From positions 28,274,001 to 28,334,000 of the forward strand of contig NC_087245.1 of the NCBI RefSeq assembly GCF_037042905.1: a DNA stretch of 60,000 bases, read 5' to 3'. The stretch comes from Lytechinus pictus. Lineage: Eukaryota. This document shows, piece after piece, positions 1-60,000 of the stretch; position 1 is the stretch's first letter, and every line of letters begins with the position of its first letter. A program made the position numbers and the translations under genes. A model generated the notes under the pieces. The model did not search any database. It was not told where the DNA came from and was given only the letters and a program-made list of their open reading frames with translations.

Positions 1-1689
1 TCATGTAAAGGGAGTTCTATCTACAAGCTCTGCTTCTTCGGGCTTCCTAACTATTTTTTACTTTGTTTTGTATTGTTCTTTGAAAATTACTGTATATTTG
101 ACTTGTTTTTAAAATGGTTGAACTTAATAAGTGAAATGAAATGAAAGAAGTTGAATAAAAGCTAAGATGGTATTAAAGTTTCTTATTTTCCTTTTCCAAA
201 GAGCCCCTATACCTTTTCTCTTTCCATGGATTAAAAAAGAAAGGAGTGTCTGACATATCTACATGTATTATAAAAATCATGTTTGTAAACAAGCAGAGAG
301 ATGACCAAAAAGTTATAAGTCTTCTCAGAGAGACTTCAAATTGGTGATCAATTTGAGTTTGAACTGGAGATTTCCCATATAAAATCTCTCAAAAGAAAAC
401 TTCTTACCAGAAAAATTTTCATTGAGAAAGATGCAACCTTGGCACATTAGAAGTTAAGATGTATTTCTGTATAAATCACAAACATTCTGCTTGTGACAAT
501 TCTACTACAAATACATTTACATATTTATTCCAAATCATGATGTCACAATATCGATAGGTGTAATACACAAGAGGACTAGAATCTAAATAATAAAATTCTT
601 TCAATTTACATTTGCAAAGTACATATGCCTTTTAATGGGGCAACTTTTTTGCAGAAATAATCAGAGTACCATCAAACTTCCCTGAAGGAAAAACACCAGA
701 GGCCTTCTTCATTATTTTCCAGGCTTAGGAGCCCTCCAGCTATCATGGACTAATCAAATTTATTTCCAATCGAGGAGGGAGGAAATGTAGGCAATAACAG
801 GCAATTGGTTGATAATGACGTCTTACACCCCATAGCTAAATGAAAATGGTTATGTAGGAAAAGAGATGGAAAGAGATAGACGGAAGAGAAGGGCGAGGAG
901 AGCAGTGCCGCACTAGACAATTAAGAATTTGATGGCATTATTCAAAAGTACTGAATGTAAAAGATAATTGTATTTTAAATCAAATGCTGCTTTTATTTCA
1001 CAGGTTAGGTTTGATAATTGCTGAAATACTTTCTATCAAATTGGTAGGCCTAAACATGTATGTTTATAGCAGAAAGCAAAATGCATGATATCAGGAAATT
1101 CATCCAGACACCCTTCTTTGTTCTTCCAAGATACTCTGAATATAGCTGGAATGCATTTGTTGCAAAAGAAATAAATGAAGATCAAAATATTCAATGTAGA
1201 ATAAATGTCAATTCCAATGAAGTTGTTTCTCGATTCAATTGAAGAAATATGATAATCACAAATGCAAATTCTCTATGAGACAATAACTGCGAAAATGAGA
1301 GAAATCTTAATCATCACCTTGAGTCTCTTGAAGGTAATGGTTATTCACACCTAAAAAATGCAAACAGAAATTCAATGTTACATCAGTACACCGCCATTTT
1401 GCCATCATAGGGGAACATGGCAAAGATTAAAGAACACCCAGGGGTGACGAAATTTATGGATTGTAAAATGTTCCCATTTACTGGCTGTGAATTTCTGCCA
1501 CCCACCATAAAACCTTTGATCACGGTGATGATCCATGGACCATAGACTACCTTGTAGATTTCACAAGCACGGTGCAGGATAGCTTATTTGCTGTATAATG
1601 AGATTATGAAAGTTTGATGCAGATTATCCAAGTCCCTCAGTCATCTCCTTAAACGAGCGTCGGCTTTTATGCGGAGCAGATTATCATTT

Positions 1690-1960
1690 GGGGGCATTGT
1701 GGTCGACTGGTTACGACTCGTCTTTCAATCCGAGGGACGCGGGTTCGATACCAGCCATGGATTATTTTCCTTCATTCAGCAAGAAATTTACCCACATTGT
1801 GCTGCACTCAACCCAGGTGGGGTGAATGGGTACCCGGTAGGAAGAAGTTCCTTGAATGATTGAGCCCCTATATGGACAGCACAGCTAAAGCCAGAGTAAT
1901 AAATGCAGTGCTTTGTATCCTCACATGAAAGTGCTTTATGAATCCAACTATCATTATTAA
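1690..1960 (+). mobile_element. tRNA-derived SINE
   Basis: tRNA-like head (GGGGCATTGTGGTCGACTGG...GGGTTCGATACC B-box), body CCCACATTGTGCTGCACTCAACCCAGGTG..AATGGGTACC shared with other copies in the window, (TAT)-like tail. Confidence 0.8.
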
Positions 1961-4900
1961 TACTTGCTGACCCTGACTTTGTGAAAAGCTTTGAAAAAAT
2001 CTTTTATCCTTGGGGGGAGGGGGTGGGGGGGGGGTAAACTTGGGGTACCAGCAAGAATCTTTAGCCTCGGGTAACTGTCAGGCCCTGGAAAGTGGAGAAA
2101 ATAACTCTGCCACAAGGAGATTTCTAGTGGCATTACCTACAGTAAGTCTTTTGTTCACAAATCTTGTTCTACTCTGGGTGATTTGGATCTGAATGGTGGC
2201 AAAGTTGACCTGAAAACAGGCAATAATGTGCCTTCAACCTTTACCCTATTCTCCTCAATCCCGTTCTGAGTGTCACTTTTCATTAGAGTTCTTCCTCTCA
2301 CCCTCTTCCTCAGCATTCCTCATCCCCAGTTTCCTTTACCCTTTTAACAGAGAATGCCTACATGTATGATACAAGTTCATCTGATGTGCATTTATAACTT
2401 TCAATAATTAATTACCCCTAAAATCACTATCTTCAAACCTAATTGAATAAAATGCTAATGGATCCTATCAAAATCATTGTACAATTGGGCCTATGGATAC
2501 AACATATCTATTTCTAACTTCTCTTTAAAAAAGGTAACCGTCCTTGACTTTTTTTCATTTTACTCATAGACTATAACTCAAATTTATTTCCTATTTGAAT
2601 AAAGTGATAAACAAAACAAAAATACCCATGAAAACTGAAATGACTTCCAATATCAGAATATCCATTATCACATTCTTTGGCAGTTCTCTTAAAAACATCA
2701 TTGCAATGTATTTCATCAATATAATGTTTGGTTTCCTCAGTTTTATAGTTTTATCTTTTATCTTAAATAGCTTTGGTAAACCCGAAAATGCATCTGTCTC
2801 AATTTCCAATTCATCACTATGAAAGTGTTATCCCTTACATGTACATGTATGATGTTGATATGAAATTTAAGTTAAAATTTGAAATTTTCACAGAGAACGT
2901 GGGAAGATTTAATAGCTACACGTACTAGACACTTAGGTAAGATATGATACTTGATTATAATTCAGAATATTGACATTTTTACAATTAAAAGCTTATAATA
3001 GATGGGCTTTAAAATGTTGATCTTATCTAACAATGGGATGTGTAACCAAGCACTGGATTAATTCAGTATCAATCATGGATGCTCTAGTAGCCAAATATGA
3101 TGAATTTCACCCAGCGCAAGGCTCACGTCACAATGATAAAAGGTTATCAAGATTACATGTACATCCGTACTGAAGCATACACAAGGTATGTAATTTACTT
3201 GATTGGATTAACCTGAGCAATATTTTCGCCTTGCACATTTTCTGTTTTTGGTGTATTTGATAAATGTAAATGACAATGTAGTCTGCAGGGACAGACCCTT
3301 GGTTTTCGCAATTTTGTATAGTGCATATTGCATAATGCAGAGTCTGAAGCAGTGAGACTAGATTCATTATGTACTGTGACTGGCTCTACACAGAGAGGGA
3401 CTTTGGAGTCTAGTCTGTACTCTAGCCATGGTTTTAATTAAAGTGTGCTTGCAGACTAAAGGCAATGCCTCTTCTCTCTGGTTATAACCGAATGTAGCCT
3501 TATTCAGCTTCCTGCCCCTTCCCCTAAAAAGTAATACATGTAAATAAATAAATATAATGAAATGTATACAAAATTAAATAACACTTCAAAAATAATGTCA
3601 AAAACTTAATAAATACATAAAAGAATTTAGAAAAATAAACATCAATCATATCATTAGCATTTGCATTAACTTCATCTTCCCCAAACTTTGTTGAGTTTTG
3701 ACATCACATATTTTTCCCTACTCTATAGTACATGCAGCCTTTTTATGGCATCCGCTTCATCGATTAATCGCAGAAAACGCTATTCCTCCTTGCAGCTTGA
3801 ATCATAAACGTTGACATTTTGTCCAAAGAGTAAAGTGTGATATTCAAACACGATATGAATTCTTCAACAGCCCTTGGGCATTGGCTTTGAGGTGTTGCCT
3901 TTGAATTCACCTCTCAAGGACTCGGTTCACATTCAGATGAAGTATAATGTATGTCAAAGGAACCGCCATGCACCCAAGAATCAAATAAAACTAAAATGTT
4001 GTACAGGTAGCATCAAGAAGGAAATAAAATCTGGAGAGAGCTTTTGATTTTATGTAGACATACCTCATGACCCAAGGAATGTACATATATGTATGGAAGG
4101 CTGAAATCGTTTTTGCTTATTTTAGAAATGAAGGTCACTTGTTTTGTCTTTTAAAATTACACTGTACAAAAATATGTAGAAAGCAACATTTGAGCCTGCA
4201 AATTAAACTGCCAATTAGAAAGAGATATGAGCTAATGGGAGATCTGGTAGACATCCTAAAATTTTATCAACTTTCCTAATACAAAAGCATTATAAGATCT
4301 GAGAATTATCAGTATGGAAAAACCATAAAAAGCGAAAAAGGGATTTTCAGTATAATTCCTAAATCTATACTATTTATGAGAGTAACACGAATACAGACAT
4401 CTAGAAAATAAAGTACCCATACCCCAACTGTCATTCTAAGCATAGTTTCTTTATTACCATATTTCTTTTTGCAGAGGGCATGGCCAAAGCCTTTGGGGTA
4501 CACTACTTGGACATCACACAGTTATCAATTCATGGGACCGAGTGATAATGTCTATGATTAATGGACCATTTCTCTTCCACCGAGCGAGCGCTCCTGTACA
4601 AATATTAAGTTCATCTCTGACAGAAGTTTTTCAATTGCCAACCCATCATTTTCTGTCTTTGCAGTTGAAGCTTATTTCTATGAATACAAGTAGATCTCTC
4701 TGCTAGGGAAAGCTATTTCAAGAGTGTCATCATTCATTTGGATTGCAAGACTGAAAAACACACAGAATAATTTCAAAAGTGATCCACAAACATTTTATCA
4801 TTATTATTGTTATCAATGGCATTCTTTTACAAGCTTTCCTTGAGTTCTGAAAGGAAAAATAGTTTAAATACCCCCTTTCATCTTTGTAATTCATTTCATC

Positions 4901-6431
4901 CTTGAATATTACATGTTTCTGTAATTTGTGACTCTACTCACAAAAATTAATCCAACTGTAAAGGAAACGAACCAAAACCAAGGATGAGAATCAATCAGAG
5001 AAGCAAGAGTAGAATGACAATTTTTTTTTAATCGGGGCACTGTTGCATATATTTAAAAGTGAAATTTATTGAATTTCGTGCATACTTCTGGTGAATTTTT
5101 GAAAATTTTCATTAAAAAATATGGGTTTTTGATTATCAAAATTTCTGGGGGGGAAGGAACTTCCCCCCTCCCCTGCATACGGCTATGAGTGCAACATTTA
5201 GGAAGGTCCCCCAAATGCCTCAACTGAACTGCTGTGACAACTAGCACCATGCACAAGGGGTAATTAGCCCAATTGCAAACTAAGTGGGCTCAAGATACAG
5301 CTAAATATAGTTTCTAGTTTATAGCATCGCGGTCTTTGAGTCTCCTCTTATCAAAACATTCACCATACTCCATCTCTTTAAGAAGCAGACAGCTACAATA
5401 TCAAGGAACATTGCATTTTTCTTGTACCTTTTCTCATATTTTTTCTCTGAGAGGAAAGAGGAAAATACTTTTAATTTCAAGGCTGGAGTCTACATACAAT
5501 TGGTAAAGGTCCCAAATTCTAGGAATAAATGTAAACCAAACCTGTGAATATGCTTGAAAACCTTGAATAATAATCTAAATATACATGAAGGTGGTGAAAA
5601 GCACTGGTTAGGAAAATGCATGTATAAAATCAATGAGCTGAAGCCACATTAGCTTCATATAGGTCTTCTCTTTTTAGCAAGAAAAAATTACATATATTCT
5701 GAAATCATAGTTCTTTCATTTTGTATACAATCAAAACAGATTTGGGTCATTACACGCCATGTTCTGGTAAGGTATACCTGCAGGCAGATGTTCAAGAAGT
5801 GGATATCCAATTGAGTTTGTTGCCAAGGCAACACACCTAATTTGATATAACCAAATTTTGCTTGCCTTTTCAGGTTCCATCCTGTGAAATATGAATTCCC
5901 ATACTTTCCACCTTTCACTTGTAATCGTTATGATGGAGCTTTTAATATTACCACATTTCATCTAAATTTAGAAATAGTACATACAAAAAATATAATAACT
6001 TGCACAAGCAGTTTGGATTACCGGGCAAACCCATATTATGTGAACTAGCAGTTTGATCTACTCCACACTTGATCTAAAACTCTACCTAGTCTTATGCTCA
6101 TTTAGTCTAACAGCCAGTTGGTCTAATTTCTATTTCATGATTTTACACTAGGGTTTATAGACAATAGATGTGCTGGGTAATATTTCAATATCGTCAAAAT
6201 TATGTGATATTGAAAAATACTGAATATTAGCTAATGTTTTGAGTTTATGTTGACATATTGTGGTAACGTGACATGCCCAAAATATTGTCTATTCTGCAAA
6301 GTTCATCACTACTTAATGACCACAAATGCTGCTCTGTTCTGCTTTTAACAAACTCAGAAAGTTTCTTCATAAGTTGGTACTTTGGTACCAGGGTACCCGA
6401 AGGCCTGTTTTTCATGGACAAGCATGTATGA

Positions 6432-6720
6432 AAGTGGATTCGTGAATTAGTCTCCGGACTTTGAAACAGAGGGTCGTGGGTTCAAATCCCAGCCACAGCG
6501 TAGTTTCCTTCAGCAAGAAATTTATCCACATTGTGCTGCACTCAACCCAGGTGAGGTGAATGGGTACCTGGCAGGAATTTATTCCTTGAAATGCCACAGC
6601 GCTGTAAAAGGCTGCGGGGCTAAAGCCAGGGTAATAATATCCAAGTCCTTTGGAAGCGCATAGAGACGTTATTTATAATGTGTTATGCGCTATACAAGAA
6701 CTGACTATTATTATTATTAA
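6432..6720 (+). mobile_element. tRNA-derived SINE (same family as 1690-1960)
   Basis: GGGTTCAAATCCCAGCC B-box, same central body, (TAT)n tail at ~6706-6718. Confidence 0.8.
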
Positions 6721-8419
6721 AGCCTTATTTTCATCTCCCCCTTCCCTGTTCTCACAGAATTGCAATTCATATGAATTTTCACACTAGATGATATTATCAG
6801 CGATATTTTTGCAGGGTACAATCAACTAACATTGAAATGAAATATCGACCAACACTACGTTAGATGAGCACATGCAGCAATATACCCCACACACTGATAC
6901 ATGTACAGTAGCACAATCACTCTACAAAAAAAAAAAAAATAGTGCTTTGGAAGCAATGAAACGTCATCATGATCAGTGAGATACGCCCCCACAAAAGTGT
7001 TCATGGTGAGAGTACTCAATCATGACCACTTTAACATCATTCCTGCTTCTTTTCCCGCTTCTTTTCCCAGAAAGAAGACCATAGAGGCACCCTACTGTTA
7101 TAAATGCAATAAGAAAATTCCTTTTCTTCTTCTTTCCACTGTTTCTATAACACTCCACATGGTGTATCGTAAACCACATCAGCGAAGAGTAATTTCTTCT
7201 ACATTTTTATTATTCTGACCATTTTTTCACTGTTTAATATATTCGGTTCATCTGGTTTAGTGGTAAGAGCAGAGGACTCATGATCCTGAGGTTTTTTACT
7301 TAAAATCCCCACTTTTCCATTATCTCCACTTTAACCCCCCCCCCAAAAAAAAAAAGGCAATGAAAGTCATTCCTGATGTCTACATGCCCCTCTGACCAAT
7401 GGAGACATAAAATGTTTCCTATGTAATTGGTTACACCAGCTGTCCAGACAGTCCAGCTCAGCGTTAATCAGCAAAAAGCTGTGGTGCCAAGTTCCTAAAG
7501 CAGTTACTTCAACAAAAATAGAAACAAAGTTTCCCCAAGAGGGAAAAATCAATCAAAATTTGAAGAAAAAATGTTATTTCAACAATTGATCTACTTTGTC
7601 AAATATCTCCTAGTATACTATGACCTCACAAATTTTTAAACATTCTCACTCCAATCCTTTGTTATAACAGTAAAACAAAATCAATCATGCTTCTAGCCCT
7701 CCGCATTCAAACAAATTCATCTATCATCAAAATATTTGTATGTCTCCCCAAAATTCTCATGGAAAGTTCATGAAAATAGAGACAACTTATAAAGTATACA
7801 GAATGCAAATGTTACAAAATGGTCAACCAATCCACTCAAAGAAAATTCAATAGCCATGTCTGTGTCTGTTGCAGGAACAACAGCAACTGAAGAAGTGATT
7901 TATAATTTCAGGTGAATTTGATTTGAAGGAAATGAAATCTAATATTATTGCTTTCATCAATAAATGAACAATGTTTTATTGTCAAATCAGAGGATGCTTT
8001 GTCTACTCTTTAAATCATGATTTTCAACAGCCATACAATTAAAAAAATAAAGTAGACAGCATGCTTGGAGACCTCTATGAGAAAACATGGCATACAGTAA
8101 GACTATTTTACATGTTGGCTAGATTTTTATTTTGTTGCAATTAATGATTCAATTACAACAGAATGTACACACTTGTGGGTCATTGTGGCTGCTTTGACAC
8201 TTCAATATAATTTGGTTTTTCCTGTCATTTCTAATTGAATTTTAGACCATTGCATGCATTTGCTTCAAGTCATGTTGAAACCTGCTTGAATTGCCCAGAT
8301 GCTCAACACAAACTTCAGTCACCAAATAGGGCAAATATTCTTATTAGCAGAAAATCATCTTTCTAACGTTCATTTGCATATGTTTGTTGCATGATACTCA
8401 TGATGATGACAAAAAAAAA

Positions 8420-8482
8420 AAAATTATGATAATAATAATAACAATAATAATAATAATAACAACAACAATACCCGGTAATAAC

Positions 8483-8530
<48 letters not shown>
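8420..8530 (+). repeat. (TAA/CAA)n microsatellite, insertion site of the retrotransposon pair
   Basis: Direct TAA repeats immediately 5' of element 1. Confidence 0.95.
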
Positions 8531-8532
<2 letters not shown>

Positions 8533-11500
8533 AGTCAATAATGCTGGCAAGCCTAATGACGATGCCAACGACGACCATGCTGAAGCTAATAACGATGAAG
8601 CAGATAATGACAATGTTGCTATAAACGATAACCATGGCGATGTTGTGAACAATGACACAGCTGATGATCACTATGATGCCGATATTGATGGTAAGAATGT
8701 GTATCATAAAGGCAGGAACGAAGGAGGCCAACCAAATAAAGACGGGAGAGTAGAAACGTGTGACAAGAGATTATCAAGACATCCACCCAATGCCAATGAT
8801 ACGACATGGCCAGCCAATTATAATGAAAATTCGAAGATCACAGATACACAATCGCTACACAGCAAAGTGAGGAGGAAAAGAGAAAAGAAATTATGGTCAA
8901 ATAAAGAGAAGGAAAATCTTATGACTTGCTTCTACTTTGCGACTGATGTATCTCATAAAACTAGACATTACAGGAAGAGAATGAGAGAAACGTGGCTTGT
9001 AAATAATGGTGATCCATCCGTTGGAGAGCAAGCTCTGGCAGACATGAAACAAAGTATCCTTCGTACTCAATACTTCAGCGAGATTGAATTAGAGAGAATA
9101 AAGCAAGAGGCACACATACTTTGTAGAGAAGTCAATAATGCCGGTAATGACGATACCATCGATGACCATGGGGATGCTAAGGACAGTGATCATGACAATG
9201 CCGGCACTGGTGATACCAATAATGGCCCTGATGATAATGCCGATGTTGTTGATGCCAACGATGGCCATGGTGATAGTGATGACAAAAATGCCGATGATGA
9301 TGTCATCGAGGACCATAATGATGCTGATGACAAAAATACCGGTGATGATGATGCCTACGAGATCTATGGCCATTCTGACTACAATAGTGCCAATGGTGAC
9401 GAAGCCAAAGTAGGAAAATCGATGATTCTAGACACACAATCACTACACAACAAAGTGAGAAGAAAAGGAGAAAAGAAATTATGGTCAAATAAAGAGAAGG
9501 AAAATCTTATGACTTGCTTCTACTTTGCGACTGATGTATCTCATAAAACTAGACATTACAGGAAGAGAATGAGAGAAACGTGGCTTGTAAATAATGGTGA
9601 CCCATCCATTGGAGAAGAAGGTCTAGTGGACATGAAACAAAGTATCATTAGTACTCAATACTTCAGCGACATTGAATTAGAGAGAATAAAGGAAAATGCC
9701 CAAAGTCTTTGTAGAGAACGAAAGCGTAATGCAACAAAGAATCAAGATGACAGGGGAAAACGAATAACAGATAAAGTAGACAAATTGCACGACACCAACA
9801 ATGATAGAGAGAGATCGGGAAAAGGAGAAAACTCTGTAATCACCAACACTGAGAAGGTGAGAAATTCTATCCATGATGAAGGAAGTACAGTTCCTGGAAA
9901 TACAGTGAATATATCTCTTGACGAGGGGATTATATTCAACAATCAACAGGATGTTCGGACGCAGAGTGATAGGGGCTTACGAGATGGAGAACACAACCAA
10001 AGAATATCACAAGAACAACGTATGAATCGTCTTGATATGGACAGTGCTCAGAAGAAAAAAAAGAAAGATGACTACATCGCTCAATTTGGGGCGTGTTCCT
10101 TGTCTCTTCTACAAAAACTAGATGAAATCGAAACGGTAGACACACAGATTGAGGCCGAATACCAAAGAGGAGCACATTTCTTTCAGTACTGTGACACATC
10201 TGACAACAAGCCCGCTGGTGGAGAGGGAAAGGGATCAACGATGAACAGAAGAAAAAACAGCTCTTATAAGACTGGATTCTCTTCACATGTAGACATAAAC
10301 CAGCACTTGCAACAACCTAAAGTGAAATCTCGTACTCTTCGGGTTACAGCAATAGAAAAGGCTAAGAAAAGACAAGAAATTACTGAGACTGAACATGGGG
10401 ACGATGTTGCCCATTTTATATGCGGCGGAGAGCCTCACATTCAACAAGATAAAGAATGTGAAAGGAACGTATCGGGTAATATCAAATCATCTGTACCCGA
10501 GAGAGATACGATTGTATCACAAGACTCGACAAATGAAGACAGAGATTCCGATCAACGGCTGTTATCAGCACTGAGGAGCAACTTTGAATATGTGAAGGGA
10601 ATATCAATATCAGATAGACCACAAATTCCCAAGATCGACACAAGGTGCTGTACTACTAGGAGCGTGATCGACAAAGTAGATAAAATGCTTGAAAAGGTGC
10701 AATCTAGTCCTTCCAGTTTGTTGGAGATAAACTGTCTTATCTGGGCAGGTGCAAAAACTGTGACAGAACATATGGGACTCAAGCTTCATTCATCAAACCA
10801 CTCTACCAATCATAAGAAGAAGGCTCCTGAATGGAAGAAAAGGCTACAAACTAAGATAGCAGAACTACATAAAGACGTGGCTCAACTCGGAGAAGTAGAT
10901 AAGGGAAACATCAAATCCAATCGGATGAAGAGCAATGCCAAAAGACTTCAGAATAAATATCGCATTGACGATAAGACCCGTACTAGGACAACTGTTATAG
11001 AAACGCTCAAAATGAAGATAAATGCTCTCAAACACCGTGTTAAGAGATACACAAAGAGTAACAATTTCAAACGGCAGAATAAACTCTTCCATGGAAACAG
11101 AAAGAAATTCTTTCGTGAGCTGGATTCAAAGATGACTGAGACGAAAGATGTTCCATCGGCAGATGATATGAAGAACTACTGGAAAGAACTTTGGGATAAT
11201 GATATCACTCACGAAGAAACTCCCTGGATTCAGTCGGAAGCAGACAAATGGTCCAATGTGCCAGCGCAGCAGCTAGTAGACCTGACCTTACCTGAACTAC
11301 ACAATATCATAAGGAACACTCAGAACTGGAAAAGCCCTGGACCAGATGGTGTACAAAACTTCTGGATAAAGAGGTTTGGTAGCACCCATACTAATCTACT
11401 GAAAATCATCAATGACATTATCAGAGGGAACAGGACTATTGAGAAATGGCTGCCAATTGGAAGGACCTATCTACTGTACAAAGGCAAAGACCCAAAACAA

Positions 11501-13561
11501 CCTAAGAACTATCGTCCAATCACTTGCCTTAATACTATATATAAGCTGCTGACATCAACGCTTGCCATGCACATCGAACGACACATCGATGATCATGACA
11601 TAATGGAGGTCACTCAGAAAGGTTGTCGGAAAGGAAAGAAGGGTTGTAAAGATCACCTAATGACAAATAAAGCAATAATCGGTAATGCTCGCCAAAGACA
11701 GACCAATCTATCCATGGCTTGGATAGACTACAGGAAGGCATTTGACAGCGTACCACATAGTTGGATCATCAAAGTTCTAGAGATGTATCACATCAATCCA
11801 CAAATAGTCAAGTGCATATCAGCAGGCATGAAACAATGGAGCACTACTCTTTCGCTTACGATAGGCACCCGTTCGATGACAGTGGAGGGGGTCCGAATCA
11901 AGAGAGGAATATTTCAAGGAGATTCCTTATCTCCTCTTTTATTCTGCTTAGCTCTCAATCCAGTATGCTCTCTCTTACACGCTACGAGTTATGGCTACAG
12001 ATACAAAGGGCAAGATGTATCTACGACAATAAACCATCTGATATATATGGATGATATCAAACTCTTTGCAAAAAATGACGATGAACTTCACAAGATGATA
12101 GCAGTAGTTAAACATTTCAGCGATGACATCAAGATGTCGTTTGGTATAGACAAGTGTGCCAAAGTTACACTTGTACGAGGAAGGAGGGTAAATACAGGCG
12201 ACATGTTTGTGCAAGATGAGGAAACATCAATCAAGGAACTGACTAATGATTCGACATATAAATACCTAGGCATAGCTGAGAATGATGTCATTAGCCATAA
12301 CACAATGAAGGAGAAGGCAACATCAGAATACAAAAGAAGACTCAGGCTGATCCTCAAATCCGAACTGAATGCCAAAAATAAGATTGAAGCGATCAACACT
12401 CTAGCCATTCCTGTGCTTAGATACAGTTTTGGTATTGTTAACTGGAGACTAGCTGATATATGTGGCCTAGATGTTATGACCAGAAAGCAATTAACGATGC
12501 ACAGAGTACATCACCCAAAGGCCGCAATCGAAAGGTTGTACCTTCCCCGTGATCTTGGAGGAAGAGGTCTACAACAAATTGAGATGGTCTGGAATATGGA
12601 AGCAACGAACCTCGCCAACTACCTATCCAATCCACCTGATATACTGACGAGTATATCCCTCGATTATGATAAATGTCAAGCAATATACTCCATTAACAAG
12701 CAAGCATCTATCTTATTGGCACAACATCGACTGACACTACCCTACGGTGAAAAAGAGAAGGCAAGACTTAAATGCTCCTTTCACAAGAAACTTCAAGAGC
12801 AACTTAAATCCAAGCGACTTCATGGCCACCATGAAAAACAGACGCATCGGGAGTTTGTAGACCAGAAAGACACACATCAATGGCTTAAGTCGGCGGGACT
12901 AAGAGGTGAAACTGAAGGGTTCGTCTATGCTATTCAGGACCAGGTGGTGAGGACCCGTGCCTACGAAAAATCTATCCTCAGAAGAGACACAGACGACACT
13001 TGCAGGATGTGTGGAAAAGAGACTGAAACAATCATGCATTTGGTATCAGCATGTTCGACTCTTGCTGGAACTGAGTACATCACAAGACATGACAATATTG
13101 CCAAACTTATCCATTGGCAACTACTGAAGGATCGCGGTAAAATGACTTGTGATCACGCTTGGGAACATCAGCCACAAACGATCACCACGATCAATAACAG
13201 CACCATATATTGGAACTGTGGCATACTAACGGATAGAACCATCAACTGCAACAAGCCGGACATCATCGTCAGAGACAACAACGTAGTATATATCATTGAG
13301 GTCTCTGTTCCCCATGATATCAACATTGCTGTAAAGGAAAGAGACAAACGGCTCAAGTATCAAGACCTAAGGATTGAGATCGAGAGGATGTGGAACGTGA
13401 AAGCAGAGGTCACACCAGTCATCATTGGTCACTCAGGAATGGTGAAGAAGGGAATGGAAGCCTGCATAACCAAGATCTCTCCTCACCTTCGGATGTACGA
13501 CATTCAGAAGGCAGCTATCTTGGGTACAACCAGATTGATAAGAAAGACTCTCGGACATTAG
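8531..13561 (+). CDS. Retrotransposon polyprotein: 2x Myb-like module, reverse transcriptase, CCHC zinc knuckle, restriction-like endonuclease
   Basis: WKSPGPDG, NYRPITCL, QKGCRKG, WIDYRKAFDSVPH, GIFQGDSLSPLLF, YMDD, YKYLG, CRMC-x8-H-x4-C, RHD, KPDIIV, IEVSVP, KxxKY. No stops. The ORF-track start at 8384 is a TTG in flanking DNA reading through the microsatellite; the first in-frame ATG inside the element is ~8921. Confidence 0.93.
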
Positions 13562-13660
13562 TAGTGTAAAGTTCCTAGTTGCACTTGAAATTACTTGGTG
13601 CTTTTTGTTAGAGCAAAGTTATTCAAGAAAAAAATACGGACTTGATCCTGTTTAGAGGAA
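8531..13660 (+). mobile_element. Non-LTR retrotransposon, RLE type, R4/Dong-like (element 1), probably 5'-truncated
   Basis: Single ORF with RT, CCHC and PD-(D/E)xK endonuclease motifs; flanked on both sides by (TAA)n; ~100-nt 3' UTR after the stop at 13561. Confidence 0.92.
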
Positions 13661-13668
13661 TAATAATA

Positions 13669-13702
<34 letters not shown>

Positions 13703-13703
<1 letters not shown>

Positions 13704-16492
13704 CAAGAGAGAAACTGCTGATAGAAACTCAGAAAGTCAACGATGTTATGAAGTTTATCAGCTCAGACAGTATTGAGGATACCAATGATCTCATATATGC
13801 TGGAGCAGTTCTGGTATTAAAACAGAGAGGTTAGGTGTAAGAAAACAGGAGAACACAAGGAAGCACTGCCTACCACCATGGAAAAGGAGACTTGATAATC
13901 AGATAAAGGGATGGAGGACAGACCTATCAAGACTGACAGAGATAAACCTTGGAAAAGCAGATATCAATGATTTTAAGTACCTTGAGGGGAAGTACAGTAT
14001 TAGAAGGAAAGGAAGGAAGATCGTCGTGGAGGAACTAAAACAAAGAATAACAAGCACTACAGCAAAAGTAAAGAGGTACACCGATCGAGTGTCACAGTAT
14101 AGACAGAATTCCTTGTTTGAGAACAACCAGAAGAGGTTCTACCAAGAAATAAATGGAAAGATGAAAGACGAAGTTCCACCACCAGATCCAGCTGAAGCAA
14201 TTGCCTTCTGGAGCAACATTTGGAGCCAACCACACAATCACAACCAAGAAGCTATGTGGTTGAAAACAACGAAAGAGGAATGTGCAAATATAGTTGCACA
14301 GGATGATCTGACGATCAACAAAAGCAAGCTAGAAAAGATCATTAGGAAAATGGCGCCATGGAAAGCTGCCGGTCCAGACGGTGTGCAAGCTTTCTGGGTT
14401 AAAAGGTTCACAAATCTTCATGAAAGGCTGAGCATGCAAATGAACGAGATTGTCGTGAATGGTAACCCCCCTAATTGGATGACAAAAGGAAGAACGGTTC
14501 TCATCCCAAAGGATCCTACCAAAGGCAACATTCCGTCAAACTACCGTCCAATTACCTGCTTGCCGATTCTCTGGAAGTTACTGACTGGCATAATATCAGA
14601 AGAAATATATCAACACCTGGACGATCAAGCCATACTACCATGGGAACAGAAGGGATGTAGAAAAGGAAGTAGAGGAACAAAAGAACAACTATGCATCGAC
14701 AAAGGAATTATGAAGGACAGCAAGAAAAGAAAAACGAACCTCGCAATGGCATGGATTGACTACAAGAAAGCATACGACATAGTTCCACACTCTTGGATCA
14801 TCGAGTCTATGGAAATGTTAGGGGTAGCAGACAATATCAGAAGGTTCCTCATTACAAGTATGACGAGATGGAGAACTAAGTTGGAAAGTAATGGTGAAGT
14901 GCTTGGAGAGGTTGGTATCAAGAGAGGAATCTTTCAGGGAGATAGTCTATCTCCATTGCTGTTTGTGATGGCAATGACACCATTAACTAAGGTACACAGA
15001 AGATCCAGGCTAGGATATGAGTTCAAGAGCAAGGCAAAAATCAACCATCTATTATACATGGACGATTTGAAGCTGTTTGGTATGACACAAAGTGACTTGG
15101 AGTCTCTCATCAACACTGTGCGGATCTTCAGCGAAGACATCGGTATGCAGTTTGGGATGGATAAATGTGCAATGATTACTCTCATGAGAGGTAAGCCAGC
15201 CAATGACAACAACTTCCAGATGCCGAACGGAGAAGAGATCAGATCAATCGAAGACGGTGGTAGCTATAAATATCTCGGAATATTAGAGGCAGATCAGTTG
15301 AAACATCAAGAAATGAAGAAGAAGATTGAGGCAGAGTATATCAGGAGAATTCGGAAGGTGCTCAAATCCAAACTAAATGCTGGAAACATGGTGAAGGCTG
15401 TTAACACTTGGGCAGTAGCCCTAGTGAGATATGCTGCTGGCATAGTTGAATGGAACAAGCTTGAACTCGAAACCCTGGACAGGAAGACAAGGAAGTTGCT
15501 AACTATGCATGGGATGTTTAACCCAAAGTCTGATGTAGATAGACTTTATGTGTCAAGAGAGAAGGGAGGACGTGGTCTGGCTGGAATAGAGGAGACTGTA
15601 AGATATGAGGAACAAAGCCTAGACTGCTATATTGAAGGCCAGATGGATAGCATCATGGCGGCAGTCGATGAGGAAAGGAAAGGATGTGACAGCCAAACAG
15701 CTGAAGGCTGATCAAAGGAAAATGAGACTGGAAGGATGGAAAGAGAAGGTGATGCACGGGCAGCATTTAAGACAGACAGAGGAGTTTGCTGGACCAGAGA
15801 GTTGGCAGTGGCTGAAACGAGGAAGTTTAAAGAAGGAGACGGAAAGTATGCTAGTTGCTGCTCAGGACCAAGCAATTAGAACAAATTACCGAAGAGCCAA
15901 AGTTGAAAAGGAGCATACATCTCCCTCATGTAGAATGTGTCATGACAAAGACGAAACGGTGTCTCATCTGGTGAGTGAATGCAGCAAAATGGCACAGACA
16001 GAGTACAAAGGAAGGCACGACAGAGTATCAGCTGCAGTTCATTGGGGTCTGGCCAAGAAGTACCATTTACCTCATGCGGAAAAATGGTACGAACATCGGG
16101 CAGAGCCTGTAGTAGAGAACGACGATGTAAAACTTTTATGGGATTTTAATATCCAGACAGACAAGGTCATTGAAGCTAGACGACCAGACATCGTTCTCTT
16201 AAAGAAGAAGGAAAAGGAATGTCTCATCATAGATATTGCGATTCCGGGAGACTGCAGAGCTTGGCGTAAAGAGGAGGAAAAGATACAGAAGTATAACGAT
16301 CTGGCATGGGAGCTGAGAAGGATATGGAAGGTGAAGACGAAGGTGGTACCAATAGTCATCGGAGCCTTAGGAACAGTGACAACAAGACACAGAAGCTTTC
16401 TGGCTGTTCTAGGAGTCGAGGTGTCCTTTGAAACGATACAGAAGGCAAGCTTGCTTGGAACAGCTCATATCTTACGGAAGGTCTTGAATTAG
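13703..16492 (+). pseudogene. Frameshifted RT-RLE polyprotein of element 2
   Basis: Segments PREKLL..DLIYAGAVLV / ERLG..PPWKRRL..WKAAGPDG..YMDD / HGQHLR..CRMC..RHD..RPDIV..DIAIP; frame changes near 13820 and 15650-15680. Confidence 0.88.
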
Positions 16493-16618
16493 AAAGAGAA
16501 GTGAACAATGAGAAGAGGACCCATTTGATAGAATATAGAACAATAACCCTAGATTTCTGGAAGAAGTTTGGTTGCTGTTTAATATACCAACAGAACATCA
16601 AGTTGTGGACAATGGAAG
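13703..16618 (+). mobile_element. Second R4/Dong-like RLE non-LTR retrotransposon (element 2, different family), 5'-truncated
   Basis: Starts mid-ORF right after (TAA)n; RT and RLE motifs; 3' UTR 16493-16618 followed by (TAA)n. Confidence 0.92.
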
Positions 16619-16824
16619 TAATAATAATAATAATAATAGTAATAATAATAATAATAATATTAATAATGATCCTATTTAGAGGAATAATAATAATAATAAT
16701 TATAATAATATACCATCAATGATCATTTGAATATATAAAATTTCAACTAAATTGAAATCTAAGGTAGATGTCAACTAACTGATCAAGATGGAATTCTATA
16801 CTAAGAATACTAAGAATACTAAGT

Positions 16825-17119
16825 ATGATACTCATGATGATGACAACAACAACAGTGGCAGCAACAACAAAAATTATGATAATTATAATAACAACAACAA
16901 CAATAATAATAACAATGAATAACAACAATAATAATAATTAAAAAAATAATAATAGTATAAGTAATAATAATAATGATCCTATTTAGAGGAATAATAATAA
17001 TACTAATAAGTATAATAATAATATACTATCAACGATCTTTTGAATATATGAAATAAACAAATTTCAACAAAATTGAAATCTAAGGTAGATGTCAACTAAC
17101 TGATCAAGATGGAATTCTA
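16825..17119 (+). repeat. Second copy of a ~300-bp locally duplicated unit whose first copy (8391-8530 + 16619-16798) is split by the two retrotransposons
   Basis: ATGATACTCATGATGATGACAA..AAATTATGATAAT at 8391 and 16825; TGATCCTATTTAGAGGAA..GAAATCTAAGGTAGATGTCAACTAACTGATCAAGATGGAATTCTA at 16667-16798 and 16974-17119. Confidence 0.85.
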
Positions 17120-17819
17120 GTCTTGGGTGACAAATCATTAACCCCAGCCCCTCCATTGTCTTCCAAATATTTCAAAAAGATCTACAATGTATATTAACAT
17201 TAGTCTTTGTGTGAGATCAAGTGCTTCATACAGTAGAATGGATTTTAAAAAAATAATCACTTGTATTTGTAATGTCCTCTTATGTTATCAGTAACCTTGG
17301 TACATCGTGAGCAAATATCTGACACTATCATATCTTCAGATTTGTTATAAAAAATAATTTCTGTATACAGAAAATACACATTTCTCAGAATATCTCCCAC
17401 ATCAGGAATGTTTTTGTAATCGCTTGGAAGATTTTTCAAAATATTTTGTAGACCACCAAAGGCTTATATATATGCCTGACTGCATTGAAATCTACAGTAG
17501 ATGGCAAAGTAGTGAGAAAACATGTTATGTTAAAAACACCTTGACCTTTAGAAGCTTGCGTAGCTTTTGATTCTTTCAAAAAACATGCAGCATACGTGTA
17601 TAATGTGCACAGTACAGGGGACACAACACCAGTGTATCAAGTCAATAATCTACAGGCCAGAGGGTTGTTTGTCATACATGTATGATCAACTGGTTGAATA
17701 TTATATTCCTTAAAAATTAATGGCAGTTCTCATCTGCAGAGTGATATTTCCCCTTTCAACTATAAACCAGGCCTCTCCTCGTCTTGTCCTTCTTCTTCAT
17801 CCTTTTCCTTTTTTTTCAT

Positions 17820-17901
17820 AATCTTCATCATCATCGCCACCATCATCATCATCATCACCAGTCGAACCACCATCATCATCATCATCATCATCACCACCAC
17901 C

Positions 17902-17933
<32 letters not shown>

Positions 17934-18270
17934 CATCATCATCACCATCATCATCACCATCATCACCTCATTCTTGTTGTATTTTAATCTTCCCCTTCTC
18001 CTTCTTTTTCGTCTTCTTCTATTCCTCCTTCATCATTTTCTACTTCTCTCTCTTCAAAATCATCATTCATTTTCATCATCATCATCACTATCACCATCAT
18101 CATCATTACCATCATCATCTCATTCTTGTTGTACTTTCCTACTTTTATCTTCTCCTCCTCCTTCCTTTTCTTCTTTTTCTTCACGATCATCTCATATATG
18201 CATTGTATTCTTAATATCATCATCTCCTCCTCTTTCTTCTTCTTGAACTTCTACCTCTTCTTCTTTTTTC
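17820..18270. repeat. (CAT/CAC)n microsatellite and CT-rich low-complexity tract
   Basis: Direct inspection; explains the poly-His and poly-Met ORFs. Confidence 0.95.
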
Positions 18271-19063
18271 TTCTAGAATTTACAGCTGAAATTTGCAAGA
18301 CAAGCATGTTTATGTCCAATTCATGAAGGATTTGTCATTCATTTATCTATTAAAGGTAGATGGTAAACTAGTGGGGGATAATGCAATTATAATATATCTG
18401 AGCCTTTTCAAATCAAAATTCTGTACCAACTACCAAGTGTAATTTTTTTTAAATCCACAGAATCTGCCTGTAACATAAAAATTTGTGATTTTAATTTATC
18501 ATTTAAGTAGCTGACACATGTTCACAGTTCTTTTAAAATCCATTGGATTTCTTAAAAGCAACAGGCATTTTATAATTACTAAATACAGTGATTTAACAAA
18601 ATTTCTAATTATGTGCAGGAAGCTGGTGTTTTTATTTAGGAGTAGGATCTAGTATAGTGTTGTTAGATAAAGAATCCTAAAAGCAAAAATCTTGAAGAAA
18701 AAATCAATTTCTCTTTCAAACTATTCTTTGTTATTCAGTTCACTTTCCTCCTAATTCTCCTAATCATACCCCCATCCCTCCGTCCTCTCATTCCTTAACC
18801 TTCCTCTTCATCTCTTCTTCTTCTTTTCCTCCTCTTCACTTCCTCTTATTCTCCCTCTTTCTCTTCCTTCTGCTCTTTCCTCTTCTCTTTCCTATTCTTC
18901 TCCTTCTCCTCATCCTAAGTCTGACATATTTTTTTGTCTTCCTCTTTACATGTGACCAACACTCCTTTGCTTTCCCATCAACTTTCTTGGGTCAAATTTC
19001 TTCTGTCAAATTCAGCCACTCCAGCATAGCTGTATCAATCAGATATCTGATAAAAACTATTAA

Positions 19064-19274
19064 CCCTTTGTGCACTGATGTTGCAATCTTGCACATTCGT
19101 ACAATTTCTCCCCTACCTTCAAATTGGATAAGCTAAAAAGGCAATAGTTTTGGGATATTAACATAGATTAGTAATAAGTATCAATGGTGCAATATGGAAA
19201 TCTTGAATTAAAGAAAATAACATGGAAACAATTGTCATTATTATTCCCCCAAAATTAATTCAGCGTGCAAAGAG
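19064..19274. mobile_element. piggyBac-like MITE
   Basis: TTAA-CCCTTTGTGCACTG ... CAGCGTGCAAAGAG-TTAA (imperfect TIR, TTAA TSD). Confidence 0.6.
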
Positions 19275-19770
19275 TTAAAGCCCTGAAATCAGGGTTGGCC
19301 TAAGTTGGAAAAACTGGTGGTAAAAAATAGTATTCTTAATACAATTTTTGAGAAAAATGAAGATGCAGGGAAATACCACAAATTTACTTTTTGAGTATTT
19401 TCAGCTATTTTCTAGGTATTTTTCAAGCATACTCCCTGTTTACATATTTTATAAGTAATTCCCAGTATTTCCTACCTGGGCAAGAAATATTCAAATTTCC
19501 CTACAATCCAGTCTGAAATGACCACCGATGCCTGCCGTAGCCCGAGTGTCTATCACCCCATTGTTGAATTAATACTCATGTTGAGTGGCACAGTATGTGA
19601 GTCACCAGACTGTATGCATTGCTAATCATGAATAAACTGACTCATAATCTCGCACCTGCATCCCAACCCATTTCTAATCAAATTTCATATATACCAATAA
19701 AAAATATGAAGGCCAAATTTAGTTCTGTACACATACATTGTATGGAAAATGTATTCACTATGAACATTAA

Positions 19771-20362
19771 AGGACAAGTTCACCCCAACAAATACTAGTA
19801 GTTGATTTGAATAAAAAGAGAAAAATCCAACAAGCATAATGCTGAAAATTTCATCAAAATCAGATGTAAAATAAGAAAGTTATGACATTTCAAAGTTTTG
19901 CCTGGTCAGTATGCAAATGAGGAGACTGATGACGTCATCCACTCACTATTTCTTTTGTATTTTATTATATGAAATATTTTGATTTTCTCCTCATTGTCCA
20001 GAGAAACAAAGATTAAATCCTCCCTGAATATGTGGAATTAGCATTGTTTTAGTACCGTACTACATGTATATGGTTATTTAAAACAAGTTGGTCTTTATTG
20101 TCAAATCTGTAAAAAAAAAATGAAAAATTGTATAATTCAAACAATAAAAAATAAAAGAAATAGTGAGTGAGGGACATCATTGACTCTCTCATTTGCATAA
20201 ATTTGTGCATATCACTGTTCTGTGCAAAATATGCAAAATTTGAAATGTCATACATGTAACTTTCTTATTTTTCATCCAATTTTGATGAGATTTTCAGCGT
20301 TATGCTACTTTGATTTTTCTCTATTTATTAAAATCAACGTTTTTCTGGGATGGACTTGACCT
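19771..20362. mobile_element. Kolobok-like TTAA-flanked non-autonomous DNA transposon
   Basis: TTAA-AGGACAAGTTCACCCC ... GGGATGGACTTGACCT-TTAA; extended internal inverted similarity. Confidence 0.7.
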
Positions 20363-20862
20363 TTAATCAAAACACTATTTAATCTGGGTTTTAGGGTTAG
20401 TTTGCATGTGAAGTGAATACTAAAACAACAAAAAGCTTATGGTACAAGACAATGTGAATGTGTATGCCCTACTTATTTTACATCTTTTTTTTTTCCGATC
20501 AGGTGCCGCTCAAAATATAAAACAAAATAAAACTAGATTTTAATTCGTCATGCGGACGAATTAGGTGGTCTGTCCTTATTCTCGCCATCATGATCACTAT
20601 TACCATGTTCAAGCAGATCAATATGATCTTCATGATGACAACGGAATGTTCATTGTGGATGGAATACTTGTGAAAGACGGGAGATGATAAAGCACTGTGA
20701 AAAGGGTCTCTTTGATATATGAAAATACAAGTGATATGAAAAAAGTTATTATAATCTGTTAAATCTTGCTAAATTTTAACTTTCATACCTTTTAATTATC
20801 ATAACGGATCATGTACGAGGTGGTAAAAAGAAAAAAAAAATGAAAAAAAAAATCATCTTGTT

Positions 20863-20936
20863 CACCCCCAGGACTCGAACCTGCGCCCCCGAGAACTCAA
20901 GTCAAGTGCGTTATCCATTGAGCCACGATATTCCCC
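20863..20936 (-). pseudogene. tRNA-like (SINE-head-like) segment inside the Helentron; second copy at ~28711-28784
   Basis: GGGGAATATCGTGGCTCAATGGATAACGC...GCAGGTTCGAGTCCTG: A and B boxes present, anticodon and acceptor stems poorly paired. Confidence 0.6.
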
Positions 20937-21280
20937 ATAGAGATTACACGTTCCCATAGAGATTACACGTAAGCAAATTTGAGAATTACAAATCCAATTT
21001 TGGAAGCGAAAAACGGGCATGATCCTGACATCTGATCGAAAAATGGAGGGCACACTTCCGAAAGCTTAGAATCTCAGCTACATCATACCAAAAGCTCAGG
21101 GATAACTAACAAGAAAAAATGGAGATATAGCTCACGAAATAGAGGAATGTAGAATCTAGTTTTGAGAAAAAGTCATGTCCCATAGAGACTACACGTAAAA
21201 TGAGGAAAAATGACATGCCTCTTTTCATCGCAATTTTACACCATGATGCGTTTTTCAAAATGAAAATTCATGCTAACTGA

Positions 21281-24200
21281 TATGAGGCGCCGAATGTACC
21301 ATTATTATATAGAACAATTATTTGTTATATAATCATTATTTATTAAATAATAACTATTATTTATAAATAATTTACATTTTATTTGTAAATAACTACTATT
21401 ATATAAAATATCATTTCTAATTATTTATATATAATTCCAAGTAATACTTCATTATTTGTAAATAATAATAGTTCGACATTCCATTATTTATAAATAATGA
21501 TTATTTGTTTTTCATTATTTATAAATAATGATTATTTGTTTTTCATTATTTATAAATAATGATTATTTGTTTTTCATTATTTATAAATAATGATTATTTG
21601 TTTTTCATTATTTATATATAATGATTATTTGTTTTTCATTATTTACAAATAATGATTATTTGTTTTTCATTATTTATAAATAATGATTATTTGTTTTTCA
21701 TTATTTATAAATAATGATTATTTGTTTTTCATTATTTATAAATAATGATTATTTGTTTTTCATTATTTACAAATAATGATGATTTGTTTTTCATTATTTA
21801 TAAATAATGATTATTTGTTTTTCATTATTTATAAATAATTTGTTGAGTTTTCCATTATTTATAAATAATGATTATTTGTTAAATAATGAAAACGTCTACT
21901 TCATTATTTATAAATAATTTTTCGAGTGCACCATTATTCTCATTATTTATAAATAATCATTATTTAATGTTCGAGTTTTCCATTATTTATAAATAAAGAT
22001 TATTTGTTAAATAATGAAATATCTACTTCATTATTTATAAATAATAATTTTGTTTCAATATCCCATTATTTATAAATAATCATTATTTATAAACAATTTT
22101 TACAGTTTGCCATTATATACAAATAATCATTATTTATATACAAATAACCATTATTTATTAAATAATGCCATTATTTATTAAATAATGCCATTATTTATTA
22201 AATAATGCCATTATTTATTAAATAATGCCATTATTTATTAAATAATGGAAAACTCGCTATAACATGCAAATGTGGGACCGCCCATGATATGAATATTCAT
22301 GATGCGATTTCCTTTTTCGTGATTTTTCTTCACAAATTTTTGTCCATTTCCTCTTCATAATGACATTTCTTGAAGCAATTTTCTAGGGATATGGTCTGAT
22401 TGTAATATTCTTCATTTTCTATATAGCTTCGTCTTCGTAGAAATATCAAAAAGTGTAATTTTATACGATTTTTCCTACAGTTCACAATCCCCATAGGCGC
22501 GCGTGTACGGTAGGGACAACCGGTGAATCGACGGAGTGCTCTTCATCGAAATACTACGTTGGTTGGTCCCCGGAAGTGGCGGGCGGAATTTAGCCCGAAT
22601 CCTCGATGGAAGTCGATCAAGTGCATATGAGCTGAGAGAGTGAAATATCAGTGTACTTGTACAGGCCCTTCTACTTTTTATAAATATTTCTTGTTGCTTT
22701 TTTTGTTAAGTTAATTTTTCCTGGTGTAGAAATAAGTTTCAGTTCTAATAATGCACTTCAAATACATTTTGGAGTGTCTGTTTGAGGCGTTTGGGGCGAT
22801 TTCACCCTGGCCCCAAAATGCTCGCAACGACAATACGGGGGCATGATGACCCCTAATTTTTAAAAAACTTATTTTTCTATTGAAAATTATCACAAAATTC
22901 ACCAAAAGTGTGCACGAAAGCCTTCGTATTTCACTTTTAAAACTCCGAAAAGTGCCCAAATGACAAGCTTGGTCGCTTCGCTGTGTCGCTTTCAACTTGA
23001 GAACGTTTACGCGTCTGCTCCCCCCCCCCCCCTCCTCCGAAAGAAATTCTGTATACGGCCATGCTCTAAAGAGCCTGGCACATTGATTTATGTATACTTT
23101 CATTTTCATTATTTTTATCTCATTATCAACATGGCCTTACGCAGAATTTTTTCCAGGGGGGCCGGGGCCGGAGCATGACGCGCGTAAACTTTCTCAAAAA
23201 AATCTTGAAAGCGAGACAGCCACGGGACCAAGCCCAAATGACAAGCTTTGTCGCTTCGCTGTCTCGCTTTCAACTTGAGAACGTTTACACGCGTCTGCCC
23301 CCACCCCCCGAAAGAAATTCTGTGAACAGCCATGCTCAAAAGAGCATATGGCACATTGATTTATATGTACTTTTCATTTTCATTATTTTTATCACATTAT
23401 CATCATGGCCTTACACAGAATTTTTACCGGGGGGGGGGGGGGGGGCAGCTAGGACGCACGTAAAGTTTCTCAAAAAAATCTTGAAAGCGAGACAGCGACG
23501 TGACCAAGCTCAAATGACAAGCTTGGTCGCTTCGCTTTCTCAAGATTTTTATGAGAAAGTTTACGCGCGTCCTGCTCCCCCCCCCCCCCCCCCCCCCCGG
23601 AAAAAATTCTGCGTAAGGCCATGATGATAATGAGATAAAAATAATGAAAATGAAGTATACATAAATCAATGTGCCAGGCTCTTTAGAGCATGGCCGTATA
23701 CAGAATTTCTTTCGGAGGAGGGGGGGGGGGGCAGCTAGGACGCGCGTAAACTTTCTCATAAAAATCTTGAGAAAGCGAAGCGACCAAGCTTGTCATTTGA
23801 GCTTGGTCGCGTCGCTGTCTCGCTTTCAAGATTTTTTTGAGAAACTTTACGCGCGTCCTAGCTGCCCCCCCCCCCCCCCGGTAAAAATTCTGTGTAAGGC
23901 CATGATGATAATGTGATAAAAATAATGAAAATGAAAAGTACATATAAATCAATGTGCCATATGCTCTTTTGAGCATGGCTGTTCACAGAATTTCTTTCGG
24001 GGGGTGGGGGCAGACGCGTGTAAACGTTCTCAAGTTGAAAGCGAGACAGCGAAGCGACAAAGCTTGTCATTTGGGCTTGGTCCCGTGGCTGTCTCGCTTT
24101 CAAGATTTTTTTGAGAAAGTTTACGCGCGTCATGCTCCGGCCCCGGCCCCCCTGGAAAAAATTCTGCGTAAGGCCATGTTGATAATGAGATAAAAATAAT

Positions 24201-26009
24201 GAAAATGAAAGTATACATAAATCAATGTGCCAGGCTCTTTAGAGCATGGCCGTATACAGAATTTCTTTCGGAGGAGGGGGGGGGGGGGGAGCAGACGCGT
24301 AAACGTTTTGAAGTTGAAAGCGACACAGCGAAGCGACCAAGCTTGTCATTTGGGCACTTTTCGGAGTTTTAAAAGTGAAATACGAAGGCTTTCGTGCACA
24401 CTTTTGGTGAATTTTGTGATAATTTTCAATAGAAAAATAAGTTTTTAAAAAATTAGGGGTCATCATGCCCCCGTATTGTCGTTGCGAGCATTTTGGGGCC
24501 AGGGTGAAATCGCCCCAAACGCCTCAAACAGACACTCCAAAATGTATTTGAAGTGCATTATTAGAACTGAAACTTATTTCTACACCAGGAAAAATTAACT
24601 TAACAAAAAAAGCAACAAGAAATATTTATAAAAAGTAGAAGGGCCTGTACAAGTACACTGATATTTCACTCTCTCAGCTCATATGCACTTGATCGACTTC
24701 CATCGAGGATTCGGGCTAAATTCCGCCCGCCACTTCCGGGGACCAACCAACGTAGTATTTCGATGAAGAGCACTCCGTCGATTCACCGGTTGTCCCTACC
24801 GTACACGCGCGCCTATGGGGATTGTGAACTGTAGGAAAAATCGTATAAAATTACACTTTTTGATATTTCTACGAAGACGAAGCTATATAGAAAATGAAGA
24901 ATATTACAATCAGACCATATCCCTAGAAAATTGCTTCAAGAAATGTCATTATGAAGAGGAAATGGACAAAAATTTGTGAAGAAAAATCACGAAAAAGGAA
25001 ATCGCATCATGAATATTCATATCATGGGCGGTCCCACATTTGCATGTTATAGCGAGTTTTCCATTATTTAATAAATAATGGCATTATTTAATAAATAATG
25101 GCATTATTTAATAAATAATGGCATTATTTAATAAATAATGGTTATTTGTATATAAATAATGATTATTTGTATATAATGGCAAACTGTAAAAATTGTTTAT
25201 AAATAATGATTATTTATAAATAATGGGATATTGAAACAAAATTATTATTTATAAATAATGAAGTAGATATTTCATTATTTAACAAATAATCTTTATTTAT
25301 AAATAATGGAAAACTCGAACATTAAATAATGATTATTTATAAATAATGAGAATAATGGTGCACTCGAAAAAATTATTTATAAATAATGAAGTAGACGTTT
25401 TCATTATTTAACAAATAATCATTATTTATAAATAATGGAAAACTCAACAAATTATTTATAAATAATGAAAAACAAATAATCATTATTTATAAATAATGAA
25501 AAACAAATAATCATTATTTGTAAATAATGAAAAACAAATAATCATTATTTATAAATAATGAAAAACAAATAATCATTATTTATAAATAATGAAAAACAAA
25601 TAATCATTATTTATAAATAATGAAAAACAAATAATCATTATTTGTAAATAATGAAAAACAAATAATCATTATATATAAATAATGAAAAACAAATAATCAT
25701 TATTTATAAATAATGAAAAACAAATAATCATTATTTATAAATAATGAAAAACAAATAATCATTATTTATAAATAATGAAAAACAAATAATCATTATTTAT
25801 AAATAATGGAATGTCGAACTATTATTATTTACAAATAATGAAGTATTACTTGGAATTATATATAAATAATTAGAAATGATATTTTATATAATAGTAGTTA
25901 TTTACAAATAAAATGTAAATTATTTATAAATAATAGTTATTATTTAATAAATAATGATTATATAACAAATAATTGTTCTATATAATATTGGTACATTCGG
26001 CGCCTCATA
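21281..26009. mobile_element. Foldback-type (TU-like) element: ~2.3-kb inverted arms, ~150-bp spacer, 6-bp TSD AACTGA
   Basis: Ends TATGAGGCGCCGAATGTACC / GGTACATTCGGCGCCTCATA; AACTGA at 21275-21280 and 26010-26015; uninterrupted paralogous site at ~29090-29125. Confidence 0.9.
21482..21840. repeat. 31-bp AT-rich minisatellite in the left foldback arm (mirrored at ~25450-25810)
   Basis: Unit CATTATTTATAAATAATGATTATTTGTTTTT, about 11 copies, containing an 18-bp perfect palindrome. Confidence 0.92.
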
Positions 26010-29000
26010 AACTGACGAGAAAGAGTACATTCTAAACTACAACATATTGAAATCTGGGCGACAAATGATCAATATTCACGGAGTTATGATCAAATTTGCA
26101 TAAATTTGATGACGTCATTTTTGAAAAAATGAAATTTTCAGTTTAGGCGCAATTTTGATGACGTCATGATCAAATTGAGGGACAATGGTGACATGAAATC
26201 AAATTTACAACTCATACTCTATCGATATATGAAAAAAAAATTGGGGGTCAACGGACTATTTAAAGAGCTACAGTGAATTTTTAATAGGTATGTTTTTGCC
26301 CATATATGGCCTATAGTAAGAGCTCGCGCGCACACGTGCTGCAAAGTTTAACGGGTGTTAATTTCGTTATTAATGGTCGTAGAAGGTTGATCAAGGTATC
26401 AAATTGCTCAGAATTATATTATCAATGCAAGGATATAAAAAAAACGGCGTTTCTGCGTTGCGTTGAAGGCGTTACGCGCGGAAACGCGCGCGCATACCTG
26501 TGCGTGCGCAAATTTTTGAAATGCTTAAAATGACCTGAAACGTACTTTAATTTGGTCAAAAGGTGATTTTGAGCATTTTAAAAATTTGACGAGCGCGTAC
26601 GCGCGCGTCGTGACCTCCAGGTGACCTTTGATGACATGACCTGTTGACCCTTAACCTGAAATTGATGTGATGTTAATTTGATTGATTTTTGATAATTGAT
26701 AATGGAGATATGATCGACAATGTGATTTTACAAAATGGCGCCTGGATGACGTCATCATGACCTGATGACCTTGAAAAAGTTGATTTTACTTGAAATCATA
26801 GAGCTTGATGACTGACAGAAATTTGAAGGAAATTGACCATGTCGATTTCGAGTGAACGTGTGTACAAAAAAGTGTACGGAAGAAATAAAAATAAATAAAG
26901 AAATAAAGAATAAAGAATAAAGAAAGAAAATTCTGGCGAAATCAATAGGTGTTCTGTCATAGACAGACCACCTAATAAATAAATAAAGAATAAAGAAAGA
27001 AAATTCTAGCGAAATCAATAGGTGATCTGTCGTTGACAGACCACCTAATAAAGAAGAAAGAATTGAGCTAAAATATTTCCCATAGACTTTACACGTAAGG
27101 AAAATACGAGAATATCCAATCCAATTTTGCAAGTGAAATACGGGCATGATCCCGGCATCTGATCGAAAAAATAGGTTGACATTTTCGAAAGCTTAGAATC
27201 TCAGCTACAACATACTAAAAGCTCAGGAAAAACTGACAAGAAGAAATGGAGATATGGCTCACGAAATAGAGGGATGTCGAATCTAGTTTTGAGAAAAAGT
27301 CATGTCCCATAGAGATTACATGCAAAATGAGGAAAAATGACATGTCTTTATTATTTGCAATTTTTGAGGATGATCCGTTTATTAAAATGAAAATTAAAGG
27401 CAATAATTCAGAAGAGTAAGACTTAAGCTACAACATATCGAAAAATGGGCGAAAATTGACCAATATTCACGGAGTTAGAGCCTAATTTGCATAATTGTTA
27501 TGACGTCATAACAAGGGAAATGGATATTTTAAGTTCCGACGCCATTTTGATGATGTCATGATCGAATTGAGGGACAATGGTGACATGAAATCAAATCTAC
27601 AACTCAAATTCTATCGATATATGAAAAAAAAATGGGGGTCAACGGACTATTTAAAGAGCTACAGTGAATTTTCAATAGGCATGTTTTTGCCCATATATGG
27701 CCTATAGTGAGAGCTCGCGCGCACACGTGCAGCAAACTTTAACGGGTGTTAATTTCGTTATTAATGGTCGTAGAAGGTTGATCAAGGTATCAAATTGCTC
27801 ATAATTATATTATCAATGCAATGATATAAAACAAAACGTATTTCTGCGTTGCGTTGGAGGCGTTACGCGCGGAAACGCGCGCGCATACGTGTGCGAGCGC
27901 AAATTTTTAAAATGCTTAAAATCACCTAAAACGTACTTTACTTTGGTCAAAAAGTGATTTTGAGCATTTTAAAAATTTGACGCGCGCATACGCGCGCGTC
28001 GTGACCTCCAGGTGACCTTTGATGACATGACCTTTCGACCCTTGACCTGAAGTTGATGTGATGTTAATTTGATTGATTTTTGATAATTGATAATGGAGAT
28101 ATGATCGACAATGTGATTTTACAAAATGGCGCCTGGATGACGTCACGATGACGTGATGACCTTGAAAAAGTAGATTTTACTTGAAATCATAGGGCTTGAT
28201 GACTGACAGAAATTTGAAGGAAATTGACCATGTCGATTTCGAGTGAACGTGTGTACAAAAAAGTGTACGGAAGAAATAAAAATTCTGGCGAAATCAATAG
28301 GTGATCTGTCGTTGACAGACCACCTAATAAAGAATAAAGAATAAAGAATAAAGAAAGAAAATTCTGGCGAAATCAAGAGGTGATCTGTCATAGACAGACC
28401 ACCTAATAAAGAATAAAGAATAAAGAATAAATAAAGAAAGAAAATTCTGGCGAAATCAAGAGGTGATCTGTCATAGACAGACCACCTAATAAAGAATAAA
28501 GAATAAAGAATAAATAAAGAAAGAAAATTCTGGCGAAATCAAGAGGTGATCTGTCATAGACAGACCACCTAATAAAGAAAGAAAATTCTGGCGAAATCAA
28601 GAGGTGATCTGTCTTTGACAGACCACCTAATAAAGAAAGAAAATTCTAACGAAATCAATAAGTGATCTGTCATCGACAGACCACCTAATGAAAAAGAAAA
28701 TCACCTTGTTCACCCCCAGAACTCGAACCTGCGCCCCCGAGAACTCAAGTCAAGTGCGTTATCCATTGAGCCACGATATTCCCCATAGAGATTACACGTA
28801 AGCAAATTTGAGAATTACAAATCCAATTTTGCAAGCGAAAAACGGGCATGATCCTGGCATCTGATCGAAAAATGGAGGGCACATTCCGAAAGCTTACAAT
28901 CTCAGCTACATCATACCAAAAGCTCAGGGGTAATTAGCAAGAAAAAATGAAGATATAGCTCACGAAATAGAGGAATGTAGAATCTAGTTTTGAGAAAAAG

Positions 29001-31079
29001 TCATGTCCCATAGAGATTACACGTAAAATGAGGAAAAATGACATGCCTCTTTTCATTGCAATTTTACACCATGATGCAATTTTCAAAATGAAAATTTATG
29101 TTTATTGAAGAAAAAGAGTACATTCTAAACTACAACATATCGAAATCTGGGCGAAAAATAATCAATATTCACGGAGTTATGATCAAATTTGCATAAATTT
29201 GATGACGTCATTTTTGAAAAAATGAAATTTTCAGTTTAGGCGCAATTTTGATGACGTCATGATCGAATTGAGGGACAATGGTGACATGAAATCAAATCTA
29301 CAACTCATACTCTATCGATATATGTAAAAAATTGGGAGTCAACGGACTATTTAAAGAGCTACATGGAATTTTTAATAGGCATGTTTTTGCCCATATATGG
29401 CCTATAGTAAGAGCTCGCGCGCACACGTGCTGCAAACTTTAACGGGTGTTAATTTCGCTATTAATGGTCGTAGAAGGTTGATCAAGGTATCAAATTGCTC
29501 AGAATTATATTATCAATGCAATGATATAAAAAAAACGGCGTTTCTGCGTTGCGTTGAAGGCGTTACGCGCGGAAACGCGCGCGCATACCTGTGCGTGCGC
29601 AAATTTTTGAAATGCTTAAAATGACCTGAAACGTACTTTACTTTGATCAAAAAGTGATTTTGAGCATTTTAAAAATTTGACGCGCGCGTAAGTGCGCGTC
29701 GTGACCTTCAGGTGACCTTTGATGACATAACCTGTTGATTCTTGACCTGAAGTTGATGTGATGTTAATTTGATTGATTTTTGAAAATTGATAATGGAGAT
29801 ATGATCGACAATGTGATTTTACAAAATGGCGTCTAGATGACGTCATCATGACCTGATGACCTTGAAAAAGTTGATTTAACTTGAAATTATAGGGCTTGAT
29901 AACTGACAGAAATTTGAAGGAAATTGATCATGTCGATTTCGAGTGAACGTGTGTACAAAAAAGTGTACGGAAGAAATAAAAATAAATAAAGAATAAATAA
30001 AGAATAAAGAATAAAGAAAGAAAATTCTGGCGAAATCAATAGGTGATCTGTCATAGACAGACCACCTAAATATCTGCATATTTTGTCTTGCTCATATGAA
30101 GCCCCTTATCACGCTGTGTAATGGGTTTAAAAAATCAGGATATAGTCTTTGTCTGAAGCTTGCTAACAGCCAATTACTTAATGTGTAGTTCATTTCAGTG
30201 CTCAAATTCATGTCTATTTTCAAATTAGAATAAGAACACTAACAAGAGAGGATGCTACATTAGTTGCCAAATTCAAAATTCTAATGGCTGAAAAAGCCAA
30301 ATTTGAATTCCAGCGGCAGAAAAAACAACTAATGGCCCCTACGACTTTTGTACAATTGGAATGTTGTAATTGAGTATAATAAAAGTCTAACTCTTTACAA
30401 CTTTAGGCTTTATACAGGCCTTAACACAGGTCTCTGAATACATTTAGTGTTCCAATGATTTGATTCATAGCTCAGCATGAATTGCTAAATTTTCAACTTT
30501 TTCACCCCTTTGAATATTATCTCAAAGCAAGTACCGGTACATGTAATGTAAGTCACCAACCAATGGTCATGGGAAAATTTATTAAAAACACTAAAGCATG
30601 TACATGTACCATACCAAAAAAAGGGGGTAATCCAAACTGAGAGGGCTAAAATTCAAAGATTGTTAATATATTCAACAATTTTAATTTAGGCCTCTGAAAA
30701 TAATAGAGCAGCAACTCATCTTTTTTTTGGTATTTGTCACTCATGTACATGTACATGTTGTACCACTGACATCATGCAATACATTTAAAGCTGAAAAAGG
30801 TGAAATACAACACAGATATTTTACTTTTTCCCCCTATTTTTGGTTTACAGTGAATAGAAGCTCATTATTATGGTTAATCAGACTTGCAACTTTTTAGCCA
30901 TGCATAGTGAGAAAAATGGCTTTATCTATTAAAGTTGCCAATCTTCAAACAGAGAAATCACTCAGCTGAAGCATCAGTGAAATTGCATTTCAGTTGACGC
31001 TCTTACTTGCCCAAAATATGAATTCATACCAGTTTTCTTCATCACTGAGCATGGTATAAATATCGTAAGTTCATCTCAG

Positions 31080-31631
31080 GAAAATATTAATTTGAATCAA
31101 CAGAAAAAAAATCAGTCAAGCATTATGCTAAAAACTTCATCAAAATCAGATGCGAAATAAGACAGAACTTTTTTTTCCTTTCTAGTCACAAAACAGTAAT
31201 GAACAATTCAGTGATATATGCAAATGAGAGAGTAGCTGATGTCCCTCACTCATTTTTGTCTGTTTTTTATTGTTTGATACAATATTTCAATGTTTACAGA
31301 TTTGACGATATAATGACCAACTTGACCAAACCACAAAATGTTAAAATACATGTAATGGTAAATCGAGATGTTCAGGGAGGGATAAATCTGTTTCACATGA
31401 CATTGAAGAAAAAATTAAAATATTTCACATCTATAGAAAAGATGTACTGAGTGGGTGACTTCATCAGTCCCTCAATTGCATTTCGACCAGGATGTGTTTT
31501 GTGAAATTAAGCAAGACTTTAAAACGTCGTAACTTTCTTTAATATTCAACATCCCATTTTTATGAAATTTTCATTGTTATGCTTGTTGGATTTCTGTCCT
31601 AACTTTTGGTGAGGGTGGACTTGTCCTTTAA
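31080..31631. mobile_element. Degenerate copy of the Kolobok-like element at 19771-20362
   Basis: Shared TTCATCAAAATCAGATG, ATGCAAATGAG..CTGATG..CCTCACT and right end GGGTGGACTTGTCCT-TTAA. Confidence 0.6.
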
Positions 31632-32859
31632 GTATTTGCTAAATTTTGTTCTTTTATATTCTGGTAAAAAAAATATATATTGTAATTCATCAATCTCAGA
31701 AAATTAGCCCTCTATACCTACTTTTCATTTGTTGCCACAAGTTATCAAGCATCATATCTTCTTCGATATTACAATACTATACTTAGAACAATATTTAAAA
31801 CTTATCAGTAAAATAGCATAAAATATAAGTATTTTAAATGTTTCAATTTGTCCCTGATTTCATAATTGAGTAATCCAAGAGGAACGATGTAATCTTAATC
31901 CATTTTACTTTTGTCTGAAGTTTAAAAATTTTTCAGAACATGAAAATGGCTTGTACTATTAGACCTATAGGCCTACAGAAAACTTTAATGCACTGGTACC
32001 TAGAAATTTTTTTTTTTTTCATTTTTACGAAGGTCGAAGTGGCAATATTTCTAACACCCTAAGGCATATATGTAAAGTAATATACAGTCACTCAAGATAC
32101 TGCATCCTGACTTTAACACAGGTTGACTTCCTTCTTCTTTTTCAAGGAAATAGGTCTTCTACAGATAGAACATTCTCCTTTTTTTAAATTTCTTGTTTTT
32201 CTTTGTTCATTTTTATGAAATTTTCCCCTGGTAAAAAAAAGAGATGTTGTTTTTTGTCGGGTGTCCTGACACTTTTAAAAGCCTTCTTAGTATTTGTCTC
32301 TGGATAACACTAAAAATATGAATTCAATAGTTGTAAATTTTGTAATCATTTTTTTATTTTTGTTCTCTATAATATTGCGTAACATTTTGTACAAGAAACT
32401 GATGAAACTTTGCTTATTTTTCAAAAAGGCTGTTTAAAACTGACTGTCCAGACACACATCAAACTGGGTATAGACCTAGATCTACCCTTTCTGCCCACTC
32501 CTTCCTTCCCAAGAGTGGCTGTGGCCACTCATCCTATGAACCTCGTTCGTAGGATGATAGACAGGAATAACCGTCGTTTCTGGGGATTTATTCAACAATT
32601 TCTGACATTTTACTGTAATCCCCATTTACCGCCGGTAGGGTGTACGTGTGGGCTCGCATGTGTTCTCATTCCCTCCCTTTTGTCAATTCACAGTCCAAAG
32701 TTTGATGTAATTTTACACATCGAATTTACAATCTAAGGATGTATAAACAACAAACTTTTAAAACTTGATATTTTAATATTTAAATACTTTAAACGATATA
32801 GATGAAAAAGGCATGAAAAATATACTTTACCGATGTTTAATTGGGTTGAACACGATAAA

Positions 32860-33180
32860 AATGGTCAAAATGGCAGCCAAACTATACAATATTTACAAAC
32901 GAACGTCAACAATCACGAATGTGATATCGATATTGCTTTCGATATTATACGATCTGCTCCATATGCGAACGAAACCGAAGATAAACGATACTAGTTATAC
33001 TAGTACTAGTACTAGTTATAATCGCGATATATCGATTCGAGACATTAAGTTAATAACGATAATGACGTCATTCAAGATGGCAACTTGCAAGAAAAACCGT
33101 CAGGTCAGGTGAAAATGTCTTAGATGACAGATTTCTCAATCATCCAGAGGATTTTTTTCAATAACTCCGGCCCAAGGTAT
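32860..33180. promoter_or_regulatory. Candidate CpG-enriched promoter region
   Basis: Local CpG enrichment, YY1-like CAAAATGGC (~32866) and CAAGATGGC (~33073), TGACGTCA at ~33063; donor-like sites on both strands (minus ~32830, plus AAG/GTATG ~33177). Confidence 0.3.
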
Positions 33181-35274
33181 GCAATTACTTAAGTTATTTA
33201 TATTTCCTTGATAATGGAAACCATGAAACTTTCAATTTTGCTTAAAAAACAGTTTTAAATCGCGATCTATAAAACGCTAGTTCACTATACGTTGGCTGTA
33301 GGCACGGGGCCCCATCCCCTTCAGTCTATGTATGGTGAGTGGAGCCAACGTAGTTCAGCGGAACAACCAAAATACAGAGACTGAAGCTTAAGTTTTGGTC
33401 TAGTAGGATGAGTGCTATGAACTAGGTTATATTTCAAACTCAAACTAAGAAGTCAAAGGACAGGTTATAACTCACGTGGCACATGGATCAATGAACTAAA
33501 ATTGATGCCCATTAATGATTTTGGCATTATCGTGGTTTATGTCACCAGTCCATTCACCGCCGTTTATTTCGTCGACAACGGCGGTGACTTTTTTCCACTC
33601 CCATTGCATTGACTTTGACTTTTGTACACAACGAGCGCACACACACACAAGAAGAGAGGTGACAAATTTCACGATAAGGCCATGATTTTTATTAATTTAC
33701 ATCTTGTTTATAAAAGTTGGACAAATCACAAGGAGAGGGGGAAAATATATGATCTCACAAAGCCTTCGCTACAACCAGCGATTTAGCTTATGTACAATTC
33801 GAATTGATGAATCACAGAATCGTGATAGATCAATTCGACATGTGTGCATAAAAATTGCATGCACCGGTCATGCCGGTAATATTTGGGCCTCCCCCGTGTG
33901 GTTTGCCACAACAAAAATGTTAAAGTTAGACTTACAGGCATGTAGTGTCAGCACAGCGAATGCTTACTACCGGGGCAGGCAGTTGCATGGGATAACTGAA
34001 CAATATCCACAGTCCAATCGCTAAAGGAACTGATATTCTCCTTTACAAGCTATCCAGCTGCGACGAAAGACAACCAACACTCAACCGCAGCAAAGCCTCC
34101 GTCAACATACACAACTACGTACCAGGTACCGGTACGGTGTATCGGTACAGCGTGAAAAAAAAAGTATTAAAAAAAACACAGAACAAAACAAACCACTGGC
34201 GCGCGCTATTTGCCGCTACTTCCGGGTAATAGTCTTTACTTAATCAGTTTTTTTTATATGAGATAATGGAAAATCCATATTTTTAGGGAGAATGGTGGAA
34301 TGAGAAATAGTATTGATTAAATAATCAATCTAATTATGTAATTATTTTGGTTTAAGTAAGTTTTTGTTAGGAATGCCTCTAAAATATTAAAGTAAACAAA
34401 CCTCTGAATCGTATAGTGTCTCTTATTTTAGACTATTTTCAGACACATGTGCAGAAAGATAGGTAGCGCGCATGTATCATAGAGATGTATACTAATTACA
34501 CATCTCTATGGCATGTATACATCGGCTCTCGCTAGCTTGCGACGCCCTGAGTCTCGGCCAAAACTCCTTTCAATTCCTGTAATGTAAACTATGCGCCTAC
34601 GGCAGCTGCATCATTGGCCATTTTCTGGGTTTTGACTGTGCTGAGACTTGTACTTGTAGCAGTTCCAAATGTTTTCCTAATGCAGCTGAAGCTTGCATGT
34701 GGATTTAATGCTTAACAAAATCAACGATCAAAATAGGTCTATTTGCGTGTGCTGAGAATTGGTGAGCAGGTGAGTTTTATTTTTAATTGTTATTCTTGTT
34801 ATTCGATAAGAGTAGACTTTGGAACTCCCTCCCCAAAGCACAGTTAATTGCACCTCTATACACATCTTGAAACAAGAGGATGAGTGAACAGACCCAGCTC
34901 CGTTAATAACGGTGGTTGTTTTTACTTGCACGCTGTAAGCAATTTTTTATCGGATAATGTACATACACTTGCACGCTGCACTTCACCAGTCATGCCAGTA
35001 CGACAATTCACCAGACGGTGGACTGTACTGTTTCCAGAACTAGAAGAAGAAGAAGTTGCATGTCTTGAGTCTTGACAATATGCTTGACTTTAATTTATTT
35101 TGCCTGATGGTGATGTCAATTGTCATGAATTTATTTTAGCCTAGAATAGATCATTTCTCATGTTTCATGTCACTTGACCAAGTTGCTGTTTCAGATTTAC
35201 TAGTTCAATATTATTAAATTACATTGCTCTCAGAATGGAAAAGAAGGATAAATGAAGGATAGCTGCCCTGAAGA

Positions 35275-35609
35275 TACCTCGAGCGAAGTTCGTGTAGGCT
35301 CCACTCCACTTTGCACTTCACTACCGCTACACTACACTCCATCTACCCGAACTTCGAGACCGTGGGAAATATAAAATTCATGCAACATCACAATCTTTAA
35401 AAACAATTAAAACTAGTAATATTCTTACTTTACACAAAGTTTCACTTCTTTTCCATGCTTCTAACAGTCTCAAAATGGGTGATTTAGAGCCAACATGAAG
35501 TTCCTCACACGTATAAAAATAATTCGCCGCTGATTTCAAAACATCGCATGCACGCGAGGGTCCAGTTCGGGTAGGTGGAGTGGAGCCTACACGAACTTCG
35601 CTCGAGGTA
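35275..35609. mobile_element. MITE with ~35-bp perfect TIR and ~9-bp TSD
   Basis: TACCTCGAGCGAAGTTCGTGTAGGCTCCACTCCAC and its reverse complement; flanks CCCTGAAGA / ACCTGAAGA. Confidence 0.8.
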
Positions 35610-37028
35610 ACCTGAAGATAGAGATGATAAGGGGTGCAGGTGAGATCTCAGAAAGAAAAAACGGTCAGAAGAATTTTATTTAATTTTCCATTTGAATTAG
35701 GGACAGATTAAAAGTTGTACTTAGAGCTGGAGGTGATGACGATGGAAGAGAGGGTGTAAGTTAAAGAAGTTTTTTGTTATGAAGTTGTTATGTATGTACT
35801 TTGTATGGATAAGTTTTTTTAATGTATTATGTCTTTATTCTTTATGTCACGGTGCACTCATCTCAAGCACTGCTTACAGAGTTGCTACCTCCATTGTTCT
35901 TGTTAAATTTTTGAAATTGTATTTATGCTTTTATATTTGGAAATAAATGTTGAATTGAATTGAAGATGAAGAAGATAGAAGAACAGTGCCAAGTCAACAA
36001 CAATGGCAAGGGCATGAAGGACGTACATTCGACAACTAAACAAGAAAGGAATTAAATTGAGGAGAACCTACATGTGATGTAGGCCTACTGTAGGTCCTAC
36101 AATATAATTCTCAAATAGATTACATCTACTTCTAGCCAGAATTAAATTTATTTGGAGGGTGTATCTGACTGACCATTTGTCTGTAGATTTGCTGTTATAA
36201 GAAAAGCCATCCTTTTAAAGTGAACCGCCCCTCCCCCTTGCAATGAGAGGCAGTTAAATAATATTAATAGATCCTTTCTGGATTCAGAAGTTAGAACCCT
36301 TTTCTGAACTTGTCACTAAATTTTGCAAAATGAAGTTGATTTTTTTTTTTTGCCCTGGCTCCATATTTATGAAATTCTCCAGCTTGTTAATGGTCTATGG
36401 AATTTGAGCTTAAAATTAATTCAAGGCAATAGCCTAGTCATCTCTTGAGTATGGACATTCATCACTTTGATATCAATATCAATATCAAAGTGCATCCACT
36501 TTCCAGATAAGCAATTAATATCAAGGACCATTATCCGGGGGGGGGGCACTCAAATACATTGGGGTTACAGGGACGTGCTACTTCGATAAACTCCTTTTTC
36601 AGTTCTCTAGATACGCCGAATGACAAGAGTTCTCTTCAGAAGCCGCCCCACCCCCCTCACAAGACCCGTTACTAAACATCTCCGTTCCCCAGCCCTGCCT
36701 AAATTGTCCAGCGTAAACACCGCAAAGGTAGCTGCACGCACAGCTTTATAGATCCCTCCATACCACGCGTGCCTAGTGCTACTACCAAACTCAGCAATTG
36801 CAGACACGGCTACATTACAAGGGTTAGTTTTTACCTACTGAAATATTTACTTTTGTTATTTCATTTTCTTAGTAAACTTTTAGAGTTTTCCTATATTTCC
36901 CGCCAGCATCCACAAAAATATTTTATTTTGATTTATTCCTTTAATATTTGTTTATTACCTCAAACATTTGTAGTTATTAATGTGATTTTTTTATTTATTC
37001 CAGAACAGTGTTTATCAACAATTGAAGT

Positions 37029-37284
37029 ATGGAAATGACAGAGGATGAAATACCTCTTCCATCATCATCACCTGTATCACCACGGCAACCAGGAGGAGAA
37101 GAACCACTCTCTCACCTGGATGCGATGGCTATCGTGCGGAAGGAACTTGGTGAGGTCCTCGATGATCCCCTTCTGGAAGATCTTCCCCAGGATGTTTGTG
37201 TGGAAGAGGTGAACCTCCAAATTGCTCTGGAGTATGGTCAGGCCATGACAGTGATCGTCAGAAGAGCTGATGGTGATCTTATGC
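37029..37284 (+). CDS. SNRNP25: U11/U12 snRNP 25 kDa protein, coding exon 1
   Basis: DPLLEDLPQDVCVEEVNLQIALEYGQAMTV resembles the SNRNP25 N-terminus; acceptor AG at 37002-37003, GTAAG donor at 37285. Confidence 0.92.
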
Positions 37285-38074
37285 GTAAGCAAGGTCTTTG
37301 ATTCATTTTGAACGTCCAGCAATCCATGAAAATACAAATATCTTGATGTTGCTTTTATTAAAAAACCTGACCAGATTGTTCCACAGGCAAGAATTTGACT
37401 CCTATGCTTTTAAAAACCAAGTACAAATTGATGTATAAGAGCATTCCAAGTATACATTTTACACAAAATCACCACGCACTTGGACACAATTTCTGAATTA
37501 TGGTGAAACAATTGATTTATATTAGATCATAAATTTGAAGATTAGCAAGTCATTATCTTTGGTGTTCCTCAGTACATCCCTTATATATAGCTTGTACATG
37601 TAGTCGTAGTGTATTCATTTTTCATAACTTTCTGCTTGTCCAACATTGCCAAAGTTTTCAGTTCTGTATATTGCTCATGCTTCTTGAGAAAACTATGGCA
37701 GATTTCTGAATTTTTATATGCAAAACAAGTGGAAAGACACAATATCCGTAAGATGAGAATCTTTCTGAAAGGTGGGCTACTAGCACATTCAATAGAAGCG
37801 TTTACTGTATTCCAGAAATAATCTTTGCTCACACTGTTGCCTTTAGGTTTGTGAATTGAATTTTAGAAAGAAAATGGGTTTTTTAAAGAGGGTTGAAACT
37901 ATTTGGAGATGCTTTACATTGACCTGTCAAGTCAGATAGTTTGGACCCAACATCGAGAATTGAGAGCTTTTGATGAGAACTTTAGCAAAAAGTGTCTCTT
38001 TTCATCTTCTTTTTCAATTTATATTTTGCAAGGTATGCTATCATTCTTCTTGCTTATTTTTTTTTTCATGATAG

Positions 38075-38180
38075 CTGTAGTGGTAATGCAGACTGCAACT
38101 GTTCAGGATTTGAAGAGTGCCATCAAGAGGTACTTCGAGCTCAAGCAGAATCGAGAGGAAATCAAAAAGAGAATAAGCTG
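38075..38180 (+). CDS. SNRNP25: SNRNP25 coding exon 2
   Basis: (P)VVVMQTATVQDLKSAIKRYFELKQNREEIKKRISW; phases match the neighbouring exons. Confidence 0.92.
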
Positions 38181-38334
38181 GTAAGATCAGAAATTTGACA
38201 ATTCAATACTATTAATTTCGCAGATATTTTCAATAATATGATTTATATATTTTTACAGCTTTCATGTCTGTGTTTACACGCTAATTATAATTATACTTCT
38301 GTGTATTAAAGCGCTTCATACCTACTTTATCAGA

Positions 38335-38537
38335 AGTCTCTAAGCACAGCATAATTACCCTGGCTTTGGCAGAGCAGCTTTTATGCACCCTGCGTTTCAA
38401 AGAATAAATTCCTGCCAGATTCCTGTTTACCACATCTAGGTTGAGTGCAGCACATTATGGATCAGAAAATTGAGATTTGAACTCAAATTCCTTTGTTTTA
38501 ATGCCTAGAAGCTAATCCACTAGGCCACAATGCTCCA
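38335..38537 (-). mobile_element. Degenerate tRNA-derived SINE in a SNRNP25 intron
   Basis: Reverse-complement similarity to the 6432-6720 copy (ATTACCCTGGCTTT, GGTTGAGTGCAGCACA). Confidence 0.65.
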
Positions 38538-39233
38538 CTTTACTCTATTTAGAAAAACAAGTTCGCTGGTCCATCAATAAAGGGCACGTTTTCTGTTTTC
38601 TTGTAAATCTGGTTTCTAAGTGAAGCATCAGATACATGTCCGTAGAATTTACTTTTCCTATTATGAGTGAGTGTTGTTCTTTATGTCTATATTCACTGGA
38701 CAAATATTTTGAAATCTTGTTCAGTTTAAACTCTGGTTTAAAGTTATATGGTGTAACTATGGATAGCCAGTTGTAACACTAATCTTTAACATTAAAAGTT
38801 AATTTCAAGAATAGTGTTAATTCATATTTATTTAGCATGATGTAAAACCGTGTACTTTTAATTTAATTGTGGTTTTTATATGGCAGCAATGGGCCACTTT
38901 TCATCATTTTATGATGGCAAAATCAGGCCAAAAGAACAATCTAAAAAAAGGAAAAAAATTATTACATTTGCTGATCAATCAATTCATTCCTAACTTTCTT
39001 GGAATAATAGCTTAAATAGTTTATTTTTCACCATTAAAGCATGGGGGAAAGAACAGATTAAACAGTGAACATACAATGTAAACCAAATTTAGAGATTTTC
39101 GGCTTCCCATAATTTTAGCACAGAGTTAGACCATGGCTTAAATCAAACTGGACTACAGAATATGGGCATATGCCTTTTAAAATGATTCACTTGATATCAT
39201 ATATCATTCTTTCTCTCTTCCTCTCTTTGTAAG

Positions 39234-39308
39234 GCGGTATGTCTGGAGGAGTTATTATCTTTGCTTTGAAGGTGAGAAGCTGACTGATGATTACAAGAAA
39301 CTGAGAGA
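39234..39308 (+). CDS. SNRNP25: SNRNP25 coding exon 3
   Basis: RYVWRSYYLCFEGEKLTDDYKKLR; AG acceptor and GTGAGT donor. Confidence 0.92.
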
Positions 39309-40280
39309 GTGAGTATTCTACTTTTTTACGGAACAAATGATCTGTGCCTAAACTTCTTTCATTTTTCTTGTTTCACTGCTCACTTACATACAACATTGGT
39401 ATTACTATGCCCATTTAAAATAAACCAAGATTTATCTATACAGGAAACAGTGGGCTTAGAAACGCCTGTATTAAGCATGTCATTAATGTTTTGTATCATT
39501 TAAAAATTCTTTTCTTTCGCATCTCAATAAAATTCTGAATGAGTTCATTAATCTTTGATAATTTATGTGAAGGACGATAGGCTGTTTCATGATATGTTGT
39601 CTCCAATATAAACGGTTGTGAGTTAATCACATTTTACCGAAATAACATTGATTCTCAGCTAGAGGATCGATTGCAGGTTATATTGACTGCCAACTTGTCA
39701 TTGATAACAAAGCTTTGTGGAAATGGGCTGGTATTCAATTAAATAATTGAATACTTGAATGATGATTTTAATATTTCAACCTTAGCACATGATTCTATAA
39801 TTTATCTAACTCATGGATTGGGCAATTTTACTTTACTTTTAAAATATCAGACACCTTTTAAGGAAAATTGAGCCAAATATTATGAGGTTCTTGATCAGCT
39901 GAATATGGATTTTGTCATGGTCCTTCATGAGTGATTGGTGTGACCTGCTGATTACTCATTATTTAGATATTTAGATATTTGATAGCATTTATTCCATTCA
40001 TCATAAAAAACATTATTATGACCAAGGTCAAACTTACGTGTACAAAAGAGATGTACATTTACTCTAATATTATGATGTTGATGGGAAAAATGGCGGCTTG
40101 ACAACAATCTTAGGTCGCTGTCATCTAAAAATGAAAAGAATAACAAAATGCCCCACTTTTTACATTTCTTGTAATTAGACCAATTAACATGATATTTTTC
40201 TTTTGGCCTTGAGTGTTAAAGGCATTACTTCACTCAGATATAATAACATTCCCATCTCCCTTTCTCCCCCCCACCTACAG

Positions 40281-40350
40281 CTATGGAATCAGGAACAGGG
40301 AGGTGGTAACCTTCGTCAAGAGGCTGCATTCTAAAGGAGGTGGCTACTGA
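40281..40350 (+). CDS. SNRNP25: SNRNP25 coding exon 4 (stop)
   Basis: (D)YGIRNREVVTFVKRLHSKGGGY*; polypyrimidine tract plus CAG acceptor. Confidence 0.92.
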
Positions 40351-41470
40351 TCATATCAGGACCATGCCAAAGGCTTCCAATAGCAGAGAGTCCGAAGCGC
40401 AGCCATGGCCTAAACAGATGATCATATCAGTGTCATGATCAGGTTCTAGTAGCAGAGAGTCTGAAGCGCATCTATGACTAACCTAAATGGTTGATCGTAT
40501 TAGGATCATGCCAAATGGTTCCAATAGCAGAGAGTCCGAAGCGCAGCCATGGCCTAAACAGATGATCATATCAGTGTCATGATCAGGTTCCAGTAGCAGA
40601 GAGTCTGAAGCGCATCTATGACTAACCTAAATGGTTGATCGTATTAGGATCATGCCAAATGGTTCCAATAGCAGAGAGTCCGAAGCGCAGCCATGGCCTA
40701 AACAGATGATCATATCAGTGTCATGATCAGGTTCCAGTAGCAGAGAGTCTGAAGCGCATCTATGACTAACCTAAATGGTTGATCGTATTAGGATCATGCC
40801 AAATGGTTCCAATAGCAGAGAGTCCGAAGCGCAGCCATTGCCTAAACAGATGATCATATCAGTGTCATGATCAGGTTCCAGTAGCAGAGAGTCTGAAGCG
40901 CATCTATGACTAACCTAAATGGTTGATCGTATTAGGATCATGCCAAAGGGTTCCAATAGCAGAGAGTCCGAAGCGCAGCCATGGCCTAAACTGATGATCA
41001 GGTTCCAGTAGCAGAGAGTCTGAAGCGCATCTATGACTAACCTAAATGGTTGATCGTATCAGGATCATGCCAATGGGTTCCAATTGTGGAGAGTCTAAAG
41101 TGCAGTCATTGCCTGAACAGTTTATCATATTAGGATCATACTGAAGGGTTCCAATAGCAGAGAGTCGAGGAAGCACAGCAGTAGTCTGAATGGTTGATCG
41201 TATCAGGATCATGCCGAAGGGTTCCAATAGCAGAGGGTTTGAGGAAGCGCAACAGTGGTCTAATTAACGGTTGATCGTATCAAGATCATGCTAAAGGTTC
41301 CAATAGCAGAGGTTTTCAAGAAGTGCAGACAGAACAGTCAATCATATCACGATCATGCAGAAGGGTTCCAATAGTAGAAAACCAAAGCACAACTATGGCC
41401 TGAACAGTTGATCACATCAGTATTATTCTGAAAGGTTCCAATAGCAGACAGTCGAAGTAAGTGCAGCCAA
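40348..41470 (+). repeat. 144-bp dimeric tandem repeat (~70+74-bp related monomers) in the SNRNP25 3' UTR
   Basis: CCAATAGCAGAGAGTCCG recurs at 40377, 40521, 40665, 40809, 40953; diverged monomers continue to ~41470. Confidence 0.93.
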
Positions 41471-42421
41471 TGTCTTTACAGAAGTGTCATCAAAGAAATG
41501 GCTCAAGATCAAGTGCCACCCTTCTGCATGGATGAACCTACATCTTCTTGTATTTTCTTGTATATCTTCTTGGCCATGCCGGGAGCCAGAGGAATTTCTC
41601 AGATGAAAGCCGATTCTTCAAGCCTTGATCATTGTAGTTTCTCATGCATTCAAGATTTAAAACTCCCCTCTGTGATGAGAAATAGTGCATCTTATCATGT
41701 TGTCTAATGAGAAAGACATTTTTGACATGGCGATTTTGGACATGAAAATGAGAAGTGCCAAAACTGAAACGCTTAAATACAGACTTTATCTACCAAAACA
41801 AAGCATATTTATGTATATCACAATCCAAAGTCTTGTATAACAATTTAATGTTTAGTTGATCACATGCATAAAGTGAGAGCAAATTGTTCACCCATGTTGC
41901 GTAAATGAACATTGTAGAATTTGGTACATGTATACCGCAAATTTACAATCTTGTGGAATTTTTGCTGAGGGTCCTGTCTGCATTTTCAAGACATTTTCTC
42001 CCTTTTTAATGCCATTTTGTAGCTGTTCTAAAATTGGCAAGAAAACAGTGAACTTTTTTCCTTTCAGATTTCTAAATAGGGATTAGTATAGTAGCTTCAT
42101 AGCTCACTGTGATAAATGTTAAAAGGGAGGTAGCAAAATAGCAATTAATTCACTGACTCCTATTCATACACAACATCAAACATTTGCAGCTTTAATTGTG
42201 GCTAGCTTGCGTGTATGAATAGAGTATATTATTATGGTATAGTAGCAGCCGTTCACCGTGGTCTCAAAATAAATGCTCACATAGACTGCTTGAGTAGGCT
42301 TTGTTTAAAGATAAAAAATCAAATCTAGGAGGTAAACTCTTACTTGCTTAACACAAATATTTTCAGTACCATTTTACAGTTAAAAAATTATACTGAAACA
42401 AAGGTAAAGTTTGTTGCTTAA

Positions 42422-42829
42422 GGGTCATTCCATGGGGTTGGGGCAACAAGATCGTGTGATGTCCATGTAACAGTGGTATCAGCTTTTTCATTTCACAGAG
42501 ATCAGTTCAAATGGGGTTTAGTTTTGATGTGTTAATTTAAAGATGATGTCCAATCATAGTAATTCAGTTTGAAATTGGGGATGTTTAATGGTTTTGCTGC
42601 AAAACAAATACAAAGTTTTACCACTGTTACATGGACATCACATTGGCATAACATAGGCAATAAATTTGCAGGTGTGAATCTGTCATATATCATGATGCTT
42701 GAGAAGTAAAACTTGGTGAGACCCCATTTATTTTTGCTGGTAATTTTATACATACATTTGCCTTCTTTTCATGAGACACGGTTTTGGAGTTCTGGTATGT
42801 CACAAAAATTTCCTCCCGTGCAATGACCC
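42422..42829. mobile_element. TTAA-flanked MITE (Kolobok-like)
   Basis: TTAA-GGGTCATTCCATGGG ... CCCGTGCAATGACCC-TTAA. Confidence 0.65.
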
Positions 42830-43968
42830 TTAAGTAAGAGAGATATGGATTTATTGTGTTTCACATAGCATAGTAGGCCTACTAGCTGCATTCATTTGTG
42901 ACAAAAAGAAATATTGGATATTATCTGGTGAAAAAAAGCTCAATATTTGTAAGATTTGACACATACATTGGTGTGAAGAAATGCATTCTCAACCAATCTT
43001 TATGCTTAAGATTTTTATTGAACAATATTTTAATATAAGAGTACTTTGACAATTTTTATTTAAAAATGTATCATTTTATGAAATCTATTTGATCAAAATA
43101 CAGGTATACATGTATTTGTCTGCTATATTTTCATTCACGAAATTATATTCCTTGATTATTAAATTTGAAGAAAAAGGATCACTTATTTTATTTTTAGATA
43201 TATGTTGGATGGGTACTTGGATAGTATTTTGACAAATACTGTGTACAAATTATTAATTTTGATTTGACCCAACAATCACTACAGCTTAAAATGTACAAAT
43301 TTTACAAAAAGTGCATTTTATCCATTATACATTTATATTGTTAAAATATTTCAAAGTTAATCCTTATAATCATACAATTGTTTTTCAATAAAACTGACTA
43401 TTTGCCCTACTGGGTAATTATTGATACTAATAATCATTTATAATTTTTATAAAGCATTCACATTACATTTTACATAAGTTGTCCTTCTTCACTTTTCAGA
43501 GCATAAGAATTGGATGAAACATTGGACTATAAATCTACAAATAACACACAAAAAAGAAAGTTCCCACTAAATCAAATAGAATAACTTTTAAAGTATCTCA
43601 TCATAAAGTGTTTCAATACTTATTAACATCTGTGTAATAATGATAATAATCCATTAAGTCATGCCTGAGTTGGCACATATTAAAGGCTAATTTCATTCTA
43701 AGTTAACAAGAAAAAATGCTGTCATACTTAATTAAATAACTTTGAAGTTTGAAAATTCATTTTTGCATGTCTTGCCATTTATTTCAATGTGCGCTCACTC
43801 ATGCTATCAAAGTTATTTCTCGTGTTTCTACAAAAACTGAATTTGAATTCATTGAATTCTACATTCTTCCTGAAAGACATAATATTGTTCTGTGCTCTGT
43901 ATAACAGATTCCACTATAACCCAAGCCATCTTTGACAGAGTAAGCATATGGTCATCAACTATATTTGG

Positions 43969-44013
43969 TTAATAGTTGAACTCATGGAACAGTCTTTGTT
44001 TCATTTCTCCCAC
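43969..44013 (-). CDS. HYR/SEA/EGF membrane protein, last coding exon
   Basis: CAG acceptor, VGEMKQRLFHEFNY*, phase 0 consistent. Confidence 0.6.
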   Translation of the reverse strand: MGEMKQRLFHEFNY

Positions 44014-44940
44014 CTGTGCATTGAAATGAAAAGAACATTGAAAAATTGTTAGACATCGTATATTGTTTCTTATATATTCAGGGTAAAGTATTTTCTCTAT
44101 TTTTCACAAGCTGGCCAGAGTTTTACCATGATATTTCCTTATTGTTTCTTTTGCTTATACCATAATCAGCTTTTTTTACAATGAAAATGTGAAAAATTGT
44201 CAGATAGACATAGAATTAAATGATATCTGAAAGAAGCTAGAGATGGTGTAATGTAAGTGATTAATTACAAGAAAGAAATTTATACATAGAAACACAACTT
44301 CTACCACCCCCCCCCCTTCCAATAAAAGGAGGATAAAGTATGAGATGCTTTATATCACATAATATTTAGTCGTAAGATATTTAGCAAATTGTTAAATTAA
44401 TGCTACTGGAAGATTATAATTAATTTGGTATGGTAAAATACTGCCTGAAAACAAATAATTCTATATAAAGATTTTGTGAATAATTAAAATATTTTTTCTT
44501 GTAAACAGTGTAAATATGTTCACTGAAAATGATCGAAATTTTCTGCAACAGTATTAAGTAGAATTAGTACTGAATTTGATGTACAATATTGAGATTTAGT
44601 TAAATTTATTGTTTAAACTATGATAATGACATTATTTGGGGCTAACCTCGATTAGCATCTTGCTATTATGTTAGCTCCAATTACCAAATGTTTTGTTTAT
44701 ATGTGATGTACTATTCCTTGTAATTGTACCTGACAGTGATATTTGGTAAGAAATTCAATTCAATTCAATATTTCAGAAGACTAGTATAGTCATCTCAGCA
44801 TACTGGGAATGAGATAGTGTTATTACAAAATTGTTTTGGCGACATTAGAAATTGTATTTGAAGCCATTTAAAGTAAATATTGAAAAAAGATAGCACTGGA
44901 TTAAATCATTGGTAGTCTAATAATGTCATTGTATACCCAC

Positions 44941-45036
44941 CTCTTCCGGAAAGTGGTTGCCTCTCATTTGAGGGACCCTTTGCCTTCTGGAACCGCTTCT
45001 ACGAATGGGGCCCCCACCCTGGTGGTACATGGGTGC
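44941..45036 (-). CDS. HYR/SEA/EGF membrane protein, cytoplasmic exon (96 nt)
   Basis: APMYHQGGGPIRRSGSRRQRVPQMRGNHFPEE; AG acceptor and GTGGGT donor. Confidence 0.7.
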
Positions 45037-45229
45037 CTATTGAGATAGGAACAGTGAGAAGAATTTCATAGGGGAATGGACGATTATAGCGTATATCACA
45101 TATGCAAGGATTTCTATGAAATTCAATAACTTTTGGAATTTTAAAAATGCTTTGACAAGCAGACAGGTAGGCGTACTGATAATAAAGGGGAAAGATAGTG
45201 TGTGAGAGAGAGGGGGTGGGGAGAAGCAA

Positions 45230-45890
45230 GGAAAAAGAACACGCGTATAGACTCGAGATTAAGTGAGAGGGGGAGGGTTGAGTAAAGAAAAAGAAAATAT
45301 ATAGACGCAGATGCGAGATTAGGTGGGGGAGGTTGAGCTAGGATAAAGAAGAAAATGGTGTATAAAACGCGAGATTAGAGAGAGAGGGGAAGGAGGAGGT
45401 GTGAGCAAGGAAGCGAAATATTGTATGGACGAGATATTGAGTGAGAGAGAGGGGTGAGAAAAGAAAAGAAGGAAATCGTGTATGGACGCAAGATTGGGTG
45501 ACAAGGGGTGAGCAAAGAAAAAGAAGGAAATCGTGTATGGATGCGAGATTGGGTGAGAAAGGGTGAGCAAAGAAAAAGAAGGAAATCGTGTATGGACGCG
45601 AGATTGAGTGAGAAAGACAGAGAGGATGGGCTAGAGTAAAGAAAGTTTTGAGTGTGTGAGGGAGGGGAGGGGTGAGTAAAGAAAAGAAGAACATTTTGTG
45701 AAGATGGGAGATTAAGTGAATGAGAGAGAGAGACAGACAGAAGGAGTGAGTAAAGAAAAAGAAGAAAATCAAATTCGAAGATTATGTGAGAGAGGGGGAG
45801 GTTAACAAGGAAATTGGACATCAGATAAGTGACGGAGAGGGTTGAGCAAAAAAATAATCTTGTATGGATGCGAGATTGAGTGAAATTGAT
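45230..45890. repeat. ~59-bp purine-rich minisatellite
   Basis: Recurrent GAGCAAAGAAAAAGAAGGAAATCGTGTATGGACGCGAGATT. Confidence 0.85.
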
Positions 45891-46040
45891 TAATGTCCCT
45901 ACTTTCAGGGACATTACAAAAGAAAAAAAAGGGGGGGGGGGAGACTGCACTCAATTTCATTCAAGTATGAAAATAAGAGTTAAATATTTAATTTTTCTGA
46001 ATTTAATTCGTCTCTATCATGTTCATCGGTAAATGGACAT

Positions 46041-46399
46041 TATAATAATAATAATCCGCTTTTATATAGCGCTTAATACATCGGAACGACGTGTCTAAGC
46101 GCTTTACAGACATTATTATTACCCCGGTCATCGGATTCAATCAGTCATTCCCGCACACAATGTGTGCACATCCTCCACTCCCTGGGGAGTATTCCAATCA
46201 GTCGCCGGTGAGGCGCACACAGTACTGGACAAGCTACAATGACTTTCACATCCTACCGGGTACCCATTTAGCACCTGGGTCGAGAGTGGCAAACTGTGGA
46301 TTAACGCCTTGCCAAAGGACGCCAGACCGTGGTGGGATTCAAACACACGACCCTCTGTTTACAAGGCGAGAGTCAGAACCACTACACCACGGCTCCTCC
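46041..46399 (-). mobile_element. tRNA-derived SINE
   Basis: Minus strand GGAGCCGTGGTGTAGTGGTT..GTGTTTGAATCCCACC head, ACTCTCGACCCAGGTGCTAAATGGGTACC body, (TTA)n tail. Confidence 0.85.
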
Positions 46400-46487
46400 T
46401 CCTATTACAGATAACGAATATGAAAATGAAAAAATATGATACGTAGTAGTAATAGAGATTAAATAAGGACAAGTGATAATAAATTAC

Positions 46488-46583
46488 CGAATCTGGAGCA
46501 TAGTCTCCTATGAATTGTGGACCTGGGACTATTGTTCCCTGGTGATAAGCATGCACTGGTCTCTGTTCATAGCTTGGTGGTAA
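46488..46583 (-). CDS. HYR/SEA/EGF membrane protein, cytoplasmic exon (96 nt, LPPSY)
   Basis: LPPSYEQRPVHAYHQGTIVPGPQFIGDYAPDS; NAGNAG acceptor, GTAATT donor. Confidence 0.7.
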
Positions 46584-47266
46584 CTGCTTTAATTGAAAAC
46601 AACAATAATAATTGAATAAAAGAATTGACAGACGTATTTTGAATCAATAACCTGTACCCCCCAAAAAAAAGAAATGCCAAGGGCATGTTTTTCAAATTCC
46701 TTAGAGGTTTAATTCAACAATTCTTGAACTTATTATTTCATCATCTTTCCATTAAAAAAACATAATTGCAGCTTCGAGCATATCCACAGATATATTTGTC
46801 GTTCAATTGAAAACGTTGGGCTAATCTTTAAATTCGGTGGTTTAAATCATGGCATGTTCAAAGCAGCTAGGGCTGAGATCAGCTGTATTTGAGACTAATT
46901 TTTCATAGTTGAAGTAAAAAAAAAAGATAGAAAGAAGTAGAAAAAGAAAGAAAGGAAGAGAAAGTCATGAATATTTGATTTGGTGATTGTTTCTCAAAAC
47001 ACTTCATAGTGAAAATACCTTGAACCTAATTGTATTAAGATGCATTCTTAATACACGTTCAAATAACAGTGAATATATACTTCTAACAGATTCGAAAATG
47101 TCATTTGTGTTTGTTGCAGAAACACAATAAACAACTTCAATATCATGGTTGAATAGAAGCATATTGAGCGAAATATTTTGAAATGGTATATTTCCAATAC
47201 TCCTTTGCATTAGAGAGAAAAATGTACTCTGATTTTTCATAAAATTCTATCACAACCTCTCCTTAC

Positions 47267-47362
47267 CTCTCCAGCATATTTCAACGGTTCAGGTTGACGG
47301 CTACCACGGAACCGAGGCCCTTTTGGCACTCGCCTTGGTTGTAAATACCGGTCAACATGATC
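47267..47362 (-). CDS. HYR/SEA/EGF membrane protein, cytoplasmic exon (96 nt)
   Basis: DHVDRYLQPRRVPKGPRFRGSRQPEPLKYAGE; CAG acceptor and GTAAG donor. Confidence 0.72.
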
Positions 47363-47379
47363 CTGTCAGTGGACAAACA

Positions 47380-47690
47380 TGAGAAAGGGGAAAAGGAGAA
47401 GAAGAAGCGGAGGAAGAAGTAGAGAGGGGAAGAATGAAATGAAGGAGTGGAAAGGGGAGAAGAGTGAGGAGGAAGGAGGTGGTGGTGGACGAAGAGGACG
47501 AGAAGAAAAATGAGAGGAAGCAAGAATAAGGAGGAGGAGGAGGAAAAGAAGAGGAAGAAGAAAAAGAAGATGAAGGAGGAGGAGGAGAAGAGGAAGAAGA
47601 AGAAGTAGAAGAAGAAGGAGGAGGGGGAGAAGAAGAAGAAGGGAGAGGAGAAGAAGAAGAAAAAAAATAAGAAGGAAAAAAGAAGAAGTT
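47380..47690. repeat. (GAA/GAG)n purine-rich low-complexity tract
   Basis: Direct inspection. Confidence 0.9.
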
Positions 47691-49057
47691 GTTTGTTGTT
47701 GTTTCGCAAGAAAATTAAAATTCCATGCGACACATGATAGATAACCCCAAAAGCCAAGTACTATACCCGTCCCGCACCCTTCGAGGAACGTGTGTATGTG
47801 TATATAATTTACTATCTATCAGAAGCGAAAGTTTCCTGTATACCATTAGTTTTGTTTAATTAGCCCCCCCCCCCCCATCTCTCTCTGTATCCCCTTTCTC
47901 TCTTCCACTTAATCTTGACGCCTCAGCTATTTTATTTCATTAATTGATTTTCTGAAACTTTGAATAAATCAACAAAGAAAATAAAATAAACAAGGTACAT
48001 AACAAAATATTTGATTTGAACCAAAGAGATATTAAAAAAAAACGTCTATAATGAAGCAAAACAATGAGCAGAGTTGTATTTTCTATGACATGTCGATCAA
48101 AAAAAATTGCAGGGGTTGCCATTATTATATAAGCTTTGCTTGACTGTTTGACATCCATGGAAAACAATTCAAGAATTATATATTATATATCAAATCAATT
48201 GTCTTAAAGTAAGAGTACAGGTGCGTTATGGGTGGTGGGGGTTGAGGAGGGGGCAAGTGCTTTGTTCTTTCAATGCACTTTTAGATTTTGATTCTTGTTT
48301 TTTTTTCCTGTTCCGAAACTATGTGTCAATGATTCAGTACATGATAATTAAAAGAACCGAACAGTTTTCATTCAATTCAGCTAGTGAACATCAATTATTC
48401 AGTAGTAATTTCAATAACTTTTTTTAAAAGGAGAAACTAATCTTAACCGTTTGAGTGATTCGGCATATGAAACTAACGAACAAATTGGGAGAGAATTGAC
48501 TATATAATTGATGTTTATTAAAACAGTAATCACCCCAAAATCGAACCCTGTGGCACTTCACAATCAAAGAAGGACAAAGGACATTTATACATATAGAGAT
48601 GTACTTATGTTTATATTTATTGACAGATGTAGCTTTTTAGACCATGACCAAGCAATTCCCCGTAGCCGTAATGTGTAGTAAAATATTATGGCCAATAGCG
48701 TCAAAGGGCTTATAGGTCCATGAATACATCGATTATATGATTTATTTTGGTGTATACCGTATATCTAGTGCCCTTAGCAGTTGCTGAACAGTGAGCTTTT
48801 AATTTCTGTAATGCCTCACTCCTGCTGTCGTGCGATCCGTTGCAAACGTCACGATTGGCCTTTCGTAACTGATCGTGAAAATTTTGGACCATTCAAAAAA
48901 TTTCTACGATCAATACGAGTGCCACGACTGATGTGATATGACCTGATACGATTATACGTCACGATTAAGAGGACAGTCGTGGTGCGAATCGTGAAAGTGG
49001 GAACTAGGTATAACAGAAATCGAGGGAAACCAGATTATAAACGTGATTGCTACATAC

Positions 49058-49450
49058 CCTCACTCGGCGCCATCTTGGAGCAGGTTGTGGAAGCATCAAG
49101 ATTTGCGGAGACAGTTGTGGTGGTGGTGGTTGGGGTAGGGGTGGCGAAAGTGGTGGTAGAGGAGGTTCTTCAGTCTCGTAGTAACCTGGTGGGCGTTCTC
49201 TACGATGCGGAGGTGAACTCCGTGGGATCATGTGTTGGTGGGGACGAGGCAGGATCATGGGTTGGGGAGCCGGGGCTGGTTTAGGGGCTGGCTGTGCGGG
49301 TTGTAGGAAAAGGGGATCCTCGTGCAGAAAGGAGGGGCCTTCCGATGGGGGCGGAGTGGGCGGTCTGGTTGGTCGAGGATCCGGTTCATTGGGTATTTCT
49401 GTTATGGTTGGCCGGGTACGACGAGGTGGCGGCCGGTAGTATTCTTCATC
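49058..49450 (-). CDS. HYR/SEA/EGF membrane protein, proline-rich cytoplasmic exon
   Basis: DEEYYRPPPRR...RPPGYY...PQPAPRWRRVR; TAG acceptor; donor GTATGT (alternative donor 6 nt upstream). Confidence 0.75.
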
Positions 49451-50289
49451 CTAGCATTCATGAAATACAAATATCGAATGCAGGTGATCCCTAATATGAA
49501 TTTCGGTCGTTTTTTGTGTTCGCTCTAACATGGAATAATTGAGAATAGTTATGATTCAACATTTGAAAGGGTACTATCTTTTGTTTTACTCCATCATCCC
49601 CAAAATATACATCTCCTTCATCGTTGAGATCAATAGGAAATGGAGAGGGACATTTGAAAGATTTACAGCAGAGTCTTCAAGCTCAAGTGCAGACGACAAA
49701 TAGCTTGAAGATTTTTTGAATAACCGTTCCACTTCAAAAAAATGAAGTAGGCCTATTCATTTCAGTGACTAATTTTAGTGTTGGACATTCTTCACTGGGT
49801 TTCATTTTCTTGTATGGTTAAACCTATATATACAGAACGGAGGGGGATCAAAATCTTGCGCCATTTTCGTCGTTGTATAGAGAGATTGTTATATAGTTGT
49901 TGTCATCCATATGGCATAAATCCTCAATAATATGTATTTTAGATTACGTTCTGAATTGATCCGAAGGTCTCAACCTCAAAATTAGATCTCCCCATCGGGT
50001 TGTATCCTAAATAAATGGATAGCTAATTTAGATTCAACCCTTAATTACATCAAATCTTGAAATTTGTTTTAGTGATCTATTGATATAGGCCCTACTACAA
50101 ATGGATAAGTTTTGTATTTGAAAAAATTAATCGTGATTAAACTATTTGGAGTAAACTTTGCAGTAGTATTCTAGTACAGTTCTTTAGGTAGGCTAGGCTA
50201 ACTATAAAATTCAACAGTTTGTTTGAGTATCAACACACTTTGAAAGGATTGCCAGATGAAGAAGTCACGTGATTGTTTTTTTTTCTCAC

Positions 50290-50471
50290 CATCGGCAGCA
50301 TGAGCAGGGGTCTAGGTTCCCTTTTCATCAATTTCTCCTCATCATAGAGCATGCCCGACCTAGCACCCATCAACCACAGACAGCAACAACAGACGACGAG
50401 GAGAACCAGAATAAATCCCATCACACCAAGTAAGATCCCGATGATAGCACCGGTGCTTAGTTGTTGAGTTG
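50290..50471 (-). CDS. HYR/SEA/EGF membrane protein, transmembrane exon
   Basis: LSTGAIIGILLGVMGFILVLLVVCCCCLWLM hydrophobic helix with Cys cluster; GTGAGA donor. Confidence 0.85.
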
Positions 50472-51781
50472 CTTGATGAACGATAATAGAATTATGCAAA
50501 ATTTAGCAACGTCGTTCAAAGGTTCCAGAAGAAATATTTCAAAATCATTAAAATTACAACAGCAGTATATAGCAGCAACAACGACAAAACTATCAAAGAA
50601 CCACATGTAATACTAGCGGGCATATAGGACCTATGCATGAACAAATATATTGATTTGATTTGATTTTCCCACTTCAATAATAAAAAAAAAGTACATAAAC
50701 ATTTGCAATAAAAGTAACATTTAAAAGCACATAATAATCAAATTGTCAAATGTACATTGAAATTATTGGCGTGTTCATTACATCGGTAAAACACGTCTTT
50801 GTTTTTTTGTGCACTATGTTATTTGTTTGATTACTTTTACAATTCTGCTCCATTTAGTTAAACTTTTCTTGTCATTAAATGCAATATCCAAATAAAAGGC
50901 TTGATGTCACCGAATCGTGATCACATTGAACATGTTGAAGCTAGAGTTTCAAAATAATTAAATTTTACTAAGATCACATAATTATTATTGCCACCTTATA
51001 TCATCCTTAATTCAAGTGACGTGGTCTCAATGTAAAATCACACCCTGAGATGTTAGAATAATGATTTACACCCTCGAGTAAGAACATAACACCAAACTGT
51101 GTAAAAATAAGGAACAAAGGTGTCATAATAAAACACATGGGTGTTAACCTAACACCTTAGATTTTGAGAAAGGAGTATGGTGTGACCCTTTATGTAATCT
51201 TAACCCGTTAGCCCTACAATTTTTATGTGTGCAGAAGAAGTGCCATTTATCAGGTGTTTAATTGAAATGGATACAATATTATATTCAAATCAATTTAGCA
51301 TGGCCCATACAATATCTAATTTTCTCGACTGACGTACACGCTCAACAAGATTGATTATGGAGTAATTTCCATATTGATTGTGCATGTAGAAAATACAATT
51401 TTCCTCCTTTATCAGTCATAATTTATATCTTATTTTGAGAATGACTTAATCGTGTTTATTTTTGGTATATGAAATTCCTTGAAGTTGAAATATAATGAGT
51501 GAAGATTAAAATTATAGTTGCTAACGATCACTGAATACAAATATTATATTTCAACATATCATTAGAGTAGATAGGAATTAGTCCTACACAGAATTTTTTA
51601 GAGTATATATCTCCTAAAATCATGTAACATAAACACGAACAGCTTTATATTACACAGCCTTGACGTATGTGGCACCACACGAAGAACATCAGAATGGAAA
51701 CCAAATAAATGGATATCCGTATTGAACGAATTTGGAATAATGTTTTTTTTAAAGTAAAGGGCGAATAAATATTAAACTTAC

Positions 51782-51825
51782 TTGTCGTATCCTCACATTG
51801 TGCTCCTGTAAATCCGGACTGGCAA
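51782..51825 (-). CDS. EGF-like domain, second half
   Basis: (S)CQSGFTGAQCEDTT; phase 2 to 1. Confidence 0.85.
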
Positions 51826-51924
51826 CTGTTATGAAAATATGAACAAATTCAACAAAATAAAAATAAACTTCCATCCAATCGATGATTCACTTTTTAAGAT
51901 AGAGTACAGTGTAGATTGTAAGTT

Positions 51925-52680
51925 AGTTGTAGTAATGGTAGAAGTAGTTGTAGTAGTAGTTGTAGTAGTATAGTAGTAGTAGAAGTAGTAGTAGTGTTGG
52001 TAGTAGTAGTAGTAGTATTATTATTAGTAGTAGTAGTATACCAAATAAATAAAAAATAAATAAATAGTAGTAGTAATAGTTGTTGTAATTGTAGTAGTAC
52101 AATAGTATAGTTGCACTAGTAATAGACAGTAGTTGTAGTAGTAGTAGTAGTAGTCGTCGTAGTAGTAGGAGTAGTAATAGAAGTAGTAGTAGTAGTAGTG
52201 GTGGTGGTGGTGGTAGTAGTAGTAGTAGTAGAAGTAGTAGTAGTAACAGCAGCAGCAGTAGTAGTAGTAGCAGTAGTAGTTGTTGTTGTTTTAGTCAAAG
52301 TAGTAGTGGTAGGAGTAGTAGTAGTATTAGTAGTAGTAGTAGTAGTTGTAGTATACCAAATAAATAAAAAATAAATAAATAGTAATAGTTGTTGTAATTG
52401 TAGTAGTACAATAGTAGTAGTTGTTGTAGTAGTAGTTGCACTAGTAATAGACAGTAGTTGTAGTAGTAGTAGTAGTCGTAGTAGTAGGAGTAGTAGTAGT
52501 AATAGAAGTAGTAGTAGTAGTAGTGGTGGTGGTGGTGGTGGTGGTAGTAGTAGTAGTAGTAGAAGTAGTAGTAGTAGTAACAGCAGCAGCAGCAGTAGTA
52601 GTATTAGCAGTAGTAGTTGTTGTTGTTTTAGTTGAAGTAGTAGTGGTAGTAGTAGTAGTAGAAGTAGTAGTAATAGTAAT
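51925..52680. repeat. (TAG/TGG/CAG)n compound microsatellite with an internal ~330-bp duplication
   Basis: TACCAAATAAATAAAAAATAAATAAAT and TTGCACTAGTAATAGACAG each occur twice. Confidence 0.92.
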
Positions 52681-52919
52681 TATCTAAGGTAGATGTAAAG
52701 TTACTAATGAATTTTCAATCAAATTGTTATTAAAATGTTTTATTTAAAAAGTAAATGGCAGGATACACAAAAACAAAAATGTCATCGGACCAACGGACAA
52801 ACATCAGAGGCATTAATGTCCTAAACAAGAAATAAAAGAAGCATGAAAATAAATGAAGGACGTCCTGGACTTGGTATGAATTTAAAAAAAGATGAATGTT
52901 TTTAATAAGATGTATATAC

Positions 52920-52995
52920 CTGCAACTGAAGGAATACGTGTCTGTTAAGATGTTACAAGTTCCTCCATTGCGACAGTAGCCAACTGGACATACCT
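52920..52995 (-). CDS. EGF-like domain, first half
   Basis: (E)VCPVGYCRNGGTCNILTDTYSFSC; phase 1 to 2. Confidence 0.87.
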
Positions 52996-53266
52996 CTGCA
53001 TTGAAACAAAATGAAAGAACCACAAACACAGTCGTCACGAGGTATGATCAAATCTGTAATAAAGTGGATGTAAGTTTGGCCCTACCCTCCCCCTTAAAGC
53101 TATTCATTGTAATTTTTCAATATTTTTATTGAATTTTATTGCTCATTTGCACCCTCATAAAAGAGTGTGTCATGAAAAACCACAATTTGGGGGAAAGATG
53201 TTAATATTTATGTGTAAAAGTCACAATATAAATGTCTAAATATAAATTTTCAGGTGTATAACTTAC

Positions 53267-53492
53267 CAACAGTTTCACCTATGCCTCCAGTCAACATTAG
53301 GAAAAGATCAGTTTGAGCAAGCTCCCTTGTCGCTTCCTGAACGGTTGCGTTGAAGGCAGTTTCTATGTCGTTTAAGTTAACTTGGGTGAAGCGATCAAAT
53401 GTAAGAGTATATGGGACTATGATGCTTCCTTCTTGAAGTGGCAGGAGACGTGCCATTCGGAAAAAACTCATACTCCCAAATGTAGCAGTAAA
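53267..53492 (-). CDS. SEA-like domain 2, second exon
   Basis: FTATFGSMSFF...LQEGSIIVPYTLTF; GSIIV motif; CAG acceptor and GTAAG donor. Confidence 0.8.
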
Positions 53493-54302
53493 CTGAGATA
53501 ACAAAACGTTGGATTTAAAAGTTTCAATCCACGGATGATCGTGACATTCCTGCTAAAAATGTACTCCTTGTGATGATTTTCGGATGATAATAATAGTAAT
53601 TATATTTTGATAATAATAATAATTATTATTTTGTTTGTTGGATATGGAAATGAAATGAAATATGATAATCATGAATTACACATAACCATAGTGGTAGTAG
53701 CAAAAATCATCTTTTATCAACGTACTTTTAAAATTTCATATAGGTCTAATGATCTTCGCACACTTTGATCTTGTTCCCTTATATCTAATCAGATCACTAA
53801 TCAGGTCATTAGCAATCATAAATGAGCCAAGATTGAAGTTAATCCCTACCATTGATAACAATTATGCTAATATGGTAATGAGATCTTGGGTAGATATTAA
53901 GTAACTGATGAATATTAAATTGATTATTATTTTGTTGACAATAATGAGAGTTTTCATTATATTTACCATATTACTTCATACTTTCATCATCAGCAGCAGC
54001 ATCATGAGTAAGGTAATCGTTATTATCATCATTAGTATCTTCATATGACTTATACAACCTTGGCACGACACATTATATTAATAGCCATATCATTATAATA
54101 TGCAATTTAAATATACTTAACCTTTAACATACAACTCTAATATCTCATTCAATATAAGAAAGCATAGATACAACTTTTTTGGATATTTGAATTAATCTGG
54201 AAGACCTAATAAAAGTATAGACCTTATAATGGGAAGAGAATATGCAGCATAATTTTTTTTTAACAAGTGCAAACCTAGTTACGAAGAATGCGTATAGCAT
54301 TT

Positions 54303-54447
54303 TCATTTATTTGAATGCAGGATAAAAGAGCATTGCCGATTAAATGCGTTGGTCATGGACACAGGTGCCGCGGCCGGGGATCGAACCCCGTACCTTCCAT
54401 GTATAGTCAGGCGCCTTGGAGTCTTAGACCACTCGGCCGCGGCACCT
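54303..54447 (-). mobile_element. tRNA-derived SINE fragment
   Basis: GCCGCGGCCGAGTGGTCTAAG...GGGGTTCGATCCCCGGCCGCGGCAC on the minus strand. Confidence 0.65.
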
Positions 54448-54876
54448 GCACAGATAATGATATTATCCATACGATGGCTGACATTCATTCAACGATATCA
54501 ATTATATACAAATAATAAACGAATGAATGAGAAATGCAATTTTGTCGATGTTCTAAAAAAAAATCAAGAGTATTTCTATGTCAGATTTCATTTCGAAAAT
54601 TAAAATATGGATTTTCATTTTCATCATGGGCAGAAATCCCAGGGGGACAGGGGGGACACCCCCTACCCAAAATAGTAGGAGGACACAATATCAAATGTCC
54701 CCCCTACTATTTTCGGTCTTTTATGATGGAAAGAAAATAATTGAAATAAAACATGTATTTATAGGACGAGATGACCTTACATATTGGGTGGTAACTTTTT
54801 TTTGCTTGTCAAACTTTCCAGCCCCTGGTCTTTCTACCTTTGCAGACAGATTTCCGCCCTTGATTTTCATACTCAC

Positions 54877-55010
54877 ATAAGTATAGATTCTCTCCAGTAA
54901 ACTTTGGTAACTTTGGCTGTTGGGATCTGAGCAGCATGATGCAAAGTCAACGCCAGCAATAGATGGTAGTATACTCCTGAGAGTGAACTCACCCCGGAAT
55001 TCCCTCACGT
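54877..55010 (-). CDS. SEA-like domain 2, first exon
   Basis: (D)VREFRGEFTLRS...FASCCSDPNSQSYQSLLERIYTY (F...DP.S..Y..L SEA-type pattern); GTGAGT donor. Confidence 0.8.
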
Positions 55011-55592
55011 CTACAAAATATCAAATCATGCAAGAGTATCAGGACGATCGACGCCAGGGAATTTCGAATGGAGGAGCAAGATGATCTAACATGGGAAGTT
55101 ATTTTTTTCTTGATTGCACAGAAGAGTTTATAAAGAGATATTCGACCCGGTGTATTCTTTTGATAACGTTTTCCCCCTCTTTTTGTTATCGTATTCTGCT
55201 CTTTTCCTGCACCAAACCTTGAAGAAAAAAAATCCTGATCGACTACCTCTGTAGCTTCTCCCTTAAAACATGTAAACGTCTACGTAATATGTTAAATAAA
55301 TAAATAGGTTTCAATCGATTTAACCAATGCAACAAGACAAATAAACGAATCGTGAAAAGAATTCATGCAAAGTTGTCGATGGGAGCAGAAAATATGTTTT
55401 CTTAATGCCACAAAAATATCCAAACAATATCTTATGTCAAGGTTTGATTTATTATGTAATAGTTTGTCCCCCCCCCCCCCCCCTATTCAAAACTTGGAAA
55501 GGTGAGAGAAGGCCTCATATCAACCATTTTATCATGCGATTAATTAGATGAAATTCATACGCTGTAAAAACTGCGGTGTTTAAACTGACACC

Positions 55593-55752
55593 AGGGCCCT
55601 GTAACCCAAAGATTAACGATTAATCGCTAAATGAAACGGCTTATCAAGATCATCGTTGCATGTGCATTTTGTTTCAGTAGACTGACGAAGATCCAATGAT
55701 ATTTGTTCTTTCAAAATAGCGATTGATCGCTAACCTTTGTGTTACGGGGCCC
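55593..55752. mobile_element. Small palindromic MITE
   Basis: GGGCCCTGTAACCCAAAGATTAACGATTAATCGCTA ... TAGCGATTGATCGCTAACCTTTGTGTTACGGGGCCC. Confidence 0.6.
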
Positions 55753-56003
55753 GGTTGTTGTCCCTAGAGGATTACACCCTAAAGTGTTAAAATTACACCC
55801 TAGAGATTGAGCATAACACCAATGAGTATAAAGTAGTATCCAAATGTGCCGTAATGACACCTTAGGAGTTGAACGATCCCAAATTTAACACGGGATTAAA
55901 CTGACTGGTGTGGACTATGTACACTAATAGACACCACATTTCTTGTTGTGTGGTGATCACGTTACCTCTAACTACCACGTTGTAAGATCCAAGATAAACT
56001 TAC

Positions 56004-56235
56004 CCAGATCAAAGCTTTCTGGTAAAATAACATTTCCACTGTCAAAGCTAACTCGGTTCTCCAGTGCATTGTAAAATATATCCTCGATGTCCCCTTTATT
56101 GTAGTGAGAATCCGGAGCGAAGTAAAGTGTAAAGCTAGCACGGAGGTTGCTGTCCGAGACGATCACTGAGCTTGACACCTCAACATCTACAAAATCTTCA
56201 GGAGCAAGATTTGTTGTCCGAAATAATGACACCAG
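56004..56235 (-). CDS. SEA-like domain 1, second exon
   Basis: LVSLFRTTN...ASFTLYF...DIEDIFYNAL...ILPESFDL; phase 0 to 1. Confidence 0.78.
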
Positions 56236-56627
56236 CTGTAAATGTATAGAATCATATATTATTCAGTTTTGTCCAAAGGAACATTGGAGTTGTACTTGAT
56301 ATTAGGTGATTCAGATTTTTACAACCGTACGCATGTACATACATATTTTCTATCACACCCTCACACACACACACAGGAAGAGGAATGTATATATTAGCTA
56401 AAATACAAAGCAGATGCAGACTAATGGTTTATTTTACTATCATATTAAGCTCTTCGTAAATTTTCTGCCCGAATTTTTTTTTAGCGTTTCCTTTTGAAGA
56501 AAAGGTTTCTCTGGGATGTTAACTATCAAATACAATATGTAATGTAATCCCAATTTAGTCTTAAATAGGTTTGATTCTATATATGCATATTTATTTCCCT
56601 TTTTAAGTAAAAGAAAACGAATCTTAC

Positions 56628-56725
56628 ATCTGCTTGCAGTGTTTCCTCTGCTGTCGGTTGATCGGTAAAGACTCCATTCCCTCGGATCTGATCAAGTGTC
56701 ACTGAGCCTCTGATAGTTATCAAAT
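56628..56725 (-). CDS. SEA-like domain 1, first exon
   Basis: (D)LITIRGSVTLDQIRGNGVFTDQPTAEETLQAD; phase 1 to 0. Confidence 0.72.
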
Positions 56726-57324
56726 CTGAAATCATCAGAACAAATAAAAGAATTACGACTCTCTCGTGGACAGATGTGACCATATTTAAAATCAACAATC
56801 ATTTTCTCAATTGCGCAAAGTTGATGGAAAAAAGTTCCATATTGTCGCTTTTAAAAGCTCAACTGCGATACAAATTTTATACCAAAGTCTTAACAGTTAG
56901 CGCCATTTATAATACATATTACTTATCAGCCTCATGAAATGATGTTCATTGAGTCAAACAAGACGGGTGTGTCATATTATTTTAACACCTATTTGAGGGG
57001 GTTGTCACAATAAAAGGTGAAGGCTTGGGAACCGGCAGGGTTGGCATAATACATGATGTTCGTAAAAGGTTGCAAGAAAGTTCTTAAACAGTTTTCCTTT
57101 TCAGAAACAGTACTAGTATTTGTTGTCGCAGAGAAATTGTGAACATTTTGCCACTAACAATTCCTAGCGATTGAAAATGATTGGAAGACAATGTCGCTGA
57201 GGATATTTTCATTCCTGTATGCATGTTTAACATTGATGACATAACATTTCCTAGAGTGTGCAGAGCTAGAATGTCAGTTTCATAATTAAAAGCATGACGA
57301 CCAATCAAAGCAGCATGAACGAAC

Positions 57325-57585
57325 CTGCTGTCTGGACGGTGACGGTGAATGGACATGGATTCGCTGCTTCATTTCCAGATGGATCTTTGGCCGAGTAAAC
57401 TACCTGGGTCGTCTGACCAGTTGTGAAGAGCGAGCCTGATGCTGGGTTACTAAAGACGGTGACTGTCCCGGAGTTATCTGTGGCTGTCGCCTCCTCTGTC
57501 CAGGAAACTGGAATCTGACTCGTTTGTGATCGGGCGTAAGCAATTATGTCATCAGGACAACTGGTGATAGTTGGTGGCTCAGGGT
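57325..57585 (-). CDS. HYR domain exon
   Basis: DPEPPTITSCPDDI...VSWTEEATATDNSG...YSAKDPSGN...CPFTVTV; 261 nt, phase 1-1. Confidence 0.88.
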
Positions 57586-58104
57586 CTTAGAATATAAATT
57601 TAGATGAAAATATATAAAACTAACTAATGCTTTTGGAATTTATCACTTCTGTTGTTATCTCTTGTGCAGTCCCGCCCGATGAAAACACAAAAGCGATCAA
57701 CTTTTCTGGGGGAAAAAATATTGATCTCACATTTTTATGTTGACATATTGATTAAACTCCCATTCCACAGAGAGCAAGAGCGATGCGAGACCTCTGAAAG
57801 GCCATGGAACTTGCTTGATCTTACAATGGTCTTTCAATGACCCCTCAATGATCGTTGAAGTCTTACACGATTCTGTACCGATCTTTCAATGGCCTTCGTT
57901 GTTTTCATGGAATCCAAAACTTTTGAAATGGCTCAAAACAGTATTTCACCTGTCTTTCAGGAAAAAGGTCTTTCAGCGGTGTCTTATTGAGCTTTCAAAG
58001 GTCTTTTTTGACTTTTCATAATCTTTCAACAATCTCTCAAAGTTTTGCAGAGATCACTAAAAGACTGGCATGGGATATCCTTAAAAGACCAAACTAGGTC
58101 CATG

Positions 58105-58390
58105 GAACATCGATTCGGCGCCCCTTAGTAAAACATCAATTCGTGCCCAAATGTCGAACATATAAATTCGACCCCCTAAGTAAAACATCAACTCGACACC
58201 CTAAGGTCAAACATCGATTCGGCGCCTCCATAGGTTGAAGATCAATTCGGCGTTCCATATGTCGAACATCGATTCGGCGCCCCTAAGTAAAACAAATTCG
58301 GTCCCCCTTCCATGTCCAAAATCAATTCGGCGCCCTTAGGTAAAACATCAGTTTGGCGCCCCTAGGTCGAACATCAATTCGACGCCCCCT
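58105..58390. repeat. ~37-bp minisatellite
   Basis: Recurrent AACATCGATTCGGCGCCCCTAAGT variants. Confidence 0.85.
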
Positions 58391-58690
58391 TCCCTTTCCT
58401 TCCCCTTTTTTATCTTTCTCCTCTTCAATTTCCCTCCTTTTCTCCCCTTTTCTTTTCCTCTCTTTTTTACTTATTTTTCTGCACCCCCTTTTCGTCTACT
58501 GGGGGGTGGGGGGGGGGGGGGGCCTCGAAAGCATCCCCCCCCCGAATACGCGCATGCGGCATTCCCCAGAGAATTTCCATTAGCTTTGTGACTGCTGAGA
58601 GACCTCGCCAATATTCTGTCTTAGTACAGGTTGGTTCTTTACATTTTGAGACCTATTTCTTACAGACGTACACGGATTATCTGTCTGGTA

Positions 58691-58853
58691 CAGGGGCCGC
58701 GGAAGCGGGGGGGGGGGGGGGACCTGGGGGGGCTTCAGCCCCCCACTTTTTTTTCCAAAACCATGTACAAAAACGCAAAAATTACTATACGATTGTGATT
58801 TTTTGCATGGTCAGCCCCCCCCCCCCACTTTGAAAACCGTTCCGCGGCCCCTG
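58691..58853. mobile_element. TA-flanked MITE
   Basis: TA-CAGGGGCCGCGGAA ... TTCCGCGGCCCCTG-TA. Confidence 0.7.
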
Positions 58854-59185
58854 TATATCATACTGTTTGAACTGAAATTCATTGAGAGTTAATTTTCTAT
58901 AAAGTTCGAGTGAAACACCAAAATTCAAATAGTTAGAATCAATTCTAGCATGTCTTGAGTGAAAATATGTATTTCAAAACAAAACCAATTACAATTCACT
59001 ATATGTATTGTACCCTGTTTTTTAAGAGATGTGGAAAAATGGAATTTGAATTTGAACTCTTCCTTTTTGTCTTTGTAATAATCCCTCGAGAGCTATAGAA
59101 CTAACGCATCCACACCCACATGCGCACTTACAGGCACACAACCCACGCACCCTCTCACACACACCCACACACAAATTCAACTGAC

Positions 59186-59437
59186 CGTTCACTTCGACCT
59201 GAAACTCGCATGTTGCTACATTGCCTCTGCTGTCTGTGGCCCTGTATTGGATGACATATATTCCTATGGCTAGAACATCACCAGGGTTGATGTCTGATTG
59301 CACAGCGAGGGGACCGTCTGCCGTATCGGTTGCCGTGATGTCATCCCAGGTGACAGCGGCGGAAGCGGCTCCAGTCGGGGTCGAGAAAACCAGTGAACCG
59401 TTTGGACAGTTTAAGATTTCAGGAACCTCCGAATCGA
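59186..59437 (-). CDS. HYR domain exon (gene continues beyond the window)
   Basis: DSEVPEILNCP...VTWDDITATDTADG...YRATDSRGNVATCEFQVEVN; 252 nt, phase 1-1. Confidence 0.9.
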
Positions 59438-60000
59438 CTGTGAATGAAAATAATCGTTTAATGTAATCACTGTAACTATATTACCAAGGAGTTTTAACCC
59501 TTTTATCTAATCTTTTTTTTTTGATGGATGGGGGACTTCAATTTGTTGTATTTGAAATGTGATCTGTCTAGGGAAATATATTGTTGAAAGAATCAAATAA
59601 ATAAATAGGATATTGAACATGTTTGAACGTGAAAAGACAGATGTCACCATTTTATTTTCATCTCTAGGAATAGCCTATATATTCTTTCAAATTACTGAAT
59701 ATTGTTTTGGGACTTTTTCATGCATAAAGGAAACTTAACACAAACTCGACACTTTGGTGGGATGGGGCATGGACCAATTACTCTGGGATTTGGTCACAAT
59801 GTACTTCTTATTGCGGATCATCACCAACATGCAGACAAAGTGCCCACCAGCTAATCCAAATTGAGTTAAAGAATTTTAAGTTTATCATCAATTTGGTCAT
59901 TTACATTATTATGTTTGAGAATAAATTCCTACATACCATCCCTGCAATCAAATGATAAAAGTAATATATAGTGCACATATAGTGTGTCCGCCCTCCTCGC

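Follow-up and report, generated by a model that had tools for sequence, protein, structure and literature searches.

How did two different non-LTR retrotransposons come to lie in one (TAA)n microsatellite, head to tail? In the 60-kb stretch of Lytechinus pictus DNA that we analyzed (the window), the + strand reads (TAA)n, element 1 (8531-13658), (TAA)n, element 2 (13703-16619), (TAA)n, with TAA tracts called by TRF at 8429-8530, 13659-13702, and 16619-16710. The first-pass annotation had described this layout and its common orientation, and both are borne out by the tract positions and by the two reverse transcriptase (RT)-bearing + strand elements. We propose that a TAA-rich host microsatellite very probably received three insertions of R4/Dong-type non-LTR retrotransposons via target-primed reverse transcription. 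The features of the locus are as follows.

8391..8530, + strand: host unit 1, left part; TAA-rich end at 8429-8530, pure (AAT)16 at 8483-8530; flanks element 1 on the 5' side
8531..13658, + strand: element 1 (family 1), 5'-truncated R4/Dong-type; ORF to the stop at 13561, 97-nt 3' UTR
8834..9130, + strand: Myb/SANT-like domain A of element 1, a profile match; third of four in protein P0180
9422..9718, + strand: Myb/SANT-like domain B, the last of the four; 85% protein identity to A, 588-bp repeat period
11492..12274, + strand: RT domain of element 1 (Pfam RVT_1, residues 1049-1309, E 3.6e-29); YMDD at 12044
13001..13360, + strand: CCHC knuckle and restriction-like endonuclease (RLE) motifs of element 1, by motif positions
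13643..13658, + strand: terminal 16 nt of family 1; contigs (5 from run X4, 4 from run X6) pass through the motif into A-rich/AAT sequence
13659..13702, + strand: spacer, (AAT)4 AGT (AAT)9 AA; lies 3' of element 1 and 5' of element 2
13703..16619, + strand: element 2 (family 2), 5'-truncated R4/Dong-type; stop at 16492, 3' UTR of about 127 nt
16620..16798, + strand: host unit 1, right part; (AAT)6 AGT (AAT)6 tract, remnant, more TAA, unique end
16667..16682, + strand: 16-nt remnant, matching the family 1 3' end at 15/16 nt, with TAA on both sides
16825..17119, + strand: host unit 2, a tandem paralog lacking both elements, i.e., an empty target

The host tract and its empty paralog

As read from the empty paralog of the host unit, the TAA tract predates both insertions. 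The left part of host unit 1 shares 75% identity with 16825-16976 of the empty unit and the right part 84% with 16927-17119, the last 91 nt differing from unit 2 by 5 mismatches and one 8-nt gap. The first-pass annotation had noted neither the empty paralog nor the 16-nt remnants, nor that element 1 is truncated at its 5' end. Of 12 pure (AAT)4+ runs found on the window's + strand, 10 fall within the stacked locus, so the association of tract and elements is not due to chance. The term "hotspot" used earlier may simply reflect the longest TAA tract in these 60 kb. Blastn within the window recovered no additional copies of either family.

A target site duplication around element 2 had been suggested from TAATAGTAAT, which occurs in both flanking TAA tracts (13667 and 16634). 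This shared interruption is compatible with a duplication, but the tracts are unequal, with a difference of one unit and one substitution between them. The same string is also present at two unrelated sites in the window (52671 and 53591), and host unit 2, besides a 16-nt remnant at 16974-16989, already has two AGT interruptions, which bear on the proposed duplication.

Comparison with contigs from run X1, possibly the source of the window itself, supports a young age for both insertions, at 0.5-0.7% divergence: element 1 had 14 differences in 2656 nt and element 2 had 7 in about 1000 nt. The 16-nt remnant is probably an older, extremely 5'-truncated family 1 insertion and the third at this site, to judge by its match to the family 1 end. 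It is short, carries one mismatch, and is found in both host units, as would be expected if it belonged to the host sequence or to a small repeat and the site had been hit only twice. We consider this unlikely, given that family 1 copies end in the motif in two independent runs (X4 and X6), and that TAA runs on either side give it the appearance of an insertion. Across contigs the family 1 3' end is constant and followed by AAT, and the terminal motif occurs nowhere else in the 60 kb (13643, 16667, and 16974 only). The order of events would then have been a family 1 insertion leaving the 16-nt remnant, tandem duplication of a host unit of roughly 300 bp, and two young insertions into unit 1 only.

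Two distant R4/Dong-type families

The first-pass annotation had credited element 1 with about 5 kb of stop-free ORF containing YMDD, CCHC, and PD..E..K motifs, all of which we located. The stop-free frame (8348-13561) has 1737 codons, the first 61 being host repeat read in frame before the element start at 8531; C-x2-C-x8-H-x4-C starts at 13001, RHD at 13085, and KPD..E..K spans 13253-13336. Pfam zf-RVT stayed under the cut-off on the CCHC region, and our functional reading of the RLE motifs follows R2/RLE work as described in PMC5678591. Judging from P0180, P0181, and a contig of run X6, element 1 is 5'-truncated and lacks at least 585 codons and the 5' UTR: its start aligns to residue 586 of P0180, and the X6 contig extends upstream of 8529 into the element linker. 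The lack of an in-frame ATG before 8921 was discarded as proof of truncation, given that R2 proteins need no start Met (PMC13580325). While the youth attributed to element 1 holds, this copy, belonging to a family described earlier as possibly active, is most likely dead because of the missing codons and 5' UTR. Element 2 has RT, CCHC, and RLE motifs and frame breaks near 13816 and 15662, where indels were seen relative to other copies; one X6 contig reaches about 1 kb beyond its start, upstream of 13711.

Protein identity between the elements is 255/652 (39%) and 97/282 (34%), and blastn between their 3' UTRs found no similarity, confirming the earlier description of divergent proteins and unrelated 3' UTRs. 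Their patristic distance is 1.88 in an RT tree of 158 sequences, built without an outgroup and without any record named Dong or R4. Sequence features support both as R4/Dong-type RLE retrotransposons of distant lineages; no record named Dong or R4 was found among the homolog clusters. Each has a single ORF with RT followed by CCHC and a PD..D/E..K endonuclease, as is characteristic of R4/Dong elements; RHD and KPD/RPD..E/D..K motifs are present in both, and Pfam APE had no match in P0001-P0003. Both belong to a single homolog set, among whose members are proteins from Bombyx, butterfly, psyllid, and shrimp. At the locus, (TAA)n lies on either side of both elements and of the remnant, on the element strand, which is the mark of the Dong branch. 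The deeper tree position of element 1 is unsupported (0.18); L015, nearby on this weak branch, terminates in (TC)n, and close relatives whose flanks are known are lacking for element 1.

Dong of Bombyx mori, DongAg, DongBg, and Darwinula Dong1/Dong2 likewise have a single ORF carrying a Myb/SANT-like domain in its N-terminal part (a putative one in family 1), RT, CCHC, and RLE, and no zinc finger seen ahead of the Myb/SANT-like domain (PMC7998251), as in family 1, where none was evident in the P0180 N-terminus. Also as here, Dong-group elements have (TAA)n on both sides and more than one family per genome (PMC7998251, PMC3812793, and PMC3774820). Family 1 differs in that it appears to have about four Myb-like domains. 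The HDV-like self-cleaving ribozyme described at the 5' end of Dong elements (PMC3774820) belongs to a region absent from both window copies, which lack their 5' ends; an Rfam scan of 8000-17500 found no ribozyme and one chance match (E 0.49). R2 of Bombyx and bird (PDB 8gh6, 8ibw, 9nl2, and 9nl3) is also RLE-type and shows RT homology to E 2.7e-25, with a weak fold match of 8ibw residues 136-215 to the N-terminal domain (Z 5.6, rmsd 7.1, 78 aligned). However, R2 is much more distant (91 bits, versus 670-911 for the homolog set) and has N-terminal zinc fingers and a 28S rDNA target, whereas the flanks here are TAA microsatellite and 8000-17500 had no rRNA match. Utopia, of the NeSL clade, shares target-specific RLE elements in tandem but targets U2 snRNA genes (PMC4640811).

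The first-pass annotation had inferred two co-existing, strand-specific TAA-targeting lineages. The distinct R4/Dong-type lineages, the pre-existing TAA target, and the fixed orientation agree with this; novelty does not follow, given that publications already describe Dong as TAA-targeting and report two Dong families in a single genome (PMC3812793 and PMC7998251).

TAA as a probable target and the stacking of copies

By analogy with R2 chemistry, the element's restriction-like endonuclease would nick the (TTA)n strand, whose liberated 3' end would prime cDNA synthesis on the 3' end of the element RNA; synthesis would usually end early, yielding 5'-truncated copies. A strand-asymmetric repeat target would impose a uniform insertion direction and keep (TAA)n on both sides, and the site would remain usable, allowing target-sharing families to stack head to tail.

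We surveyed flanks at 81 related loci; viral contigs gave 1 locus from 9 candidates. At the 5' start, (TAA)3+ on the element strand was present in 22/31 truncated segments (5/9 clusters) and in 12/28 full-length relatives (7/12 clusters), against backgrounds of 6/588 and 5/167 windows. On the opposite strand it was present in 1/31 and 0/28, respectively, with a background of 3/588. These counts include duplicates (L053/L077, L020/L021, and two L005 rows), and cluster F0 contributes 23/31 truncated segments; outside F0, 4/8 had 5' TAA. A nucleotide-level rerun gave only 24/46, a figure due in part to junctions being misplaced by shared flanks and alignment limits. In the element 2 subclade, 5/9 testable loci had 5' TAA, and 3' TAA was present in 26/37 rows of relatives. 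We infer that families 1 and 2 prefer TAA genome-wide.

If TAA were a mere 3' tail, insertion would be into loose AT-rich or simple-repeat sequence, and the tract would have been hit as the longest patch nearby. Six plausible 5' loose ends listed for families 1 and 2 are all non-TAA (X1 10996, X4 10191, X6 12353, X14 15928, 16136, and 16480), 5' TAA was missing from the tested window in 9/31 truncated and 16/28 full-length relatives, and GAT, CAG, GAA, or CAA runs lie at the junctions of some relatives (L038, L044, L047, and L068). The loose ends are an unfair sample, because only 22/407 were listed and repeat places were left out, yet they lend TAA targeting no support; the contig comparison excluded 13652-13710 and 16610-16650, as well as runs with a share below 0.2 (X9-X13). 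In X4 and X6, summed contig depth climbed toward the 3' end of each element, a pattern expected from many truncated copies, and gives no copy number. We regard the tail reading as improbable, given that the empty paralog places the tract before the insertions, that three insertions share a single orientation, and that 5' TAA in truncated relatives is strand-specific and far above background.

The stacked TAA layout is ordinary for the R4/Dong clade and recurs in related loci. A same-strand copy followed the tail in 8/18 distinct tails with at least 100 nt of flank, or 4/14 once tails fetched through the downstream element were removed, and L022 and L072 are stacks of different clusters. Opposite-strand neighbors were observed at L036 and L038. 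The two window copies are of similarly young age, and just 44 nt separate them. It is nevertheless very improbable that they arrived in one event (a template jump or read-through co-transcript) or that TAA tracts joined them through ectopic recombination or gene conversion, given the mixed-family stacks at unrelated loci and a spacer whose AGT interruption, found in only 1/34 relatives' tracts, is shared with the host tract, an indication that host target DNA lies between the elements.

The apparent Myb-like array of family 1 and its significance

Target recognition is described as unsettled for microsatellites in general (PMC3812793), and the Myb domain has been argued to recognize the Dong target (PMC7998251). 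Element 1 shares a clade-conserved N-terminal domain with 109/123 proteins, the corresponding region being missing from element 2. By sequence it matched nothing meaningful in Pfam or PDB, and its single-sequence fold was set aside (pLDDT 58). The model of domain A (pLDDT 82, four helices) gave weak fold matches, with Myb/SANT-type domains at Z 5.5-6.4, all Z below 8, and top rows mostly of this type; Foldseek with this model found no match at E 0.001. Myb-like N-terminal domains may take part in target choice.

Two L. pictus gene models annotated as host genes, "protein PFC0760c-like" (XP_054761583.1 and XP_054775458.1), are 97% and 94% identical to the element 1 N-terminal region, reach about 585 and 500 residues further upstream, and end before the RT; by this identity, they are family 1 copies, i.e., retrotransposon pieces. 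Four Myb/SANT-like domains were found in P0180 (the 97%-identical gene model) and three in P0181, and the upstream linkers are also present in single X6 contigs. Family 1 therefore appears, from these sequences, to have amplified its Myb-like domain to about four copies with acidic Asp/Asn-rich linkers. Its inferred ORF is near 2,260 aa, whereas 120 homologs have a median length of 1,203 aa and reach 1,504 aa at most, and 103/109 domain-bearing proteins have a single domain. A four-domain array is not unique: among the best 150 of 2,013 representative matches, 130 had one domain, 17 had two, P0193 had three, P0183 had four (without an RT-side match), and P0182 had seven (partial units).

A further reading, which we offer tentatively and consider rather doubtful, is that family 1 represents a Dong lineage still active in sea urchins. 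Its protein of about 2,260 residues would read the microsatellite target via an array of as many as four Myb-like domains, spaced by acidic linkers, variable in copy number, and amplified recently; the array would sense avidity or length and favor long (TAA)n. Such a sensor, if real, would account for repeated insertion into one tract and would offer a natural test of whether the number of DNA-binding modules tunes target choice in site-specific retrotransposons. Our literature search, which did not extend to most subscription journals or Repbase, returned nothing on stacked Dong families or sea-urchin multi-Myb Dong elements.

The stacked layout itself adds little, being normal for TAA-targeting Dong elements. 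The locus is nevertheless a tidy teaching case, in which two young insertions adjoin an empty paralog and what is probably an old remnant, and it exposes two "PFC0760c-like" Lytechinus gene models as retrotransposon pieces. Broader use may come from the multi-Myb N-terminus of family 1: its near-identical repeated domains would permit binding tests against domain number and tract length, which bear on the retargeting of RLE retrotransposons for gene insertion.

Layout and state of the two elements

Two RT-coding elements, both on the + strand, lie head to tail between three TAA-rich tracts detected by a tandem-repeat scan, as the first-pass annotation had described, and the host DNA around them consists of a ~300-bp unit duplicated in tandem:

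8391-8532: unit 1, left half, cut off from the right half by the elements
8429-8530: TAA-rich tract
8531-13658 (+): element 1 (family 1)
13659-13702: TAA-rich tract (spacer)
13703-16619 (+): element 2 (family 2)
16619-16710: TAA-rich tract
16620-16798: unit 1, right half, beyond element 2
16825-17119: unit 2, empty, without elements 1 and 2

The reported protein divergence was confirmed (255/652 and 97/282 residues identical in the alignments of element 1 with element 2), as were the unrelated 3' UTRs, which gave no blastn match between the elements, and the YMDD, CCHC knuckle and endonuclease motifs of element 1, found likewise in element 2. In an RT tree of 158 sequences (FastTree, rooted at the midpoint without an outgroup), the two elements were separated by 1.88 substitutions per site and belonged to different deep branches. 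Element 2 clustered with the related loci L018, L028, and L026 (support 0.99), and element 1 with the homologous protein P0115 (0.96), its deeper position having a support of just 0.18. Both elements very probably belong to the R4/Dong clade, the tree being one without any named Dong or R4 reference.

The stop-free ORF of ~5 kb claimed for element 1 exists as a 1737-codon frame, but its first 61 codons are host repeat, with the element starting at 8531. Searching with the N-terminal region retrieved two Lytechinus pictus gene models, 97% and 94% identical (2 hits among 6232 candidates). The models XP_054761583.1 (P0180) and XP_054775458.1 (P0181) are annotated as 'protein PFC0760c-like' host genes and are actually N-terminal parts of family-1 copies. 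Element 1 is 5'-truncated, given that its start corresponds to residue 586 of P0180 and that one contig from sequencing run X6 reads from linker sequence into 8529. Element 2 is without its N-terminal part, one X6 contig reaching about 1 kb further upstream, and has indels relative to other copies near 13816 and 15662, the places of its frameshifts. Both families, covered in all four runs compared, may be active, as had been proposed for family 1, but neither copy in the window is likely to be.

The TAA repeat as a probable insertion target

Dong, DongAg, and DongBg are described as using TAA microsatellites as targets (PMC3812793), the 5' junction of Dong as following TAA repeats and bearing a ribozyme (PMC3774820), and Utopia as an example of tandem insertion of target-specific RLE elements (PMC4640811). 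We consider it highly probable that target-primed insertion into a TAA repeat explains this locus; that TAA is only a tail, with loose targeting, seems quite improbable. Target-primed reverse transcription, acting on a strand-asymmetric repeat, would account for the single orientation, the TAA on either side, the 5' truncation, and the stacking, with an insertion chemistry presumed by analogy with R2.

Unit 2 is 75% identical to the left half of unit 1 and 84% to the right half. Given that this empty unit has a TAA-rich tract, the repeat is older than the insertions and not merely a tail. Both units also carry a 16-nt motif (16667, 16974) matching the terminal 16 nt of element 1 (13643) at 15/16 positions, with no further occurrence anywhere in the 60-kb window. 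Family-1 contigs from runs X4 (five) and X6 (four) continue past this motif into AAT or A-rich sequence, which identifies it as the family-1 terminus; we infer that the motif is an older, extremely truncated insertion duplicated along with the host unit, and it is unlikely to be host sequence instead. The unique ends of units 1 and 2 differ at 5/91 positions plus one gap, whereas contigs from run X1, which may be the source of the window itself, show 14 differences over 2656 positions of element 1 and 7 over about 1000 of element 2. This greater divergence of the unit ends fits an order of remnant, unit duplication, and two young insertions.

Among loose contig ends of families 1 and 2 (22/407 displayed, repeat places left out), 10 were on the 5' side; three of these lay at indels, one was a match of 42 nt lying within a long contig, and the remaining six were all non-TAA, which may represent real non-TAA junctions, later rearrangements, or leftovers after masking of TAA ends. 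The clade sample comprised 80 of 479 confirmed metagenome loci and one viral-collection locus, from which 59 of 90 plus-strand segments had sufficient upstream flank and 31 were dropped. On the element strand, (TAA)3+ preceded 22/31 truncated and 12/28 full-length starts, compared to 1/31 and 0/28 on the opposite strand and to 6/588 and 5/167 background windows, respectively; a single cluster accounted for 23 truncated rows, 18 of them with TAA, leaving 4/8 outside it, and three pairs of rows are duplicates. A nucleotide-level rerun gave 24/46 junctions with TAA, and 3' tails contained TAA in 26/37 rows.

The spacer reads (AAT)4 AGT (AAT)9 AA and the right flank of element 2 (AAT)6 AGT (AAT)6 ATT (AAT)2, differing by one unit and one substitution. 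AGT interrupted just 1/34 TAA tracts of at least eight units in related loci, and therefore the AGT on either side of element 2 probably has a single origin. Empty unit 2 already carries two AGT. These sequences are equally compatible with the suggested target-site duplication, of ~40 bp, and with two separate hits on a single interrupted tract.

Stacking is common in the clade, given that 8/18 distinct tails followed by 100 nt or more of sequence led into another same-strand copy (opposite-strand copy, 0/18), or 4/14 once tails fetched through the downstream element were removed; two of those four stacks (L005, L014) are short, and assembly could have produced them. Stacked copies from different clusters occurred in L022 and L072, and the opposite-strand neighbours in L036 and L038 were never behind a tail. 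A single-event or recombination origin of the pair is the least credible reading, with very little probability in our assessment.

Other repeats and domains

L081, on a viral-collection contig that is probably misfiled eukaryotic DNA, is an R4/Dong-type element of nearly full length, preceded by (TAA)17 and followed by (TAA)97. Some relatives lead into other repeats at their 3' ends, L015 into (TC)n, L025 into (TA)n, L033 into (TTA)n on the element strand, and L068 into (CAA)n; the target or the tail may have shifted within the clade. No element was inserted in the window's long microsatellites, of (TAG)n, (TCA)n, and (AGA)n, or in its 144/73-bp minisatellite (51924-52678, 17816-17965, 47501-47688, and 40348-41455).

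A 4.7-kb near-perfect palindrome (21281-26009), 97.5% identical to its own reverse complement, is made of tandem repeats of 31, 20, and 275 bp and resembles a foldback-type element; its single long frame had no Pfam match. To its right, 26013-30069 holds direct repeats that are 1.0-1.3 kb long, 86-96% identical, and composed of 58-83-bp subunits, and 28687-29108 also matches 20839-21280, immediately left of the palindrome. A frame with a HYR domain at 59025-59480 (-) (Pfam E 3.2e-16) is probably a host-gene exon.

The N-terminal Myb-like array of family 1

An N-terminal domain of ~95 residues was present in 109/123 clade proteins, single in 103 and double in six, including element 1. Its structure model, built from 23 sequences (pLDDT 82), matched Sap1 (Z 6.4, rmsd 5.7, 82 aligned), GT-1 (6.1, 4.6, 66), Zeste (5.7, 2.9, 67), NgTRF (5.7, 5.0, 76), R2 (5.6, 7.1, 78), and the Tbf1 Myb (5.5, 2.5, 61). 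Given that no match reached Z 8 or above, the modelled fold agrees with the SANT/Myb assignment made for R4/Dong in PMC7998251, short of proof.

P0180 has four copies of the domain and P0181 three (one partial). Within P0180, identity is 99% between copies 2 and 3 but falls to 85% for copy 4 and about 50% for copy 1, and the linkers between family-1 domains are 30-34% Asp+Glu; matching upstream linkers occurred at the DNA level in two single X6 contigs. Since both records are automatic gene models ending before the RT, it is overlap that points to four domains plus RT in one family-1 protein, whose full frame would span about 2,261 aa, compared to a median of 1,203 in 120 homologs. Another family-1 record, P0184, has its units arranged differently.

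Multi-domain arrays are rare but not unique to family 1: the best 150 of 2,013 representatives, ranked in a way that gives an advantage to multi-domain proteins, included 17 with two domains and three with three or more. In the five two-domain homologs compared, the nearest relative of a paired domain was mostly its partner or a member of its own small group, a pattern suggestive of repeated and independent duplication. The domain occurs seven times (as partial units) in P0182, four times in P0183, and three times in P0193, all unrelated proteins, and an N-terminal OTU-like cysteine protease domain exceeded the Pfam cut-off in the R4/Dong-type proteins P0067 and P0083. Numbers of zinc finger and Myb motifs are described as variable in early-branching elements (PMC5678591) and likewise in R2 (PMC13580325). 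Stacked Dong families and four-Myb Dong elements were not found in the literature covered, most subscription papers and Repbase lying outside it.

The locus is better documented than first described, with an empty paralog and a probable third insertion, yet less intact. The stack is real and ordinary for a Dong-type element, behaving like Dong, and the amplified Myb-like array of family 1 is the sole feature beyond the known Dong pattern.

Follow-up and report, generated by a model that had tools for sequence, protein, structure and literature searches.

Foldback transposons such as the sea-urchin TU elements are built of long, modular, non-coding arms. Drosophila FB and Tetris (PMC4079207) and nematode Tm1 (PMC3169594) share this build, in which each arm consists of an outer domain of tandem repeats and an inner one; the build can emerge independently in several lineages (PMC4079207). 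Most foldbacks of the FB/Tetris/Tm1 type are Mutator-type elements that make target site duplications (TSDs) of about 9 bp (8-10 bp in 45 of 53 for Tm1; PMC3169594) and keep a middle domain. Galileo, of the P superfamily, likewise has long terminal inverted repeats (TIRs) with internal repeats (PMC3573991, PMC3688188); these TIRs can be extended by copying internal sequence (PMC3573991), and the repeats inside them are transposase sites (PMC3688188).

What is known of the IS3EU/GingerRoot superfamily comes mainly from database entries, with 45 families in Repbase in 2022 (PMC10045372). In complete families the termini are always TA..TA and the TSD is usually 6 bp (PMC10045372); for GingerRoot, 72 of 77 copies have TA..TA ends and 72 have a 6-bp TSD (PMC6839031), while the fungal IS3EU end is TAYGG (PMC12730594). 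In the members described so far the TIRs measure >30 bp (fungi) or 100-150 bp (GingerRoot), and a transposase is often present; the superfamily occurs in marine invertebrates, and two papers on sea-urchin genomes include IS3EU in their repeat tables. In yeast, fold-back priming produces inverted duplications whose centre is an imperfect inverted repeat that was already there (PMC10622511, PMC7467729). Here we compare with these systems a palindromic element found in the window, by which we mean the whole 60,000-nucleotide stretch of Lytechinus pictus DNA that was analysed.

Results

The element occupies positions 21281-26009 (4,729 bp, no strand assigned), begins with TAT, ends with ATA and contains no recognised coding region; both ends (21281 and 26009) read TATGAGGCGCC. 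An earlier note on this DNA had described a near-perfect palindrome of about 4.73 kb, and this is what alignment of the arms recovers: 21281-23573 and 23737-26009 are identical at 2264 of 2271 aligned columns, with 7 substitutions and 4 indels (1, 20, 1, and 2 bp) between them, the 20-bp indel being the 5-versus-4 copy difference in a 20-bp unit that had been seen before. This 99.7% identity shows no divergence gradient along 2.3 kb and has one sharp boundary, at a C/G run.

The direct repeat AACTGA flanks the element at 21275-21280 and 26010-26015 (both plus strand). Among 49 end-point pairs tried near the termini, the direct repeat in the flanks was longest, at 6 bp, for 21281/26009, and the chance of one 6-base flank match is about 4e-4 at the base frequencies of the window. 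The insertion interrupts a host repeat of about 1.4 kb, whose left part (20839-21280) is 91% like 28687-29108 and whose right part (26016-26975) is 96% like 29106-30069; an uninterrupted paralog, at 28687-30069 with its empty site near 29103-29108, lies on the same (plus) strand as both parts. As had been claimed, this paralog lacks the insert: about 29080-29125 aligns gap-free once the flanks are fused with a single AACTGA between them. When TSD lengths of 0-10 bp were scored on the empty-site alignment, 6 bp scored 192 and 8 bp scored 193, so that the score alone is not discriminating. A second paralog of the host block lies near 27.4 kb.

Sequencing-run contigs were compared for 4 of 24 runs, over the left junction region only (20600-21470). 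The 24 runs listed include no RNA run, which has no bearing on expression. Contigs from two of the four (X1 and X2) cross the site with a single AACTGA and no insert: one X1 contig runs along the left flank as far as 21280 and then matches 26016-26045 at 30 of 30 letters, and two X2 contigs continue from the left flank with 28 of 30. In two of the four runs the element terminus also stands beside foreign flanks: X1 and X2 each have one contig in which the flank changes at 21280. A contig from X9 begins exactly at 21281, and X12 yields many contigs of 90-95% identity over the terminus. Because of the empty-site and foreign-flank contigs, we read AACTGA, two copies here and one in the empty site, as the 6-bp TSD that the note had proposed; the insertion looks polymorphic, and the element family occupies other sites besides 21281-26009. 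The TSD length is shown for this one insertion; for the other sites, one flank each is covered.

Fold-back artefacts occur in long reads (PMC12870357), and among the contigs listed for the four runs (20600-21470) none bridges the filled left junction. A fold-back read would mirror the flank as well. Here the two flanks differ in sequence and are collinear with one paralog. The TSD on both sides, the differences between the arms (7 substitutions, 4 indels) and the presence of the terminus next to other flanks in independent runs also speak against this explanation, which we consider highly improbable; an assembly artefact is an unlikely source of the palindrome.

Each arm is modular, with a tandem-repeat outer domain, an inner domain and a repeated core, all non-coding, so that the foldback structure described earlier holds. 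Left-arm features are given on the plus strand and their right-arm mirrors on the minus strand. The left outer domain (21281-22250, 14% GC) carries 43 copies of one 9-bp half-site and the right one (25060-26009, which has arrays of 20-bp and 31-bp units and includes the right terminus) carries 41, against only 3 copies in the 55 kb outside the element. The half-site forms an 18-bp perfect palindrome, found in the left outer domain in 9 exact copies and in 21 within 2 mismatches, and the array is a candidate transposase-binding array. On the left it comprises a 31-bp tandem array (21448-21880) of 14 copies, each with the 18-bp palindrome or a variant, and a 20-bp tandem array with the same motif (22108-22247), whose right-arm counterpart is one unit shorter. 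Elsewhere in the window the terminal 14-mer is not found again in full; one match with 2 mismatches lies at 58114.

The left inner domain (22251-22953) is non-tandem and is mirrored at 24356-25059. It is partly a piece of another dispersed repeat, since 22863-22941 is 80% like 5052-5130 of the window. A CpG-rich patch lies within it at about 22450-22650.

The core contains two tandem units of about 275 bp, L1 and L2 (22954-23518), each a loose MITE-like palindrome, and their mirror copies R2 and R1 (23792-24355). Mirror units are 99% alike (266/268 for L1 and R1, 263/265 for the other pair), whereas neighbouring units are about 90% alike (235/259 for L1 and L2). Between the two pairs lies a central unit (23508-23802, no strand assigned) that holds the symmetry axis. 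Its outer 66 bp are perfectly mirrored as far as the C/G run (23577-23598 and 23720-23731), where the pattern switches; inward of the run it is the unit's own imperfect inverted repeat around an AT-rich loop of 65 bp (23624-23688, also unstranded), identical at 64 of 65 positions to the spacer of L1. Variants private to the central unit are present on both sides as far as the C run, inside which each half keeps the unit's original 5' or 3' type. The spacer of about 150 bp noted earlier, the 163 bp between the arms (23574-23736), is part of the core repeat unit rather than unique DNA, and only the 65-bp loop separates the inner inverted repeats.

Mirror identity that ends at the C/G run would be expected if one end had been copied by fold-back or template switch, and it is reasonably likely that the centre was made in this way, at the core unit. 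Ongoing conversion between old arms could produce the same centre pattern. The element and its superfamily would then be the same, with the arms being old long TIRs that grew stepwise inward by recruiting internal sequence and were homogenised by repeated inter-arm conversion, as in Galileo, where repair templated by the other TIR lengthens a TIR and gives TIR1-F1-F1-TIR2 (PMC3573991); the 99.7% arm identity would therefore not date the palindrome. At 21366 the terminus contigs from X1 and from X9 agree with neither window arm, a weak hint of greater divergence between copies than within a copy, but contigs drop variants and these two might merge two arms. The single sharp boundary and the absence of a gradient over 2.3 kb also count against this history, which we hold less likely than not.

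Pfam gave nothing at the curated cut-off in 14 of the 42 stop-free frames of 22240-23660; the best match there had E = 0.0016 and was low-complexity, and neither THAP nor integrase domains were matched in these frames. IS3EU-like transposase motifs (four short patterns, six frames) had no match in the element, which is what we would expect of a non-autonomous copy. Two stray single matches to these patterns lie outside it. Together with the arm identity and the empty-site contigs, the lack of a Pfam family in the scanned frames agrees with the view of the note that this is a recent, non-autonomous foldback insertion with a 6-bp TSD. Rfam had no match at the gathering threshold in 19500-31000, and ARAGORN called no genes in the window by default and 8 weak ones at a lowered threshold, none in the element. 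Searched against viral contigs, the terminal 20-mer had no matches; one match to a metagenome contig was rejected as chance, with 16 of the next 60 bases in agreement.

Several other groups do not match in termini or TSD. Galileo and P elements, which end in CA..TG and have 7-8-bp TSDs, disagree with the 6-bp TSD and TA..TA ends, and Mutator-type foldbacks (FB, Tm1, TU; 8-10-bp TSD) with the 6-bp longest repeat and the empty site. Polinton/Maverick elements, with 6-bp TSDs and termini starting AG, and Ginger1/Ginger2, with TG..CA termini (PMC6839031), disagree with the TA..TA termini.

Discussion

The ends of hAT elements can start with TA and are usually CAG or TAG. A non-autonomous hAT6 element, of the hAT lineage, is one alternative, and in both sea-urchin repeat tables hAT is far commoner than IS3EU. 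Duplications of 6 bp are made by hAT6 as well as by Ginger2, Polinton and some LTR elements (PMC6839031, PMC12730594); the end found here, TATG, fits the IS3EU start TAYG (PMC12730594) against the usual hAT ends, and we regard a hAT6 origin as improbable. We give about as little credence to a gene-less satellite of Polinton/Maverick, of Ginger2 or of another integrase-type element with 6-bp TSDs, or to an undescribed superfamily: the TSD length is common to these groups, whereas the AG start of Polintons and the TG..CA ends of Gingers (PMC6839031) differ from the TA..TA found here.

Non-autonomous elements are classed by termini and TSD (PMC4455052), and the Repbase rule for membership asks for an alignment of the first 11 bases to a known member with 1 mismatch (PMC4455052). 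The note had suggested a possibly unclassified family; this is not supported, because the combination of TA..TA ends and a 6-bp TSD is the signature published for IS3EU/GingerRoot (PMC10045372, PMC6839031). The element has the TA..TA termini, at a boundary backed by contigs ending or starting at 21280/21281, and the 6-bp TSD, at one insertion. Its start, TATGA, fits TAYGG at 4 of 5 bases, the consensus being fungal and the host a sea urchin. On these terminal features, the element quite probably belongs to IS3EU/GingerRoot.

It differs from the described members in being nearly all TIR (2.3 kb per arm) and gene-less. In its long modular non-coding arms it resembles FB, Tetris and Tm1, but its TSD is shorter and its middle is one more copy of the arm repeat rather than a separate domain. 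Galileo shares the long TIRs with internal repeats, yet has a 7-bp TSD and a THAP transposase. In our literature search, which left subscription papers and Repbase Reports outside its scope, we found no foldback-built IS3EU/GingerRoot member.

Taken together, we think it probable that this is a young non-autonomous foldback cut-and-paste transposon mobilised in trans by an IS3EU/GingerRoot transposase. An integrase-like DDE transposase, the product of a gene at another place in the genome, would bind the ends, aided by the 18-bp palindrome array in the outer ~970 bp, cut at TA, and insert the element with a 6-bp stagger. The two copies of one end would have arisen when that end was copied back on itself, most plausibly during break repair after excision: a strand folding at the loose hairpin of the ~275-bp core unit would pair via the C/G runs and be extended, so that the old imperfect hairpin would remain at the centre, flanked by near-perfect symmetry. 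Yeast fold-back inversions similarly have their axis on a pre-existing imperfect inverted repeat and are faithfully copied outward (PMC10622511, PMC7467729), but they are chromosome rearrangements with 5-11-bp repeats, whereas here an imperfect repeat of ~110 bp within a mobile element would be the seed, and the product carries a transposon end on each side.

Nothing is overturned by this locus, since the foldback build is already known from several superfamilies. More tentatively, and with less than even confidence, we suggest that IS3EU/GingerRoot elements of Lytechinus pictus become mobile palindromes by a single step, in which a captured hairpin repeat seeds the fold-back copying of one end, and that the product with two identical ends still transposes and segregates in populations. 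Because the copy looks both polymorphic and young, its insertion could be assayed by PCR and the formation of the palindrome read from its sequence, and it supplies a candidate motif for transposase binding. If this more tentative reading is true, the 9-bp half-site (~40 per arm) would become the first candidate for a site bound by an IS3EU transposase, and captured MITE-like hairpins would be a general trigger for foldback elements.

Structure of the Element

The palindromic element (21281-26009; 4,729 bp) carries TATGAGGCGCC at each of its two termini and is immediately flanked on both sides by AACTGA. An earlier note, made from the sequence, described a near-perfect palindrome whose arms carry unequal numbers of a 20-bp unit, and alignment bears this out: the arms (21281-23573 and 23737-26009) are identical in 2264 of 2271 aligned columns and differ by 7 substitutions and 4 indels (1, 20, 1, and 2 bp), the 20-bp indel being an additional unit of a 20-bp array. 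Among 49 end-point pairs tested around the termini, the flanking direct repeat was longest (6 bp) for 21281/26009; the chance of one 6-bp flanking match is about 4e-4.

Each arm has an outer domain of ~970 bp that is only 14% GC and is made of one 9-bp half-site, with 43 and 41 copies in the two outer domains vs. 3 in the 55 kb outside the element. Paired half-sites form an 18-bp perfect palindrome (nine exact copies per arm); it recurs in a 31-bp array with 14 units, and the 20-bp array has a variant of it. Tandem repeats are absent from the inner ~700 bp per arm, where a CpG-rich patch (~22450-22650) occurs along with a stretch of 80 bp that is 80% like 5052-5130 of the window. The core consists of five units of ~275 bp, all of them loose palindromes with ~67-68% self-complementarity. 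Nothing credible was found in the element by Pfam (14 of the 42 listed frames), Rfam, or ARAGORN, and four short transposase motif patterns gave no match. Elsewhere, a 26-bp tandem array (58106-58388) contains bases 4-13 of the element terminus, in one exact and two one-mismatch copies, which may reflect chance or a related binding word.

Insertion Site and Neighboring Repeats

The host of the element is one of three adjacent copies of a ~1.4-kb repeat (20839-26975, including the element; 27062-28406; and 28687-30069). The left flank matches 28687-29108 at 91% and the right flank matches 29106-30069 at 96%, which makes both flanks collinear with a paralog that is not interrupted; this is the block without the insert that had been pointed out previously, and it aligns without gaps to the flanks joined with one AACTGA. 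Empty-site alignment scores for TSD lengths of 0-10 did not single out 6 bp (192, vs. 193 for 8 bp), and the second paralog was of no help in choosing the length.

Contigs from 4 of the 24 listed sequencing runs were compared at the left junction. One X1 contig follows the flank to 21280 (2 differences) and then 26016-26045 in 30 of 30 letters, and the same path is followed by two X2 contigs with 28 of 30 letters matching; these contigs show an empty site with a single AACTGA, in keeping with the 6-bp duplication first proposed. Most likely this is the empty allele of this insertion; because the host is itself a repeat, a near-identical paralog elsewhere is a possible source of these contigs. 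In one X1 and one X2 contig the terminus adjoins foreign flank, an X9 contig begins exactly at 21281, and many X12 contigs lie over the terminus at 90-95%, indicating that the family has other sites. At 21355-21470, the X2 contigs reach no farther than roughly 70 bp into the terminus, which could mean either relatives having the extreme end alone in common or loss of AT-rich sequence.

None of the contigs listed for these four runs bridges the window's own filled left junction, the one junction compared, which weighs against the insertion; an assembly artefact is nonetheless unlikely, given two non-identical arms, two unlike flanks, and a TSD. The palindromic insertion is real.

Each host-repeat copy ends in a short hairpin and an AATAAAG microsatellite, tandemly amplified with 58-83-bp periods, and we take the repeat to be Helentron/DINE-like. 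Two copies begin with a tRNA-like stretch on the minus strand (20860-20930 and 28710-28780) bearing A-box- and B-box-like words, possibly a SINE head; neither ARAGORN nor Rfam called these stretches. An old, loose palindrome of ~600 bp (19766-20367; 66% self-complementary) and its 69% relative in opposite orientation (31067-31593) are a decayed MITE-like repeat. Two neighboring non-LTR retrotransposons lie on the plus strand: the first (8348-13561) has a 1737-codon open frame with a reverse transcriptase (RT; Pfam RVT_1, E 3.6e-29), and the second (13789-16492) is an RT element split between two frames. AAT-type microsatellites at 8429, 13659, and 16619 flank and separate the pair. The two are presumably similar to those R4/Dong or NeSL-type elements that target microsatellites and carry a restriction-like nuclease at the C terminus. 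The window also holds an array with nested 73/144/288-bp periods (40348-41457; matches up to 98%) and, on the minus strand, an exon-like frame with a HYR domain (59022-59480; Pfam E 3.2e-16). Together with the RT elements, this frame marks the window as animal-type DNA and no more specifically than that.

Classification

In complete IS3EU families the termini are described as always TA..TA and the TSDs as usually 6 bp, and IS3EU is grouped with GingerRoot in one lineage (PMC10045372). Of 77 GingerRoot copies, 72 end in TA..TA and 72 have 6-bp TSDs, with TIRs of 100-150 bp; the same source gives AG as the start of Polintons and TG..CA as the ends of Gingers (PMC6839031). Repbase classes non-autonomous elements by their ends and TSD (PMC4455052), and two papers on sea-urchin genomes include an IS3EU row in their repeat tables. 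Both IS3EU features tested, TA..TA termini and a 6-bp TSD, were found in this one insertion, which makes it a probable IS3EU/GingerRoot-type element; the defining feature of that group is its transposase. The ends of the element read TATGA, and those of fungal IS3EU read TAYGG (PMC12730594). Like Tetris, Tm1, and Galileo, the element works as a foldback.

Mutator, P, Polinton, and Ginger membership failed on TSD or ends. The ends of hAT elements usually read CAG or TAG, which would make a hAT6 type the less likely one. Like IS3EU, hAT6 makes 6-bp TSDs (PMC12730594). IS3EU/GingerRoot is the preferred placement. The recent, non-autonomous element with a 6-bp TSD proposed in the earlier note stands; its possibly unclassified family is not supported, since the ends and TSD match a known group.

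Origin of the Palindrome

What had been taken for a ~150-bp spacer actually belongs to the fifth core unit (23508-23802; 295 bases), of which it forms the middle. The outer 66 bp of this central unit is a perfect mirror, including variants absent from all other units, and mirror identity ends at 23573/23737, next to the C run and the G run of the unit. Within these limits the left half is of an ordinary unit's 3'-type and the right half of its 5'-type, and the 65-bp loop is identical in 64 of 65 positions to the spacer of L1, one of the left core units. Mirror pairs of core units are 99% identical and neighbors ~90%, which means that the array predates the symmetry or that active maintenance preserves the symmetry. 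Folding of the 295-base center yields -123.8 kcal/mol (DNA parameters, without shuffle control). With a 163-bp imperfect middle, a hairpin in single strands is predicted to be likelier than cruciform extrusion from duplex DNA.

In yeast, the product of fold-back priming has its axis on an imperfect inverted repeat that was already present (PMC10622511; PMC7467729), as is also the case here, and in Galileo TIR extension has been described in which sequence is copied from the opposite TIR (PMC3573991). We favor, with reasonable though far from full confidence, a single event in which one end would have folded back or switched template at the C/G runs, giving the palindrome; the main rival is conversion between old arms that keeps them symmetrical.

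No description of a foldback-built IS3EU element was found in the literature, an absence that is weak since most subscription papers and Repbase Reports lie outside the coverage; one paper naming all three sought terms together draws no connection between them. Taken together, the element is best placed as a foldback of IS3EU/GingerRoot type that is young, non-autonomous, and probably polymorphic. Its foldback build is a structural variant within that known group, and the element keeps a readable record of palindrome formation.
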